From Elsinoe ampelina (taxonomy: Eukaryota): a stretch of DNA of 64,000 bases. The stretch is from the NCBI GenBank assembly GCA_010093995.1, contig ML992515.1, forward strand, positions 301,533 through 365,532, in the 5' to 3' direction. Shown in pieces: positions 1-64,000 of the stretch (positions are counted from its first letter, which is position 1; each line of letters starts with the position of its first letter). The translations under genes and the position numbers were made by a program. Under the pieces are notes generated by a model. That model did not search any database and was not told the origin of the DNA. It was given only the letters and a program-made list of their open reading frames with translations.

Positions 1-202
1 AGTTCGTGGAGCAAGGAGAGCTTCATCTCCGATGTCCATCACCCCTCCAACATTCCTTGCTTGACGTGCATTGTGCAAGCAAATTTGCTCCGACAATGGC
101 AAATGACACCTTGCCATCTCCTGGACAGATCTCGATACGCCGACAAAGCCATCACCGGCCACGGTAGCGATTATAGCGCGACCTCCATCCGCGGTATCCA
201 AC

Positions 203-3200
203 ATGGTCCTCAGCCATCCTCTGCGGAAGGTGCTGCTCGCCCTTGCGAACGTCCTCATACCGATAGCCTGTCTGGTCTTTGCGACCGGCTTCTTCCCCTA
301 CAAGCCCCTCTTACCAGAGCTTGCGACATTCGAGGATCAAGATCACCTTGAAGAGCTGAGACTTTTGACGGAGAAGAGCAACAATGGGGCATTGGTGGCA
401 GCGAGGCCGGCAAGACTCTTTGACAAGGTCATATTCATGGTCGTGGATGCTTTGAGGAGGTGAGTAAGAGAGCTCATCCGAGGACATGTGCTGGATGGAA
501 CATATGCAGCATTGGAAGAGCGTGAAGGGAAGGACGTCGAGCAGGGACAGCTCGCTGACTGGCCATAGTGACTTCGTATACGGCGAACACTCTGGCTTCG
601 AGTTCGTGCAGAGGTAAGCAGCATACGTGACAACCTGCTAACCGAAGACTGACCAGCGACAGCCTCATCAGAGATGGCGGGGCATATCCCTTCACAGCTC
701 ATGCAGCAGCACCAACGGTGACCATGCCCCGAGTGAAAGCTCTGACTACTGGATCTGTGCCATCGTTTGCGGACCTCATCCTGAACTTGGACGAATCCGA
801 CACCTCGTCCTCCCTTGCCCATCAAGATACGTGGCTGGCGCAGATCCGACAGCATCTGTACGAGGTTCACAGTGATGAGCCGGGCATTGGCAAGATCGCC
901 TTCTATGGTGACGACACATGGCTGAAGCTCTTTCCCGACTTCTTTGCCACCCATGATGGGACCAGCAGCTTCTTTGTCTCGGTTAGTGACTCCTTGGGAA
1001 GCTCCTCGACTGCTCCACTGTGGCGATTTCGTTCGTCATGTCTGCCCAAGTACATAGCTGAATGTATGTATAGGACTTTACAGAAGTTGACAACAATGTC
1101 ACCCGGCATCTCCCTTCTGCATTGAAATCTCAAAAGTGGGATGCCATGATCATGCACTATCTTGGTCTTGATCACATTGGCCACAAAACCGGGCCGCAAG
1201 GACCAAACATGCTTCCGAAGCAGAGAGAAATGGATGGCATCGTCGAGCAGATCTACCGGGCCATGGAGACGGAACCACACCTCAAGGACACTATTCTGGT
1301 CCTTGCAGGTGATCATGGCATGAATTCCGCCGGCAATCATGGAGGATCAGCAGAAGGTGAGACAAGTACTGCTCTCGTCTTTGCCAGCCCCAAGCTTCAA
1401 AGGCGGTCGAGGGTTACCAAACGGAAGGCTTTGTCTGCTCCGATACAGCCAAAGCCAGGCACCGAGTTCGACTACTACCGAAAGGTGCAGCAACCTGATC
1501 TGGTCCCCACGCTCTCAGCTCTTCTGGACGTACCCATCCCGAAGAACAGTCTTGGTATCATCATTCCTGATCTTCTGGATCTTTACTCGGACAACGTATT
1601 GAAAAGCATGAAGAACCCTTACCTCCAACTTCTGTACCGCAATTCTCTGCAAATGCTGGAGATTGTCAAGGCGACATATGGTGCGGACGAGTTCAAGGGT
1701 CTAGCAGGACGGAGTATGAAGATGGAGAAGTGCACCTTTGGCTGGGAAGGTAGAATGCAACTCCAATGTCTTTGGGGCAGGGCTCAAAGAATGATTCTTG
1801 GGGCTTCTATTGATGGTCGATTCACGATCAAGCAGCAGGCACAAGCTTTGCAAGATGTAAGCATGCGACCCCGCCGAGCATAGGTCTTATACTGACGACA
1901 GCAGTTCCTAAAAGAGGCTCAGAACACCTTGAGCGCTACCGCAAGCAGCTACAATGTCCTGCGACTTATCAGTGGTATTGCGTTGGCGATGACGGCGAGT
2001 ATTGCATCCTTCTACTTGATCCGGTCGTTGGGCATGGGTCCGGCCACCATTGGCTTTTCCCTGCTGACAACACTTTACGGCATTATGATGTTTGCTTCCA
2101 GCTACGTTGAGGAAGAACAACATATCTGGTACTGGGCCGCACCAGCATGGCTAGCTGTCCTGGTCGTGCTGCGCTTGCGGCAGACGTCGATGCCTCTCGC
2201 CAGTGGCATCTGCGGCCTGCTTCTCCTTGTTCTGCACAGGATTGCGAACAGATGGAACCAGACGGGTCAAAAGCATGCCGGGGCACCTGACATTGCTCGC
2301 AATATCCTGCCTCGATTCACTGAGCTTCTCTGGCTCTTTGCTTTCAACGCATATGCTTTTTCGGCCTCCAGCCTCACAGGAACGACTCTGCATGGTATCT
2401 TCTCAAGACTGCTGTCCTTCGCATTGTTCGCTGCGTTGGTAGTGTCAGGACTCATATTCAAATTCAATTTCACAAGAGCAGATGCGCCAGAATTGATCGG
2501 ACCCGGTAACAAGCTTACCAACTATTTGACAAGCTTCATCACTGGAAACGACCTCGTATTTCAAGCACGAATCGTGTTTGGTCTGCTCGGTCTGCTGTTG
2601 GTATCAACTTTGGCTGGTCATTCTGCACAAGCGCACCAAGGTCAAACCAGCCGTGTACGGCTTGTGCAGCGTCTCAGACCTCTTCTGAGTGTTTTACTGC
2701 TTACACAGAACCGGACGACCAATCTTCCGTTGTTCCTGCTATACAGTGCTGAGTATGTTCTTCTGAGGCACATCCTCCTGGACGCCAGACCGCCGGTCGA
2801 GGTCATTGAAGGGGCGAAGTTCATCTCCAAACTCTTCCCAAGCAATACGGCAGCTGTCTCGCACTCCATTCTCACCTCTCGCGGAAATGCCGGAAAGACA
2901 GCGAACAAGATCGCCCTGACAATACTCTTGCTCACCTACGCTTCATTCTTCCAGCTCGGGAACAGTAACGCCATCTCCTCCATCGATCTCAGTCAAGCTT
3001 ACAATGGCATCTCCAGCTACAACGTCACGGCAGTAGGAACCCTTCTCTTCCTTTCCAACTGGGCGGGACCAATCTGGTGGACCACAGCAGGTATATCTTT
3101 GCTCCACGAAGCACAGGACCAACAGCGACAGACATCTCACAGCCCCGCTTTATCCGAACTAAGTGAAGAGCAGACTCAAACAAAGTCCGCCTCGATCAGC

Positions 3201-3617
3201 GCAGTAGATCAGCTTGACGAGCTCATTGACGATGCCCTCACCCCAACTGTCAGCGGCAACAAAGACAAGACACTTAGCAAGCGCAAAGCGCGCAAGAGCA
3301 GACCATCTCTCGACCTCACGACTCCTCCACCTCGTCCGTCCCCACCACGTACGATCTCCAGCTTGTTCGTCGAGCCCTCGTCCAGGGCAGGGGAGGAAGT
3401 AGAACCAGACTCTGCGTACCAGCAGTACCTCACCATGACGACCTTCTTCACGGCAGCGAGTTTAGCGGCAACTATGCTGTCGTGCACAATCTTGAGGACA
3501 CATCTGTTCATTTGGACAGTGTTCAGCCCAAAGTATCTGTACGCCGTGGCGTGGGCTATTGGGTGGCATTTGGTGGTCAATGTGGTATGGGCAGGGAGTT
3601 TATGGGCTGTGGGATGA
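203..3617 (+). CDS. GPI7: GPI ethanolamine phosphate transferase 2 (PIG-G/Gpi7 family); exons 203-459, 569-613, 663-981, 1074-1856, 1905-3617
   Basis: Spliced translation gives VIFMVVDALRSDF, PTVTMPRVKALTTGS, YGDDTWLKLFP, DFTEVDNNVTRH, HYLGLDHIGH, GDHGM (alkaline-phosphatase-fold domain), then multi-TM C-terminus with GNSNAISSIDLSQAYNG and LRTHLFIWTVFSPKYLY. GT..AG introns keep frame. Confidence 0.93.
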
Positions 3618-3876
3618 GAGAGATCATGTCACCGAGCGAGGACAAGGGAAATGAAATAGTAGAAGAACAGGGATGCATTCAATGCAATGAAAAATTACCA
3701 CTTCCACCAATCCTGACATCCCCCAGCGCGCTCGCATATCCTTCTCGTACTCCTCTATCCCTGCACCGTCGTCATCAAGCCCCCATTGGCCTCCCCAGCA
3801 AGCCCTGGAGCCATTCCCCCATTCTTTTGCAGAATCCCGACCACCTCCTACTTCCCTCATCTCCCTGCTCCTCCCC

Positions 3877-5076
3877 TCATCTCCCTGCTCCCCCCTTCCT
3901 CCCCCTCTCCCTCCCCTCCACAACAGAATACCCCCAAATCCCCCCCAACGCCACGCCCACCCCCCACGCCGCCCTCCCATCCCCCATCCCCCCACCCAAC
4001 CCCCACCCCACGCCCACGACCCCGACCGTCTTCGCGTGCCCAACGACCGTACTCCCCACCGGCCCCGCCCCCGCCACGATGGCGAACTGGGAGAGATTAA
4101 TCCCCACCGCGCACAGTCCACTGACGCCGATCAGGAGCCATTGCCGGGACGACACGGCGGCGAAGGGGGGGAGGGCGTCGATCCAGGGGACGAGCCAGAG
4201 GAGGAGGAGGCCGCCGAGGAGGGACTGGCGGTGGAGGAGCTGCGTGGGGGATTGGTGGAGGGAGAGCGTGAAGTGGGAGATGAAGAGGGTGTAGATGGAG
4301 CTTGCTAGGACGCCGGTCAGGGCGAACAAGGCGCCGAGGGGGGAGGTGGTGCGGGATGTGGTCGGGGAGGGTGGGGTTGGGCTGGATGAGGTGCTGCTCC
4401 AGGGACGGTAGACGAAGAGGCCTTGTGGGAGGGAGGGGTCGGGTTGAGCGGAGGGAGAGGGTCGGACGTCGAAGTAGGTCAGCCAGGCGACGCCGAGGCA
4501 GACTGGGATTAAGGCGAGGATGGCGGGACGGGAGAGGGAGCGGGAGTAGAGGAGGTAGTTGAGGATGGCGGTGCAGGGGGTTAGGAGGACGCGGACGGTT
4601 TGGTAGAAGGTGATGGAGGAGTGGGCGAGGGAGAGATTGGGGAGGAGGACGTTGAGGGACATGGCGATCGCGACGGGGAGGAGGGAGCGGAGTGGTGGAG
4701 AGGGGGAGCGAGTGAAGAGGCCGATGCGGGAATTGGAGCAGATGTGGAGGGTGATATGAGTGAGGAGGAAGTGGTAGGCGGCGAAGAGGAGTTGGGTTCG
4801 CGCGAGGAGAGGGTCGGACAGGAGGAGCTTGTTGGTGAAGACCTTGGGGATTTAGCTTGGGTCTAGAAGGTGTGAGGGAGAACAAACGATGGCGATAGTC
4901 GCGAGAATGTTGAGAGCTATCCAAAACACGAGCTTGCCAGTGGTGGATGGGGTTGTGGTGGTTTGCTGAAGAGGTACGGTCCCAATATCCGGCTCCTTCT
5001 CCAGTGCTAGGAGTGGCCCAGATTCGAGATCAGAGCCGGTATAGATCTCGGTCTCGCTCGATTTGCGGTCGTCCAT
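3877..5076 (-). CDS. Nucleotide-sugar transporter (triose-phosphate translocator / SLC35E-like); exons 5076-4888, 4842-3877
   Basis: Spliced translation WIALNILATIAIVFTNK...FAAYHF...NVLLPNLSLAHSSITFYQ...RVLLTP...INLSQFAIVAGAGPVGSTVVGHAKT. Multi-TM TPT/NST pattern. Intron gtttgt..ccccaag. Confidence 0.85.
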
Positions 5077-5344
5077 AGTGACAATATTGATTGTGGTTGT
5101 GTGAGACTTCCGGACGACTCAGACGTACTGATCGCAGGCCTCATCACATACTTGGAGAGGTCGAAGGAGGCTCCCTCATCTCAGCCAGGAATCTGTCGAG
5201 GCAAGGGACGCCACATTCCACAATCTTGCCAAAGGTCTTTTGCGTTGATGAAAATTCGAGCGAGAGGGTGACATGTCAGGGGAAGGTACCAGAAGAGAAT
5301 TCATTCGTCAGTATAGAAGCGGTTGTGAACGCTCGGCGTCAGTC

Positions 5345-6553
5345 TCAAGCCTCGACAGTGAACCATCCAGACCACAGGGACGACAAGTTCCATGCACCGT
5401 CATTCTTCGAAGCACCAGTACCGGCAGGAGTCTCGAGCTTCAGTATCTCGTCTTGCTGCCTCTCCTCGATACTATCTGGACTTGGTGGCTCTGGGAATGG
5501 CGTGAGTCTGCTCTCGATGTCTCCCCACCATTCTGATCCGAATCGCTTGTACCAGTCCACAGTGACGCGGAGGCCGTCCTCAAAGCTCGTCTTCTGCTGC
5601 CAACCAAGCTTGTTGAGGCGAGATCCGTCGACAGCGTAGCGGTGGTCATTGAATGGTCTGTCCTGAACGTGCGTGATATACTTCTGCCGTTGATCGCCTT
5701 CACAATCATGCCCAAAGAGCTGCAGAAGCTTCGTGCACAATTCCAGGTTCGAAATCTCGTCTCTAGAACCCACGTTGTAGATGTGCCCCTCCTCGCCCTT
5801 GTGCAGGATGGTATCAAAAGCATCTGCTGCGTCTCCTGCGTACAAATATCGTCTTGTGTTTGTTCCACTCCCGTGGAGCGTCAAAGGCATCCCTCTTTGT
5901 AGAAGAAGAGAGAATTTGGGAATAATCTTCTCTGGATACTGATGTGGTCCGTAGACATTGTTGCTGCGAACGATGATGGCTGGAAGGCCCCAGGACTTGC
6001 GGTAGGCATGGACTTGCTGCTCGGCTGCAGCCTTTGACGCTGCGTAAGGGTTGGTGGGCTCGAGCAGAGCATTCTCGAACAAATCACTCTGATCGTCTCT
6101 GACTTCGCCGTACACTTCGTCCGTTGAGACATGGATGAACTTTTTGACCCGGCCATATTTCCGGACACACTCCAACATCATGTGAGTTCCGCAGACATTC
6201 GTGTATGTGAACTCCAGGGAGTTTCCGAAGGAAAGATCGACATGAGACTGTGCTGCGAAATGCATGACGGTGTCCACTCGGTAGGTTCGGAGGCAATCAA
6301 GTACATCTTGAGCGTTTGTGATGTCACCTTTGTAGAAGGAGAAGTTTGGGCGACCTGCAAGCTGAGCATTGTTGTGCCAGGTAGCACAGTAGTCAAGCTT
6401 GTCAAAGGAGATGATGTGGTACGTCGGGTACGTGATTGTCAGGTGCCTAGCTACCCATGATCCAATGAAGCCGGCAGCTCCAGTGATCATGATGCTTTTC
6501 GTCTCGTCGTTTGAGTCGTGACGGGACTGGCCCAGGAGTAGTGGTGCCTCCAT
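5345..6553 (-). CDS. UDP-glucose 4,6-dehydratase (RmlB/RHM N-terminal type), first step of NDP-rhamnose synthesis
   Basis: Single-exon 402 aa extended SDR: ITGAAGFIG, DKLDYC, HFAAQSHVDLSFGNS, HVSTDEVYG, PTNPYAASK, NNVYGPHQYPEKIIPKF, DRPFNDHRY. Confidence 0.95.
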   Translation of the reverse strand: MEAPLLLGQSRHDSNDETKSIMITGAAGFIGSWVARHLTITYPTYHIISFDKLDYCATWHNNAQLAGRPNFSFYKGDITNAQDVLDCLRTYRVDTVMHFAAQSHVDLSFGNSLEFTYTNVCGTHMMLECVRKYGRVKKFIHVSTDEVYGEVRDDQSDLFENALLEPTNPYAASKAAAEQQVHAYRKSWGLPAIIVRSNNVYGPHQYPEKIIPKFSLLLQRGMPLTLHGSGTNTRRYLYAGDAADAFDTILHKGEEGHIYNVGSRDEISNLELCTKLLQLFGHDCEGDQRQKYITHVQDRPFNDHRYAVDGSRLNKLGWQQKTSFEDGLRVTVDWYKRFGSEWWGDIESRLTPFPEPPSPDSIEERQQDEILKLETPAGTGASKNDGAWNLSSLWSGWFTVEA

Positions 6554-7155
6554 CCATATTGGTTGATGGGGCAGAAGAGCTGGCCCGATTAGCTGAAGTC
6601 TTCATCACGGTCTGAGGCCTGCTCACACTCTTCGTCCGGGTTTTCGACGAATGGCATGGCGGGAGATGATCCTCGATGAGTCCAGAGGGAATGGATGGAC
6701 TTGGATGCAGAGAGTCATCCTGAGAGTGTTGCACCTGTCGAATACCAAGGTTTAAGATGCCATGCAAGGGATTCAAGCTGGAATGTCTTTTTGAGGGGAT
6801 GATGCGCTCCCTTGCCGCCTTGATACCATGTCGCGATCTCGTCACTCGGTGGATCTGTCCCTTGATTGCCATGATGCACCTGTGAAGGACGGAGAACGTC
6901 TTGGTAGAGAGCATGAGTGATTACCAGCCTCGACCGTTCATTCTTGTCCTGCAGCCTTTGCGATGATGATGCCGCCTCTGGAGGTGAGCCTTGCATGAAA
7001 TGAATCATACCATCTGTAAGTGCAAGTGAGATCCACACCTTGATGGCGACCTTGCGTGATTTGCTTGGCCATCTGATAGCTATATCATGAGCCTTTATTT
7101 CCATCCCCTGATTTTCAGGAGAGAATTCTGGTCTTGCATCTCTCCAATTGTCAAC

Positions 7156-8104
7156 ATGAGTTCGGCGTCTAATATTTTCCTCATTTGGGGCGGTCGTGGA
7201 TGGATCGCTGGCCACCTCAAGACCCTCCTCCAGAAACAAGGCAAGGCCGTCCTGACCACAACAGTACGAATGGAGGACCGCGTAGCAGTCACTAAGACCC
7301 TCGACGAGATCAAGCCGACCTGGGTTCTCAACTGCGCCGGCTGCACTGGCCGTCCTAACGTGGACTGGTGCGAAGACAACAAGCAAGAGACCGTTCGCAC
7401 GAACGTGACCGGGACCCTTACCCTCGCCGACGTTTGCTACCTCAAAGGCATCCACATGACCAATTTTGCAACCGGCTGTGCGTCGTCATCCTAGATCTTC
7501 CTTCTCTCTTTGACTTCTGCTAGGCATTTACCAATACGATGACGAGCACCCCATGGGCGGGAAGACCTTCACCGAGACCTCGCCGGCCAACTTCGAAGGC
7601 TCATTCTACTCCTTCACCAAATCGCGGGCCGAGCAGTTATTGTCGCCTTACAACAATGTGCTCACTCTTCGCCTCCGTATGCCCGTGTCGGACGACTTGC
7701 ATCCGCGCAACTTTGTGACCAAAATCACAAAGTATGAGCGTGTCGTCGACATCCCGAACAGCAACTCGATCCTGTATGACCTCTTGCCCTGCGCCATCAT
7801 CCTCGCCGAGAACGGTACTACGGGGGTCTACAATTTTACCAATCCAGGAGCCATCTCACATAACGAGGTCTTGACCATGTTCAGGGATATCGTCAGACCG
7901 GACTTTGTGTGGAAGAATTTTTCCTTGGAAGAGCAGAGCAAGATCCTCAAGGCGGGCAGGAGCAATTGCGAGCTTGACGCCACCAAATTGGTTGAGGAGA
8001 TGAAGAGATATCACGTTGAGATACCAGAGATCCATGAGGCGTGTAGGAGGTGTTTCGAGAGAATGGCGGCTGGGGAGAGGCAGGCTGTTGTCGGTGCCGC
8101 TTAA
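7156..8104 (+). CDS. UDP-4-keto-6-deoxyglucose 3,5-epimerase/4-reductase (NRS/ER); exons 7156-7477, 7524-8104
   Basis: FLIWGGRGWIAG, GCTGRPNVDWCEDNKQET, ATGCIYQYD (across intron gtgcgt..ctag), ANFEGSFYSFTK, LRLRMPVSDDLHPRNFVTKI, YNFTNPGAISHNEVL, RSNCELD. Confidence 0.95.
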
Positions 8105-8223
8105 AATAGTCTCTTGAACACGATGTAGCATGTCAGTCTCCGGAATGCAATCTCAGCTCTTGTCTGGCTTCGCTCGTGCGAACATGCTGTAGTGACAAGA
8201 ATGCTTGTATTTTCTGTCGTCTA

Positions 8224-9510
8224 TCAATCGCCGTAAAGCCGTCTGTGCTCCTGCTTGGGTAAAACTGGTCGTCTCAGAGCCTTCAAGCAGTATCCATTAA
8301 CTGGCTTGGAATCGTCACACTTGCAATTACATCCTACGCCGTCGTCATCCGGACAATGCTGAAATGGTGGATGCTTGTAGCCGATGTCCTGGAAGTAATG
8401 GATCTGCTCAGCTTCCAGGAACATGGCCACTGCTAAGCTGTGCACTGGCGCATCGCCCCATCGTTCTAAGTGTGTCCCTCCTAGGTTGTCTAAATGCTTG
8501 AAGTAGTCTCTGTATGCTTTCGATCTGAAAACGTCAAGATCTGCAATTTCGAAATTGGACCAGAAATGGCAGGAGCTCCATCCATCGCCATAGCGATCCT
8601 TGCTCGGCCAGAATGGCAGGATGAAGCGCCGGAACGGCCACGGAGCCCAGCTCGACTCGAACATGGCGTTCCACATGCCGCGATCCGGTATACCGTGTTT
8701 TTCCTTGAAGTCCGTCGTTGCCCTGAAGAGGGTAGGCACCAGAGATCCGACCTCCCATAGCGCGACAGTGTAGCCATATTTCTGGTTTCTTGAAGCCATC
8801 TCGTGAAAGGGATCGTAGGTGATATCACAGCTGAAGGTGACGCCGGGCTCGACTCGCCAGTACCACTTGTAGGGCTCAAGAGCAGGATGGTCGTAGAAGA
8901 AGCCAGAGTTGAAACGGCACATGTGGTGGTAGCTTGCTTTCTGGACGTGTGTTCCCTCGACGAATTCCTGGGTCATGCCGTTGGCGTAGCGGTCCCATGT
9001 CGACATGGCTTTGGTTTTTGCCTTCTTGTCGAAGCGATCAGGCCAGTCCCACATCTCTGGAGGGATGTTGGCGAACGTGACATTTGTGTTCGGGCTCAAT
9101 GCTGCTTGGATCTTTGTCTTGAAGGCTTTCTCGAAGGGTTGGTCATTCAGGAAGACCCATGGATAGTTGAAATGTTTGTTGAAGCGGGCTTCCAGATTGC
9201 GAACTGTCTTTGCGGCGGTATAGGCCTCGCTGTTACGTGCCAGCATGAACAGGGCAGCGGACTGGCGGGGAGTGTTGGAGGCATAGGAAGAGACATCCTG
9301 GCAGGTGGTGTAGAAGGGAGGATCCAGGGGCTTTGGTGGATCGGGTATAGGATGTGCGGTCTGAGCATGATGGTAGGGTTCTAGTATGAACAGGACGAAT
9401 ACAGAGAGTATTATGACAAGACCTGCTCGTCGTCTGCGGCGGAAGAGCACAGGAGGAACCAGGATGCTGGGAATGTTGAGCATGTTGCATGCTCGAGAGC
9501 GATATGTCAT
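8224..9510 (-). CDS. Glycosyltransferase family 15 (KRE2/MNT1/KTR family), type II Golgi membrane protein; start ATG 9510 or 9483
   Basis: Basic stretch plus TM (RRRRRAGLVIILSVFVLFIL), LARNSE, RFNKHFNYPWVFLND, SYHHMCRFNSGFFY, YWRVEP, CHFWSNFEIADL, ERWGDAPVHSLA. Confidence 0.92.
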   Translation of the reverse strand: MTYRSRACNMLNIPSILVPPVLFRRRRRAGLVIILSVFVLFILEPYHHAQTAHPIPDPPKPLDPPFYTTCQDVSSYASNTPRQSAALFMLARNSEAYTAAKTVRNLEARFNKHFNYPWVFLNDQPFEKAFKTKIQAALSPNTNVTFANIPPEMWDWPDRFDKKAKTKAMSTWDRYANGMTQEFVEGTHVQKASYHHMCRFNSGFFYDHPALEPYKWYWRVEPGVTFSCDITYDPFHEMASRNQKYGYTVALWEVGSLVPTLFRATTDFKEKHGIPDRGMWNAMFESSWAPWPFRRFILPFWPSKDRYGDGWSSCHFWSNFEIADLDVFRSKAYRDYFKHLDNLGGTHLERWGDAPVHSLAVAMFLEAEQIHYFQDIGYKHPPFQHCPDDDGVGCNCKCDDSKPVNGYCLKALRRPVLPKQEHRRLYGD

Positions 9511-9870
9511 CGGTCCATGATCAGGAGAATGTGAAAGACCTTTGCTGGTCTCGACAGGCTGTTCAAGGTCGAATTGGCCTGGGAGTGTCTTGTGAAGCTG
9601 CTCGCCTTGAGGAGATGAGGCTCTGCTGCTCGACACCCCACCTGAGTCATTCGTTTTGTTTATTGAACATCAACTGACTCTGATTAAGCTCGTCGGTTAT
9701 TCGGTAGCTCTCCCAGGGTTTCTCCCCAGAATTACATCGAGCCGCGGCACGCGGGGATGCTCCAGCAGATCCCAACTTCATCTGGAGCAAACGCCGTTCG
9801 CCTCGGACTCTTCTTTCTACAACAACACCTCACACTCGGATCATCCCACCTTCTCTACCTCTCTCTCACA

Positions 9871-11407
9871 ATGTCTGTCCCTTACAAGATCAAGAATGAC
9901 TTCTCAGAGAACCTCCTGGTCGGCGCCAATGGCCAGGCCAAGGCTTCTCAAAAGATTCCCCTCATTGCTCGCCCGTTCATGAGCGAGCGTGCCTTGAAGA
10001 CTCTGGATATTGTAAGTCTAGCTTTCTCAAGTACCCTGTATACACCGCTGACCAGCCACCAGGTCGAAAAGTTCGTCGAGGAAGAATGTATCCCTGCCGA
10101 CTCGGTCTACTTCCAGCAAATGCGAGAGACCGTACAAGAGCGATTCAACACACATCCAGCCATCATTGACGACCTCAAGAAGCGGGCTCAAGAGCTCGGT
10201 CTGTGGAATATGTTCCTTCCAAGAAACCACTTCAAGGAGGGTGCCGGCTTCAGCAATCTCGAGTATGGTCTCATGGCAGAATACCTCGGCAAGAGCAGGA
10301 CCGCAAGCGAAGTATGACAACCCTACCTCGGACATCAACCCTGTCTAATCTCCCCAGGCTTGCAATTGCGCGGCTCCAGATACTGGCAACATGGAAGTCC
10401 TCGCCAAGTACGGCAGCGAAGAGCAAAAGCGCAGATGGCTCGACCCCCTCCTCAGAGGTGAGATCCGCTCCGCCTTCCTCATGACCGAACCCGACATCGC
10501 TTCCTCCGACGCAACCAACATCGGCCTCTCCATCCGCCGCGACGGCGACTCCTACGTCCTCAACGGTCAAAAATGGTGGTCTTCCGGCGCCCCCGACACC
10601 CGCTGCAAAGTCTACATCACCATGGGCAAATCCGACCCCTCCAACCCCTCCCCCTACAAACAACAATCCGTCGTCCTCGTCCCCTCCGACACACCCGGCA
10701 TCACCATCCACCGCACCCTCGGCGTCTTCGGCTACGACGATGCTCCCCACGGCCACGGCCACCTCTCCTTCGACAACGTGCGCGTGCCCCTCTCCGCCAT
10801 CGTCCTCGGCGAAGGCCGCGGCTTCGAAATCATCCAAGGCCGCCTCGGGCCCGGGCGAATCCACCACGCCATGCGCTCCATCGGCGCCGCCGAAAAAGCC
10901 CTCGAGTACTTCCTCGCCCGCATCAACGACCCCCGCAAGAAACCCTTTGGCAAACTCCTCTCCGAGCACGGCGTCATGCTCGAACGCGTCGCCCGCTCCC
11001 GCATCGAGATCGACGCCGCCCGCCTCCAGGTCCTCAACGCGGCCATCACCATCGACACCAAAGACGCCAAGTTCGCCCTCAAGGAAATCGCAGAGGCAAA
11101 GGTCCTCATCCCCGCCATGGCCCTCACCGTCATCGACCGCGCGATCCAGGCCTACGGCGGCGCCGGCGTGAGTCAGGATACCCCGCTGGCCAACATGTAC
11201 GCGCAGGGCCGCACGATGAGGATCGTCGACGGGCCGGACGAGGTGCATTTGTTGCAGTTGGGGAGGAACGAGAATAAGCGAGGTCAGTTTTGTTTGGAAC
11301 GGATCGAGTGGCAGAAGAAGAGGGGGGAGGAGATGGGGAAGAAGTATGGTCTGCAGAAGAAGGATCCCTTGGCGTTGAATAGGGTGGCGGGGAAGAGTAA
11401 GTTGTAG
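9871..11407 (+). CDS. Acyl-CoA dehydrogenase (ACAD10/11-like), probably peroxisomal; exons 9871-10011, 10063-10311, 10358-11407
   Basis: [73 protein letters not shown]-terminal SKL is a PTS1. Confidence 0.93.
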
Positions 11408-12401
11408 GTCGTTTCTGATGTGTAGGTAGATTGTGATGGGATATATTGTATTTGCTGTCACTTGTTCTTAATATCCGTCGAGTGATCCTTGTCCATGTTG
11501 CTGTGTCATGTCACGGTGTCGGAATAAAGCCACTTTGGGGTTCACACCATGGAGAAGATGGTCTTTGTCAAAGATGATTCAACGCTACCCTACTACTCCA
11601 CACTGATCCTGCCCATGCATCTAAAAATCTGCCATCATGCTAGTCATACTTCGATTCCATACTAACTCTTCACGTCACCTGCCTTGACAGTAACGACTTG
11701 CCTCGCATTGTGATACAAAACACAATCTATCCTCGCCAAAAAGCGTCTTGGGACGGAAAAGTAGGGTACCCGCCATGCATACCTGGTTGCGATGCGGTAA
11801 ATCCAGGCTGCGTGTCAACAAGTCCATCCTAAGGGTTGAGCTGTTGAATCGGGAGGAATGGGTGGAGGGGCCCAGCTAAGGAAGGCTGTGGTGCTGTCCA
11901 GACGGGAGGTGGAAGCACCTGGGGATTGATCGAGCCTGGTTGCTGGGTCGCCGGATGTGCTGCCTGCTGGCTTTGAAACGGGACCTGGGTGTGGCCCATC
12001 GGTGGTAAGAAGTGAAGCGGAGAAGGGACGATGGGGATCATGTGTGATCTCAGAGCGTGCTGAAATGGATGATGAGGGTTATGATACAATTGTGCAGCTG
12101 GTGGAATAGGATCTGAAGGTCGCAAAGGCTGAGGAGCCATGGCGAGAGCTCTGTGAAAGAAGTTCTGAGGCCCGGCCAGGCTATTGATCTGTTGCGGCGT
12201 CATGGAAGACGTGACAGGGCGTGGCGTCAATGGTAGCCTGCTCGGTGGAGGCGTGCCCCAAATAGATGGAGCCGAGCTCAGCGACGTAGCCGAGTGTAGC
12301 TCTCTTCTCTGTTGTTGTATGCTGTAATGCTGTTGTACAAATGGTGGCGGCGGTGGCATCGGTGGTCGGTAACATGGAGCGTTGTGCGCAGGAGTAGGCT
12401 T

Positions 12402-15400
12402 CTAGTCGTCCTCGCTTTGCACCATGCTATCGTCGCCATTCCTTGCCGCAGGGGTATTTTTCTTGCCTCCCAGCTTCAGTGTCATCCTTGGCTGTGGCGT
12501 GCCTGCCATTGACATGGGTCTTGAAGCACTGTCGCCGATGCTGGAGGCACCCTCATCCGCGTCGACATAATTGGGATGCTTCTCAATCTCCTCCTTGATC
12601 TTGCGAAGCGCTGTTTGCTGAGGATTATTAGTAACACTTACAGATTGTTAGGGTCGAATGACATACCTCGATCAAGTTTGCATCCCGATACAGCACACTG
12701 CCATCCTCGTTATACTGCCTGCAGTTGTTACACAAGGTAACAATATCGGACTTGAACTGGCTCAGACTCTGGTACTGCTTCTTGTTGATCTTCTTGCCGA
12801 TACCATCCATGCATATTGGATTCTTGATGAGCTGGTAATAATCGGGGTAAGCCTGTCGAGGAGGCAGCTCGATGAATGGATCAATGATGCCGCGAGGACC
12901 AAGACTTGGGTCGGCAGATGGCTCTTCAAGCTCGTTGAGAGAGTCATGTACAGCGTCAAGGATCTCCTGAAGTATGGCACGCTGTTCCGGTGACAAAGTC
13001 TCGGCAGCTTTGCTCTGCCTCCCACGCTTCTTCGGCGGAGCGACCTCAACATCCATCTCTTCGGCTTTGCGCTTCTCCGCCTTGGGCTTTCGGCCACGCT
13101 TCTTGGGCATTTGCGGTTCTTCCGAGCTTTCCCTAGAAGCTGGAGGAGGAGTGTTCTTGTCCTTGTTGCCATTGCGTCTGGCGATCCTCGCCTCCTTACG
13201 GGCGATGGCATCTTCAATGGTGTCGTCGTCAGCATCAACAGCCTCAAGCCATTGTTCTTCTGTAAGACCATCGTCGTATTTGACACGAGTCCTCTCACGG
13301 GCGCCTCGTCCGATTGGCACCTCAATTTCCTCAACCACCGGCTCGTCTTCATGCAGGTAGATGTCAGGCAGCTCGTCCTCGCCAAGAAGACGGCCCTTCT
13401 GGTTTTTACCGCCATATTGCTGATTCTTGATTCGGTCCTTGTCCATTTGTTGGAATATCTCGAGCTCTTTGTCGGATCGCATCATCAACAGGTTGAGATC
13501 ATCGTCATCCATCTCATCCTGCTCGAGTGCTTCAGCAGCTTCGGCGGACTCCAACATGACACGCAGCATCTCATCTCGCTCCTCGTTGGTAGACTTGTTG
13601 TCGAATTTTCCAGCTTGAATGACCTTGCCGTCCATGTCGAGCTTAAAGTTCGCACGTTCCAAAATCTTCTCTTCGACAGAGTTGGAACTGATCAGACGCA
13701 GAATGCGAACTTCATTCTTCTGACCGATACGATGAGCACGATCTTGGGCTTGCAAATCTTGATGAGGATTCCAATCCGAGTCGTAGATGATGACTGTGTC
13801 GGCAGTCTGCAGATTTAGACCAAGACCGCCGGCACGAGTTGAGAGCAAGAAACAGAAGTATTCGGATCCAGGAGCGTTGAATATCTTGAGAAGCTCTGAA
13901 CGATCATCGGCTTTGGTGCTACCGTCCAGACGCAAGTACTTGACGCCACGAAGACGTAGGAAATCTTCCATGATGTTCATAATCTGTGTCATTTGGAAGA
14001 ACATCAAGACTCTGTGACCAGTGGCCTGAAACTTGGGAAGGACACGATCAAGCAGCTCGAACTTGCCAGCAGTCCTCCAGAGCAAGTCGTTGGTACCTCG
14101 GCCCGGGTTGATCTGATCCTCGACCTCTTCAAAGACGAAGGGATGGTTACAGAGCTTCCTCAGTTGCATCAGCATGTTGCTGAGACCACGCATGCTTGTC
14201 TTGCCACCCTTTCCGTCACTAACGGTAAGCCTATTATTGGTGACGAGCTGCTTGTAGAGTTTGGCCTGGAGTGCGGAAAAGTTGCACTTGATGACACGTT
14301 CTTGTTTATCGGGCAGATCCTTTTCGACATCTTTCTTGAGACGACGCAGCAAGAACGGACGAAGCACCTTGTGAAGACGACGAATGACGAGAAGCTGTTC
14401 TTCTTCTGTCAACTCCATCTTGTCTTGACCACCAGTGTTGGCGAAAGGTGTATTGAACCATTCATCGAAAGATTTGACAGATTTGAAGATGGTAGGAAGG
14501 ACGAAATTTAGAAGCGCCCAGAGCTCAGGTAAGCTGTTTTGCAGAGGTGTACCAGTCAAGATCAGGCGGTACCTAGTGTTGTAGTACTGTGTGATGGTGC
14601 TACTAAGCTTCGAGTTGGCATTCTTCATCCTGTGACCTTCGTCGACAATCATGTGTAGCCACTTGACCTTGGCTAAAATGGGACGATCCTTGATGATGAA
14701 TTCGTATGTGGTAAGAAGGACTTGGAAGTCACCGTAGCGGATCTGGTTTTGAGCAGTCTTGCGCTGGTTTGGAGGGCCCTTGTAGACAATCTTCTTGACC
14801 GAAGGTGCCCATTTGTCAAACTCGTTGTTCCAATTCGTAAGAGTACTCAACGGGACAATGACCAGGTATGGACCAGGTTGGCGCTTCTTCTCGATAAGAT
14901 AGGTGACTAACGAAATGGTCTGAATGGTCTTGCCGAGACCCATCTCGTCTGCAAGGATACCGTTGAGGTTGTTGTTGTAGAGCGAAATCATCCACTGGAG
15001 ACCCTTGATTTGGTACTCCTTGAGCTGTCCGCCAACCAGATTGGTTGATTGAGCCTTGACTTCTTCTTTGACGCGATGAGCCACTTCGTAGTAGTCGATC
15101 TTCTTGACGCCGTCTTCATCCTCGCTGCCCTCTTCGATCTCGCTCTCTGATTCGTCTTCGCCGCCATAACGACGAATGGTACCGCGTTGTTGTTCCTTGA
15201 CCGATGCCGCGAGCTGCTTCAAGAAACCATCGGTCTGCTTGAGAAGATGTGAGATACGACTGTCCTTGGCTTGTCCGAGAAGTTTGAGGTAGGTCTCTTC
15301 GTCGTTGGCCTTGAGAGCTTGCAGACGTTGCTTTGCAGTCCTTTCGATACGTTTCTGTTCGTCCTTTTCGATCTGGCTGTGCGTGGCTTGCATGGCACGT

Positions 15401-16652
15401 CCAAGTCGTTGAATGCGGGCCTTGCGTTCCTGAGCAGCGTTTTTGAGTGCGTCGGCGTGCTGCATGGCAGATCTCAGTAGGTCGTTCTCTTGCTTCCTCT
15501 TCTTGCTCTCGTGTTCATGTCTTTGTTCGCGTTCATATTTCTCAGTCATGCGAGCTTCGCGGGCATTCTGCTTCTTGAGTCGGCGGTACAGGTTGCGATT
15601 GGCGGTGGTGGCGAGGGTATCAGCTTGGATCATCTCGCGTCCGACAGCCTCACGAAGTGCACGCTGTTTGCCGAGAAGCTTGATCATCTTGTACTCGATC
15701 AAGGATCGAAGCTTGACTTTACCATCGTCGCCAATAGTGTCTGAGCGTGTATCCCAGGATCCAATGTTCGCCGGAAGCTCTTCAAGCTCTTTCTCTCTCG
15801 TCTTGAGACGGTTGTACAAGATCGCCTCCCTGTTGTGGTCCCGTCTGTCTCGTGCCTGATATGGATCGATGCCAAGAGCCATGATCGAGGGAATATAAGG
15901 TCGTTGACTTCGGAAGCGGTGCTTTGCGTATGAGAGCTTGTCAGGGTACAGACTGTATGGGTCCTGAAGGAAGAGAAAGGATGACCCCTGTGTGGCATCG
16001 CTCGAGGCAGCTCCATTGGTACTTGACTGGTGCGCGTCTGCAGCCTTGACAGGCGACTCTTCGAGTGCTTTGTTGGCTGATTTGAGAGCCTCGGGTACCG
16101 ATGAAGCTTGCTTCTTCTGAAAGAGTTGTTCTTGAATGTCTTGCGGGACGGGCATGTTTCGTTGGAGCATATTAAACGCCTTGATCTGCGACCGTAGCAT
16201 CTGTGTCTGATCTTTCGACAGGACATTATCCCCAGTGACAGGTGAAGCATTGGCGGATGTGGGTGCTTTATTGTTGGGTGTGCCATTAGTGACCGCTTGG
16301 GGAGTTGGTGTGTTGTTCGTGACAGGACTGCCATTCGGTATGCCTGTTGAATGCGCGCCATTCTGTTGAGGTGTACCTTGCTGTGCGGCTTGTTGTTGTC
16401 GCATTGCTGCTTGTCTTTGCATCTCCTGCTTTTGCTTGAACATGGTCAAGATCTTGCGACATCTGAGAAGTTCAGGATCATTCTCAGGTGTGCCTGATGC
16501 TTTTAATCGATTGTAGGTCTGATATTGTCAGCCATCAAATTTGATTCAATAAGCATGTGGAAGCATACTGCAAATATCTGACCGAGGGCTTCTTTGGTCC
16601 AGACTTGCTGTGGCATGCCTGGTTGGCCAGGTGTTTGCTGGACCGAAGCCAT
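12402..16652 (-). CDS. STH1: SNF2-family chromatin-remodelling ATPase, RSC catalytic subunit Sth1/Snf21 type; exons 16652-16569, 16518-12667, 12617-12402
   Basis: QLQ-like (LRSQIKAFNMLQRNMPVP), HSA region, GILADEMGLGKT, DEGH, LTGTPLQN, LSTRAGGLGLNLQTAD, QAQDRAHRIGQ, SnAC, AT-hooks (KKRGR), bromodomain (YPDYYQLIKNPI..NCRQYN). Last exon ends QSEDD* at TAG 12404-12402. Confidence 0.93.
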
Positions 16653-17306
16653 GGTCAAGTGTAATGAATCGCGTTGTTGGGCGATGCTATTGTTGTGGCA
16701 TGTGACGGCGGGTGTACTAGTGGATACAACTTGCTGTTTCAATGCGACGCGCTTATTGACGATGGTCGTAAGCTCGTGGAAGCTCTTCTTCGCGCTTCGT
16801 AAGAATGTCGGACCGGGCGCGATTGGCGCAGGTTCGAGGGGTGTGCGCTCAGCGCGCCTCGTGCGCGGAGGTGTTGTGGGAAGCCGACAGGTGTCTGGGG
16901 GCGTTCCTGTATGACTTCGGCGGGGTCTGGTGGTTGACAGCGCGTGTCGACGGAGGTGTTGCGCGCTTGGCGTAAGTTGCGGGATGGGGTGGAATTGTGG
17001 TGAAGTGACTGAAGACTCAGCGTCCGGAGCCGCCCTCGAGCAGGCAAGCGCCAAGGAAAGATTACGAGATTCGCCGCTAGGCCAGGAAGGGGAAAGTCTG
17101 TACCACCTTCCATCATTTTCAAGGCACAGGATCGGAAATGTAAGATCATGGACAGCATGCTCTTGATACGAAGAGTATCATGCTATGGTAGTAGTACACA
17201 ACGTATAATCGTGCTAGATCCCAGCCTCGTCGCAATTCTCGTACTCGACAAATAATCGAGTAATGCTTTTCCCGAACAAACACGCTCTAGTCTCTATCAT
17301 AAATGC

Positions 17307-19444
17307 CTAGCCCTGTATCGAAAGGGAAGTTTGATGTGGTTGATCTGTACGTGAGGTCGCAGTATGCTCTGCTGAGATGATAGAGCTCACCGCCGTCGTC
17401 GACTCTTCCTTTGCATGGTACCCATTCATCAGTGGCTTCTGATCTGCAACGTCAGATCCGATACTGCTAGGCAAAGCAGAGTCGTGCAAGGACTCGGATG
17501 AATCCAAGACGGGGTGTGTCTGCTGACTTGTGGCTTGTTTGACATCTGTCGGTGTCCAGTCCATGGTGCCGGAATCCTGTTGATGCTTCTCCTCGGTCTG
17601 TTCTTGTTTGGCAATCGTCGAGTCTGATGTGACCTTGGACGATCTATTGTCTTGCAACTTGACAAGTTCTTTCTTTTTGTCGACCTGAAGTGATGGAACC
17701 CTCAGCTTCACTATCAGACTGGACGGCTCATCACCCAATGAATCGTCACTGTCGCCGCCGAGCTCGTCCGTCCCATCGTCACCAAAATCATCGCGACCAC
17801 CATCCTCCTCATTGTCGGCACTGTTCCAGCCAGCACTAGACGCTGCATCATCTTCATCGCTCATTTCATCGACCTCATTGTATGTGTCGATGTGTTTGCG
17901 CTTCTTTGGAATTCCGTTGGTACCATTGGCGGCACTCCGAGATGCTCGACGTGTAGGTCCTGACAGTTCGGATCCGTCAAGGTCATCATCCGCTAGTGAG
18001 TCGGCATTCATGACCTGATTGCTGAGTAGGGATTCGCCGTACATGCCACCCTCGCGAGCTCTGACCTGTCTACCACTTGCTGTGACTACAGGGCCTCGAG
18101 CTTCCGCTGGTGTAGATCGATCTGAATGACGACCTGACCTTCGTACAGAGAAGTCGGATTCCTCAAAGTCATCTTCATCATCGTAGGTGTACCGCTGACG
18201 TTTGCCTCTGGTACGACCTTCATAAAGAGAATAGCCCAGTTCGGGCCGTGCGAACTGTGCACGGCGCATCTGTCGATAATCTCGTCGCTTGCGTTTCTGA
18301 ACATGATCAGCAATATTCTTTTCATCAGCTTTCTCTAATGCTCTTACCTCCTCCGTCGCCTCGAATCGTGGTATAGCTGACATGATCTTGGACGACAATC
18401 GCCTCGCCGCTTGTGTGGTATCCTTTTGTTCCAGCCTATCGGCAATGGCTTTGATCTCATCGATGGTCCCTGCCATGCTCCACCATTTACTCTCTTCCGC
18501 TGCCTTTGGTGTCTCTCGATAGAGCCTGAAGCTTGTGTCGTCTTGTCCTTCTATAAGCCAGTATCTTCTCTTGTCGCCATCCACGCCCCAAGGTTGTACC
18601 GAGAGCGGTTGGTTCAGATCGTCCTCATGACGCGATTGCTTGTAGGCATCTTTGATGATCTGTGACACGGCTTCGGAGGTTGTGAGGGACCACAAGACGA
18701 GGGTGCGGAGGAGTGTGAGCTAACGTGAGTCAGAAAGGAGTAACGCAAGAGTCCGGTATTCGCGATCTTACTCTTTCAGAAGGAGACATGGTGTTAAAGT
18801 TGCGACTGCCGGAAAGAGGGTTCTGGCCGTTCCACGAGACTGGCCATTGAGCACGCTGCGACCCAATGGCCTCCTCGAGAGCTCGACCATGATGACCGCT
18901 TCTATGATTCGTCAGAGATGTCTTAAATGCGCTTGTTCGCCGCGCTCCTGGGTTAATATGAGGCTTACTCCACTGGCTTCTTGCGATTGAGGACCAATCC
19001 GAGTAATGCGCATAACAGATTCTCAACTTGAGGCGAAGCTGTCGGACCCTCGACACCTCTCTCCAGATCCTGTGGGCCATAGTGAGGAAGCTTGGGTGGG
19101 AAAGCGGCAGAGAATCGGGACCGGAACATGACCAGGAACTATGGAACCAGATGTGTTAGCTGAATGTTCTTCGCAAGAAGTGTAGACCCTGAATCAAGAC
19201 GGTGACGGATAAGTATTACAGCTATATCAGAGTTGTCCGCGATTGTATCATCGTGAACAGGAGAAGGTGATCGGGGAGGTCGCGGTGGTGATGCAGGAGG
19301 CTCAGGAGCTTTCTTCGCAGCTTTCTTCTTTGGGGCTGGTTTCGATCTCGCTTTGGTGAATATTGGTGCCAACTTCATGCGCTCGTCATCGCTGGGAGGC
19401 GCCGACGAAAGCGCCGAGGACAACGAGGAAGAATCGTCGTCCAT
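17307..19444 (-). CDS. WHIM-motif chromatin protein (DDT/WHIM, ISWI accessory-subunit-like); exons 19444-19220, 19138-18969, 18901-18772, 18719-18348, 18296-17307
   Basis: Spliced ORF: DNSDIAFLVMFRSRF, LLCALLGLVLNRKK, FNTMSPSERLTLLRTLVLWSL (WHIM1-like), QPWGVDGDKRRYWLIEG (WHIM2-like), SLYEGRTRGKR, acidic low-complexity tail. Confidence 0.75.
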
Positions 19445-20342
19445 GGCTGTGGTTGTGAAAGTGCAGTGTTGGCGGAGATGGAAGGGATGAAGTCTGGGGG
19501 TGACGCGAACTTTGGATGGCCGTGTCAAATTCAATCAACGCGCCGCGGCGGACATTCATCCACCCTTTGTCATCACCAGCAGCATCATCCATTTGACATT
19601 GATTGGCATTTGACTATACCATGGACAGCAAACAAGGTAGATCTGCACTGTATTGGTCATTCAATGGCAAACTTGGAGGTAACATAAGACGCAACTGCCA
19701 GGAGACATCTTTGCCACGGTATGATATACGAAAGCTATACAATCTTTTACAGAACGCCCATTTGAAAGCAAGTCGATATCTGATTCAATCATGATAAATT
19801 GTTCAATCAGGTAACTTGGACGTCAACAAAGCGACAACCAAGAAGCGGCTCATGGAGTATCGCCCCTATATTGACACGGCTGACGAGGGATCATGCCAAT
19901 GCCATCCTCTTAGTGCTGTTGGCGCTCAGTCGAGTCATGTCAATCCCGGCTCTTACATCCTGCACGACATGGTCACCGTCTGTCGTCTCTGTGCGGAGAT
20001 GGTCGCTGCCATGAGGTCTCGATCTGGGGTAGTCTTGGCCCACCTCTCACCTTCCGCCCCTCAAGCCTCCTTCTTGGACATTCCAAGCTCAGCTACACGA
20101 TCCTGGGTTAGCTGCACATGCACATCCGCTCCCCCTTAAGGCTTTTCGCCCATCTTCTTGGGCAATTCCAAGCCCACCCCGCCCTAGCTTGTGCAATAAA
20201 GAGCCATACAAGCACCCTTGTGATGTGCGTCTGCCTCGGTCCATCTGTAGGTCTGCTTTGTATATGAAGCTCATGTGCCGCTCCTTCTTTGCTCGTCCAG
20301 TCATCTGCTCTCTGCGCTTGCAAGACTGTTTCTGATCTCAAC

Positions 20343-22065
20343 ATGACTACTCTTCCAGCAGCCAAGAACCAAACAGCTGTGCCGCACCTAGTCAAGACAG
20401 ACTCTGGTTCAGACATCAAGGTCGAACATGCTGTCGACAGCTTTAGCCCTGCAGAGGACAAGGCCATGCGCCGACGCATCGACTGGAGGCTAGTACCTGC
20501 CCTTGGTCTGATGTACGGATGTTCTCTCATGGACCGTACCAATCTGCCCAACGCTGCTATTGCTGGTCTTACCAGAGATCTGGCTCTGAACGTCGGATAC
20601 AGATACAGCTTGATCAACTTGACATTCTTCATCTCTTATGTCGTCTTCCAGCCGCCAATGACGGTACTGTGCCGAAAAATTGGCCCGACCATGCTACTTC
20701 CAGGCATCTGTCTGCTCTGGGGCATCGTCGTCCTTGGATTTGGCTTCGTCAACAACTGGCAATCTATGGTAGGCTTGAGATTTGCCTTGGGTTTCTTCGA
20801 GGCTGGTTTCTTTCCAGGTGAGCGAACGTTGTCGAGTCCGTATTCGCACAAGACTGACCATGCGAAGGTTGTGTATACGTCTTGTCGGCATGGTATACTC
20901 GCTACGAGGTGGGCAGGCGGTATTCGGTATTCTACGGCATAGGTGGTCTTCTGTCCGCACTATCAGGACCACTGGCCTATGGACTCATGCAGATGGTAAG
21001 AAGTTTGGATATCTGAACCATACACAAAGCTAAACCCCCTCAGGAAGGTATTGAAGGACTTCGCGGATGGCGTTGGTACACTGATCAATGCTTTGCACCA
21101 GAGACTACCAGCTGACCGTAACAGGATCTTCATCATGGAAGGCGTCATAACCGTCGCCATCGCCCTCGGTGGCTACCTCTTCATGGTCCGTTTTCCTGAT
21201 CAGGAAATGAAGCGACCATCTGTTCGTTTCCTCAAAGCAGCGGAATGTCAACACGTGATCGACAAGATCAACAAAGATCGCGACGATGTGCAAGTTGAAA
21301 AGTTCAATATGCGCAAGTATCTTGCAAGTGGGAAGGATATCGAAGTCTGGGGCTTTGGCTTGATCTTCCTGTGAGTAATATCCCTCGTCACAAAAAGCTG
21401 TGACTGAATTCGTGTCCAGCTGCACAACCACCGTCGCTTACGCCTTTGCCTTCTTCCTACCCATCATCCTCCGCGAAAGTCTTGGTTTCTCCGTCCTAGC
21501 TTCGCAGTGTCTAGGGACACCTCCTTATGTTTTGGGCATGATCCTCATGTACCTATCCGCTTGGGTCGGCGACAAGTATCAGACTCGAGCTCCAATCATC
21601 ATTTTCAATGCCGTTCTGTCCCTAATCGGACTTCCTATCCTTGGCTTCGCTTCGAACGGATCGCTTCGCTACTTCGGCATCTTTATCGCTACCGCAGGCA
21701 CTCAGGCCAACGTTCCAAACACCATGAGCTACCAAGCGAACAACATCAGAGGACAATGGAAGCGAGCGTTTTGTAGTGCCAGTTTGACCGGGCTCGGTGG
21801 TATCGGCGGTATCGCTGGCAGTTTGATCTTCAGGTCGCAGGATAGCCCAACTTACGTCCCTGGCATGATCGGGTGCATTGTGTAAGCCGCCCAGGCTCTC
21901 TTTCGGTACGTTAAGGGATGTTGTGGCTGACTTGGAATTAGGGCTACCTGCATCGTTATCGCTACCTCTTGCCTGCTTACCCTTTACTTCAGATACATGA
22001 ACAAGAAGGCTGATCGTGGTGAGGTACTGATCAATGGATTGGAAGGTTTCCGCTACACGATCTAG
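20343..22065 (+). CDS. MFS transporter, anion:cation symporter / allantoate-permease family; exons 20343-20817, 20868-20995, 21044-21075, 21125-21370, 21420-21881, 21942-22065
   Basis: RRIDWRLVP, SLMDRTNLPNAAIAG, LRFALGFFEAGFFPG, GLRGWRWIFIMEG, YQANNIRGQWKRA, GGIAGSLIFRSQD, C-terminal GFRYTI*. Confidence 0.93.
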
Positions 22066-22490
22066 GGGACAGATGATCGAGTCAATTGGATGTGCGGTAT
22101 TCTTTGGCGGGGCTAGCTCTTCTACTATTATTCCTTAAAGGTGAATCAATCCAGCTTCAGATGTTGTGTTGTATTCCTTTCGCTAAACTTGGGGCGCGTT
22201 CGGTGGAGCTTGAAAACGGCCTCTTTTAGCGTGATTTAAGGCCGGTAGATTAAAAAAGAGGCTACGCGTTTAGTGGAGGCTCTTTTTTAGTACTAACTCT
22301 TTAAAAAAGAGATACTTCTTTGCGTAATTACCCTTATCTAGTATAGCTAGTCTCTTTCTTAAGTGTTTACTCTAACCTTTCTTTTTTAAGAGAGACTATA
22401 CTCTCTATACTCTCTATACTCTTATAAACTATTTTATCTATAGATAAATAACTCCTTTAAGCTATAATTAAAGGTGCTAGTGCTACTACT

Positions 22491-23365
22491 NNNNNNNNNN
22501 NNNNNNNNNNNNNNNNNNNNNNNNNNNNNNNNNNNNNNNNNNNNNNNNNNNNNNNNNNNNNNNNNNNNNNNNNNNNNNNNNNNNNNNNNNNNNNNNNNNN
22601 NNNNNNNNNNNNNNNNNNNNNNNNNNNNNNNNNNNNNNNNNNNNNNNNNNNNNNNNNNNNNNNNNNNNNNNNNNNNNNNNNNNNNNNNNNNNNNNNNNNN
22701 NNNNNNNNNNNNNNNNNNNNNNNNNNNNNNNNNNNNNNNNNNNNNNNNNNNNNNNNNNNNNNNNNNNNNNNNNNNNNNNNNNNNNNNNNNNNNNNNNNNN
22801 NNNNNNNNNNNNNNNNNNNNNNNNNNNNNNNNNNNNNNNNNNNNNNNNNNNNNNNNNNNNNNNNNNNNNNNNNNNNNNNNNNNNNNNNNNNNNNNNNNNN
22901 NNNNNNNNNNNNNNNNNNNNNNNNNNNNNNNNNNNNNNNNNNNNNNNNNNNNNNNNNNNNNNNNNNNNNNNNNNNNNNNNNNNNNNNNNNNNNNNNNNNN
23001 NNNNNNNNNNNNNNNNNNNNNNNNNNNNNNNNNNNNNNNNNNNNNNNNNNNNNNNNNNNNNNNNNNNNNNNNNNNNNNNNNNNNNNNNNNNNNNNNNNNN
23101 NNNNNNNNNNNNNNNNNNNNNNNNNNNNNNNNNNNNNNNNNNNNNNNNNNNNNNNNNNNNNNNNNNNNNNNNNNNNNNNNNNNNNNNNNNNNNNNNNNNN
23201 NNNNNNNNNNNNNNNNNNNNNNNNNNNNNNNNNNNNNNNNNNNNNNNNNNNNNNNNNNNNNNNNNNNNNNNNNNNNNNNNNNNNNNNNNNNNNNNNNNNN
23301 NNNNNNNNNNNNNNNNNNNNNNNNNNNNNNNNNNNNNNNNNNNNNNNNNNNNNNNNNNNNNNNNN
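22491..23365. other. Assembly gap (N run)
   Basis: Run of N. Confidence 1.
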
Positions 23366-26300
23366 ACTAATTAAACTACTAAGGTTATTACGTAACCTAG
23401 CCCGACGTTTACCTAGTTCTCTATCTTCTCTAGTAGCTCTACTCTAGAGACTATAGAGCGCGTAGGTTACTAGTAGACATATACTCTATACTACCCTCGG
23501 CTTTCGCTACGAAGTACATAGAGCACATAGAGTACGTAATAGAGAACATAAGTATATAGGAATAGTCCTTACCTTATATAAGTACTATAGTTAACTTTGT
23601 CTAGATAGCGAACACTAGTATTACTAAGGCTAGCCTTTATAATACTATCTAATTATACTTTATTATCTATAAGACATACCTTCTCTAACTCTTACCTTAG
23701 TGCTATACTACTATAGAAGTAGAACTATCTCGTTCTTAGCTTAGCTTAGACTACTAATATAGACTATATTTAGATAGTTCGTAACATTTTAACTACTCTT
23801 ACTATAGTATAGCACGCTACGAGGTTAATAAGTAACTCTCGCTCTAAGTTACTATTAGTATCTTTAATTACTAGTAAGCTAGGAAGACTTACTATTAACG
23901 ACATGTCTACTACTAGTTTAACCTTAGGTAAGCACTAAAGGTCTCTTAGTATAGGGGAAAAACAAGGTAAGCCTAAGTTAGAGGTAGAGCTCTTCTATAG
24001 AGACTACGCCTACTTAAGGCGCTTCCTTATTTAACTTAAGGCCTTCTTCGCTCTAGAGAGAGATAAATACGCTAATAACGTAGCAAAGGTTCTCTATACT
24101 AGGATACACCTTAAAGGCGCTACCTTCGAGTAGTTCGAGCCTTATATAAGTAGCTACCTAGATAGATAACTAAGTCTAGATACGAAAGCTATCTTTAAGA
24201 GCTTTAGTATCTTCTAAGCGAAGATTAAGTAAGTCTTTAATGTATCGGACAAAGAACGTATTACTATAACAAAGATCTAATAACTATAACAACGTAGGTC
24301 TATAGCCTAGTACTATTCCTAGTTCTAACAACTTATAATACACCTAGACTAGGATAATAGTGCTAAACATTTAGTATTCTACTAAGGACTAAGCGACTTA
24401 GTTAAAGACTAAATAATACTTAAGCTGCCTAATAGCCTCTAAGAACTAGTAGATACTATAATTACTATTAATAACTAACTTTATAAACGACATATAGAAC
24501 ATTATAGAGGATATAAAGCAAACACTAGATATACGCGTTTCTCCCGGAACTATAGAGACTCTATAGAACTTAACGCTATATACGAAGACTACCTCTTATA
24601 GGTAAAAGGCTAAGGTTATAGAGGAAAGTTCCTTAGTAGAAAAGAGAGAGAGAAGTATAGATAAGACAATTTATATTTTAAGTGTAAAAGACCTAGGCAT
24701 CGGGCTAGAGACTACTAGTAAGAGGCGCTAGCTAATAGATTATATATAATAGTTACTAGGCTAGTAGAAAAAAAGGCTAACACTACTATAGAAGACCTAA
24801 CAACCTTTAGTATAGGTAAGGAAATATAGAAGAAGTCTATAACGACTTAAGAGGCGAGAAAATTCTCTCTAGATATTACGCTTAATATCTCTATAACTAA
24901 TAATAAATAACAAAGCTAATACGTAACGCTATTATAGATAGCATATTATAATAACTCTTATTATATTTACTTATTAGAAAAGCAGGGATCTAGTTAGTTT
25001 CTATATAAGCTATCTAAGCGTAGGCAACTAACGAAATAGCTAGACTAGGAACCTAACCTAGAAGAGTTCTCTATAATTAGTAGTAAAACTAACTAACTAT
25101 AGAAGGTAGTTAGCGACAATTACTAGTATATAATTATCGAGACGAAGTATTAGAACGCAAGTGCTATATAATAATATAGTAGCCTTACCTTTAGCCCTTA
25201 TAGTAAACTATAGAGAAAGGCATATTATATGTCGCTCTAGAAATACACAAATCTAGATTACGAATAGTACTACTTTATCTACTTATACGATGTACTTAGA
25301 GAAGACACTATTAGTCTCGAATATACTATAGACTTCTTAGTAATCGAGATAGGTAGTACTATTCCCCGTAGCTAAGTATAAGAGTATACTTAGTGTAGCC
25401 TTAATAACTATAACTATACTAGGGACAGTAGCGACGTGTTATAAACTAGTAGGATAGCTAAAGCGTAGGGACGTTAGGACTAATTAAACTACTAAGGTTA
25501 TTACGTGACCTAGCCTAACGTTTACTTAGTTCTCTATCTTCTCTAGTAGCTCTACCCCGGGGACTATAGAGTATATAGGTTACTAGCGGACGTATACTCT
25601 ATATTGTCTCTAACTCTCGCTACGAAGCACATAGAGTATATAGAGTACATAGTAAAGAATATATATATATAGGAGTAGTTCTTACCTTATATAAGTACTA
25701 TAGTTAACCTTGTCTAGATAGCGAACACTAGTATTGCTAAGGCTAGCCCTTATAATACTATCTAATTGTACTTTATTATCTATAAGATATATCTTCTCTA
25801 ACTCTTACCTTAGTACTATACTACTATAGAAGTAGAACTACCTCGTTCTTAGCTTAGCTTAGACTACTAGTATAGGCTATATTTAGATAGTTTATAACAT
25901 TTTAACTACCCTTACTATAGTATAGCACGCTACGAGGTTAATAAGTAACTCTCGCTCTAAGTTACTATTAGCATCTTCGATCGCTAGTAAGCTAGGAAAG
26001 CTTACTATTAACAACATGTCTACTACTAGTTTAACCTCGGGCGAACATAGAAGGTCTCTTAGTATAGAAGGATAGAGTAGGCCTAAGTTAGAAGTAGAAC
26101 TCTTCTACGGGGACCGCGCCTACTTAAGGCACTTCCTTATTTAACTTAAAGCCTTCTTTACTCTAGAGAGAGATAAGTACGCTAACGACGTAGTAAAGGG
26201 ATATACCTTAAAGGCGCCGCCTTCGAGTGGTTCGAGCCCTATATAAGTAACTACCTAGACGGATAACTAAGCCTAGATATAAAGGCTATCTTTAAGAGCT

Positions 26301-27811
26301 TTAACATCTTTTAGGCAAAGATTAAATAAGTCTTTAATATATCTAATAAGAAGTATATCGCCGCGACGAAGATCTAATAACTATAACAACGTAGGTCTAT
26401 AGCCTAGTACTATTCCTAGTTTTAATAACTCGTAATACACCTAGACTAGAATAATAGTGCTAAACATTTAGTATTCTACTAAGGACTAAGCGACTTAGTT
26501 AAAGACTAAATGATACCTAAGCTACCTAATAGCCTCTAAGAACTAGTAGATACTACAATTACTATCGATAACTAACTTTATAAACGATATATAGAACGTT
26601 ATAGAGAATATAAGATAAACACTAGATATACGCGTTTCTCCCGAAACTATAGAGACTCTATAGAACTTAATACTATACACGAAGGCTACCCCTTATAGGT
26701 ATAAGGCCGCAGCTATAGAGGAAAGTTCCTTAGTGGAAAAGAGAGAGAGAAGTATAGACGAGACAATCTATATTTTAAGTATAAAAGACCTAGGCATTAG
26801 GCTAGGAACTACCGGTAAGGGGCGCTAGCCGATAGATTACATATAATAGTTGCCGGGCTAGTAGAAAAAAAGGCTAATACTACTATAGAAGACCTAATAA
26901 CCTTTAGCGTAGGCAAGGAAATATAGAAGAAGTCTACGATAACTTAAGAGATAGTAGAATCCTCTCTAGATATTATACTTAATATTTCTACAACCGATAG
27001 TAAATAATAAAGCTAACACGCGACACTATTATAGATAGTATATTATAATAACTCTTGTTATATTTACTTATTAGACAAGTAGGGATCTAGTTAGTTCCTA
27101 TATAAGCTATCTAAGCGTAGGCAACTAACGAAATAGCTAGACTAGGAACCTAACTTAGAAGGGCTCTCTATAATTAGTAGTAATAGTAACTAACCTTAGA
27201 AGGTAGTTAGCGACAATTACTAATATACGATTATCGAGACGAAGTATTAGGACGTAAGTGCTATATAATAATATAGTAGCCTTACCTTTAGCCCTTATAG
27301 CGCACTATAAGGAAAGGTATATTATATATCGCTCTAGAAATATATAAATCTAGATTGTAAATAGTACTATACTATCTACTTACACGACGTACTTAGAGAA
27401 GACGCTATTAGTCTCGAATATACTATAGACTTCTTAGTAATCGAAATAGATAGTACTATCCCCTATAGCTAAGTAAAAGAATGTACTTAGTGTAGCCTTA
27501 CTAACTATAACTATACTAGGGGCAGTAGCGACAAAGAGGAATATAACGAAGAATACACCGAATAACTATAATATAATAACATAGATAAGGACTTATCTAA
27601 CAACGACGACGACGACAACGACGTGCCACTACCGGGCAGACGACTTAAAGCATACCTTATAGGGATATAGAGGAATTATATAATAATATACACCTACTAC
27701 TAGAATAGGACATAATAAGACAAATCTACATAACTTGTTTTTGTCTTTAATACTAATACCTAGCTATACCCGGAAGAAATAGTTATACTAATACAGGTAT
27801 ATAATACTACT

Positions 27812-30800
27812 TATTAAGAATATAGCTCTCTCTAGATAGTTAGGCTAGGAAGTTACATAACCTATAGTTATATAATGCTAAGGCCTAGGGATTTATAAGC
27901 TGTTCTTTCTTCTAGTAGATAGACTCTTTAATTAATTAACTCGTCTATTACCTAACTAGTGTGCGGATTAGTTCTATATAATACTCTACCTCTAAACGTA
28001 CCTTCTGCTTAACAGGTTATAAGCCCGGAGCTTATAGCACTAGTATAGAATTATATGTAAAGTAGTTAAGTATCTACTTTATTAAAATTAGGCCGGATTC
28101 TCTAGTATACTCCTCCGTATCCCCTTTGTTATCCGATCCTAGACAGATTAGTAGAGGCGGTGTAAAGCGTAAAAGACTAGTTACTTAGTGCATTAAGCAA
28201 GGACTCCCTAACGTAGTCTAGCACAGGTTTCAACTCTATAAATGCACAACAGCTGCCGTTTATTAGCTGTTATTAACTAACTAAACGACACCTCCGACAA
28301 AACCTTTTCTCTCTAAGGCTAAGCTAGCCTTATTAACAAAACAATAATCTTAAAGGTTATCTATTAAAAGGAACCTAACCTTTATCTATTTATTTAAATT
28401 TTCTTCTCTCCTAGAACTTATCCTTAACTATAGAGGACAACAATACCTAATTAAGGCAGCTAGTGCTAACACTCTTAAAGGACAACTATAAGAAGTAGTT
28501 CTAATAGATAGAGCTCTAGCTAGTATCTAAGAAGGTGTTATAGACCCTTACTTCCCTTACTAAACCACTAGTAATAACTCTAGGGTTATTATTAGCTTCC
28601 TTATTCGACTCCTAGCACTCTCCTTAGTTAGTAGAGAAGAATAGTGCTGCCCTTTACTAGATCTATAGATATATCTTAGAAAGAGATTAAGAGATAATTT
28701 AGGAATAGTAGTAGGCTAAACTAGCTTAGGAGAAGCTAAAGAGTAAGTATACAAAGTAGACAGGTATATAGGCAAGACAATTATAGAGAGAGTTTGTTAT
28801 ATACACTATAAGTGATAAGACAACTATCTTAGAAGCCTAGTTATACCTAACTATATTAGGAAGGAGAATTAATAGATCTTTACAGGTTAAGTAATACTCT
28901 ACACTAACGACAAGAATCTAAACTCTGCTTACTACTCTTCTAGCTTTATAGTTATCTACAAGGGATGCTCTAGATACTTAGCTACACCTTAGTGTAGATA
29001 AGATCTATAATATCCTTAAGGAAAAGGAAGCCTAGAAGGGAGAAGGGGAATCTACTATATTTATAAGAGGTAGACCACAAGGAACTAGTAGGAGTTTAAC
29101 TTACATATATATCTTATGTAAGGAACCTAGACACTCTATATCTAGGTGCCCTTATCTCTAATAAGCTAAGAAGCATGTCCCCTCCTATAGGGTTACTAAA
29201 AGAGCTAGTCCTATAAGGAGACAGTTACCTAAACGCTAGGAGCTACTTAAACTTGTAAGAAAGCTTACTAAGAGGATAGATTCTCTAGAAGCAGCTAAGT
29301 TAAAGAGGAAAGGCAAAGCCTATCTAGCTACTAAAGGAGGATCACTATTAACATCTCTATCTCTACTACTAGAAGTTCTTTCTAGTACTAAAGAGCTTAA
29401 GACTACAGGTTCTACATTAGAGGTTTAAGGTAAGCTTCTACACTATTAGTAGATGCTTAACTCTAGAGCATCTAACTATATAATAGACAAGCTAACCCTC
29501 TTTAGGGGCCTATTAAGTAAGATACGCACTCGATAGATCTAGGTTAGGGGGGGTTACCTTTAGTTATAGTTAATAGGAACCGCTATTATTAAGACTAAGA
29601 AGGGAGATAAGATAAAGATATAGGCTCTTTATATACCTAATCTTAGTATTAATTTAGTCTTCTATTGTAAGCTATGTATAGATTTAGGAGTTTCTAGAGT
29701 TCTTAATTCAAATTCTTTTCTTGTCCTTAATTTATAGAAGTATCTACTACTTAAAGCCAGAATTCGAGCGGGGGTATATATTATCTAATCCCTCTTTAAG
29801 TAGTAAGCTAATCAAAAGCTGCATTCTAGATCTAAGCCTAGCTTAATTCTAGATCTAGCTAATTAGGACATAGCATTCCTTACTACTTAGCTAGTAATTA
29901 TATTACACACTAAGTACGTATATCTAACCTAGGATAAGTAATATAAGGATCTTATTAATTTAAGATCTAACAACTCTAAGACAGAGTACTAACTCTAGTA
30001 TAGGAGATTTGCTCACCTTAGAATTAAGAAGCTAAGGGATCTTTATAAGGTTATAACCCTTAAGAAGCCTATTAACTTAAACTATAATCTGTCGATCCTA
30101 TATAAGGTCTATTCCCTTACTAAAATAAGGAACAGAAGAGGCAAAACCTTATAGAGAAGACTAGAGGTTCTTTAGCTTGTCTATACTAATATCTATAGCC
30201 TAATTAAAGTAAGCAGGGAAGGGTTTAGATACTTCCTTAAGCTTATAGATAGCTATTTAAGGATGACATAGATTATACTACTTAAGATAAGAGATAAAGC
30301 CCTATAAAGGCTTATTAAGTAGAAGCTAAGGGTTAAGAAAGAGAGTAATACGAAGGTTAAGGTTACTAGGTTAGACAATGCTAGTAAGCTTAATAAGATC
30401 CTAAAGTAGTAGGAGCGCTAAGAAGGCATCTATTATATAACTACTAAGCTATATAATTCAATTTAGAATAGACTAGTAGAGAAAGGCATCTAAACCTTAG
30501 AGAATAGCATAAGAGCAATGCTTAAGGACTTAAAGATGCTAAATAAGTTCTAGCCTAAAGTAGTTTAGGTAGATACATATCTAAGGAACAGGACAGTAAC
30601 TAGACCTAAGATTAATAGTGAACAAGTTACACTAATTAAAGCCTATATAGGCATTAAGCTATTAGTTAATCATATTAGAGTCTAGGGCTATAAGGTATAT
30701 ACTTACATAAACCTAAAGTCCCTTCCTATATATAGAAGAAAAGACAAGCTTATAGATAGAGGAAGAGTAGGAGTATTTATTAGCTATATAGATAGAACTA

Positions 30801-33800
30801 ATAGGATGTACAAGATATAGGCACCTAATAGGAAGTTAGTAATTATGTCACTAAATATTAAGTTCTCTAAATTTAAGAAAGGTAGTAATATTAATCTTAG
30901 TATTAAGATTAACACTACGAGCAATTAGGCACCTATTAGGAGACTAGTTAGGAGACTAACCTAGATTCGAGCCCTACTTAATTCTAGGATAGACTAATTA
31001 AATTAGCCTATTTAGTAAGAAGCGCCTATAAGGAGAATCTTCTTATATATTAAGATCCTAAGGGTTAACCCTGTTAACTTTATAGATTTCTATCGTAGAG
31101 AAGAGCTAATAGTATAATCTAGACTATATAATTAAGTAGGCTAATCACTTAAGAGATTAAGAGATAAAGGGTCTAATAATAAAGAGCCTAAGGCTAAGTA
31201 TTATAGAGCGTTTATCGCTAAGTATATTAACTAGCAAGATAAAGATAATAAGATTACTATAATAGCCTCTGTTAAGTAATATGTCCTAATCCTAAGGGAC
31301 TATTATAAGGCTATTACTAATCTAATATAGGGAAGCAAGTGGCAGGAAGCAATTAATGCTAAGCTAAATACTCTAGGATTAAATAACACATAGAAAGAGG
31401 TTATTCCCCTAAAGGGATCTAACTTAGTAACATCTAAGTAGGTCTTTAATGTTAAGTATAACATAGATAGCTCTATTAAGAAGTTTAAAGCTAGACTTAT
31501 TACTAGAGGCTTCTTATAGAAGTATAGCATTAACTATAAAGACATATTTATACTAACAGTTAGAGTAGATACACTAAGATTGTTCTTTACTATCGTATAT
31601 ATACTTAACCTTAAGTGTTACTAGGTAGATGTTAATAATGCCTTTATAGAATTATTCCTTAGAGAGGTGATTTATATAAGGCTACTACCTAGACTTAAGG
31701 TCTAACCTAGTATTGCCTTCCGGATTCTTAGGAGCTTATATAGACTTAAGCAAGCTACTAGAGATTAGAATTAGCACTACATCTCTAAGCTCTTAAAGCT
31801 AGGCTTTACTTAGAGCAAAGTAGACCCCTGTCTTCTTATATACTATAACAAGAAGATTATTCTCTTAGTTTATGTTAATAACATACTATTTATAGCACAA
31901 AGCAAAGAGAACATCCGGTAGTTTAAGCAAGAGCTTAGTAGAACCTTTAAGATTAAGAATCTTAGTAAGGTTAGTAAAGTTCTTAGTATTAAAGTTACAA
32001 GGGACAGACAATAAGGAACCTTAAGGCTTAACTAAACCTACTATATAGATAATGTACTATAGAGGCTTAATATAACCTCTAACAAGGCTACTCTAACAAA
32101 GTAGCTAATAGACAATAAGCTTCCTTAGAGAGCTTAGACTAAAGATATAAGGTTTAGTAGAACTAAGTACTTATATGCTATTAGAAGCTAGATGTACCTT
32201 AGCACCCTAACAAGGCTAGATACTACCTTTGCCTTAGGAAGGCTTAGTTAGTTCATAGTAGATCTAATAGACAGCTATACTATCAAGATAAAGAAGATGT
32301 TAAGGTACATTAGATTAACTAGAGATCTAGGCATTATATTTAGAAGGAATAGCAATAAGACTCTTAAGGGATATTCTAATTCAGATTATACCTTAGATAA
32401 GACAGATAGAGTCTCTATCCTTAGATATATCTTTATTCTTGTAGGTGGTCCTATTAGCTAGATAAGTAGGAAGTAGAAGTCTGTTTTAACCTCTACTATA
32501 GAGGCTAAATATATAGCAATATACTCTTGTGCAAAGAGATTACAGTTCCTATCTTAGTTACTAAGAGATATAGGCTGTTATAAGATAGTTAGTTAGTTAC
32601 CTTAGAAACTAACTATAAAGGAGTCTTAGAAAGTAATAATAAGATCACCCTTTACTACTAAGATTAATAGTAATAATTAAGTAGCTCTTTCACTTATAAA
32701 GGAGCTATATACTTATAAAAGGGCAAAGCATATTAATATTGCTTACTACTACGTTAGGAGGCTATAGAGGGACTAGAGGATATAGGTTAAGTTTATAAGG
32801 ACAGTAGATATAGTTACTAATAGATTAACTAAGCCGTTATAAGGTTAGAACTTTACAAGATTTGTAAAGCAACTTAGCTTGTCATTAATCTAATAGCTTA
32901 TCTATAGGAGCTAAGTAGGAGTGTTAAGAATATAGCTCTCTCTAGATAGTTAGGCTAGGAAGTTACATAACCTATAGTTATTATTAACTTGTGTATAGGG
33001 AGGGAAAGAGATTTATTACTACCTAATCTACCTAAATTAAGTAGATTATAACTACATATATACTTAACCTAATAAACTAAGAGATAGCTAAATTAGAAGA
33101 ACTCCTTAATAGTAACAGAATAAGACAATAACTGTCTAAATTAATTATAAATTAGTGTAACTATTAATAAGTGCTTAGTTTAACCTTAGTTGCACTAAAT
33201 TAGGGTCCTTCTTAGCACTATAGCTCTTGCTAAGGTTAACACACCCCTTTACTAAATAGCTATAAGTCTATTATAGCTAGTTAGTAGACTACTAACTCGA
33301 GGGATAGCTATTATAAGAAGACCTTATACCTCCCTAGAGGAAGTGACTTAGTAAGTCTATCTACTAGTGTATCTACTAAGGGAGTCTAGTCTATAGAGAT
33401 AGGGCCTCCTAGAGTGATCTCTTACCTTAGCTAGTAATAGTAGATATCTACATAGCGTAGACGTGTGTTAAGCTTCTTAATTAGATTAGTAATAAGGCTA
33501 ATAGTTTGCTAGTTGTCACACTAAATACTAACATTCCTTAGTAGATAGATAGCGGCTATTAGCCTCCTCTACTACATAGCTTACTTAGTAGTCTCTATAA
33601 GAGTAAGTAGTTTAGCCTCTATACTAGAAGTAGTGATAGTTAGCTACTTTATAGCCTTCTAATCTATAGAGCCTTAGAACAGCTTAAATAGATACCCCTA
33701 AAGGCTCTTCCTTAAAGAGTAACTTCTAAAGCTAGCATCTAATAAGGCTTAGAAGATTAGTAGTAGTATTAAGCTATTAAAGGTAAGGGCTAGATCTCTA

Positions 33801-36800
33801 GTCTTATAGAGATACTAGATCACTCTATTCGCTAGCCTTTAGTATGTTAGTAAAGGATTTGTTAGATACTCTAACAATCTAGAAGTAGCAAAGGCAATAT
33901 TAGGCCTAGTAATAACAGCTGCAAAATTAATAGATCCTATCTTCTACTAATATAGATAGATCTCCTATAGTAATACTTAGCCTTTAGAGGGCTAGAGCAT
34001 TTTAACTAGAAGTAGTAATAAGACTAGCCTTATTAGTTCTATAATGAACTTGCTATACATCTACTAGATATACTAAGCTTAACTAAGCTATAGCTTCTTA
34101 GTTAGCCTATCCCTTATAATCTAGATAGCTAGGAACTAGCTTAGATTCCCTAGAACCTTTATCTTATACTTAGCACATAGGGCTACAATAATAGTATTAG
34201 CCTTGCCCTTATGCTTCTTAAGGTACATAATAGTGATATTATCCACAAAGAAGAAGATTATTACCTTAGGGGTTAGCTAGAGGCATAGAGCCTTAGAGGC
34301 CTAAGTAAATCTAAGATTCTTTAGTATAGTAGTGAATTCTGCATACTAGAGAGCTAGTGCTTGTTTAAGGCTATAGAGTGCCTTCTTTAGTAGGAGGATT
34401 GCATTAGATAATGCTATACTAGGACAGTCCTTTATAAGCACCTCTAGTATAAGCTTAAATCTAGGTAGGATAGTGTAGTAGGTTGTCTTATTAATAGGAC
34501 TATTAACATAAGCATTAATAACATCTATCTAGATAGCCTCTATATCCTTATAAGCAAGGAGAGCTATAAGCATTTTAAAAATCTTAGTAGCTAATGTAGC
34601 TATATAAGTCTCTAAATCTATAGATTAAAGATTACCCCTTATATAAAGCCTTGCCTTGTGTTTAATAACTTCTCCTTTATTATTAGTCTTATATATAAAG
34701 ACCTAAGTTAGTAGCACTAGCTTCCCTATAGCTTAAGATATAAGTATAATAGTCTAAGTATCTTTTAAATAGAGGGTAAGCAATTCTACCTTTATTGCTT
34801 GTTAGAATTGCTCCCTATAAGGATAAGCTTATAGCTCCCTAATGTTAGCTAGTAGTAGAGGTAGATTATCTCTTAGTTCTAGCTTTAGCTAGATTAGCTT
34901 CATTAATAGATAAGCATTAAAAGCTTAATAATATCTAGGAGCCTCCTAAGGCTATATAAGACTAGTAATATAGGCCTACCTTCTTAGTTTCCTAGTCCTT
35001 CTTATAGTAAGGATATACTTAGGCAATAGGTTAGCTAACCTTATAGTAATCCTTCTTCTAGGCTATTTAGGCTCCTTAGTTACCCCTTTAGCTAGGGCTT
35101 CTACCTTACTCCTTATAGTTTTAGCTTTAGATAGAGGTAAAGGCTATATAGCTATTAAGGGTAGAGAGGCTAGAGTATTATAGAACTGTTCTAGTGATAT
35201 AGCCTCCTAGATCTAAGCCGGGTTTAGCTCTAGGGTCTATAACTATAATAGTAGACTATAATTATCTAGTAGAGGTAATAGAGCCTATTAAGCCTGTAAC
35301 TATAATAATAAACTATAATTATTTAGTTCCTTAGTTAGAATCTGCTAAACTAGATTCTAAACTAGATGCTAAACTAGATGCTAAACTAGATTCTATAGTA
35401 TAGATAGGCCTTTAGTTACCCTTTCAGTTTGAGGTATATTCTCCTTAACTTCCTATAGTAGTCTTAGTAGATTAAGTAGTCTAATAGGCTAAGGCTAAGG
35501 CTGCTCCTCTAGCTTGTAGAACTAAGTCTTATTAAATCTAATATCCCTAGTTCTAATGACCTTCTTTAAGGCTAGTATAAAGATCCTAAATATGTTAGTT
35601 AAGTTATATCTAACTAGATAACTAATATGTGCTCTTAGTGTAAGCTTATTACTACTTATGACAAAATAATCTAGGGTATAAGCCTTGCATCTAAGTAGTC
35701 TAAGATAGGATATAGATAGAGGGCATCTATAAACTAGCTTAAAGAGAGTCTTCTAGTTAAGCTTCTTAAGTGGAGTTCTATTTATTAGATAGGCTACTAA
35801 TCTATATAGTTTAGAGTGTAGTTCCCTTAGAAGATTAGTAAAGATAGCTACTGCCCTTGCTCTCCTTAATAGCATAGACCCTATCCTTTTACTATAACTA
35901 TTCTATGCTAGAGTATATAGAGTAGATAGCTCTCTTTAGATACCTTTACTATCTAGGAAGATAGTAAATCTAAGGCTAAAGGCCCCTTTATTGTCACTCC
36001 TAACGAATCTAACCTTAAAGCTAAGATTGCTTTTAATATAAGTAATTATCTTAATATAGATTTTATTAATCTTATATCTATAAGCATAACTGCTTATAAG
36101 GTAATAGTTAGTGGCCCTACAGGCAAAATAGCTTATATACCTTGCCTTATTATAGCTAGTAAACCTGTTAATAATAATGTTAAAGGTGATCCTTTTAAAG
36201 GGCTTAGTTATAACAATCTTAGTGTTAGGGCTCCTTAAGATAAGCTTCTAAGCATTTAATAGCTTACAAGTCTAATATAGTGACCTAAGATAAATTAGTT
36301 AATACGAGTTAGACTTAGTTAAAGTTAGTTCACCACTAACTGTAGCAGTTAGGAGGTAATTAATAGACTCTATACTTAGATAGCCTATAACTTTATACTA
36401 GGATTAATTAGTCCTTGTTATAACTAAGGTAAATACTAATAGATAAGGACCTCTAGTGCCTCCTATAGCTATAGTAACAGTATAAGGAGCTTTAGAGTTA
36501 TCCTCTACTATATATTAATTATGCTTTAGAGTTACTAAGAAGAGTACCCTCCCTTTATGATTAATCTCTATAGTTTAAGTATTCTAGTAGACTCCACCCT
36601 TTAGGAACCTCCTAAGGCTAACTAGATTAGTTATTATTAATGGCACATAAGCCACCTATGTGAGTTAGATAGTTACTAGCTTTCCCCTATAGATCGCTAT
36701 AATAGTAATCGATCCTTAACTCTTAATAGTAAGTAAGGTATTACTATAGAACATTTGCTTATAAAGTTCTATAAGTCTAGTAACCTTATATCTATCCTTT

Positions 36801-38458
36801 ATAGTGTAATTACAGATGTAATTAGTTGCTCTAGAATCTAGAATCTATAAACTTAAGATGTTACTAGTGGCTAAGATAAATACTAAGTGTAATCCAACAG
36901 TTATAGCTGTGTTAATTAGCACTAGTAGGGATAACCCCTTATAAAGGTAAGCCTCCTTAGTAAGGATAGCTTTAACCTTCTCCCTTAAGGCCTTATTATT
37001 AAGCCTTTGCTTAACCTCCTTAAGAGTTTATTAGTTTAGTAACTATCCTTCTAGCCTTAGATGCTTATTTAAGTAATAGCACTTGCTCTACTTATGCCGC
37101 TTCTAGTACACACATCTAGGCTCCCTAGTAGGACTAGGCTTCTCTTATAAGGAGTCCTTAGTAGCTACAGGGAATGCTATTACTCCCTTGCTAGCCTTTA
37201 TGCTACTATATAGCTTATAAAGTTTATAAAACTGTCTAAACTTAGTAATTAACTCGAGCATTAATAGCAGGGTTAGTAAATCTAGATCAATAAGATATTT
37301 GTTAGCAAATGCTAGTTTAGTCCTTAAGATAGAGAGCAAGAAGTCTCTCTATAGCCTTAAGCCTTAAGCTTCTAGTAGGTTGTAATTCCTAGCCTTATCT
37401 ATAACCTCTTCCTATTACTAAAGCTAATAGTCTATATTCTGTAATAATAGACTAGAGAGTTGTCTCCTCTAGAGAGCTTTAACTTCTAGCTAGATTATAG
37501 CATTAGATAGTGCAAATCTGTTCTTTAATGCTCTAAGGATAGCCTATAGATAGGGATCTCCCTCTAGTTAGATAACTATAAGAACTTATAGTGCAATTAA
37601 TAACTGAATAAGGCTAGCTAGATCTGCTAAGGCCTTATGCTGTTTGTTATGCTAAGCTTACTCCTCCTTGTATATCTAAAAGAGTACTAAGAAGTTAGAA
37701 TCTAATATATCTAGCCTCTAAGGCTTAGGGAGCCCTTCTAGCTTAACTATCTCCTAGGGATTAACAATGTGCTAGATCTTAGTGTTTAAAGCTCTAGTCT
37801 TAATAATATATAGCTAGCTAGCCTATTCAGCTAATGTAGCAAGAATAATAGGTGTTCTAGCTGTTAATATATTAGTATCTATAGTTGTTTATCTCTTTAT
37901 TAACACCTAAATCCTGTAGTTGTAGTTAAGGCAGTTCTTAACAGATTCTAATGCTTAAAAAGCGAGATAATAGAGAATTAACTAATAGATAGAATAGGAA
38001 GACAACTAAATACACTACTTATGCAGGGGTAGTTATACCGGGCTTATAACTGTTAACTTATATGTAGGGACGGAAAGAGATTTATTACTGCCTAATCTAC
38101 CTAAATTAGGTGGATTGTAACTACATATATACTTAACCTAATAAACTAAGAGATAGCTAAATTAGAAGAACTCCTTAATAGTAACAGAATAAGACAATAA
38201 CTGTCTAAATTGATTATGAATTAGTGTAACTATTAATAAGTACTTAGTTTAACCTTAGTTGCACTAAATTAGAGTCCTTCTTAGCACTATAGCTCTTACC
38301 GAGGTTGATAGTCATGTAATGCTAAGGCCTAGGGATTTATAAGCTGTTCTTTCTTCTAGTAGATAGACTCTTCAATTAATTAACTCGTCTATTACCTAAC
38401 TAGTGTGCGGATTAGTTCTATATAATACTCTACCCCTAAACGTGCCTTCCGCTTAACA
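27812..38458 (+). mobile_element. Ty1/Copia element 1 (5' LTR 27812-28014; 3' LTR split 32922-32981 + 38316-38458), inserted in Gypsy-A copy 2
   Basis: TSD ctact (27807-27811 / 38459-38463). PBS ggttataagcccgg after 5' LTR. De-RIP motifs WMLDSGASDH ~29450, KWVF ~31436, KARL(V)ARGF ~31488, YV(DD) ~31871, (A)DGLTK ~32815, in protease-integrase-RT-RNase H order. Confidence 0.92.
32982..38310 (-). mobile_element. Ty1/Copia element 2 (5' LTR 38310-38051, 3' LTR 33241-32982, 260 bp each), inserted into the 3' LTR of Copia-1
   Basis: TSD gttat (32977-32981) / gtcat (38311-38315). On the minus strand: PBS gttataagcccgg next to 38051, PPT aaagggggtg next to 33241, WILDSGA relic ~36830, RT FFFVD(D) ~34240. 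Confidence 0.92.
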
Positions 38459-41400
38459 CTACTTAGTATAACTAGTAGAGAATTATCGGACTTTATAGTT
38501 ACTAAGGGACTTAGGCGCTAGAAGTTTACCTTACTATATTAAGTAGCGATAAGACATAACTTGCCTAATAGATATAGTACTAATAGTAGATACGTGTAGG
38601 AAGGGATTAGCTACTTATCTAAGGAGCTATAATAACAAAAAACTAGCTAGTTGTTACCTAATAAGGCAAGACGATAATACTAGCTAAAGCCTTAGTATAA
38701 TAAAGATCTATACGTTAAACTACTTTATACTAGAAGTTGAAATATAAGAGAGTAAGGTAAGAGTAATAATAGATTCGGAAGCTAACTATAGCTACGTCTC
38801 TATAATAGTTACTAATTAGCTTAAACCTTATTAATACTAGAAGGAGTTACCTTACCTACTTACTATAGCGGATAGAACCCCTATAGGGAAGGATAGGAAA
38901 GTTACTTAGGAACTACGAAATGTTATAATTAAAATTAAAACATATATAGAAAAACAATCGATCGATATAGTAGACATATAGTACGATATAGTACTTAGCA
39001 TAGACTAGCTTTAATAACACAATCTAGACGTAGACTAGATTAAAGGAACACTCGAATTCCCTAAGTATAATTATAAGACGTAGGGAGCATAATTAGCTCT
39101 ATAGATACTAACTATAAGAATAGTATAGGTATAACTAATAGTTAAAGCTATCACTAGCATAAGCAACTAAGCACTTCCGCCGGAATATAAAGACTTTAAG
39201 GACTTATTTAAAGAAAGAGAAGGCATTATAGCCTTACTCTAATATAAACTATAGAATTATAAAATACTCTTTAAAGAGGGTAAATCCCTAATACACTATT
39301 AAGGTCTTATACTACTATCGAAATAAGAGGAGAATGTCCTTAAGAACTATATCGATAAGTACTTACTTAAAGGATTTATACAACTATTAAAATTACCTAT
39401 TACGTACGGAGTGCTTTTTACACCTAAAAAGGATAGGACGTTACAAATATACATTAATTACTAGAAACTTAATACACTTACTAGGAAGAATTACTATCCC
39501 TTACTAAGGATTAACAAACTTTAAGACTAACTACTTAGAGCTAAATAGTTCACTGTAATTAATATTAGGGACGCCTATTATTAAGTACAAATAAAGAAGA
39601 GTAAGGAGTAGAAGACAGCTTTTAGGACATAATAGAGTCTATATAAGTACCTCGTTATACTCTTTAAGTTAACTAACGCTCCTATAACCTTCTAAGAGTT
39701 AATTAATAACACTCTATAAGAATACCTTAACAACTTTATCTTAGTATATTTAGATAATATTATTATCTTCTTAAAGATATACGATAAATATATAGAACAT
39801 GTTTATAAAGTGCTATAGAAACTAAAAGAGAAAGACCTACTAGTAAAACTCTCTAAGTGCAAGTTCTATAAGTATAAGATACAATTTCTAAGCTATGTTA
39901 TATCTACTAATAGTATCGGACCTAATCTAAAGAAGATTAAGTTAGTAAATAACTAGCTAGAACCTATAATAGTTAAGAAGGTTTAAGCGCTACTAGAGTT
40001 CTTTAACTACTACTATAAGTTTATTAAAGGATTCTCTAAGGTAGCTACGCTAATATCTAACCTTATAAAGAAAAAAACCAGATTTGTCTTTAATAAGAAA
40101 TATAGGTAGGCCTTTAAGGAGCTAAAGCTTAGACTTATAATAGCACCTGTCCTAGCACTCTTTAACCTAGACTAATAAGCACTACTAGAAACAGATGCCT
40201 TAGACTTTGTAATAGAAGCGTATCTAGCGTAGAAGGACGCGGAAGAATAATACTACCTAATTATATACTACTTACGAAAAATGACTAGATCTAAACTTAA
40301 CTACGACATATACAATAAGGAGTTACTTACAATTATAGAGGTATTCTATAAATAGAAAGTATACCTAGAAGGAACAACCTCACCTATATAAGTCTATACC
40401 GACTATAAGAACCTATTATATTAGACAATAACTAAGGTTCTTAATAGACGACAAGTGCGATAGTTAAAAACACTTACAAGCTATAACTTTTAGATCTACT
40501 ATATTAAGGGATTAGAGAATAGTAGAGTAGATACTCTTAGCCGACAACCGGATTACTTAAAGAATATAACAATAATAGAGGCCTCTATACTAAAGTAGTA
40601 AGATAGCGCTCTAGTCTATAAGCACCCGAAGGTAAAGTAGTTATATAGCCTTACCTAGAAGCTTACGTAAGAATAGAAGAAAGAAGTTATTTAAATATAC
40701 TATAATAACCTAATAGTAGGACATAGTAGGATTAATAAGACTATTAAACTTATTACATAAAACTACCTATAGAAAGAACTTCGAAACAATATTAAGATAT
40801 ATATTGCTATATACGATACATGCTATAAGTCTAAGCACTTACGACACAAGCTATATAGCCTATTATAACCCTTACTACTACTAAATAAACTATAGCAATT
40901 AGTTACGATAGACTTTATAGGACCTTTACTACTATTAGAAGAACCTCTTATAGGTGTAAAGTATAATAGTATTCTAGTCCTAGTAGATAGGTTTACGAAG
41001 TATTACTACTTTATACTATATAAGACAATAGTAACTGCCGAGGATATAGCCTTTACCTTCCTCTAAATAATTGTTTTATAATATAGAGTACTACGAGACC
41101 TAATAACTAACAGGGATAAGCTATTTACATCACAATTCTAGTAATTATTTATAGATCTACTAGGAGTTAAACATAAGCTATTAACCTTCTTTTATTTACA
41201 AACGGACAGATAAACTAAATAGGTAAATTAAGTACTAGAGTAGTACCTATAATGCTACCTAAACTATAAGCAAGACTTATAGGTAATGCTATTACTACTT
41301 ATAGAGCTTGCTATTAATAATAGAAAGTTAGCAAATAGAATTTTACTATTCTACGTAAACTATAGAATACACCCGGATCTATACTACGACATACTCGGAA

Positions 41401-42013
41401 TTAAGCTAATATCTAAGGACACTAACATACTAGTAGCTAACATTAAGAAACTATATAACTAGCTATACTATAATATAGTATTTATATTACAAAGAATAGC
41501 AGATTTTGCTAACTAGAAGAGAATTACGGGACTAATTCTATAGGAGGGAGAGAAAGTTTACCTCCTTAGTAGAAATATTAAAACGAAACGACTAAGTAAG
41601 AAACTTAACTACACTAAACTAGGACTCTTTAAGATCCTAGAAAAGAAAAATAAGAACGTATATAAACTAGAACTACTAAGACATATAAGGATCTATCTAG
41701 TCTTTTATATATTACTACTAGAGAAAGCACTATAGAACACTATACCCGGACCTATTAAACTAGATAAAGAAATATAGGAGCTACGGTATAAGATCGAAAG
41801 GATTTTACATTATAAATCTATAAGGGGAAAATGTTACTATCTTATCTACTAGAAAGGACATTAGTATAGTAAGGCAACATAGGAACTAGAAGAACACCTT
41901 ACCTCGTAAGTAATCCTAGATTACCGAATTAAGAACCTATCCTAAGTAAACTAACTAGATAGACCTAGCACTTCTAATACTAAACAAAAACGAGAATGCC
42001 TAAGGAAGATCGC

Positions 42014-42562
42014 TTAGCTAATAGAAGCACCTTAATCATTGCTAAATAGAGAACCCTAGTCGAAGTTAGGCATAAATAATTACTAGTCCTATAGTAGGAT
42101 AGGATCTACCGATAATAGTATTTCCTTCTACTCTAGGACTTAAATACAAGTCTCCTCTAGAGAGATTACTTTCTCCGCCTTATCCTCTAACTTTTATATC
42201 TCTTCGCGCAGGTGAAGCTTATTGCCTATAGCTCTTTAACAAGCCTCTTTTGCCTTTTTATAAGCTTCTTTAGCTTTCTTTCTAGTAGCCTTAGCCGCGA
42301 CTAATTCCTTTCGTAAACAAATATACTTAGACTAGAGACGCTACTATTTCAATTTTGTTACTTAAATATTATAACTCGAGTAGTTACTTACGACATACTA
42401 GCTATAAATACCTAACTAAATATAGACTTTGTAGTCTAGCTCTTTTAACTTATAACAAGAGTAAGCTTATAGCATATTAGTTCTAAATAATTTAATAAAC
42501 TCCGAGAGGTTCTTTTATATAGATATACTAGATTTACTATGCCTTTAATAACTAGGAGACAT
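42014..42562 (-). pseudogene. RIP-destroyed antisense ORF inside Gypsy-A copy 2: Zn2Cys6-like cluster plus coiled coil (3' end approximate)
   Basis: ATG at 42562. TAY codons (RIP products of TGY) at spacing x2-x6-x8-x2-x7 over 42463-42371, then a K/E/A/R-rich helical tract. Collinear copy at 47457. Confidence 0.65.
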
Positions 42563-45500
42563 GTTTAGTACATAGCGCGTAAGAATAAGAAAGAATACTT
42601 ACTTATTAGGACAACTCGATTAAGGGAGGAAAGTAATATTATAAACTAGTAGGACAGCTAAAGCGTAGAGATGTTAGGACTAATTAAACTACTAAGGTTA
42701 TTACGTGACCTAGCCCGACGTTTACTTAGTTCTCTATCTTCTCTAGTAGCTCTACCCTAGAGACTATAGAGTATATAGGTTACTAGTAGACGTGTACTCT
42801 ATATTGCTCCCGACTCTTGCTACGAAGTATATAGAGTATATAGAGTACGTAGTAAAGAATACATATATATAGGAGTAGTTCTTACCTTATATAAGTACTA
42901 TAGTTAACCTTATCTAGATAGCGAATACTAGTATTACTAAGGCTAGCCCTTATAATACTATCTAATTGTACTTTATTATCTATAAGATATACCTTCTCCG
43001 ACTCTTACCTTAGTACTATACTACTATAGAAGCAGAACTACCTCGTTCTTAGCTTAGCTTAGACTACTAGCGTAGGCTATGTTTAGATAGTTTATAATAC
43101 AACGAAGAGGAATATACTAAACGACTATAGTATAATAATATAGAAGAGAACTTATTCGACAACGACGATATACTACTACTAGGTAGACAACTTAAAGTAT
43201 ACCTTATAGGGATATAGAGGAATTATATAATAATATATATCTACTACTAGAATAGGACATAACAAGATAAATCTATATAACTTACTTTCGTCTTTAATAC
43301 TAACGCCTAGCTATACCTAGAGGAAATAGTTATACTAATATAAGTATACGACACTACTTAGTATAACTAGTAGAGAATTATTAGACTTTATAGTTATTAA
43401 GAAACATAAGCACTAGAAGTTTACCTCGCTATATTAAATAGCAATAAGACACAACTTGCCTAATAGATATAGTACTAATAGTAGATACGTGTAGAAAGGG
43501 ATTAGCTACTTATCTAAGGAGCTACAATAACAAAAAACTAGTAAGTTATTACCTAATAAGGCAAGATAATAATACTAGCTAAAGCCTTAGTATAATAAAG
43601 ATTTATATGTTAAATTACTTTATACTAGAAGTCTAGATATAAGGAAATAAGGTAAGGGCAATAATAGATTTAGGAGCTAACTATAGCTACGTCTCTATAA
43701 CAATTGCTAATTAGCTTAAACCTTATTAATATTAGAAGGAGTTACCTTACCTACTTACTATAGCAGATAGAACTCCTATAGGAAAGGATAGGAAAGTTAC
43801 CTAGGAACTATAAAACGTTATAATCTAAATCAAAACACATACGGAAAGATAATTAATTAATATAGTTAATATATAGTATAATATAGTACTTAGCATAGAC
43901 TAGCTTTAATAATATAATCTAGACGTGGACTAGATTAAAGAAACACTTGAATTTCCTAAGTGTAATTATAGAACATAGGGAGTATAATTAGCTCTATAGA
44001 TACTAACTATAAAGATAGTATAGGTACGACTAATAGTTAGAGCTATTACTAGCGTAAGTAATCGAGTACTTCCGCTAGAATATAAAGACTTTAAGGACTT
44101 ATTTAAGGAAAGAGAAAGTATCGTAGCCTTGCCCTAATATAAACTATAGAATTATAAAATACCTTTTAAAGAGAGTAAATCCCTAATACACTATTAAGGT
44201 CTTATACTACTATTAAAATAAGAGAAGAACGTTCTTAAGGAATATATTAATAAGCACTTACCTAAAGGATTTATACGACTATTAAAATTACCTATTACGT
44301 ACGGAGTGCTTTTTATACTAAAAAAGGATAGAACGTTATAAATATACATTAATTACTAGAAACTTAATACACTTACTAGGAAGAATTGCTATTCCTTACT
44401 AAGGATTAACAAACTTTAAGACTAACTACTTAGAGCTAAATAGTTTACTATAATCGATATTAGGGACGTCTACTATTAAGTATAAATAAAGGAGGGCGAG
44501 GAGTAGAAGACAGCTTTTAGAATATAATAGAGTCTATACAAGTACCTCGTTATGCCCTTTAGGTTAACTAATGCTCCTATAACCTTCTAAGAGTTAATTA
44601 ATAACACTCTATAAGAATACCTTAACAACTTTATCTTAGTATATTTAGATAATATTATTATCTTCTTAAAGATGTACAATAAATACGTAAGATATATTTA
44701 TAAAGTACTACGGAAACTAAAAGAAAAAGACTTACTAGTAAAGCTCTCTAAGTGTAAGTTTTATAAATATAAGATATAATTTCTAGGCTATATTATATCT
44801 ACTAATAGCATTAGACCTAATCTAAAGAAGATCGAGTTAGTAAACAACTAGCCGGAACCTATAATAGTTAAGGAGGTTTAAGCGCTACTAGGATTCTTTA
44901 ACTACTATTATAAATTTGTTAAAGAATTCTCTAAGGTAGCTACGCTAATATCTAACCTTACAAAAAAGGAAACTAGCTTTGTCTTCGACGAAGATTGTAG
45001 GTAGGCCTTTAAGGAGCTAAAGCTTAGGCTTATAATAGCACCTATCCTAGTACTCTTCGACCTAGACTAGTAAGTACTACTAGAAACGAATGCCTCGGAC
45101 TTTATAATAGAAGCGTATCTAGCGTAGAAGGATATAGAAGAATAACGCTGCCTAATTATATACTACTTACGAAAAATAACTGGACCTAAACTTAACTACA
45201 ATATACACGATAAAGAGTTACTTATAATTATAGAAGTATTCCGTAAGTAGAGAGTATACCTAGAAGGAACGACCTTACCTATATAAGTCTACACCGACTA
45301 TAAGAACCTATTATATTAGACAATAACTAAGGCTCTTAATAGATAATAGGTTCGATAGTTAGAAATACTTATAAGCTACAACTTTTAGATCTACTATATT
45401 AAGGAATTAGAGAATAGCGAGGTAAACGCTCTTAGCCGACAACTAGACTACTTAAAGAATATAACAATAATAGAGGCCTCTATACTAAAACAGTAAGACA

Positions 45501-46908
45501 GCGCTTTAGTTTATAAGTACCCGAAGGTAGAGTAGTTATATAGCCTTACTTAGGAGCTTATATAAGAACAGAAAAAAGAAGTTATTTAAATACACTATAA
45601 TAACCTAATAGTAGGATATAGCGGGATTAATAAGACTATTAAACTTATTACGCGAAACTACCTCTAGAAAGAACTCTAAAATAATATTAAGACGTATATC
45701 GCTATATACGATATATGCTATAAGTCTAAACACTCTCGATATAAACTATATAGCCTACTATAACCCTTACTACCACTAGATAAACTATAGCAATTAGTTA
45801 CGATAGACTTTATAGGACCTCTACTACTATTAGAAGAGTCTCTTACAGGTGTAAAGTATAATAGTATTCTAGTCCTAGTAGATAGGTTTACGAAGTATTA
45901 CTACTTTATACTATATAAGACAATAGCAACTACCGAGGATATAGCCTTTACCTTTCTCCAAATAATTGTTTTATAACATAGAGTACTACGAGACCTAATA
46001 ACTAATAGAGATAAGCTATTTACGTTATAATTCTAGTAATTATTTATAGACTTACTAGGAGTTAAATATAAGCTATTAACCTTCTTTTATCCGTAAACGG
46101 ATAGATAAACTAAACGGGCAAATTAAGTACTAGAGTAGTACCTATAATGCTACCTAAACTATAAGTAAGACTTATAAGTAACACTACTACTGCTCGCGAA
46201 GCTTGCTATTAATAATAGAAAGTTAGTAAATAGAATTTTACTATTCTACGTAAACTATAGAATATACCCGGATCTATACTATAATACACTTAGAATTAAG
46301 CTAATATCTAAGAATGCTAATATATTAGTAGCTAACATTAAGAAACTATATAACTAGCTATACTATAATATAGTATTTATATTATAAAGAATAGTAGAGT
46401 TTACTAACTAGAAGAGAATTACGAGACTAATTCTATAGGAAAGGGAGAAAGTTTACCTCCTTAGTAAAAATATTAGAACGAAACAACTAAGTAAGAAACT
46501 TAACTATACTAAACTAGAACTCTTTAAGATCCTAGAAAAGAAAAATAAAAACATATATAAACTAGAACTACTAAGACATATAAGGATCTATCTAGTCTTT
46601 TATATATTACTACTAGAGAAAGCACTATAGAATACTATACCCAGACCTATCAAACTAGATAAAGAAACATAGGAGCTATAGTATAAGATCGAAAGGGTTT
46701 TATGTTATAAACTTATTAAAGGAAAACGCTACTATCTTATTTACTAGAAGGGACATTAGTATAGTAAAGCAATATAGGAACTAGAGGAGTATCTTACCTT
46801 ATAAGCAATTCTAGATTACTAGAATAAGAACCTATCCTAAGTAAACTAACTAGATAGACCTAGTACTCCTAATACTAAATAAAAACGAGAATGCCTAAGG
46901 AAGGTCGC

Positions 46909-47457
46909 TTAGCTAATAGAAGCACCTTAATTGTTGCTAAATAGAGAACTCTAGTCAGAGTTAGGCATAAATAATTACTAATCCTATAGTAGGACGGGAT
47001 CTACTAACGATAGTATTTCCTCCTACTCTAGGACTCGAATATAGATCTCCTCTAGAGAGATTACTTCCTCTGCCTTATTCTTTAATTTCTATATCCCTTT
47101 ATATAGACGAAGCTTATCGCCTATAGCTCTTTAATAAGCCTCTTTTGCCTTTTTATAAGCCTCTTTAGCTTCCTTTCTAGTAGTCTTAGCTATAACTAAT
47201 TCCTTTCGTAAACGAATATACTTAGACTAGAGACGCTACTATTTCGATTTTATTACTTAAATATTATAACTCGAGTAGTTACTTACGACATACTAGCTAT
47301 AGATACCCGACCGAATATAGACCTTATAATCTAGCCCCTTTAATTTGTAACAAGAATAAGCCTATAGTATATTAGTTCTAAATAGTTTAATAAACTCTAA
47401 GAGATTCTTTTATATAGATGTGCTAGATTTACTATGCCTTTAACAACTAGGAGGCAT
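46909..47457 (-). pseudogene. RIP-destroyed antisense ORF inside Gypsy-A copy 1: Zn2Cys6-like cluster plus coiled coil (3' end approximate)
   Basis: ATG CCT CCT at 47457. Same frame and same six TAY positions as copy 2, with less-mutated codons (AAG GGG; ATT CGG TCG GGT ATC = IRSGI). Confidence 0.65.
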
Positions 47458-48000
47458 ATTTAGTACATAGCGCGTAAAGATAAGAAGGAATACTTACTCG
47501 TTAGGACAACTCGATTAAAGGAGAAGAGTAATATTACAAACTAGTAGGATAGCTAGAGTATAGGCGTAGAGACGTTAAGACCAATTAAACTGCTAAGGTT
47601 ATTATATAACCTAGCCTGACGTTTACTCGGTTCTCTATCTTCTCTAGTAGCTCTACTCTAGAGACTATAAAGCGCGTAGGTTACTAGTAGATATATACTC
47701 TATACTACTCTCGGCTTTCGCTACGAAGCATATAAAGCATATAGAGTACGTAATAAAGAACACAAGTATATAGGAACAGTCCTTACCTTATATAAGTACT
47801 ATAGTTAACCTTGTCTAGATAGCGAACACTAGTATTACTAAGGCTAGCCTTTATAATACTATCTAATTGTACTTTATTATCTATAAAACATACCTTCTCT
47901 AACTCTTACCTTAGTACTATACTACTATAGAAGTAGAACTACCTCGTTCTTAGCTTAGCTTAGACTACTAACGTAGACTATGTTTAGACAGTTCGTAATA

Positions 48001-51000
48001 GTAGACTACTAGCTAAAAATTTTAATATCCCCTTTGTTACGTATTAACTTTTAATACTATTCTATTTATAACTAACTATGCTAAGTATAGCTCGATCTTA
48101 CTATAGCGACAAAGAGCGCTACTAAAGTAAGCTACTTTAACTTATCCCCGACAATAATAACGCCTCTATCTACTCTCTCTACTATAATCTTTTTGCTCTC
48201 TCTAACGCTATACTCCTTAAGAAGCTATAGAAAGAGTATAGTATATAGGTACTAAGAGACGTATTTAACTATATTAAGTTCTTCTATAATAAGTAGACTA
48301 CGTAGGTAAAAGACACTTATACTAATACTCTCTACTATTACTATAAGTTAGATACTACTTAGGCCTAGCTCGGTAACCTCTAATCTAAACTAGACATATC
48401 TTAGTCCTATGCTAATAGCGTTACTACCTAAGCTACTTACTACCTAGACAAAATCTAAGAGCTTAAGGCTAAGGTAGACTAACTAAGAAACGAGATAGAG
48501 CGTAGTATACTAGCCCTTTCTATATATAGCTCTACTTTATTAGAAAAGATACTAGACTCTACTGTCTTTAGTATAGGTATACCGGAGTAGTTCAAGGTCT
48601 TTAAGCACTAGATAAGGAATAAGATATACACTAATATAGATTATTTCTCTATAAGGGACACCTAGTTTACCTATCTATACTTACGCCTCTCTAGAGAAGC
48701 CTATACCCTTATTATAGACTTAGCTAGTAATAATGTTATTAGCATTAAAGAGGTTCTTACTCTTCTAGCCTAGCGCTTTAAGAATCCTAACTATAGAGCT
48801 ACTATACGTACTTAGTTTACTAACCTCTTCTAGTATAATAGCACATTTAACTCCTTTATTAGCAAGTTTAATAAGTATGCCCTTTGCGCTAAGATCGCTA
48901 AAGAGGAGTAGCTATACTAGATCTATTAGAAGATATCTAATAAGCTACGTAATGCTCTAGTTAACTACAACACTAATAACCTTACTACCTTTATTACTAA
49001 GGCCTACGCTACTAACTATAACATTCGATAGAATAACTTTATTACTAAGCGTACTTAGGCTTTACGTTCTATACTAGCTATAAGCTACGCCGCTACTATA
49101 CCTACTTACATATCTTATTTCACTTCTACGCCTATAGCTCTATCTACCTTCTACTCTATTACTAGAGGTACTCTATAGCCTTTTCGTCTAGCTCTAGTAC
49201 TTACCTATTATACATGTAGTAAGCCTAGACATATCTCTACTAAGTGTATAGCTAGCGCCTTAGAGAAGGCTACTTACGCTACTATACGCCCTATATGTAT
49301 TAGCGCTATAGAGGAGATATAGTAGCTCTAGGATTACTTAGCTAAGTTAAGTAACTAGGTCGACACTAGTTCGGCTTACGAACTAGATCTAGTTAAGCCT
49401 TAGTTTAACTCCGAAATAGACTATAAGTCTACTAGTTTCTCTAGCTAGAGAAATAAGTAGCTGGAGGACAAGTCTTATTCTCTAGTAGAATAAGAGTAAT
49501 TCGAGATAGATCCGGAGGTATATAGTTACTAAATAGTATTATTAGCTACTACATCCTCGCTATTATAACTCCTATTACTATTTACAACCTCTATAACTAC
49601 TTACGCACTATTACACTTTAAGCCTTTATTAATACTAGCGTACTTATTAGTACTATAGTTAATTATAACATTCTTAATAAGCTAAAGAGCTTCGGCTGCC
49701 CCGTAGCACTAGCTAGTCCTATTTAGCTTTAAGCCTATAACGGTGTTCTAATAGAGCAAGTTACATATAGCGTTTCCCTTACTACTACTGTTTCTAGTAA
49801 GCTAAATAACCTTACTATCTTTTACATTATAGATATTGGCCGATTTGACATTATCCTCGGCCTTAGCTAGCTTAAGGCCACGTCACGAAAACACTTTTCG
49901 TGGGGAATTACATTAGATTGCATTAGATTGCATTAGAAATAGACCTAGAGGTTTTTTTGCTTAGAAGTGCTTAGAAGTGAATTAGAACTACGTTTTTTCT
50001 ACTTTCCTGCTTTCAATTTAGAGTTTCTTAGCATATATTATATATTATAATAAACTAGAAAAAATTCTACGTTTTTTGGTATATAATTTGCTTATGTAAT
50101 ATAGCTAGATTATTTTTAGAATTGGACTTAAAGTTTAAAACCTTATCTACTAGTACTTAGAGTAGTATTATATAAGTAAACTATATATCAAAAAATGTAG
50201 AATTTTTTCTAGTTTATAGTAACATATAGGGAAAGTAAATTTACTCTAAATAGACACGTAAAATCGCGAAAAACGCGAAAATAGTACGAAAAATAGTAAG
50301 GTAATATAACTCTTTTAGAATTTTCTAACGCAATTCTAAGTAACAAACTTAATTCCCTAACTCCCTACGAAAAGTATTTTTGTAACGCAATAGAGCTACT
50401 ATCGACTATAAGTATAGCTAAGTTATATATAAAGAAGAGTTTTCGCTAATAGTTATTAAGTAGAAGCTACTATAGCTAATTAAAAGACTAGAATCTAGAT
50501 CTAAGCCTAGCTTAGATCTAGGAATCTAGCTCGGCAAAGCTGCCGTTTTAGTTTAGAATTAGTTTAGTCCTAGTTTAATATATAAACTAGGTTCTAGCTT
50601 AGCTACCGAGATAGAGCGAACTAAACTATATTAACTACTAGCTCTTAGGTTAAACTTTAAGCTAAATTAGGGAGAGTTTAAGCTAATCTTCTATAGTACT
50701 TAGTTAATGTATAAGTTCTTCTACGTACTTACCTACGTAAGTAACACTAAGTAAGAAGAGCTAACTATTACTTTTATTAGCGCTACTACCTTTATATTAG
50801 TAGCTAAATACTAAAAGAATAAGGTATTTATAATCTTAGTAAAGAATATTAAAGACTACTACTAGATAGCCTCCGAGCTAGAACTAGATCCTATAGTAGT
50901 CCTCCTAGAGGAGTTATAGGAGTTTACTAATATCTTCTCTAAAGAATAATCTAATACGCTCCCTTAGTATCGGCTAGATTTTAATAACTGTATTATACTT

Positions 51001-54000
51001 AAAGATAGCGCTAAGCTACTATATATAGAGCCTTTACGCCGCCTATTACTAGAAGAACTTAATATAGTAGAATAATTCATCTAAGAATATCTTAATAAAG
51101 GCTTTATTATACTAAGTTCCGCTAGCTATTCCTTACCTATTCTCTTTATTTATAAGCTAGATAGAGGACTCCGTCTCTATGTTAACTACTATAGCCTTAA
51201 TAAGGTAACTAAGCGAGATGTCTATTCTCTACCTCTTATCGAAGAAACGCTTATACGCGTAAGTAAGGCTAAATAGTTTAGTAAGATTAATATCTATTAA
51301 GTCTTTTACTGCCTCTATAACTCTATTAATAGTAAAGATCTTACTATATTCTCTATATACATAAGTAACTTTAAGTAGCTAGTAATACTATTTAGCCTTA
51401 CTAATGCCTCTATAGTCTAGTAAAAGTTTATAAATTATAACTTTGTTAATATACTAGAGCGCTTCGTATCGATCTACCTAGACGATATTCTTATTTATAT
51501 AAACGGCTCCTGCCGAGAGCATGCTAAGTATATTAAGCTAGTACTTTAGAGGCTCTACGAATTAGGCCTAAACGCTAATATTAAGAAGAGTAAGTTCTAC
51601 CTAACGAAGGTAAAGTATCTTAGTATTATTATTAGCTAAGATAGAGTTAAAATAGATCTAAAGAAGATAGAAGCTATATAAGCCTAGAAATAGCTAGCTT
51701 CTAGTAACACTACTTAGGTAAGAAGCTTTATTAGTTTCTATAGCTACTATCGCCGCTTTATTAAGGGATTTAGTACTATTGCTAAGCTACTAAATAATCT
51801 CCTTAAGAAGGACGCTACACTATAGAACGACAAGTACACTACTGTATTTAACTATATGAAGTATACTATTATAAGTGCGCCTATTCTTACGCATTTCGAT
51901 CGCTCGAAGTAGATAGTTCTTAAGACTAACACCTCCGACACTACTACTACTAGAATTCTATTATAATACAACGAGTCTAATGTCCTTTAGCCTATTACCT
52001 TTTTTAGTAAATCTATAAATAAAGCCGAACGTAACTACGCTATCTATAACAAGGAACTACTAGTAATCGTCTAAGCCTTCGAGGAATAGGCCTCTAAGCT
52101 TATAAGTACTTAATCTAATAAGGCTATCTACGTCCTTACCGACTACTAATCCTTAATACACTTTATAAAGACTTAGAAGCTATTACGCTACTAAGTATAC
52201 TAGGCCCTCTACCTCGCGTAGTTTAACTTTAAGATTATATATAGGCCTAGCGCTACTAATAGTAAGGCCGATACGCTTATAAGAAGGAATAGAGATATAC
52301 TATATTCGAGAGAAGACTCTAATCTACACTAGACGCTACTACTATATAAGGTGCTAGATTAGTATATTATTAACAAACTAAATCCAGGTCGCATCCGAAC
52401 TAGATTACTAATCTAAGCCGAACTAAGATCTAGTTTAGTATCTAGTTCGCGGACTAGTTCGCTATCTAGTTTACTACCGATTTTGCCTCCTATTTTGCTA
52501 CCTGTATCGGCGCCTATTTCGGCTGCCGAACTAGGTATCTACGTAGCACCTATCTTAGCTATAGAAGAACCTTTACCCCTTTTTAAAGAAGTAGCTAAAG
52601 CTAACTTATAAGACGCTAAGTGTAAAATAGTTAGAGGTATTTACTGTATAATAGAGGCCTTCCTAAAGAGGAAATAGCTACTATTAAGCGATGTTACTAT
52701 TAATAAAGGGATGTTATAGGTTACTAGCTAACTATTCGTGCCGTAGTTAATAGCTACAAAGGTTATCTAAGAAGTCTATACATCGAAGGACTATATATAT
52801 AGAGAAGCTACTAAAACGGCTACTATAATTAAGACTACCTTTTATATCCCGAGCTATAACAACTTTATTAAGAGGTTCGTAGCTAACTATTACAACTATA
52901 AGCGCTTAAAGGCTCGCTACGGCTTACTAGCCGGCCTTCTATCGCTATTGCCTATTCCGGTAAGGCCTTAGCAATATATTACTATAGACTTCGTTACTAG
53001 CCTACCTCTAGTAGATAGCTATAACGTAGTGCTATATGTTATCGATTACTTGTCTAAGGAGCAACACTTAATCCCTTACTTCTAGGGAGAAGAAGGAACC
53101 TCTATATTCGAGATAGCTAAGCTATTATTCTTCTACGTGTAGAAACTACATAGCCTACTAGATAGTATTACCTCTAACCGCGGCCCTTAGTTTATTAGCA
53201 ACGTGTAGAAGAGGCTCTACTAGATCCTAAAGATTATAGCTAAGCTATCTACCGCCGGCTACTCTTAAATAGATAGCTAATTAGAAGTTATAAACTAAGA
53301 GTTTAAACGAGTTATCTAATCCTATATAACATAGTTTAGTAATTAGACCCTTATTCTACTAGTTATAGAGTTCTCCGTAAATGCTAACCCCTTAGAAAGC
53401 ACTAAGCTATTGCTATTTAAGGTAACTAGAGGATATAAGCTAAGAATAAGCTTCTAGCCCTCTACCGACTTACTATTAATAAGAGCTAAGCTTAATAAGG
53501 CTAAAATTCGCGCGCTTACTAAACAACTAGAAGAAGCCCTTACTATTACTAAAGCTAACCTTACTATTGCTTAGTTACGAATAGTAGAGTAAGCTAACAA
53601 ACACTACTAGCTAATAGAGTTCGAAGCTAGCGATTTAGTATAGTTATTAACGAAAAACCTTTAGCTATAGGGCAATCTAAAGCTACTACTAAAGTATATT
53701 AGTCCTTATAAGATCCTTAAAAAACAGTTGCTATTAGTGTATAAGCTCGATCTACTAGCTACTCTATAAAGGATTTACTTTGTATTTTATACTAACCTCC
53801 TTACTAAGTACCTAAATAACTCTCTACTAGGCTAAGCCTTTAAGGAACTACCTCTAGTAGAGATTAACAGTAAGGAAGAGTATAAGGTAGACGACGTAAT
53901 TAACATATGTATACTATAAGAGAAGCTAGTTACTTATATAAGCTAGAAGAGCTATCTAGAGAATCTTACCTAGTAGCTAATTAATAACCTTAAAGGAGTA

Positions 54001-54313
54001 GCTAATATACTACGCAACTATCTAGACTCTTACACGGATAAGCTAAGGCCGAAATAGATTAATTAATAATATATAATAGCGTTTAAGGGTAAACGCACTT
54101 AAGAGAGAGAGTAGTAATACAAGATAGATACGAACTAGATTTAGTTAGGATCTAGTTTAGATTAGTTACGTAATCTTAGTATCGTAGCCTAGACTTCTAG
54201 CTACTTCGCTCTTAATATTACGTGTGCTTTATATACTAGCTTTTCTTCTTCTTCTTCTAAGTCTTAATATCTTAATAAATAGACACAATTAACCTCTTAT
54301 CTTACTAGTTATA
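48001..54313 (+). mobile_element. Ty3/Gypsy chromovirus family B (5' LTR presumably in gap; 3' LTR from 54115 to about 54313, end approximate)
   Basis: gag ATG ~48078, knuckle C(Y)TCGKPGHISTKC ~49205, protease DIILGLS(W)LKA ~49848, RT IYLDDILI ~51472, RNase H ~51923, integrase (M)DFVT(G)LP ~52984, chromodomain EEY(E)VDDVI ~53875, PPT aagagagagagtag before 54115. Confidence 0.85.
49881..50387. mobile_element. 507-bp non-autonomous fold-back element (MITE) inserted in the Gypsy-B protease region
   Basis: TIR CGTCACGAAAACACTTTTCGTGGGGA vs TCCCTACGAAAAGTATTTTTGTAACG, CA on both flanks. Removal restores the pol frame (LKA-N-(G)ATID). Internal inverted repeat ~50051-50100 / ~50167-50216. Confidence 0.85.
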
Positions 54314-54330
54314 ATTAAGAAGATAAAGGT

Positions 54331-55045
54331 AATCTCTAGCTAGAGAAGATTAAGAGTAAATATTGTTAATTTGCTAGTTATATAGGAGTACTAGATAGAT
54401 CTTATATCTACGCTTATATACTTAGTAAGTTATAAGCTTAGAGAAATTAAAAAGGCTAGCTATCTTAGAACGTGCTAGCGGTGTATAATTTTAATAGCAA
54501 TTTTACCTATATATTAGCTAGATAGAAGAGCTCTATTTACAATAGTTAAGTACTTACCTTTACACGAGAAGTTAATAGTTTTAGAGCGCTAGAAGGCTAT
54601 TACTTTCTTAGTAATACTAGATATTTAAACATGCTAAATCTTCTTATACCTTATCGAGGTATAAGGTACTACCTCTAAGACTAATATAAAGTAGTAAATA
54701 AGCTAGAGAACTCTAAGGAGCTATTTAATCTAAGGTACTTAGCCTTATATAATATTATTAAAAGAATCTTTAGAGTTTTTAAGAGGTAGTAGTAGATATT
54801 TAATACTATAAGAGAATTTAGTATAGATACTTAGGTTAAGCTAGTATATATACTTACTAGCCTTTATAATTAGATTAATCTTTATAGTAGCCTCGAGGAG
54901 CTTAATCTCTCTAAGAAGGCTTTAAGAATAATAGTAGTTACTATAGAAGATAGTAATAATACTATTAAGGGAGATAATAATCTAGCAATAATAAAGAAGC
55001 GTAATATAATAGCTACGTAGATATAGTATAATTATTAAGAAGAGG
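54331..55045 (+). pseudogene. Harbinger DDE transposase, C-terminal part (RIP-degenerate)
   Basis: De-RIP reading F.(G)(C)IG(A)LD(G)S(H)I ... (W)RN(R)KG(W)LS(Q)NVLAV(C)(D)F ... F.YILA(G)(W)(E)(G)S..(D) ... PYRGIRY(H)L ... ELFNLR(H)S.LRNII(E)RIFGVFKR. Confidence 0.88.
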
Positions 55046-55059
55046 TAAAGAGAAAGAAA

Positions 55060-56250
55060 GGTTAATATTAAATATATATTAGCCTAATATAGTAATTAGA
55101 GCTAGTATAGGCTTAAAGATATTAGAGAAGAGTAAAAAATACTACCGATAGTATAGAATAAGTATAGAGATATTTTTCTTCCTTAAAGAGTATCCCTTTA
55201 TATATTTCTCTATTAATCTCTATTTCTAGCTTTAGTTAGTAGTACTACAAATTTTAATCTCCTTCTTAACCTTAACCTTAACTTCTTCTACCTTAATTTT
55301 ACCTCTATCTAGCTAGTCTAGTAGCTTCTTATCGATTAGTAGTTCTTCTTTCTAAANNNNNNNNNNNNNNNNNNNNNNNNNNNNNNNNNNNNNNNNNNNN
55401 NNNNNNNNNNNNNNNNNNNNNNNNNNNNNNNNNNNNNNNNNNNNNNNNNNNNNNNNNNNNNNNNNNNNNNNNNNNNNNNNNNNNNNNNNNNNNNNNNNNN
55501 NNNNNNNNNNNNNNNNNNNNNNNNNNNNNNNNNNNNNNNNNNNNNNNNNNNNNNNNNNNNNNNNNNNNNNNNNNNNNNNNNNNNNNNNNNNNNNNNNNNN
55601 NNNNNNNNNNNNNNNNNNNNNNNNNNNNNNNNNNNNNNNNNNNNNNNNNNNNNNNNNNNNNNNNNNNNNNNNNNNNNNNNNNNNNNNNNNNNNNNNNNNN
55701 NNNNNNNNNNNNNNNNNNNNNNNNNNNNNNNNNNNNNNNNNNNNNNNNNNNNNNNNNNNNNNNNNNNNNNNNNNNNNNNNNNNNNNNNNNNNNNNNTAGC
55801 CTATACCTAAATATCTTTACCTCCTTATAAGCTTTAAAATAGTTATCTATAACTTTAGAGTTAGCTATTATAAGGCTAGCTTTAGTCTTCTCCTATCTAG
55901 AGTTATTCTTTAGTATTTACTAGTACCTTAAGGTATTCTTATAAGTGTCAATTTTAAGCTTTAATTTACTTTTATTAAGCCTCTTAGCTTAAGTACTAGT
56001 AACCTTCTTTACTACCTTAGTTACTCTAGTCTAAGCCTCTAGCCGAAAGACTCCTCTAGTATAGCTACTAGTGTTAAAAGAGTTAAGGAGGGAGTATAGA
56101 GCAACCTCTACTATTTCTTTAGTCTAATTAATATTAGTAGGCTACTTCCCCTTTACTAGTAATTAAGATAGAGAAGGTATCTAAAGCACCTCCGATTAAG
56201 TTAGTATAGCAGTAGTAATCTCTGCTACTTTATTAAGGGTGTTAGAGGCT
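55060..56250 (-). pseudogene. Harbinger second ORF, Myb/SANT-like DNA-binding protein (RIP-degenerate, spans gap; limits approximate)
   Basis: Minus-strand de-RIP reading near 56050-55840: SFR(P)EA(W)TRV...RL(D)KSKLK(S)KIDTYK...(W).ILK(D)NS(G)(W)E, then an acidic tract. Convergent with the transposase, as in two-ORF PIF/Harbinger elements. Confidence 0.6.
55357..55796. other. Assembly gap (N run)
   Basis: Run of N. Confidence 1.
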
Positions 56251-57355
56251 ATAATAGTAAGTAATTAGATATAGAGTTTATATATATTAACAATCTTTAA
56301 GCAAAATTATAACTCCTCTATATATAGCTACCTTCTAAAAGAGGCAGTCTCTTTTTAATCTACCAAATACGCTATTAAAGAGCCTCTTTTACAATAGCAA
56401 CCTCTTAAATCAACGCTAAAAAAGCCAAATCGGCCTCTTTTCAAAAGAGCAACCTCCTCTAACCGAACGCGCCCTTGGTCCCGGAAGATCTCGATGTGGC
56501 TTCTCCAGCTAAAATTGCCGACACTGGAGAAGACTCGATTTCCGCTCCACCTTCATCACTATCTTCCACAATCTATCAATTGTGTTTCCGCCAGCAGAGC
56601 TGTTGACCGATGGTGTCTCAGTATGTAAGCTGCATGACATAGACTTCCGAAGACCGTTCCAATCCGGAAGGTGTATACCAGCTTTCCACAACGCCGGTTT
56701 CATTGACTACCGTAACAGCCGCCAGGCACTCTCCGCGAATCAACACGTATCCAGTCAGGTGGCCACTTGGGCATCTGGTCTGTTCAGACATCTTCACAAT
56801 CAACGTGGTGCGTAGCATGATGAGTGACGAGTGTCTGCTTGCTAGCGTTGAGACCCGGTGCTCGAGGATTGTGGTGACACAACCGACCCATGGGACCATC
56901 TATACCTTCGGTACTGGAGCAAGAACTGCCGATAAGATGGGTCCATCTCCACAGGTTCGAGCCGTGCTGAACGTACGGGGCCTCTCCGATCTGTCTCAAC
57001 CAAGCCGAGCTAAATCCTTCAATACCAATGATGGCCGTTGCCTTTCTACGCTATACGTTTAGGAGACTGTTGCCAGATACGCTGGCTGTCTGGCCCCATG
57101 AACTTAGGCTTTCCATTTTACCACCAAATACCAAACTTAGAGTCCTATTCAGTGTCCTGCATACCTGGAAGCGAAAAGCATGTTCGCCACTTACCACTAT
57201 CTGGGTGAGACGAATGTGATTGTTGACGTCCTTTGGTCAAACGGTTCGACCACAAACCGTTCGTCTTGGTGAGTCTGTGGAGATGATTTATTCCCTTTTA
57301 TATCTACTTTCTTCTGGCCGCTTCTTGATCCATATCCATCCCCTCATCATTCACA

Positions 57356-58503
57356 ATGTCTAGCGCACAACCACAGATCGGCGACCGCGGGGTCATGTTC
57401 CTTACCGTCTCCTATGTATTGACATTCCTCGGTGTCGTACTGGTCGGCCTTCGTGCATATGCAGCTTCTCGGACCAAGAATGGCGGCTGGCGATGGGACT
57501 TTATCTGGGCTGCGCTTTCAGTGGCCTTCCTTCTACCGGCCGGTGCGTGTTCCATCATTGCGGTTATGTCCGGTATGGGCCAACATGTTCGCAACCTCAC
57601 GTTCCCAATGGTCTTCAAAGCCGCTCACTACAACTACATCGCCCTTTTTGTTGGACAGTCGGCTCTCAACTTTGTCAAATTCAGCGTCATCGCTCTGCTG
57701 CTCAGCGTACAGGGTCCTGATGCGAAGAAGCGCAAATACTTCCTCTGGGTACTTGGTGGACTCTCTTTCCTAGGCTCTATCATCCAGATCATCCTCACCT
57801 TCACATCTTGTCATCCAATGGAAAGATTGTGGAAACCAATTATCCCAGGCAGTTGTCCTGGTAGAGATCTCTCCTACAATTGGAATAGATTTCAGGGTGG
57901 TGCGTATCGTGTACCAATCGATGTGATTCAATGCTAACAATGCATTCAGTCCAACACGGTGTGACTGATATCATCCTCGCCGTATGGCCAATCTCTATCG
58001 TCTGGAATCTGAAAACCTCCGTAAACGTCAAGGTCGGCTTCTGTGTCCTCATGGCCGTCGGTATCATTCCCGGTATTGCGTCTTTTGTTCGTGTCACCCA
58101 GCTCGAGAATCTCCGTAGCACAACGGACGCCACATACGATATGCCACTTTTCACCGTCTGGACTGTGGTCGAGGCCTGGCTCGCAGTCATCCTTTCCTCA
58201 ATTCCTCCACTCCGCCCACTCTTCCTCCGTCTCATCTACGGCATCACAGGTTCTACCGGTGCTGGCAGCAGCAAGACCAGACCCAGCGGTGGTGTCAGTC
58301 GCATGACTGGTAACAACACTCGTGTTCTACGCACAATGGAGGAAGGCAGAGGGCCTGCTACGCTCACAGACAAGGACGATGTCATTGTTGCCACGACGGC
58401 TGTATCAGTCAACGGCCACTCGCCAAAGCAGAGCAGCATTGAGGAACCTAATGGCGGCATCATGGTCAGCCATGCATATACTATCGAGGAGGAGAAGGAA
58501 TGA
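57356..58503 (+). CDS. PTH11-like (fungal rhodopsin-domain) integral membrane protein without CFEM domain; exons 57356-57899, 57950-58503
   Basis: About 7 TM: VVLVGLRAY, WRWDF, GMGQHV, FVKFSVIALLL, CHPMERLWKPIIPGSC, TDIILAVWPISIVWNL, WTVVEAWLAVILSSIPPLRPLF, then a low-complexity tail. Confidence 0.88.
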
Positions 58504-59563
58504 TGATCAGCGCTGCATAAGTCTCCGCCAGCTATTAGGCTGAGGGATATAGTTTTCTTAAGTACTTTAATTGCTTCTTTCACTTCTTCTAGGGTGGCTG
58601 TTTGGGTGATCCATCTAAGACGGCTTCTTCGCATTCACATTCGGTGCATAAAGTCCTCCAACTCTGTGCCAACTTGTCGCATGCCTATCCACACAGAAAG
58701 GTCTCAAACCTACCTGTCGAAGTCAAACAACCCAGCACTACCCACCACCCCCAGTTACCTCCACCCGTTCGCCTACAACGACCACAACGGCCCCCCCACG
58801 AACAAGGTTCTGTAACCCATCGCACCTCGAACGGCTCGTTTACCAATATCGCTGTTGGCATACAGCCCTCTTCTAAAAAACATGGCGAGACTGCAATCGT
58901 CGATACCGTTGTGGGGCCCGGAAGGAAAGATTCCTTGCCCTGAGAGACATGGGCTGGTTTCACAGGAAACGGCTTATGTCATGAACGCTGAACGGGTGCT
59001 TGATCCACCCTGGGCAGTGGAGGTGCGGATGGTATGGTTGAGGCTACCCCAAGAACATCGGGAACACGTCGGTGTATACAAGACGTTATGGTTCGTGGGT
59101 TGGAGACACGGCTCGGTATTCAAATACGGCAGTGCTAGAGAAGGGCGATACAGGACTCCTACAGCTGTGTCTACAGTCTCGCTAGATACATGAGGAAAGA
59201 TGAATCGTGGTCAGAAAAAGAGATAAGAGAGGGCCGGGGTCGACAAGGGAGCGCGTTACTGACTGTGAAAGAGGTAGAAACCTACTCGTTAAGGAAAGGC
59301 ATGGCATGCTTGAGAGTCCTGGTCTTGTACTGAGACAGCATAGTGGCAGTATCACACGTTTCTATCGTAAACAATTGGATAGGACCAGATGATATGCGGC
59401 CCCGAATGATGTTGTTGTGGTTGAGAAGTCGTGACGCCCTGACGGACAAAAATGCCAAGCCGGATCGGAAAAACTTTTCCACACTCGGTCTTGAATTTGC
59501 TGCGACGCTATACATCGACATCATCTGCATCTCAAGAAAACCCCATCGCACGACAACTTCACG

Positions 59564-60447
59564 ATGGGTAGGGTCATTCGCAATCAGAGGTACATCGAGA
59601 CACCTTGCTACATACTTGTAGCATCCAGCGACCACCGGATACTAACAATTCACGCAGGAAGGGCCGCGGCTCCATCTTCCTTGCCCACACTCGTCTCAAC
59701 AAGGCACCTGCTCAGTTCAGAGTGCTCGACTACTCAGAACGCCATGGATACCTCCGAGGGACCGTAAAGGAAATCATCCACGACCCAGGCCGTGGTGCGC
59801 CTCTCGCCAAAGTTCAGTTCCGCGACCCATACCGATACAGACTTTTGACCGAGACTTTCATCGCCAACGAGGGCATGTACACTGGTCAATTCATCTACGC
59901 CGGAAAGAACGCCTCGCTTACTGTCGGCAATGTCCTTCCCCTCGGCTCGTGCCCAGAAGGTACCGTCGTGACCAACGTGGAGGAGAAGATTGGTGACCGT
60001 GGTGCGCTTGGAAGGACCTCTGGCAACTACGTGACTGTTATCGGCCACAACCCGGATGAGGGCAAGACCCGTGTCAAGCTCCCCAGTGGTGCGAAGAAGG
60101 TTGTCAAGAGCAGCGTTCGTGGTATGATTGGTATTGTTGCAGGTGGTGGCAGGACCGACAAGCCTCTTCTCAGTACGTTGGATCAAGTCAGATGATGGCA
60201 ACGGACACTAACAAATATAACAGAGGCTTCCCGCGCCAAGCACAAGTTCGCCGTCAAGCGCAACTCATGGCCCAAGACTCGTGGTGTTGCCATGAACCCC
60301 GTCGACCATCCTCACGGTGGTGGTAACCATCAACATATCGGTAAAGCCTCGACCATCTCAAGATACGCCGCCCAAGGTCAAAAGGCCGGTCTCATCGCAG
60401 CCAGGCGCACAGGTCTGCTGCGTGGTACCCAGAAGACGAAGGATTAG
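59564..60447 (+). CDS. RPL2: 60S ribosomal protein L2 (uL2); exons 59564-59589, 59658-60172, 60224-60447
   Basis: [66 protein letters not shown]. Confidence 0.98.
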
Positions 60448-61204
60448 AGGAATGGTATGTGATGATCGGGTTCTGGTTGCGGAGTGTGGTGCAGCGATTC
60501 ACTGGAAGCACCAAAGGAATGGTGACTTCTTCCTCTTCCAATCTAGCATGGGCAGGCATGTCAAAATGGACCTTCAAGAACAAGACATTGTGGCATGTGG
60601 TGTGATGTGGTTTTACGTATCATTAGCATGGCCAGATATGCCAGAGATCGGGACGTCGATTCTCACGTGTCTGGAGTCTCCCAATGAACATGTGCAGTGA
60701 TCAAACATGACACAGCCTCCTCGATGCCACCGGGACTGACGTTTGAGCTTTGTCAATGGCGTGAATCTATATTGTGGGATCTCAACGGGGACGGGAGTGA
60801 GTGACTTCCGCATCTGGCCTTTCGAAAAGCAGGAGAAACATGCCATCATTGATGACCAAAAATATTCCATTGACTCCTTGCACCCTTCTTTCCCAACCAA
60901 TTGACCAGAAATTCCTCCGCCACTACAAACACAGCCAGGCCCACTAGCCAGGGCAGAAGCGCCCCCTCTGCAATCGCGCCACACCAATCGAGGTCCGAGG
61001 GCGGCGAGCGGCGAAGGACGACCCTGTTCCCTGAAACGAAACCTTGCAATCACCCCACAATTCGACGTTTCAACAGCACTACCCTATACCAACTCGCTGA
61101 GAGAATAATTTCCTCCTTTCTCTTTCAGCAGCTCTGATTTCTCCCTCATAAGCTGGGGGAAAGTTCCACGGTCGTTTCATCATTCCATTGTCACTGTCGT
61201 CATC

Positions 61205-62653
61205 ATGAATGTCAACAAGAAGCTGGCCCGTATGAGGCATTGGGCGGGGGAGAAGATGGGAGGGGAGGTTAAGACGAACACGTCTGATGAGTTCAAGGCG
61301 CTGGAGATGGAGATGAATCTCAGGCAGGAAGGTCAGTCATCTTGTCTGGGAGTTCCTGGACTCCGCTGATACTGTTCTCAGGCATGGAGAAGCTCCACAA
61401 GTCTATGAATGTTTACGTCAAGTCACTATCGAAGCGTAACGAGGGGGATGATAAAGAAAAAGCTACACCAATCGCGCAGCTGGGCGCTGTGGCTATCGGA
61501 CACGCCGACGACTTTGAGCCGGACTCGGAATACGGGCAGTGTTTGTCAAGTAAGAAGAGCACGTGCAGGCATAAGAACACGACTGACACGTCCAGGCTTC
61601 GGTCGAGCGAACGAGCGTATTGCAAGGATTCAAGACAGCTATGTCAGGTCCGCTACAGATACTTGGCTTGACAGTCTTGAGCGATCCCTGGCGCAGATGA
61701 AGGAGTACCAGGTAGGTGTAGCATGCACACACTGGAGGGCGCTGCTAACATCTGTACAGACGGCAAAGAAGAAGCTCGAAAGCCGTCGGCTCGGATTCGA
61801 CACGTCACAAGCAAAGCTGTCGAAAGCGAAGAAGGAGGACTTCAGACTTGAAGAGGAGTTACGGTCGCAGAAGGCAAAGTATGAAGAGTCGAGCGAGGAT
61901 GTATACCGAAGGATGCTGGATATCAAGGAGGCAGAGGTCGACAGCATCGCAGACTTGACTTCATTCATTGATGCGGAGCTCACCTACTACGACAAGGCGA
62001 GGGAGATCCTGCTGCAATTGAAGCAAGACTGGCCCGCGTAAGTTGCTCACCATGCTTATTGGACACAGCTAATAGGAGACAGTGTTCCAGAACAGCCCGG
62101 CTCAGCACAGCGACGAGCACCGAGATCAAGAGCCAGCACCGTCTCAGCATATCGCAATCCTGACGATGATGTGGCATTGAATATCCCAATCAGATCTCGA
62201 GTCGTGTCGGCACAATCATCCATCCAAGGCTCACCAATCCGCGAAAGACCTGGCTACGACTTCCCCGTCAAGCCACCCCTCAGCAGAGGCACCACGTTCG
62301 AAGGTCCTCGGTCATTACAGCAGCGCGACGGATCACCAGCATCGCTTCCTCGACTCTCACGCGTCCCAACAGAGAATAGTGTTCTCTCAAGCCGCAACAA
62401 CCTACGACCTATTCGGACTCGTGACTCGGCCAATGGTGATGTTTTCTCGGACGTAAACGATGACGATTACTACGACTCCCGATCTGCTTCTCCCGCGCCT
62501 AGCTTCAACTCACAAACGTTGAGAAATGGAAGTGAAGGCGGTGCGAGGAAGATGGCTCCGCCCCCACCGCCACCAAGCAGGAGCAAGAAGCCGCCTCCAC
62601 CGCCGCCTCTCAAGCGGAGCGCTCTTAGTACGAGCGAGGTACCGTTTGCATAA
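61205..62653 (+). CDS. BAR-domain protein with proline-rich C-terminus; exons 61205-61331, 61382-61549, 61596-61711, 61760-62037, 62083-62653
   Basis: MNVNKKLARMRHWAGEKMG, SEYGQCL, KKLESRRL, EEELRSQKAKYEESSEDVYRRM, FIDAELTYY; tail APPPPPPSRSKKPPPPPP. Confidence 0.88.
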
Positions 62654-63510
62654 GGATGGTGTCTCGGATTGTCGCGGTGGAGGAGGGATTTGGCATCGAG
62701 TCACGTATGATCAGCAGTTGAGCTGCACCAGGCGTTTGGGAGGCAAAACATTTGGGTGGATTGAGCGTTTTGCATTTTCAGATCACTCTCTAATACCCAT
62801 GTAACTGTTCTGAGAATCATTGGCGCATCAATTATAATAATTTGTGCCGCATACAGGGACATTCGTGTGGTCGAATCGATGTAGTGAGCCTCGAAGCCAG
62901 CGGTCCCATTACGCACAACCAGACCTTTTCCTCCAGAATGACACCACCAAAAAGCTGTCAGAATCGTTGCGAATGCTCTTCAATATTTTCTTCACGTCAA
63001 TAAGTATCTGTGATGACCCTTTCAAGTGTCCAACAATGACGATAGGCGCCCATCATGGTCGCCGCGAATGAGGTTGCCGCTTCACGCAGCCGCCCCTACT
63101 CACTCAGCTGAGGATGTCGCATAAAGGCAAGAACTGCGACGATGGCATCTTTCAAACACCTAAGCTGGCACTGGATGATATCAGTCACCATCTGATCAAA
63201 TTGCAATGAGACCACTGGCGGTGTCACGCACTATCGCCATCCTCCGATCCCAACCGGCGGGCAGGGTGGAGTCTTCAGGTATGCCACTACCAGTGCGGGT
63301 GCAGCGACAAGCTTTCAGGAACCACGCCGATCTCCTGCCTGTTCCTGAATATAAAGGCAGGCTCCGCGTCTTTGGGCGGCCCTGCTGTCGGCCCAGGGCT
63401 ACCGAAGCCACGATGTGGTTAAACATATCGTGGCCGATCAGGCTGGAGAACAACCCGTAGGTATAGTATGACGCGGATAGACCGGTGAGTTGATTCCTTC
63501 TCACACAGTT

Positions 63511-64000
63511 ATGCCTGAGATGGAGCCATTGGGTAAAGCAGTCTTGCTTCTGCTGGAAGACTATCCACCTGCTATCTTACCCACGTCTTTCCTTCTGCTG
63601 GCGTTGTGCTCCTTCGTGCTCGCTCTGCAGACCACCGGCATCCCTCGCCATGCCTACACAGCTGCCTTCACTCTCCTCGCGGGCGCCGCCTTCGCCACAT
63701 GCGACCAATGGCCCGGCACCGCAGCACACATCTTCGGTCTCACAGTCCTCATTGGCCTCCTCCACGCCTACAACGTCCTCTTCCTAGAACCCGAAACCCT
63801 CCAGTACGAAACAATCCGCCACCAGCTCACCCACGAAAAGTCCCCCTCCGCCTCTCCCTCCACCAAAGCCCACCCCACCCCCCTCACCTCCCCCTCCCGC
63901 CGAAACCGCTACCTCCAATCCATCCGCATAGCCCTCAACCCGCGCCTCATCAACACCTCGCGGGAAACCCCCTACGTCCGCCCCTCCCCGATCCCCTGCT
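63511..64000 (+). CDS. Probable membrane-bound O-acyltransferase (wax synthase / MBOAT_2-like), N-terminal part, runs off window
   Basis: Open frame from ATG 63511 to the end of the window. Three hydrophobic segments, then ALNPRLINTSRETPYV, resembling the NxRxIxTxx motif of fungal wax-synthase-domain acyltransferases. Not in the ORF track because no stop is reached. Confidence 0.55.
   Translation, partial: MPEMEPLGKAVLLLLEDYPPAILPTSFLLLALCSFVLALQTTGIPRHAYTAAFTLLAGAAFATCDQWPGTAAHIFGLTVLIGLLHAYNVLFLEPETLQYETIRHQLTHEKSPSASPSTKAHPTPLTSPSRRNRYLQSIRIALNPRLINTSRETPYVRPSPIPC

Follow-up and report, generated by a model that had tools for sequence, protein, structure and literature searches.

The locus at positions 3877-9510 of the Elsinoe ampelina window (the whole 64,000-nucleotide stretch of DNA that was analysed) is probably a 'make and import' module for UDP-L-rhamnose, beside which lies an ordinary gene for a Golgi mannosyltransferase. 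Four genes lie inside 5.6 kb: a probable TPT/DMT-type nucleotide-sugar transporter (NST; 3877..5076, minus strand, 384 aa, two exons), a UDP-glucose 4,6-dehydratase (5345..6657, minus strand, 421 aa, two exons), a UDP-4-keto-6-deoxyglucose 3,5-epimerase/4-reductase (NRS/ER; 7156..8104, plus strand, 300 aa, two exons) and a type II membrane glycosyltransferase of the GT15 (Kre2/Mnt1) family (8224..9510, minus strand, 428 aa, single exon). The initial annotation had described this four-gene cluster and we confirmed every gene at its coordinates. Its interpretation held in part, as the identity of the two enzymes and a transporter serving their pathway (next to the dehydratase gene in 7 of 13 comparable species) were supported while a general transferase slot and a rhamnosyltransferase role for GT15 were not (GT15 is unlinked outside Elsinoe/Sphaceloma and its mapped donor contacts are kept with one exception). 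The dehydratase stop is separated from the NST ATG by 268 bp, and the convergent stops of NRS/ER and GT15 are separated by 119 bp. The dehydratase and NRS/ER are divergent, with 498 bp from start codon to start codon (6658..7155), and this spacer is presumed to be their shared promoter. The flanking genes, a PIGO/PIGG-type GPI ethanolamine-phosphate transferase (up to 3617) and an acyl-CoA dehydrogenase (from about 9688), are unrelated to the rhamnose genes. E. ampelina is a grapevine-pathogenic fungus.

The dehydratase gene is made up of exon 1 (6657-6627), a 47 nt intron (6626-6580), exon 2 (6579-5348) and a stop codon (5347-5345). The spliced model was identical to protein P0123 and the intron was bridged by contigs of runs X1, X2 and X3. 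In a profile search the protein scored 232 bits against PF16363, and it matched NDP-glucose 4,6-dehydratase structures with up to 273 bits. It was 100% identical to a protein named from E. ampelina. Identity to Pezizomycotina proteins ranged over 58-73%, with 63% for a protein of Pyricularia oryzae, 64-67% for others and 67% for one of Sclerotiniaceae. Both the extended-SDR profile and orthology identified it as a fungal UDP-glucose 4,6-dehydratase, with orthology pointing to UDP rather than dTDP as the nucleotide it would use. The NRS/ER gene consists of exon 1 (7156-7477), a 46 nt GT..AG intron (7478-7523) and exon 2 (7524-8104). Exon 1 scored 47.9 bits against RmlD_sub_bind, and exon 2 matched 4qqr, deposited as '3,5-epimerase/4-reductase', with 202.5 bits (chain positions 116-276 of 301) and 7jid, deposited as 'UDP-L-Rhamnose Synthase', with 143.9 bits. 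The Elsinoe protein matches solved plant and viral UDP-rhamnose synthase structures. The frame stays open only with the 46 nt intron removed; the contigs read through it unspliced and the splice is a prediction, not an observation.

Together the profile, orthology and structure matches strongly support these two genes as orthologues of the fungal two-enzyme UDP-rhamnose route, and the proposal that they make UDP-L-rhamnose was supported. The dehydratase would convert UDP-glucose to UDP-4-keto-6-deoxyglucose, which NRS/ER would convert to UDP-beta-L-rhamnose. The route of Magnaporthe and Botrytis reportedly consists of a UDP-glucose 4,6-dehydratase and a 3,5-epimerase/4-reductase, as described by Martinez et al. 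in 2012. The enzyme types at the Elsinoe locus are the same and the enzymes themselves are no different. UDP-beta-L-rhamnose is the rhamnose donor according to the available text of PMC6556577. PMC5698552 follows up this work. No description of a pathway-linked transporter was found in the available text on the Magnaporthe/Botrytis pathway.

The NST gene has an exon 1 at 5076-4888, a 45 nt GT..AG intron at 4887-4843, an exon 2 at 4842-3880 and a stop codon at 3879-3877. The intron was bridged by a contig of run X2 and the 384 aa spliced product equals protein P0256 letter for letter. A hydropathy scan showed several hydrophobic segments. The protein scored 29.5 bits against Pfam TPT (PF03151), slightly below the cut-off of 30, and its orthologues P0260, P0263 and P0266 scored 32.2, 35.6 and 46.1 bits, with the matches of P0263 and P0266 spanning the whole profile. 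Its structure neighbours in the Atlas were TPT clusters (TM 0.71-0.72). At source the family is labelled SLC35E3-like or, as a UniRef name, 'GDP-mannose transporter'.

Adjacency of NST and the dehydratase was inferred from consecutive accession or locus-tag numbers and contig sizes, not from DNA, and read in this way NST directly adjoins the dehydratase in 7 of the 13 species that allowed the comparison. The seven species span Myriangiales, Dothideales and Xylariales and belong to two classes. Consecutive NST/dehydratase numbers were found in E. ampelina (KAF2219725/26), E. fawcettii (KAF4548124/25), Sphaceloma murrayae (PNS15563/64), E. australis (C1H76_5564/5563), Xylaria arbuscula (KAI1369070/71, and NPX13_g2201/g2202 in a second assembly), Xylariaceae sp. 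AK1471 (KAI3336748/49) and Aureobasidium subglaciale (KAI5207475/76). The tags were five apart in Dothideomycetidae sp. 11243, and in Rosellinia necatrix and Xylaria sp. FL1042 the two genes shared only contig size. No linkage was seen in Myriangium duriaei, where the two genes lie on different scaffolds, or in Rhizina undulata, where they lie on different contigs. For E. batatas, the closest relative, NST, dehydratase and GT15 carry the locus tags 002021, 001330 and 001860, suggesting either that the numbering is not positional or that the cluster is dispersed there. Read from accession order, the pair is a conserved cluster whose adjacency is kept across lineages, and the pairing is more than chance because it recurs in other orders.

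As NST is the immediate neighbour of the dehydratase in these seven species of two classes, the earlier suggestion that it serves the rhamnose pathway was supported. A 'make and import' module of NST, dehydratase and NRS/ER, with NST placed by accession order, is therefore well supported. NST keeps its position in distant fungi and so is a good candidate for the fungal UDP-rhamnose importer. No fungal UDP-rhamnose transporter was found in the literature searched, and on gene neighbourhood we lean towards NST being the first fungal Golgi UDP-rhamnose importer. By analogy with other TPT-type transporters it would be a Golgi or ER membrane protein that brings in cytosolic UDP-rhamnose by antiport. 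The Arabidopsis URGT family are Golgi UDP-rhamnose/UDP-galactose transporters (Rautengarten et al. 2014, as cited in the available text of PMC10013753). They are TPT-type nucleotide-sugar transporters, as NST probably is, and share the proposed job. Unlike the Arabidopsis proteins, the fungal transporter is assigned from its gene neighbourhood and not by assay.

NST could instead carry another substrate, such as GDP-mannose, UDP-glucose, UDP-galactose or the toxic intermediate UDP-4-keto-6-deoxyglucose, although we consider this unlikely. The substrates of nucleotide-sugar transporters are unpredictable from sequence and the plant UDP-rhamnose carriers transport UDP-galactose too (both from the accessible part of PMC10013753), accumulated UDP-4-keto-6-deoxyglucose is toxic (accessible part of PMC5698552), and the UniRef name suggests GDP-mannose. 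Against this, the rhamnose-pathway dehydratase stays the conserved neighbour of NST even without a linked GT15. The similarity expected of a GDP-mannose transporter was also not found, as no solved GDP-mannose transporter chain was matched by NST (E up to 1) or by a 26-sequence family profile (E up to 0.01). In these searches against solved chains, NST and the family profile gave only a weak match, to the CMP-sialic acid transporter (E 0.0045-0.07).

The GT15 gene is a single exon (9510-8227, stop codon 8226-8224) encoding 428 aa if translation starts at the first ATG. A start at the second ATG (9483) would shorten the protein to 419 aa, as long as its counterparts in E. fawcettii and E. batatas. 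The protein is a clear family member, scoring 303.8 bits against PF01793 (cut-off 25) over profile positions 50-325 of 325. By a simple hydropathy scan it has one hydrophobic segment (residues 29-47) with an Arg run before it, as in a type II membrane protein. Structure matches were to Kre2p (1s4n, 251 bits), Aspergillus fumigatus Ktr4 (7boo, 250 bits) and ScKtr4p (5a07, 234 bits).

Donor-site residues were mapped by alignment onto the ScKtr4p-GDP contacts listed in the available text of PMC4546622, and conservation was counted among 122 relatives. ScKtr4p Asn172 and Asp173, which bind guanine N1 and N2 (same text of PMC4546622), correspond to N122 and D123 of GT15, with Asn in 122/122 and Asp in 101/122 relatives. 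The Mn ligand Glu262, in an E-P-x motif, corresponds to E221 (E in 119/122 relatives) and the Mn ligand His411 to H357, which is invariant (122/122). The Leu-x-Arg of the ribose/base pocket and the equivalents of Trp204 and Tyr235 are also kept. Among the listed contacts that could be mapped the only change was at Tyr229, a beta-phosphate contact, which is His in GT15; relatives carry His (61/122) or Tyr (48/122) at this position. Kre2p/Mnt1p and Ktr4p of S. cerevisiae and Ktr4 of A. fumigatus share the GT15 family, the fold signature, the Mn ligands and the GDP contacts with the window protein. GT15 is equally distant from Kre2p, ScKtr4p and A. fumigatus Ktr4, as is another member of its clade.

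In the phylogeny GT15 fell inside a 27-leaf clade with support of 1.0, where it joined other Myriangiales (0.98) before further Dothideomycetes and lichen-forming fungi (0.93). The clade is Pezizomycotina-wide, the window protein branches where taxonomy predicts, and the sister group consists of proteins labelled at source as KTR5 or omh4-like. What distinguishes the clade from the Kre2p/Ktr4p systems is its own conserved loop ahead of the HFWSNFE motif. We know of no characterised member of this clade. Sequence makes a GDP-mannose-dependent alpha-mannosyltransferase the most likely prediction for GT15, which as a type II Golgi enzyme would use Mn and transfer mannose from GDP-mannose into alpha linkages, retaining the configuration.

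Linkage of GT15 to the rhamnose genes was confined to Elsinoe and Sphaceloma. In E. fawcettii and S. murrayae, as in the window, the accession numbers of GT15 and the dehydratase differ by two, and the linkage persists across E. ampelina and these two species at 68-79% protein identity. The difference is 594 in Myriangium, and in 15/15 non-Myriangiales species having both genes the contigs were of unequal size. A conserved cluster including GT15 was therefore not found, and with this synteny the 'transferase slot' was not supported as a general feature. The evidence that the linkage is more than chance is weak because it was seen only in Elsinoaceae; persistence across the three species still allows a local functional tie between GT15 and the rhamnose genes. 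The initial annotation had set its reading against a standard single-copy orthologue unlinked in related genomes. What we found comes close to that, an ordinary orthologue unlinked in related genomes, except that it is not single-copy, as other GT15 paralogues exist beside it.

The bolder of the earlier options was that GT15 had switched donor and become a UDP-rhamnose-using rhamnosyltransferase. Its case consists of adjacency and of fungal Golgi rhamnosyltransferases being undefined, and we regard it as highly improbable. The guanine-reading Asn-Asp and the other GDP/Mn contacts are unchanged apart from the position above, the tree place is the one expected from taxonomy, and the orthologues are unlinked. 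We found no active-site change that sets the Elsinoe clade apart, and the distinctive loop is clade-wide and common to unlinked members. GT15 enzymes form alpha-mannosides from GDP-alpha-mannose (available text of PMC4546622) and therefore retain configuration. A retaining enzyme would yield beta-L-rhamnosides from UDP-beta-L-rhamnose. Fungal rhamnoglycans carry alpha-L-rhamnose, and alpha-L-rhamnosides from UDP-beta-L-rhamnose require inversion; L-rhamnose also belongs to the enantiomeric series opposite to that of D-mannose. With guanine contacts unchanged and a retaining family, a rhamnosyltransferase identity for GT15 was rejected as very unlikely. Equally far-fetched is a self-contained rhamnosylation system in which NST imports UDP-rhamnose and the Elsinoe GT15 accepts it, retaining configuration to give an unusual cell-surface beta-L-rhamnoside. 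If the four-gene system were true, NST would be the first fungal Golgi UDP-rhamnose importer.

A milder option is that in Elsinoe the four genes form one unit, with GT15 a dedicated alpha-1,2-mannosyltransferase for a mannan or O-glycan acceptor. We hold this to be doubtful. It is favoured by the close accessions in E. fawcettii and S. murrayae and by a 54,339-nt Logan contig that, judged by equal contig size, apparently has a 71%-identical GT15 together with the dehydratase. Sporothrix O-glycans, which carry rhamnose on an alpha-1,2-mannobiose core (available text of PMC4226871), also fit. However, the linkage is seen in one family, whose members may merely retain shared gene order, and it is absent from Myriangium, of the same order, and from all 15 other species with both genes. 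GT15 is also convergent with NRS/ER and has no common promoter with it, and no 8-mer common to the 498-bp spacer and the NST and GT15 upstream regions was found. That GT15 supplies an alpha-1,2-mannose acceptor for later rhamnosylation is possible, with the linkage occurring in one genus-level group only, but we would not expect it.

With GT15 read as an ordinary mannosyltransferase beside the 'make and import' module, the rhamnosyltransferase is expected to be an inverting enzyme encoded outside the window. No further glycosyltransferase domains were found in the 35 other ORFs of at least 110 aa in the gene-rich parts of the window, and the scanned window ORFs gave no GT28_C or UDPGT-type domain. 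Such domains, of the GT-B type and not GT15, are present in Rht1 and Rht2 of Sporothrix schenckii, proposed rhamnosyltransferases that were found with a plant-derived profile (available text of PMC9145935). Rht1 and Rht2 would consume UDP-rhamnose, the product of the Elsinoe pathway.

The four genes that the initial annotation had described as packed together at 3877-9510 of the window are present, and all of their models were checked. The TPT-type nucleotide-sugar transporter (3877-5076, minus strand) and the UDP-Glc 4,6-dehydratase (5345-6657, minus strand) each have two exons, and the models were confirmed by their spliced products of 384 aa and 421 aa, which are the stored proteins P0256 and P0123. 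The 3,5-epimerase/4-reductase (NRS/ER; 7156-8104, plus strand) has two exons and a product of 300 aa, and the Kre2/Mnt1-family glycosyltransferase (GT15; 8224-9510, minus strand) is a single exon encoding 428 aa. Contigs assembled from public sequencing runs were used solely for the dehydratase and transporter joints, not for ranking genes or co-expression. The dehydratase intron (6580-6626) was joined across by contigs of runs X1, X2 and X3 and the transporter intron (4843-4887) by one X2 contig, both with GT..AG ends on the minus strand. The contigs covering the NRS/ER intron (7478-7523) read through it unspliced, and this splice is therefore predicted, from reading frame and homology on both sides. 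One 5.4-kb contig of run X1 (window 4165-9568), with sequencing-adapter letters at each end, spanned the four genes and their spacers with the dehydratase intron spliced out and the transporter and NRS/ER introns retained; it may be spliced RNA mixed with DNA or pre-mRNA in a single assembly path. At window 9138, in the GT15 coding region, runs X2-X4 carried A where the window has G, probably a strain difference.

Identification of the two rhamnose enzymes was borne out by profile, structure and homology matches. The dehydratase matched PF16363 with 232 bits and was 58-73% identical to many Pezizomycotina proteins (63% in Pyricularia oryzae, 67% in Sclerotiniaceae). Its identity to a protein named from Elsinoe ampelina (Dothideomycetes, Myriangiales), the source of the window, was 100%. 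NRS/ER exon 2 matched two solved proteins, the '3,5-epimerase/4-reductase' 4qqr (202.5 bits) and the 'UDP-L-Rhamnose Synthase' 7jid (143.9 bits). It is established that this enzyme pair makes UDP-rhamnose in Magnaporthe and Botrytis (Martinez et al. 2012, as cited in PMC5698552 and PMC4226871). The two genes start on opposite strands with 498 bp between them. Three upstream regions (the dehydratase-NRS/ER spacer and those of the transporter and GT15) had no 8-mer in common and shared three 7-mers, against 0.6 expected and a shuffle maximum of 5. When metagenomes were scanned with an alignment of 20 dehydratase sequences, 80 loci were retained, one of which looked fungal (L001, 67% identity, 2.2 kb), the others being at most 52% identical. 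NRS/ER exon 2 had matches in 29 of the 80, and tblastn with the transporter and GT15 gave no match in any of these loci. The scan yielded no fungal synteny.

The transporter scored 29.5 bits against Pfam TPT (cut-off 30), and its orthologues exceeded the cut-off over the whole profile, reaching 46.1 bits; its structure-based neighbours in the Atlas were TPT clusters. The composition of the gene is odd, with GC of 0.69 at 4001-4500. The coding region at 3877-4850 is strongly strand-skewed, its codons being rich in C and T before giving way to a G-rich 3' end, and a Pro/Ser/Thr-rich loop insertion is present in the Elsinoe proteins but absent from other orthologues. The transporter diverges faster than its neighbours, with 66% identity to E. 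fawcettii as compared to 81% (dehydratase) and 79% (GT15). The label 'GDP-mannose transporter' attached to it in the sources was unsupported by similarity, as neither the protein nor its 26-member family profile matched any solved GDP-mannose transporter.

The proposed tie between the transporter and the rhamnose pathway was backed by its position beside the dehydratase in two fungal classes, as read from accession order and contig sizes rather than from DNA in the other species. Consecutive accession or locus-tag numbers were found in 7 of 13 comparable named species: E. ampelina, E. fawcettii, Sphaceloma murrayae, E. australis, Xylaria arbuscula (two assemblies), Xylariaceae sp. AK1471 and Aureobasidium subglaciale. 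The tags were five apart in Dothideomycetidae sp. 11243; Rosellinia necatrix and Xylaria sp. FL1042 agreed in contig size and nothing more, and in Myriangium duriaei and Rhizina undulata the two genes were on different scaffolds or contigs. In E. batatas the tags were 691 apart on one contig. This is the nearest relative, and either its numbering is non-positional or the cluster is dispersed; as it stands it runs against the adjacency pattern. Its GT15, dehydratase and transporter (P0243, P0244 and P0257; tags 001860, 001330 and 002021) lie on one 3.17-Mb contig and share 86% to over 90% identity with the window proteins. A second cluster pair in Aureobasidium subglaciale (P0265, P0132), with unequal contig sizes and several members per cluster, was ambiguous. 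In Xylariales and Aureobasidium the adjacency occurs without a linked GT15 of the window's clade, and its span of two classes is hard to explain without selection. The dehydratase, NRS/ER and transporter together are the well-supported unit.

GT15 matched its family with 303.8 bits and has one N-terminal anchor. The stored 100%-identical protein P0003 has 336 aa as compared to 419-428 aa for the ORF and 419-427 aa for relatives, and the public model of the gene seems to be truncated. Trees were built from the 120 best named matches and from 50%-identity family representatives. GT15 fell in a Pezizomycotina clade with support of 1.0, branching first with Myriangiales and next with lichen-forming fungi and other Dothideomycetes, in roughly taxonomic order. 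Colletotrichum has members both inside the clade and in its sister group (one in each), which makes the clade one of several GT15 paralogues. All three GT15 proteins with solved structures (1s4n, 7boo, 5a07) fell outside it, and naming the clade from them failed: each of two clade members, like one protein of the sister group, was about equally far from all three. Two GT15 genes of the same clade in Dothideomycetes sp. NU457 (P0012 and P0249; consecutive tags 1663t1 and 1664t1, one 90%-identity cluster) look like a recent tandem duplication.

The initial annotation had placed GT15 in the transferase slot of the cluster, and its linkage there was seen in one family only. In E. fawcettii and S. 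murrayae, as in the window, two accession steps separate GT15 from the dehydratase, and a further contig of 54,339 nt seems to hold the pair. Myriangium duriaei, a member of the same order, had the two accessions 594 apart on a 4.2-Mb scaffold. Outside Myriangiales the two genes were on contigs of unequal size in all 15 species listing both, a count that omits Xylaria arbuscula, X. bambusicola, Neoarthrinium moseri and Stachybotrys chartarum (more than one assembly or strain) and Poronia punctata and Whalleya microplaca (an odd between-species coincidence of contig sizes). This makes the linkage a trait of Elsinoaceae, one that may simply reflect ancestral gene order retained within the family. 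An ordinary single-copy orthologue had been named as the case against a special role; the taxonomic branching and the lack of linkage elsewhere agree with it, but the several paralogues do not agree with a single copy.

Fungal rhamnose is linked as alpha-L-rhamnosides, and making these from UDP-beta-L-rhamnose requires an inverting enzyme. UDP-beta-L-rhamnose is the donor for fungal rhamnosylation (PMC6556577), and GT15 enzymes convert GDP-alpha-mannose to alpha-mannosides, i.e. with retention (PMC4546622). When the ScKtr4p-GDP-Mn contacts listed in PMC4546622 were mapped onto GT15 by alignment, the Leu-x-Arg pocket, the guanine N1/N2-binding Asn-Asp pair, the stacking Trp, Tyr235 and both Mn ligands were kept. 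The sole change was Tyr229 to His, a position that is His in 61 and Tyr in 48 of 122 relatives. The distinctive loop preceding the HFWSNFE motif is common to the whole clade, and the Elsinoe proteins have no donor-site feature of their own. With retaining chemistry and an unchanged guanine site, a switch of donor to UDP-rhamnose is very unlikely, and the suggestion of a neofunctionalised rhamnosyltransferase was not supported. GT15 is best read, from its sequence, as a GDP-mannose mannosyltransferase, and its share of the finding is probably ordinary. That it builds an alpha-1,2-mannose acceptor for rhamnose is conceivable but doubtful, its one line of support being the local linkage; Sporothrix O-glycans have alpha-1,2-mannose beneath rhamnose (PMC4226871).

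A complete rhamnosylation system at this locus is very unlikely. The cluster is flanked by genes for a GPI ethanolamine-phosphate transferase and for an acyl-CoA dehydrogenase. Glycosyltransferase domains were found neither in these nor in the other ORFs scanned from the window's gene-rich parts. The transferase using imported UDP-rhamnose is encoded outside it.

In several fungal pathogens, rhamnose-bearing surface glycans are important both to virulence and to recognition by the immune system. The literature searched yielded no fungal UDP-rhamnose transporter and no description of such a cluster; the known counterpart is the URGT family of plants (PMC10013753). A transporter family beside the first enzyme of the pathway in Dothideomycetes and Sordariomycetes is a concrete and cheaply testable candidate for UDP-rhamnose import. 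It could also serve as a marker gene in co-occurrence searches toward the missing Golgi rhamnosyltransferases; those proposed in Sporothrix are GT-B proteins found with a plant-derived profile, according to PMC9145935.

Elsewhere in the window, a Snf2-family chromatin remodeller with HSA, SNF2, helicase C, SnAC and bromodomain lies at 12631-16527 (minus strand). The adjoining ORF at 17310-18719 (470 aa, no Pfam hit) was rejected as a hidden glycosyltransferase, the Atlas pointing to WHIM1-type chromatin proteins with low recognition. The ~33-kb block at 22400-56000 has GC of 0.27-0.39 as compared to ~0.52 elsewhere in the window, no ORF of at least 110 aa, and N runs at both edges (22491-23365 and 55357-55796). 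The block resembles an isochore that is AT-rich and repeat-degraded, beside a gene-rich arm.

Follow-up and report, generated by a model that had tools for sequence, protein, structure and literature searches.

A conserved antisense gene for a predicted zinc-cluster-like protein in a lineage of ascomycete Ty3/Gypsy retrotransposons

Two retrotransposons in a 64,000-nucleotide stretch of the Elsinoe ampelina genome (the window; contig ML992515.1) each carry a damaged minus-strand reading frame between the chromodomain and the polypurine tract (PPT) and 3′ LTR, raising the question of whether these frames are remains of a real gene and, if so, what its product might do. Both are RIP-wrecked members of a Gypsy chromovirus family with at least 93 copies in the genome. 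The Ty3/Gypsy chromovirus assignment follows from a gag match in the window (PF03732, E 1.6e-6, 26018-26902), the order PR-RT-RH-IN, a chromodomain at the pol end, the PPT and the LTRs. The pol of copy B is 50% identical to the intact pol of a relative, L038; this and a second intact relative, L049, have Chromo matches of E 3e-18 and 8e-13, respectively. The elements are laid out as follows.

38456-42013, plus strand: copy A, pol region; over 4.65 kb it shares 89% identity with copy B
41787-41909, plus strand: chromodomain at the pol end of copy A, RIP-damaged (Pfam Chromo PF00385, E 0.029, below the gathering score)
42014-42562, minus strand: copy A of the antisense accessory gene (182 codons plus stop), inactivated by RIP, with 18 internal stops
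42622-42633, plus strand: PPT of copy A (copy B counterpart, 47517-47528)
42637-43099, plus strand: LTR after copy A, 463 bp
43901-46852, plus strand: copy B, pol with RT, RNase H, integrase and SH3, inactivated by RIP
46909-47457, minus strand: copy B of the antisense accessory gene, inactivated by RIP, with 16 internal stops
47532-48000, plus strand: LTR after copy B, 469 bp

The antisense frames start with an ATG at 42562 and 47457 and are collinear from ATG to stop, with zero indels between them; the stop is codon 183 in both (42014 and 46909), which bears out the first-pass annotation's reading of paired frames of about 180 codons. Since they contain 18 and 16 internal stops, neither is open today, and the two copies are dead relics. 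Tyr codons 34, 37, 44, 53, 56 and 64 lie at the spacing C-x2-C-x6-C-x8-C-x2-C-x7-C, again as first described.

To see the cysteines themselves, one has to turn to the sister copies. We compared 41 genomic copies (31 plus 10 more chosen by similarity to an intact protein), all of which are collinear, antisense and located between pol and the 3′ LTR, having been found with the same region as query. TGY was retained at codon 34 in 5/41, at codon 37 in 9/41, at codon 56 in 5/41 and at codon 64 in 1/41. The earlier statement that no Cys codon survives thus holds for the two window copies and not for the genome. True Tyr or His codons in less-mutated copies, or a broken frame, had been named as what would count against the idea; CAY occurs at none of the six positions in any of the 41 copies, and four of the six positions keep TGY. 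At codons 44 and 53 every one of the 41 copies has TAY, and exact-pattern genome searches at these codons found no TGY copy and no His or Arg copy (codon 53 is TAT in 93/93 matches); Cys at these two positions is therefore read from the homologues. The least-mutated copy has 5 internal stops, and all 106 of its differences from copy A are transitions. A genome pattern search for an undamaged copy gave 4 matches, none at a listed family copy, and a search for a second family with a divergent homologue returned the places of the same family.

Might the motif have been read by chance into the Tyr codons that are common in RIP-mutated DNA? Copy A does have ten Tyr or Cys codons among its first 75, a Pfam scan of the two window frames gave zero matches, and a word-based homologue search with 15 damaged copies found none at E<=1. 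Against this, unrepaired copy A matched intact six-Cys proteins by phmmer at E 5e-12 to 1e-6, in exact register, and sister copies still hold TGY. These two observations refute a chance origin, to which we attach practically no credence. The Zn(II)2Cys6 consensus is C-x2-C-x6-C-x5-12-C-x2-C-x6-9-C, and all six Cys are present at this spacing in 139 of 148 homologues from other DNA.

The intact homologues occupy the same place. The pol end lies on the opposite strand just downstream, in tail-to-tail arrangement, at 19/25 homologue loci (14/20 distinct elements), as the search proposed in the first-pass annotation was meant to reveal. Ascomycete Ty3/Gypsy chromoviruses include a lineage with a third gene, which lies in antisense between pol and the 3′ LTR. 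The least saturated homologue pairs have a dN/dS of 0.06-0.07, indicating strong purifying selection. Because Zn2Cys6 domains are fungal host domains, the gene's ultimate origin was probably capture, and a captured transcription-factor fragment could persist as neutral or host-serving cargo; three UniRef members titled 'Zn(2)-C6 fungal-type domain-containing protein' and a partial match with no pol nearby (L058) are compatible with this. Such cargo is nonetheless very improbable, given the purifying selection, a position and orientation that stay fixed among elements whose integrases are only 30-65% alike, three near-identical copies on three Cercospora contigs, and no host paralogue above weak scores. 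No relative of the protein was found in the viral and prokaryote collections searched. Co-inheritance of the gene with integrase was unsupported over 10 loci (Mantel 0.06, p 0.39; 0.33, p 0.08, with the window included).

Alignment and models give the protein a basic N-terminal helix, the six-Cys cluster, a long coiled coil and an acidic-aromatic tail, with a charge in the homologues of +9.4 up to Cys6 and -10.6 over the last 60 aa. The loop K/R-V-H-x-R-S-G is invariant in the homologues, and the tail motif is present in 120/124. The coiled coil that had been proposed beside the cluster is supported by both alignment and model. The corresponding regions of the window copies are:

42371-42463, minus strand: copy A, six-Cys cluster region (codons 34-64), with TAY now at every Cys position
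47266-47358, minus strand: six-Cys cluster region of copy B
42383-42385, minus strand: codon 60 of copy A, Asn, the position covarying with the LTR heptamer (see below)
42113-42361, minus strand: copy A, long helix or coiled-coil region, delimited at about codons 68-150 by alignment to a modelled homologue
42014-42112, minus strand: acidic-aromatic tail region of copy A

Is the cluster of the GAL4 type, as first claimed? Zn(II)2Cys6 factors occupy the top fold-search ranks for the domain model (pLDDT 88): all Foldseek matches listed in ranks 1-24 are Zn2Cys6 proteins, each individually weak (best E 0.096). VIA Z values were 2.1-2.8, none individually significant (1cld, rmsd 1.7 over 33 residues); ESM Atlas (query P0001) gave three Ascomycota clusters at 0.90 or above and Zn_clus only at TM ~0.3; a PDB sequence search returned only weak Leu3 (E 0.42-0.91) and Lac9 (E 0.27-0.78) matches amid coiled-coil noise. 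In the proposed HMM search 0/59 members reached the Pfam Zn_clus gathering score of 21 bits, two scoring 9.7 and 12.1 bits (best E 0.012; E<=0.05 in 2/59). In Gal4, K18 is the CGG-reading Lys four residues after the second Cys (C2+4), and P26 is the loop Pro. In the homologues C2+4 is N 47, G 37, K 23, S 14 and R 9 of 139, with no fixed Lys, and Pro is absent from the common loop residues.

The protein shares with Gal4, Leu3, Ppr1, Hap1, Put3 and Pho7 (PF00172) six Cys spaced x2/x6/x8/x2/x6-8, two short helices and a following coiled coil. It differs from them in its sub-threshold Pfam scores, its invariant His-x-Arg-Ser-Gly loop, an added N-terminal helix, the lack of a middle homology region in a chain of only ~200 aa, an antiparallel dimer model and a candidate site other than CGG. 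The homodimer model, antiparallel over ~70 residues, scored 0.49 vs. 0.00 for the best control (contact agreement 61%, pLDDT at least 67), a score that may reflect generic coiled-coil memory; the dimer threshold is reached by 21/30 solved dimers and 0/23 monomers (eukaryotes, 17/29 and 0/30). The protein is thus Gal4-like and, for want of Zn_clus matches at the gathering score, a conserved C2+4 Lys, a loop Pro and a parallel dimer model, not a canonical Gal4.

The antisense transcription that had been surmised was seen in the intact relative L049, whose gene is transcribed as a spliced RNA. A 62-nt intron (GTATGT..CTGAC..TAG), with signals canonical on the antisense strand only, was removed in 3/3 RNA runs and 2/4 assemblies; a fourth run, of unspecified type, gave no joint. 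This evidence comes from contigs of one element family and runs possibly of one campaign, and contigs give neither start site nor level. Intron-like patterns occur antisense at 7/10 loci vs. 0/10 sense (shuffles, 1.0). The window holds a counterpart:

41849-41902, minus strand: 54-nt candidate intron within the antisense RNA's 3′ UTR, overlying chromodomain codons and recognised in this family by its sequence pattern

In the LTRs, arrays of TG(A/C)TC(A/T)G were found in U3. Twenty U3 regions, 4,759 nt together, hold 70 of these heptamers, against 5.4 in shuffles (at most 13), whereas 30,862 nt of element interiors hold 8; their order is forward then reverse by 74:10. Locus L035 carries the gene and zero heptamers. 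The copy A U3 has an altered E-box (42701-42708), altered heptamer sites at 42767, 42795, 42832 and 42841, and a TATA-like run (42864-42872). CGG was rejected as the U3 target, its triplets being unenriched (135 vs. 149); CGG-N3-12-CCG occurs 13 vs. 7.1 times (5/300 shuffles) and CCG-N-CGG 7 vs. 7.1.

The sixth base of the heptamer covaries with the residue four positions after the fifth Cys (Cys5+4): G with ..CAG at 9/9 loci and N/D with ..CTG at 7/7, the heptamer and type labels having been set after inspecting these very loci. Intact homologues include L049 of the G type and L044 and L052 of the N type. Of the three independent N/CTG lineages, two (L056 and L060) are partly RIP-mutated and have only two exact sites each. 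Thinned to 10 less related loci, the pairing has an exact permutation p of 0.03-0.24 depending on criterion. Across the family Cys5+4 is G 104, N 33, D 1 and S 1 of 139. We lean towards an element-encoded regulator that binds its own LTR at these candidate heptamers; of the regulator originally proposed, the arrays and covariation thus give circumstantial backing to a candidate LTR-binding one.

A real accessory factor that does not read the heptamers, with a role in targeting of integration, tethering to chromatin, anti-silencing or the handling of particles or RNA, is unlikely but deserves serious weight. The inverted arrays could then work as RNA hairpins or as host-factor sites, and the pairing would be a hitchhiking of linked sites; with ~80 bp between gene and LTR, linkage alone would keep them together. 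The missing CGG-reading residues, the weak p value after thinning, an invariant loop that could contact protein or RNA, and an antiparallel dimer suited to a tether or bridge all agree with it. What it explains poorly is that, among 108 columns with the same linkage, a single one gives a perfect split (pol columns, 0/118), that this column lies in the cluster's second helix, and that, two-state across the family, it changed three times on the tree together with the base. The acidic-aromatic tail also suits a transcription role.

A regulator on the LTR might instead repress or buffer transcription as copy-number control, for example by occluding a host factor on the neighbouring TCACGTGA box, with convergent antisense RNA adding silencing. 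Heptamer sites directly adjoin a conserved E-box (9/20 loci, 0.1 expected), the antisense RNA of L049 overlaps the pol end, and antisense RNA is discussed as a dsRNA brake in PMC7264820. We consider repression distinctly improbable, since the conserved tail resembles activation motifs and RNA runs dominated by the spliced form cover the L049 element in full, an observation of coexistence only.

For the LTR-binding regulator, the following scheme can be proposed. The antisense mRNA would be transcribed from the U3/PPT side toward pol and yield a miniature transcription factor of ~190-210 aa, with a divergent Zn(II)2Cys6-like cluster that presumably binds metal. It would dimerise through a coiled coil of ~80 residues and bind the inverted arrays between E-box and TATA box of its own U3, altering LTR transcription, more probably upward, via the acidic tail. 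The sixth base would be read by the residue that ends the second helix, and gene and LTR would so form a lock-and-key cassette exchangeable between pol lineages. Only tentatively do we propose the full version, in which a widespread lineage of 'complex' retrotransposons of fungi encodes a sequence-specific factor of its own on the spliced antisense mRNA, the antiparallel dimer spans the inverted arrays, one second-helix residue sets a one-base code, and gene plus LTR form a self-contained, exchangeable switch.

Retroviral accessory regulators offer a parallel, above all the antisense gene of HTLV-1, HBZ, which encodes a bZIP protein. It too is spliced and, driven from an LTR element's 3′ end, yields a small dimerising regulator; fold and host are unrelated, and the likeness is an analogy only. 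Its promoter lies in the 3′ LTR (cited in PMC7264820). Within fungi, an antisense gene at this site has already been published as brtn, of Boty-like (BcGypsy1) Gypsy elements in Botrytis cinerea and Sclerotinia (Zhao et al. 2011, PMID 21802103, via PMC8365987, PMC7264820 and PMC4227169). These elements likewise have a chromodomain and an additional gene in antisense, lying after pol and before the 3′ LTR; the citing passages mention no zinc cluster, intron or function for BRTN. The two genes may or may not be one family; among the 120 of 251 matches listed, most of which are unnamed, no named one is from Botrytis or Sclerotinia. The literature searched, mostly non-subscription and excluding Zhao 2011, yielded no paper that describes an antisense gene of zinc-cluster type for Gypsy elements of fungi.

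In plants, according to the review PMC7264820, the aORF-3R genes (maize Grande gene23, RIRE2, Retand, PvRetro13) have the identical position and orientation, and the Grande gene is reported to have its own promoter and a nuclear product of unknown function. The fungal gene qualifies as an aORF-3R in being antisense between pol and the 3′ LTR in most copies, with transcription seen in L049. Plant products are described there as having no clear database similarity, whereas the fungal one has a predicted DNA-binding-type fold and candidate sites. DUF3716 (PF12511), according to PMC8232023, occurs in genes carried by REP9, a DNA transposon of Zymoseptoria; it is also transposon-borne, but in another transposon class, and weakly matches the Cys region in 7/59 members (best E 8e-5), most having no match.

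What antisense extra ORFs do for LTR retrotransposons is described as an open question (PMC7264820), and this family supplies a testable case, with a predicted DNA-binding-type fold, a candidate LTR site and a natural two-state specificity contrast. If the regulator is real, some fungal retrotransposons would regulate themselves as complex retroviruses do, a branch of zinc clusters would read a non-CGG site, and hundreds of fungal gene models called 'Zn(2)-C6' or 'hypothetical' would be transposon parts. Dispersed LTRs could then connect host genes to an element-encoded factor and, were the one-base-code switch true, each solo LTR would be a potential element-controlled enhancer of host genes.

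Two minus-strand frames lie between pol and the 3′ LTR of Gypsy elements, starting at 42562 (copy A, 42014-42562) and 47457 (copy B, 46909-47457). As the first-pass annotation had described, they are collinear (up to codon 183) and carry six Tyr codons (34, 37, 44, 53, 56 and 64). Internal stops number 18 in copy A and 16 in copy B. In the first 495 nt of 31 genomic copies, polymorphic columns comprised 193 transitions vs. 7 transversions, and none of the 31 had an indel. The statement that no Cys codon is left as TGY holds for copies A and B but not for their sisters: among 41 genomic copies, the last 10 chosen by similarity to an intact protein, TGY is retained at codons 34 (5 copies), 37 (9), 56 (5) and 64 (1). 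His in less-mutated copies, which the annotation had named as counter-evidence, was not seen: CAY occurs at none of the six codons in these 41. At codons 44 and 53, TAY is found throughout, with no TGY in any genomic copy examined. We do not take this as ancestral Tyr because six codons that are stops in 31/31 copies are sense in L060, the least-mutated genomic copy; such saturation of sites is normal in this family. L060 has 5 internal stops, and its differences from copy A are all transitions (106/106). This copy, on a small contig (G000:C86:3293-3811), has 47% GC vs. ~31% and far less RIP mutation, suggesting that it was inserted later or underwent fewer RIP rounds.

The antisense-gene region is present in at least 93 copies in the Elsinoe ampelina genome. 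The window is DNA of fungal type. Its Gypsy family occurs as tandem and nested pieces inside an AT-rich block of 34 kb (~22.5-56.4 kb), which bears strong marks of RIP (TpA/ApT ~2) and is flanked on either side by genes of ~52% GC. Host genes inspected by eye (5345-9510 and 12628-16443) looked ordinary, and include a nucleotide-sugar dehydratase/reductase-like ORF close to a glycosyltransferase-like one, and an SNF2-type ATPase with a bromodomain-like end.

Features of the Gypsy elements in the window
23366-27532: two head-to-tail LTR-gag units (gag = PF03732), 88% alike, ahead of the pol region
27816-38456: ~10.6 kb of other RIP-mutated repeats, splitting the element between gag and pol
32984-33237/38053-38306, 27864-28014/38308-38458 and 27814-27871/32924-32981: direct repeats of this interruption
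41787-41909: chromodomain ending pol A
42637-43099: LTR downstream of pol A
at 43099: second unit, lacking leader and gag; pol B has RT, RNase H, integrase and SH3
47532-48000: LTR of the second unit

The interruption consists of nested insertions. The head-to-tail LTR-gag units and the unit lacking leader and gag look like the product of tandem insertion or LTR-LTR recombination.

A search of 1.84 billion representative sequences with copy A (X at its stops) recovered four proteins of ~200 aa (E 5e-12 to 1e-6), all with Cys aligned to its six Tyr; a fifth match, a 3,873-aa repetitive protein, was dropped. Profile searches gave 67 relatives, then 251 (120 listed), named members among the matches listed being from Cercospora, Elsinoe, Elasticomyces, Oleoguttula, Aulographum and Lithohypha. 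The pattern C-x2-C-x6-C-x8-C-x2-C-x6-8-C occurs in 139 of the 148 homologues used for motif counts, bearing out the proposed Cys ancestry; the other nine are truncated or have a Cys-to-Tyr change. The expected antisense location was also confirmed: a pol 3′ end lies just downstream on the opposite strand in 19/25 metagenome loci (14/20 distinct elements). In five of the six remaining loci the downstream sequence is ≤321 bases long; in L058, 6.8 kb contain no pol. The L058 piece (8001-8273), a partial homologue, may be a solo remnant or host-domesticated. The intact element L038 has a pol 50% identical to that of the window, and the antisense protein it encodes shares 40% identity with that of L060 (E 5e-44). 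The antisense ATG typically sits 65-100 nt downstream of the PPT complement. Intact gene pairs (52-99.5% identical only) gave dN/dS of 0.06-0.07, with dS near saturation, showing that the gene is under selection. Copies A and B are dead copies of a real, conserved antisense accessory gene.

Antisense transcription, postulated from the window, was borne out for one intact relative, L049, whose region is present in 22 leaf-litter RNA runs, possibly from one campaign. RNA contigs from all three runs compared skip 62 nt, starting 19 bases past the gene stop. This piece reads GTATGT..GCTGAC..TTTAG on the gene strand vs. CT..AC on the pol strand, so spliced antisense RNA exists; the 62-nt piece is absent from assemblies L046 and L048 and present in L047 and L049. 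A similar intron pattern, loosened by one letter after L060 was inspected, is found no more than 250 nt from the stop in 7/10 loci in antisense, vs. 0/10 in sense and 1.0 in shuffles. At L049 1303-1373, the antisense intron overlaps the final pol codons, so that antisense and pol transcripts converge and overlap. In L036, L038, L040 and L049, the two stops overlap or almost meet.

The GAL4-type zinc cluster first proposed stands as to Cys number and spacing, but Pfam Zn_clus searches with family members scored below threshold, and among the 139 six-Cys homologues Lys is not fixed at C2+4 and Pro is not among the common loop residues. The loop instead reads K/R-V-H-x-R-S-G (His 136/139, Gly 139/139), and the family is not a canonical PF00172 member. 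In models of the intact homologue P0001 (pLDDT 84 full length, 88 domain), residues 17-31 form a helix and the Cys region folds into two short helices. Residues 75-159 form a single helix, in agreement with the adjacent coiled coil anticipated, and the tail is loose. Foldseek rows listed at ranks 1-24 were all Zn2Cys6 (Leu3, Gal4, Pho7, Hap1, Put3, Ppr1, Lac9, AlcR, Cep3), but none was significant (best E 0.096; VIA Z 2.1-2.8). The modelled fold is zinc-cluster-like, and we infer that the protein binds zinc. Net charge is +9.4 up to Cys6 and -10.6 over the final 60 residues. A tail of the L-x-P-x-T-W..F-W type occurs in 120/124. A weak DUF3716 match was seen in 7/59 members of the homologue alignment (P0002-P0010 region). 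The homodimer model scored 0.49 vs. 0.00 for the best control, on a mark reached by 21/30 solved dimers and 0/23 monomers (eukaryotes 17/29 and 0/30), with contact agreement ≥61% and pLDDT ≥67. This modelling supports dimerization, although the score may reflect a memory of coiled coils. The predicted contacts are antiparallel (88 with 123-130), so the two clusters would sit far apart, unlike those of the Gal4 dimer.

The U3 regions contain a candidate target. Arrays of TG(A/C)TC(A/T)G lie mostly between TCACGTGA and the TATA box, with 70 heptamers in 4,759 nt of 20 U3 regions vs. 5.4 shuffled, and 8 in 30,862 nt of internal sequence; 15/20 loci have at least two, and forward sites precede reverse ones (74:10). 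The TCACGTGA box, which we take to be a bHLH/bZIP-type host site, is found in 9/20 distinct U3 regions vs. 0.1 expected; it adjoins the arrays in related LTRs and lies, in altered form, at 42701-42708 in the window. Each LTR uses a single sixth base in its heptamers. In the 16 loci that have any site, this base is paired with the residue at Cys5+4: ..CAG with Gly (9/9), ..CTG with Asn/Asp (7/7). This is the best of 266 columns (Fisher 8.7e-5; three changes on the tree) and the only perfect one of 108, vs. 0/118 in pol (11 loci); random labels yield a perfect column in 2/3,000. Four loci without exact sites were left out: L045 and L055, with LTRs cut short; L059, RIP-damaged, with Ser and eight degenerate CAG-type sites; and L035, with Asn and different repeats in place of the heptamer. 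The L035 repeats, of GTTCCT(A/G)/(C/T)AGGAAC type, have the same forward-then-reverse layout. In the family of the window, the residue is Asn (N-type; codon AAC in 31/31 copies and L060) and the sites are CTG-type. It should be noted that motif and type labels derive from the loci tested, that thinning to 10 loci gives exact p of 0.03-0.24 depending on the criterion, and that tight gene-LTR linkage counts against the pairing as evidence.

The gene product is most likely an element-encoded zinc-cluster regulator. The arrays and the pairing are circumstantial support for the LTR regulator first envisaged, while thinning and linkage weaken that part of the case. We infer that the protein would bind the heptamer arrays of its own LTR and change LTR output; on balance we lean towards an activator. 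Repression of the LTR seems improbable, and a role away from the LTR, for which thinning and linkage leave room, somewhat less so.

Antisense-gene distances do not track integrase distances (Mantel 0.06; loci L035, L036, L038, L040, L043, L047, L050, L052, L057 and L059). Similarities are likewise discordant (L035/L040: integrase 65%, gene 41%; L040/L047: 53% and 71%), as would be expected if the 3′ cassette had been exchanged; these sequence comparisons suggest that this occurred between pol lineages.

Antisense ORFs between pol and the 3′ LTR are known in plant Gypsy elements (PMC7264820). A fungal case at the same antisense site, compared by description only, is brtn of Boty-like elements; the sources state the function of such ORFs as unknown (PMC7264820, PMC8365987, PMC4227169, PMC5987419). 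A search of the open-access literature turned up no account of such genes with a zinc cluster, an intron or an LTR site. The present family belongs to this known kind (aORF-3R), as a variant. DUF3716 is reported in a Zymoseptoria DNA transposon (PMC8232023), and several classes of fungal transposon may carry small Cys-cluster proteins.
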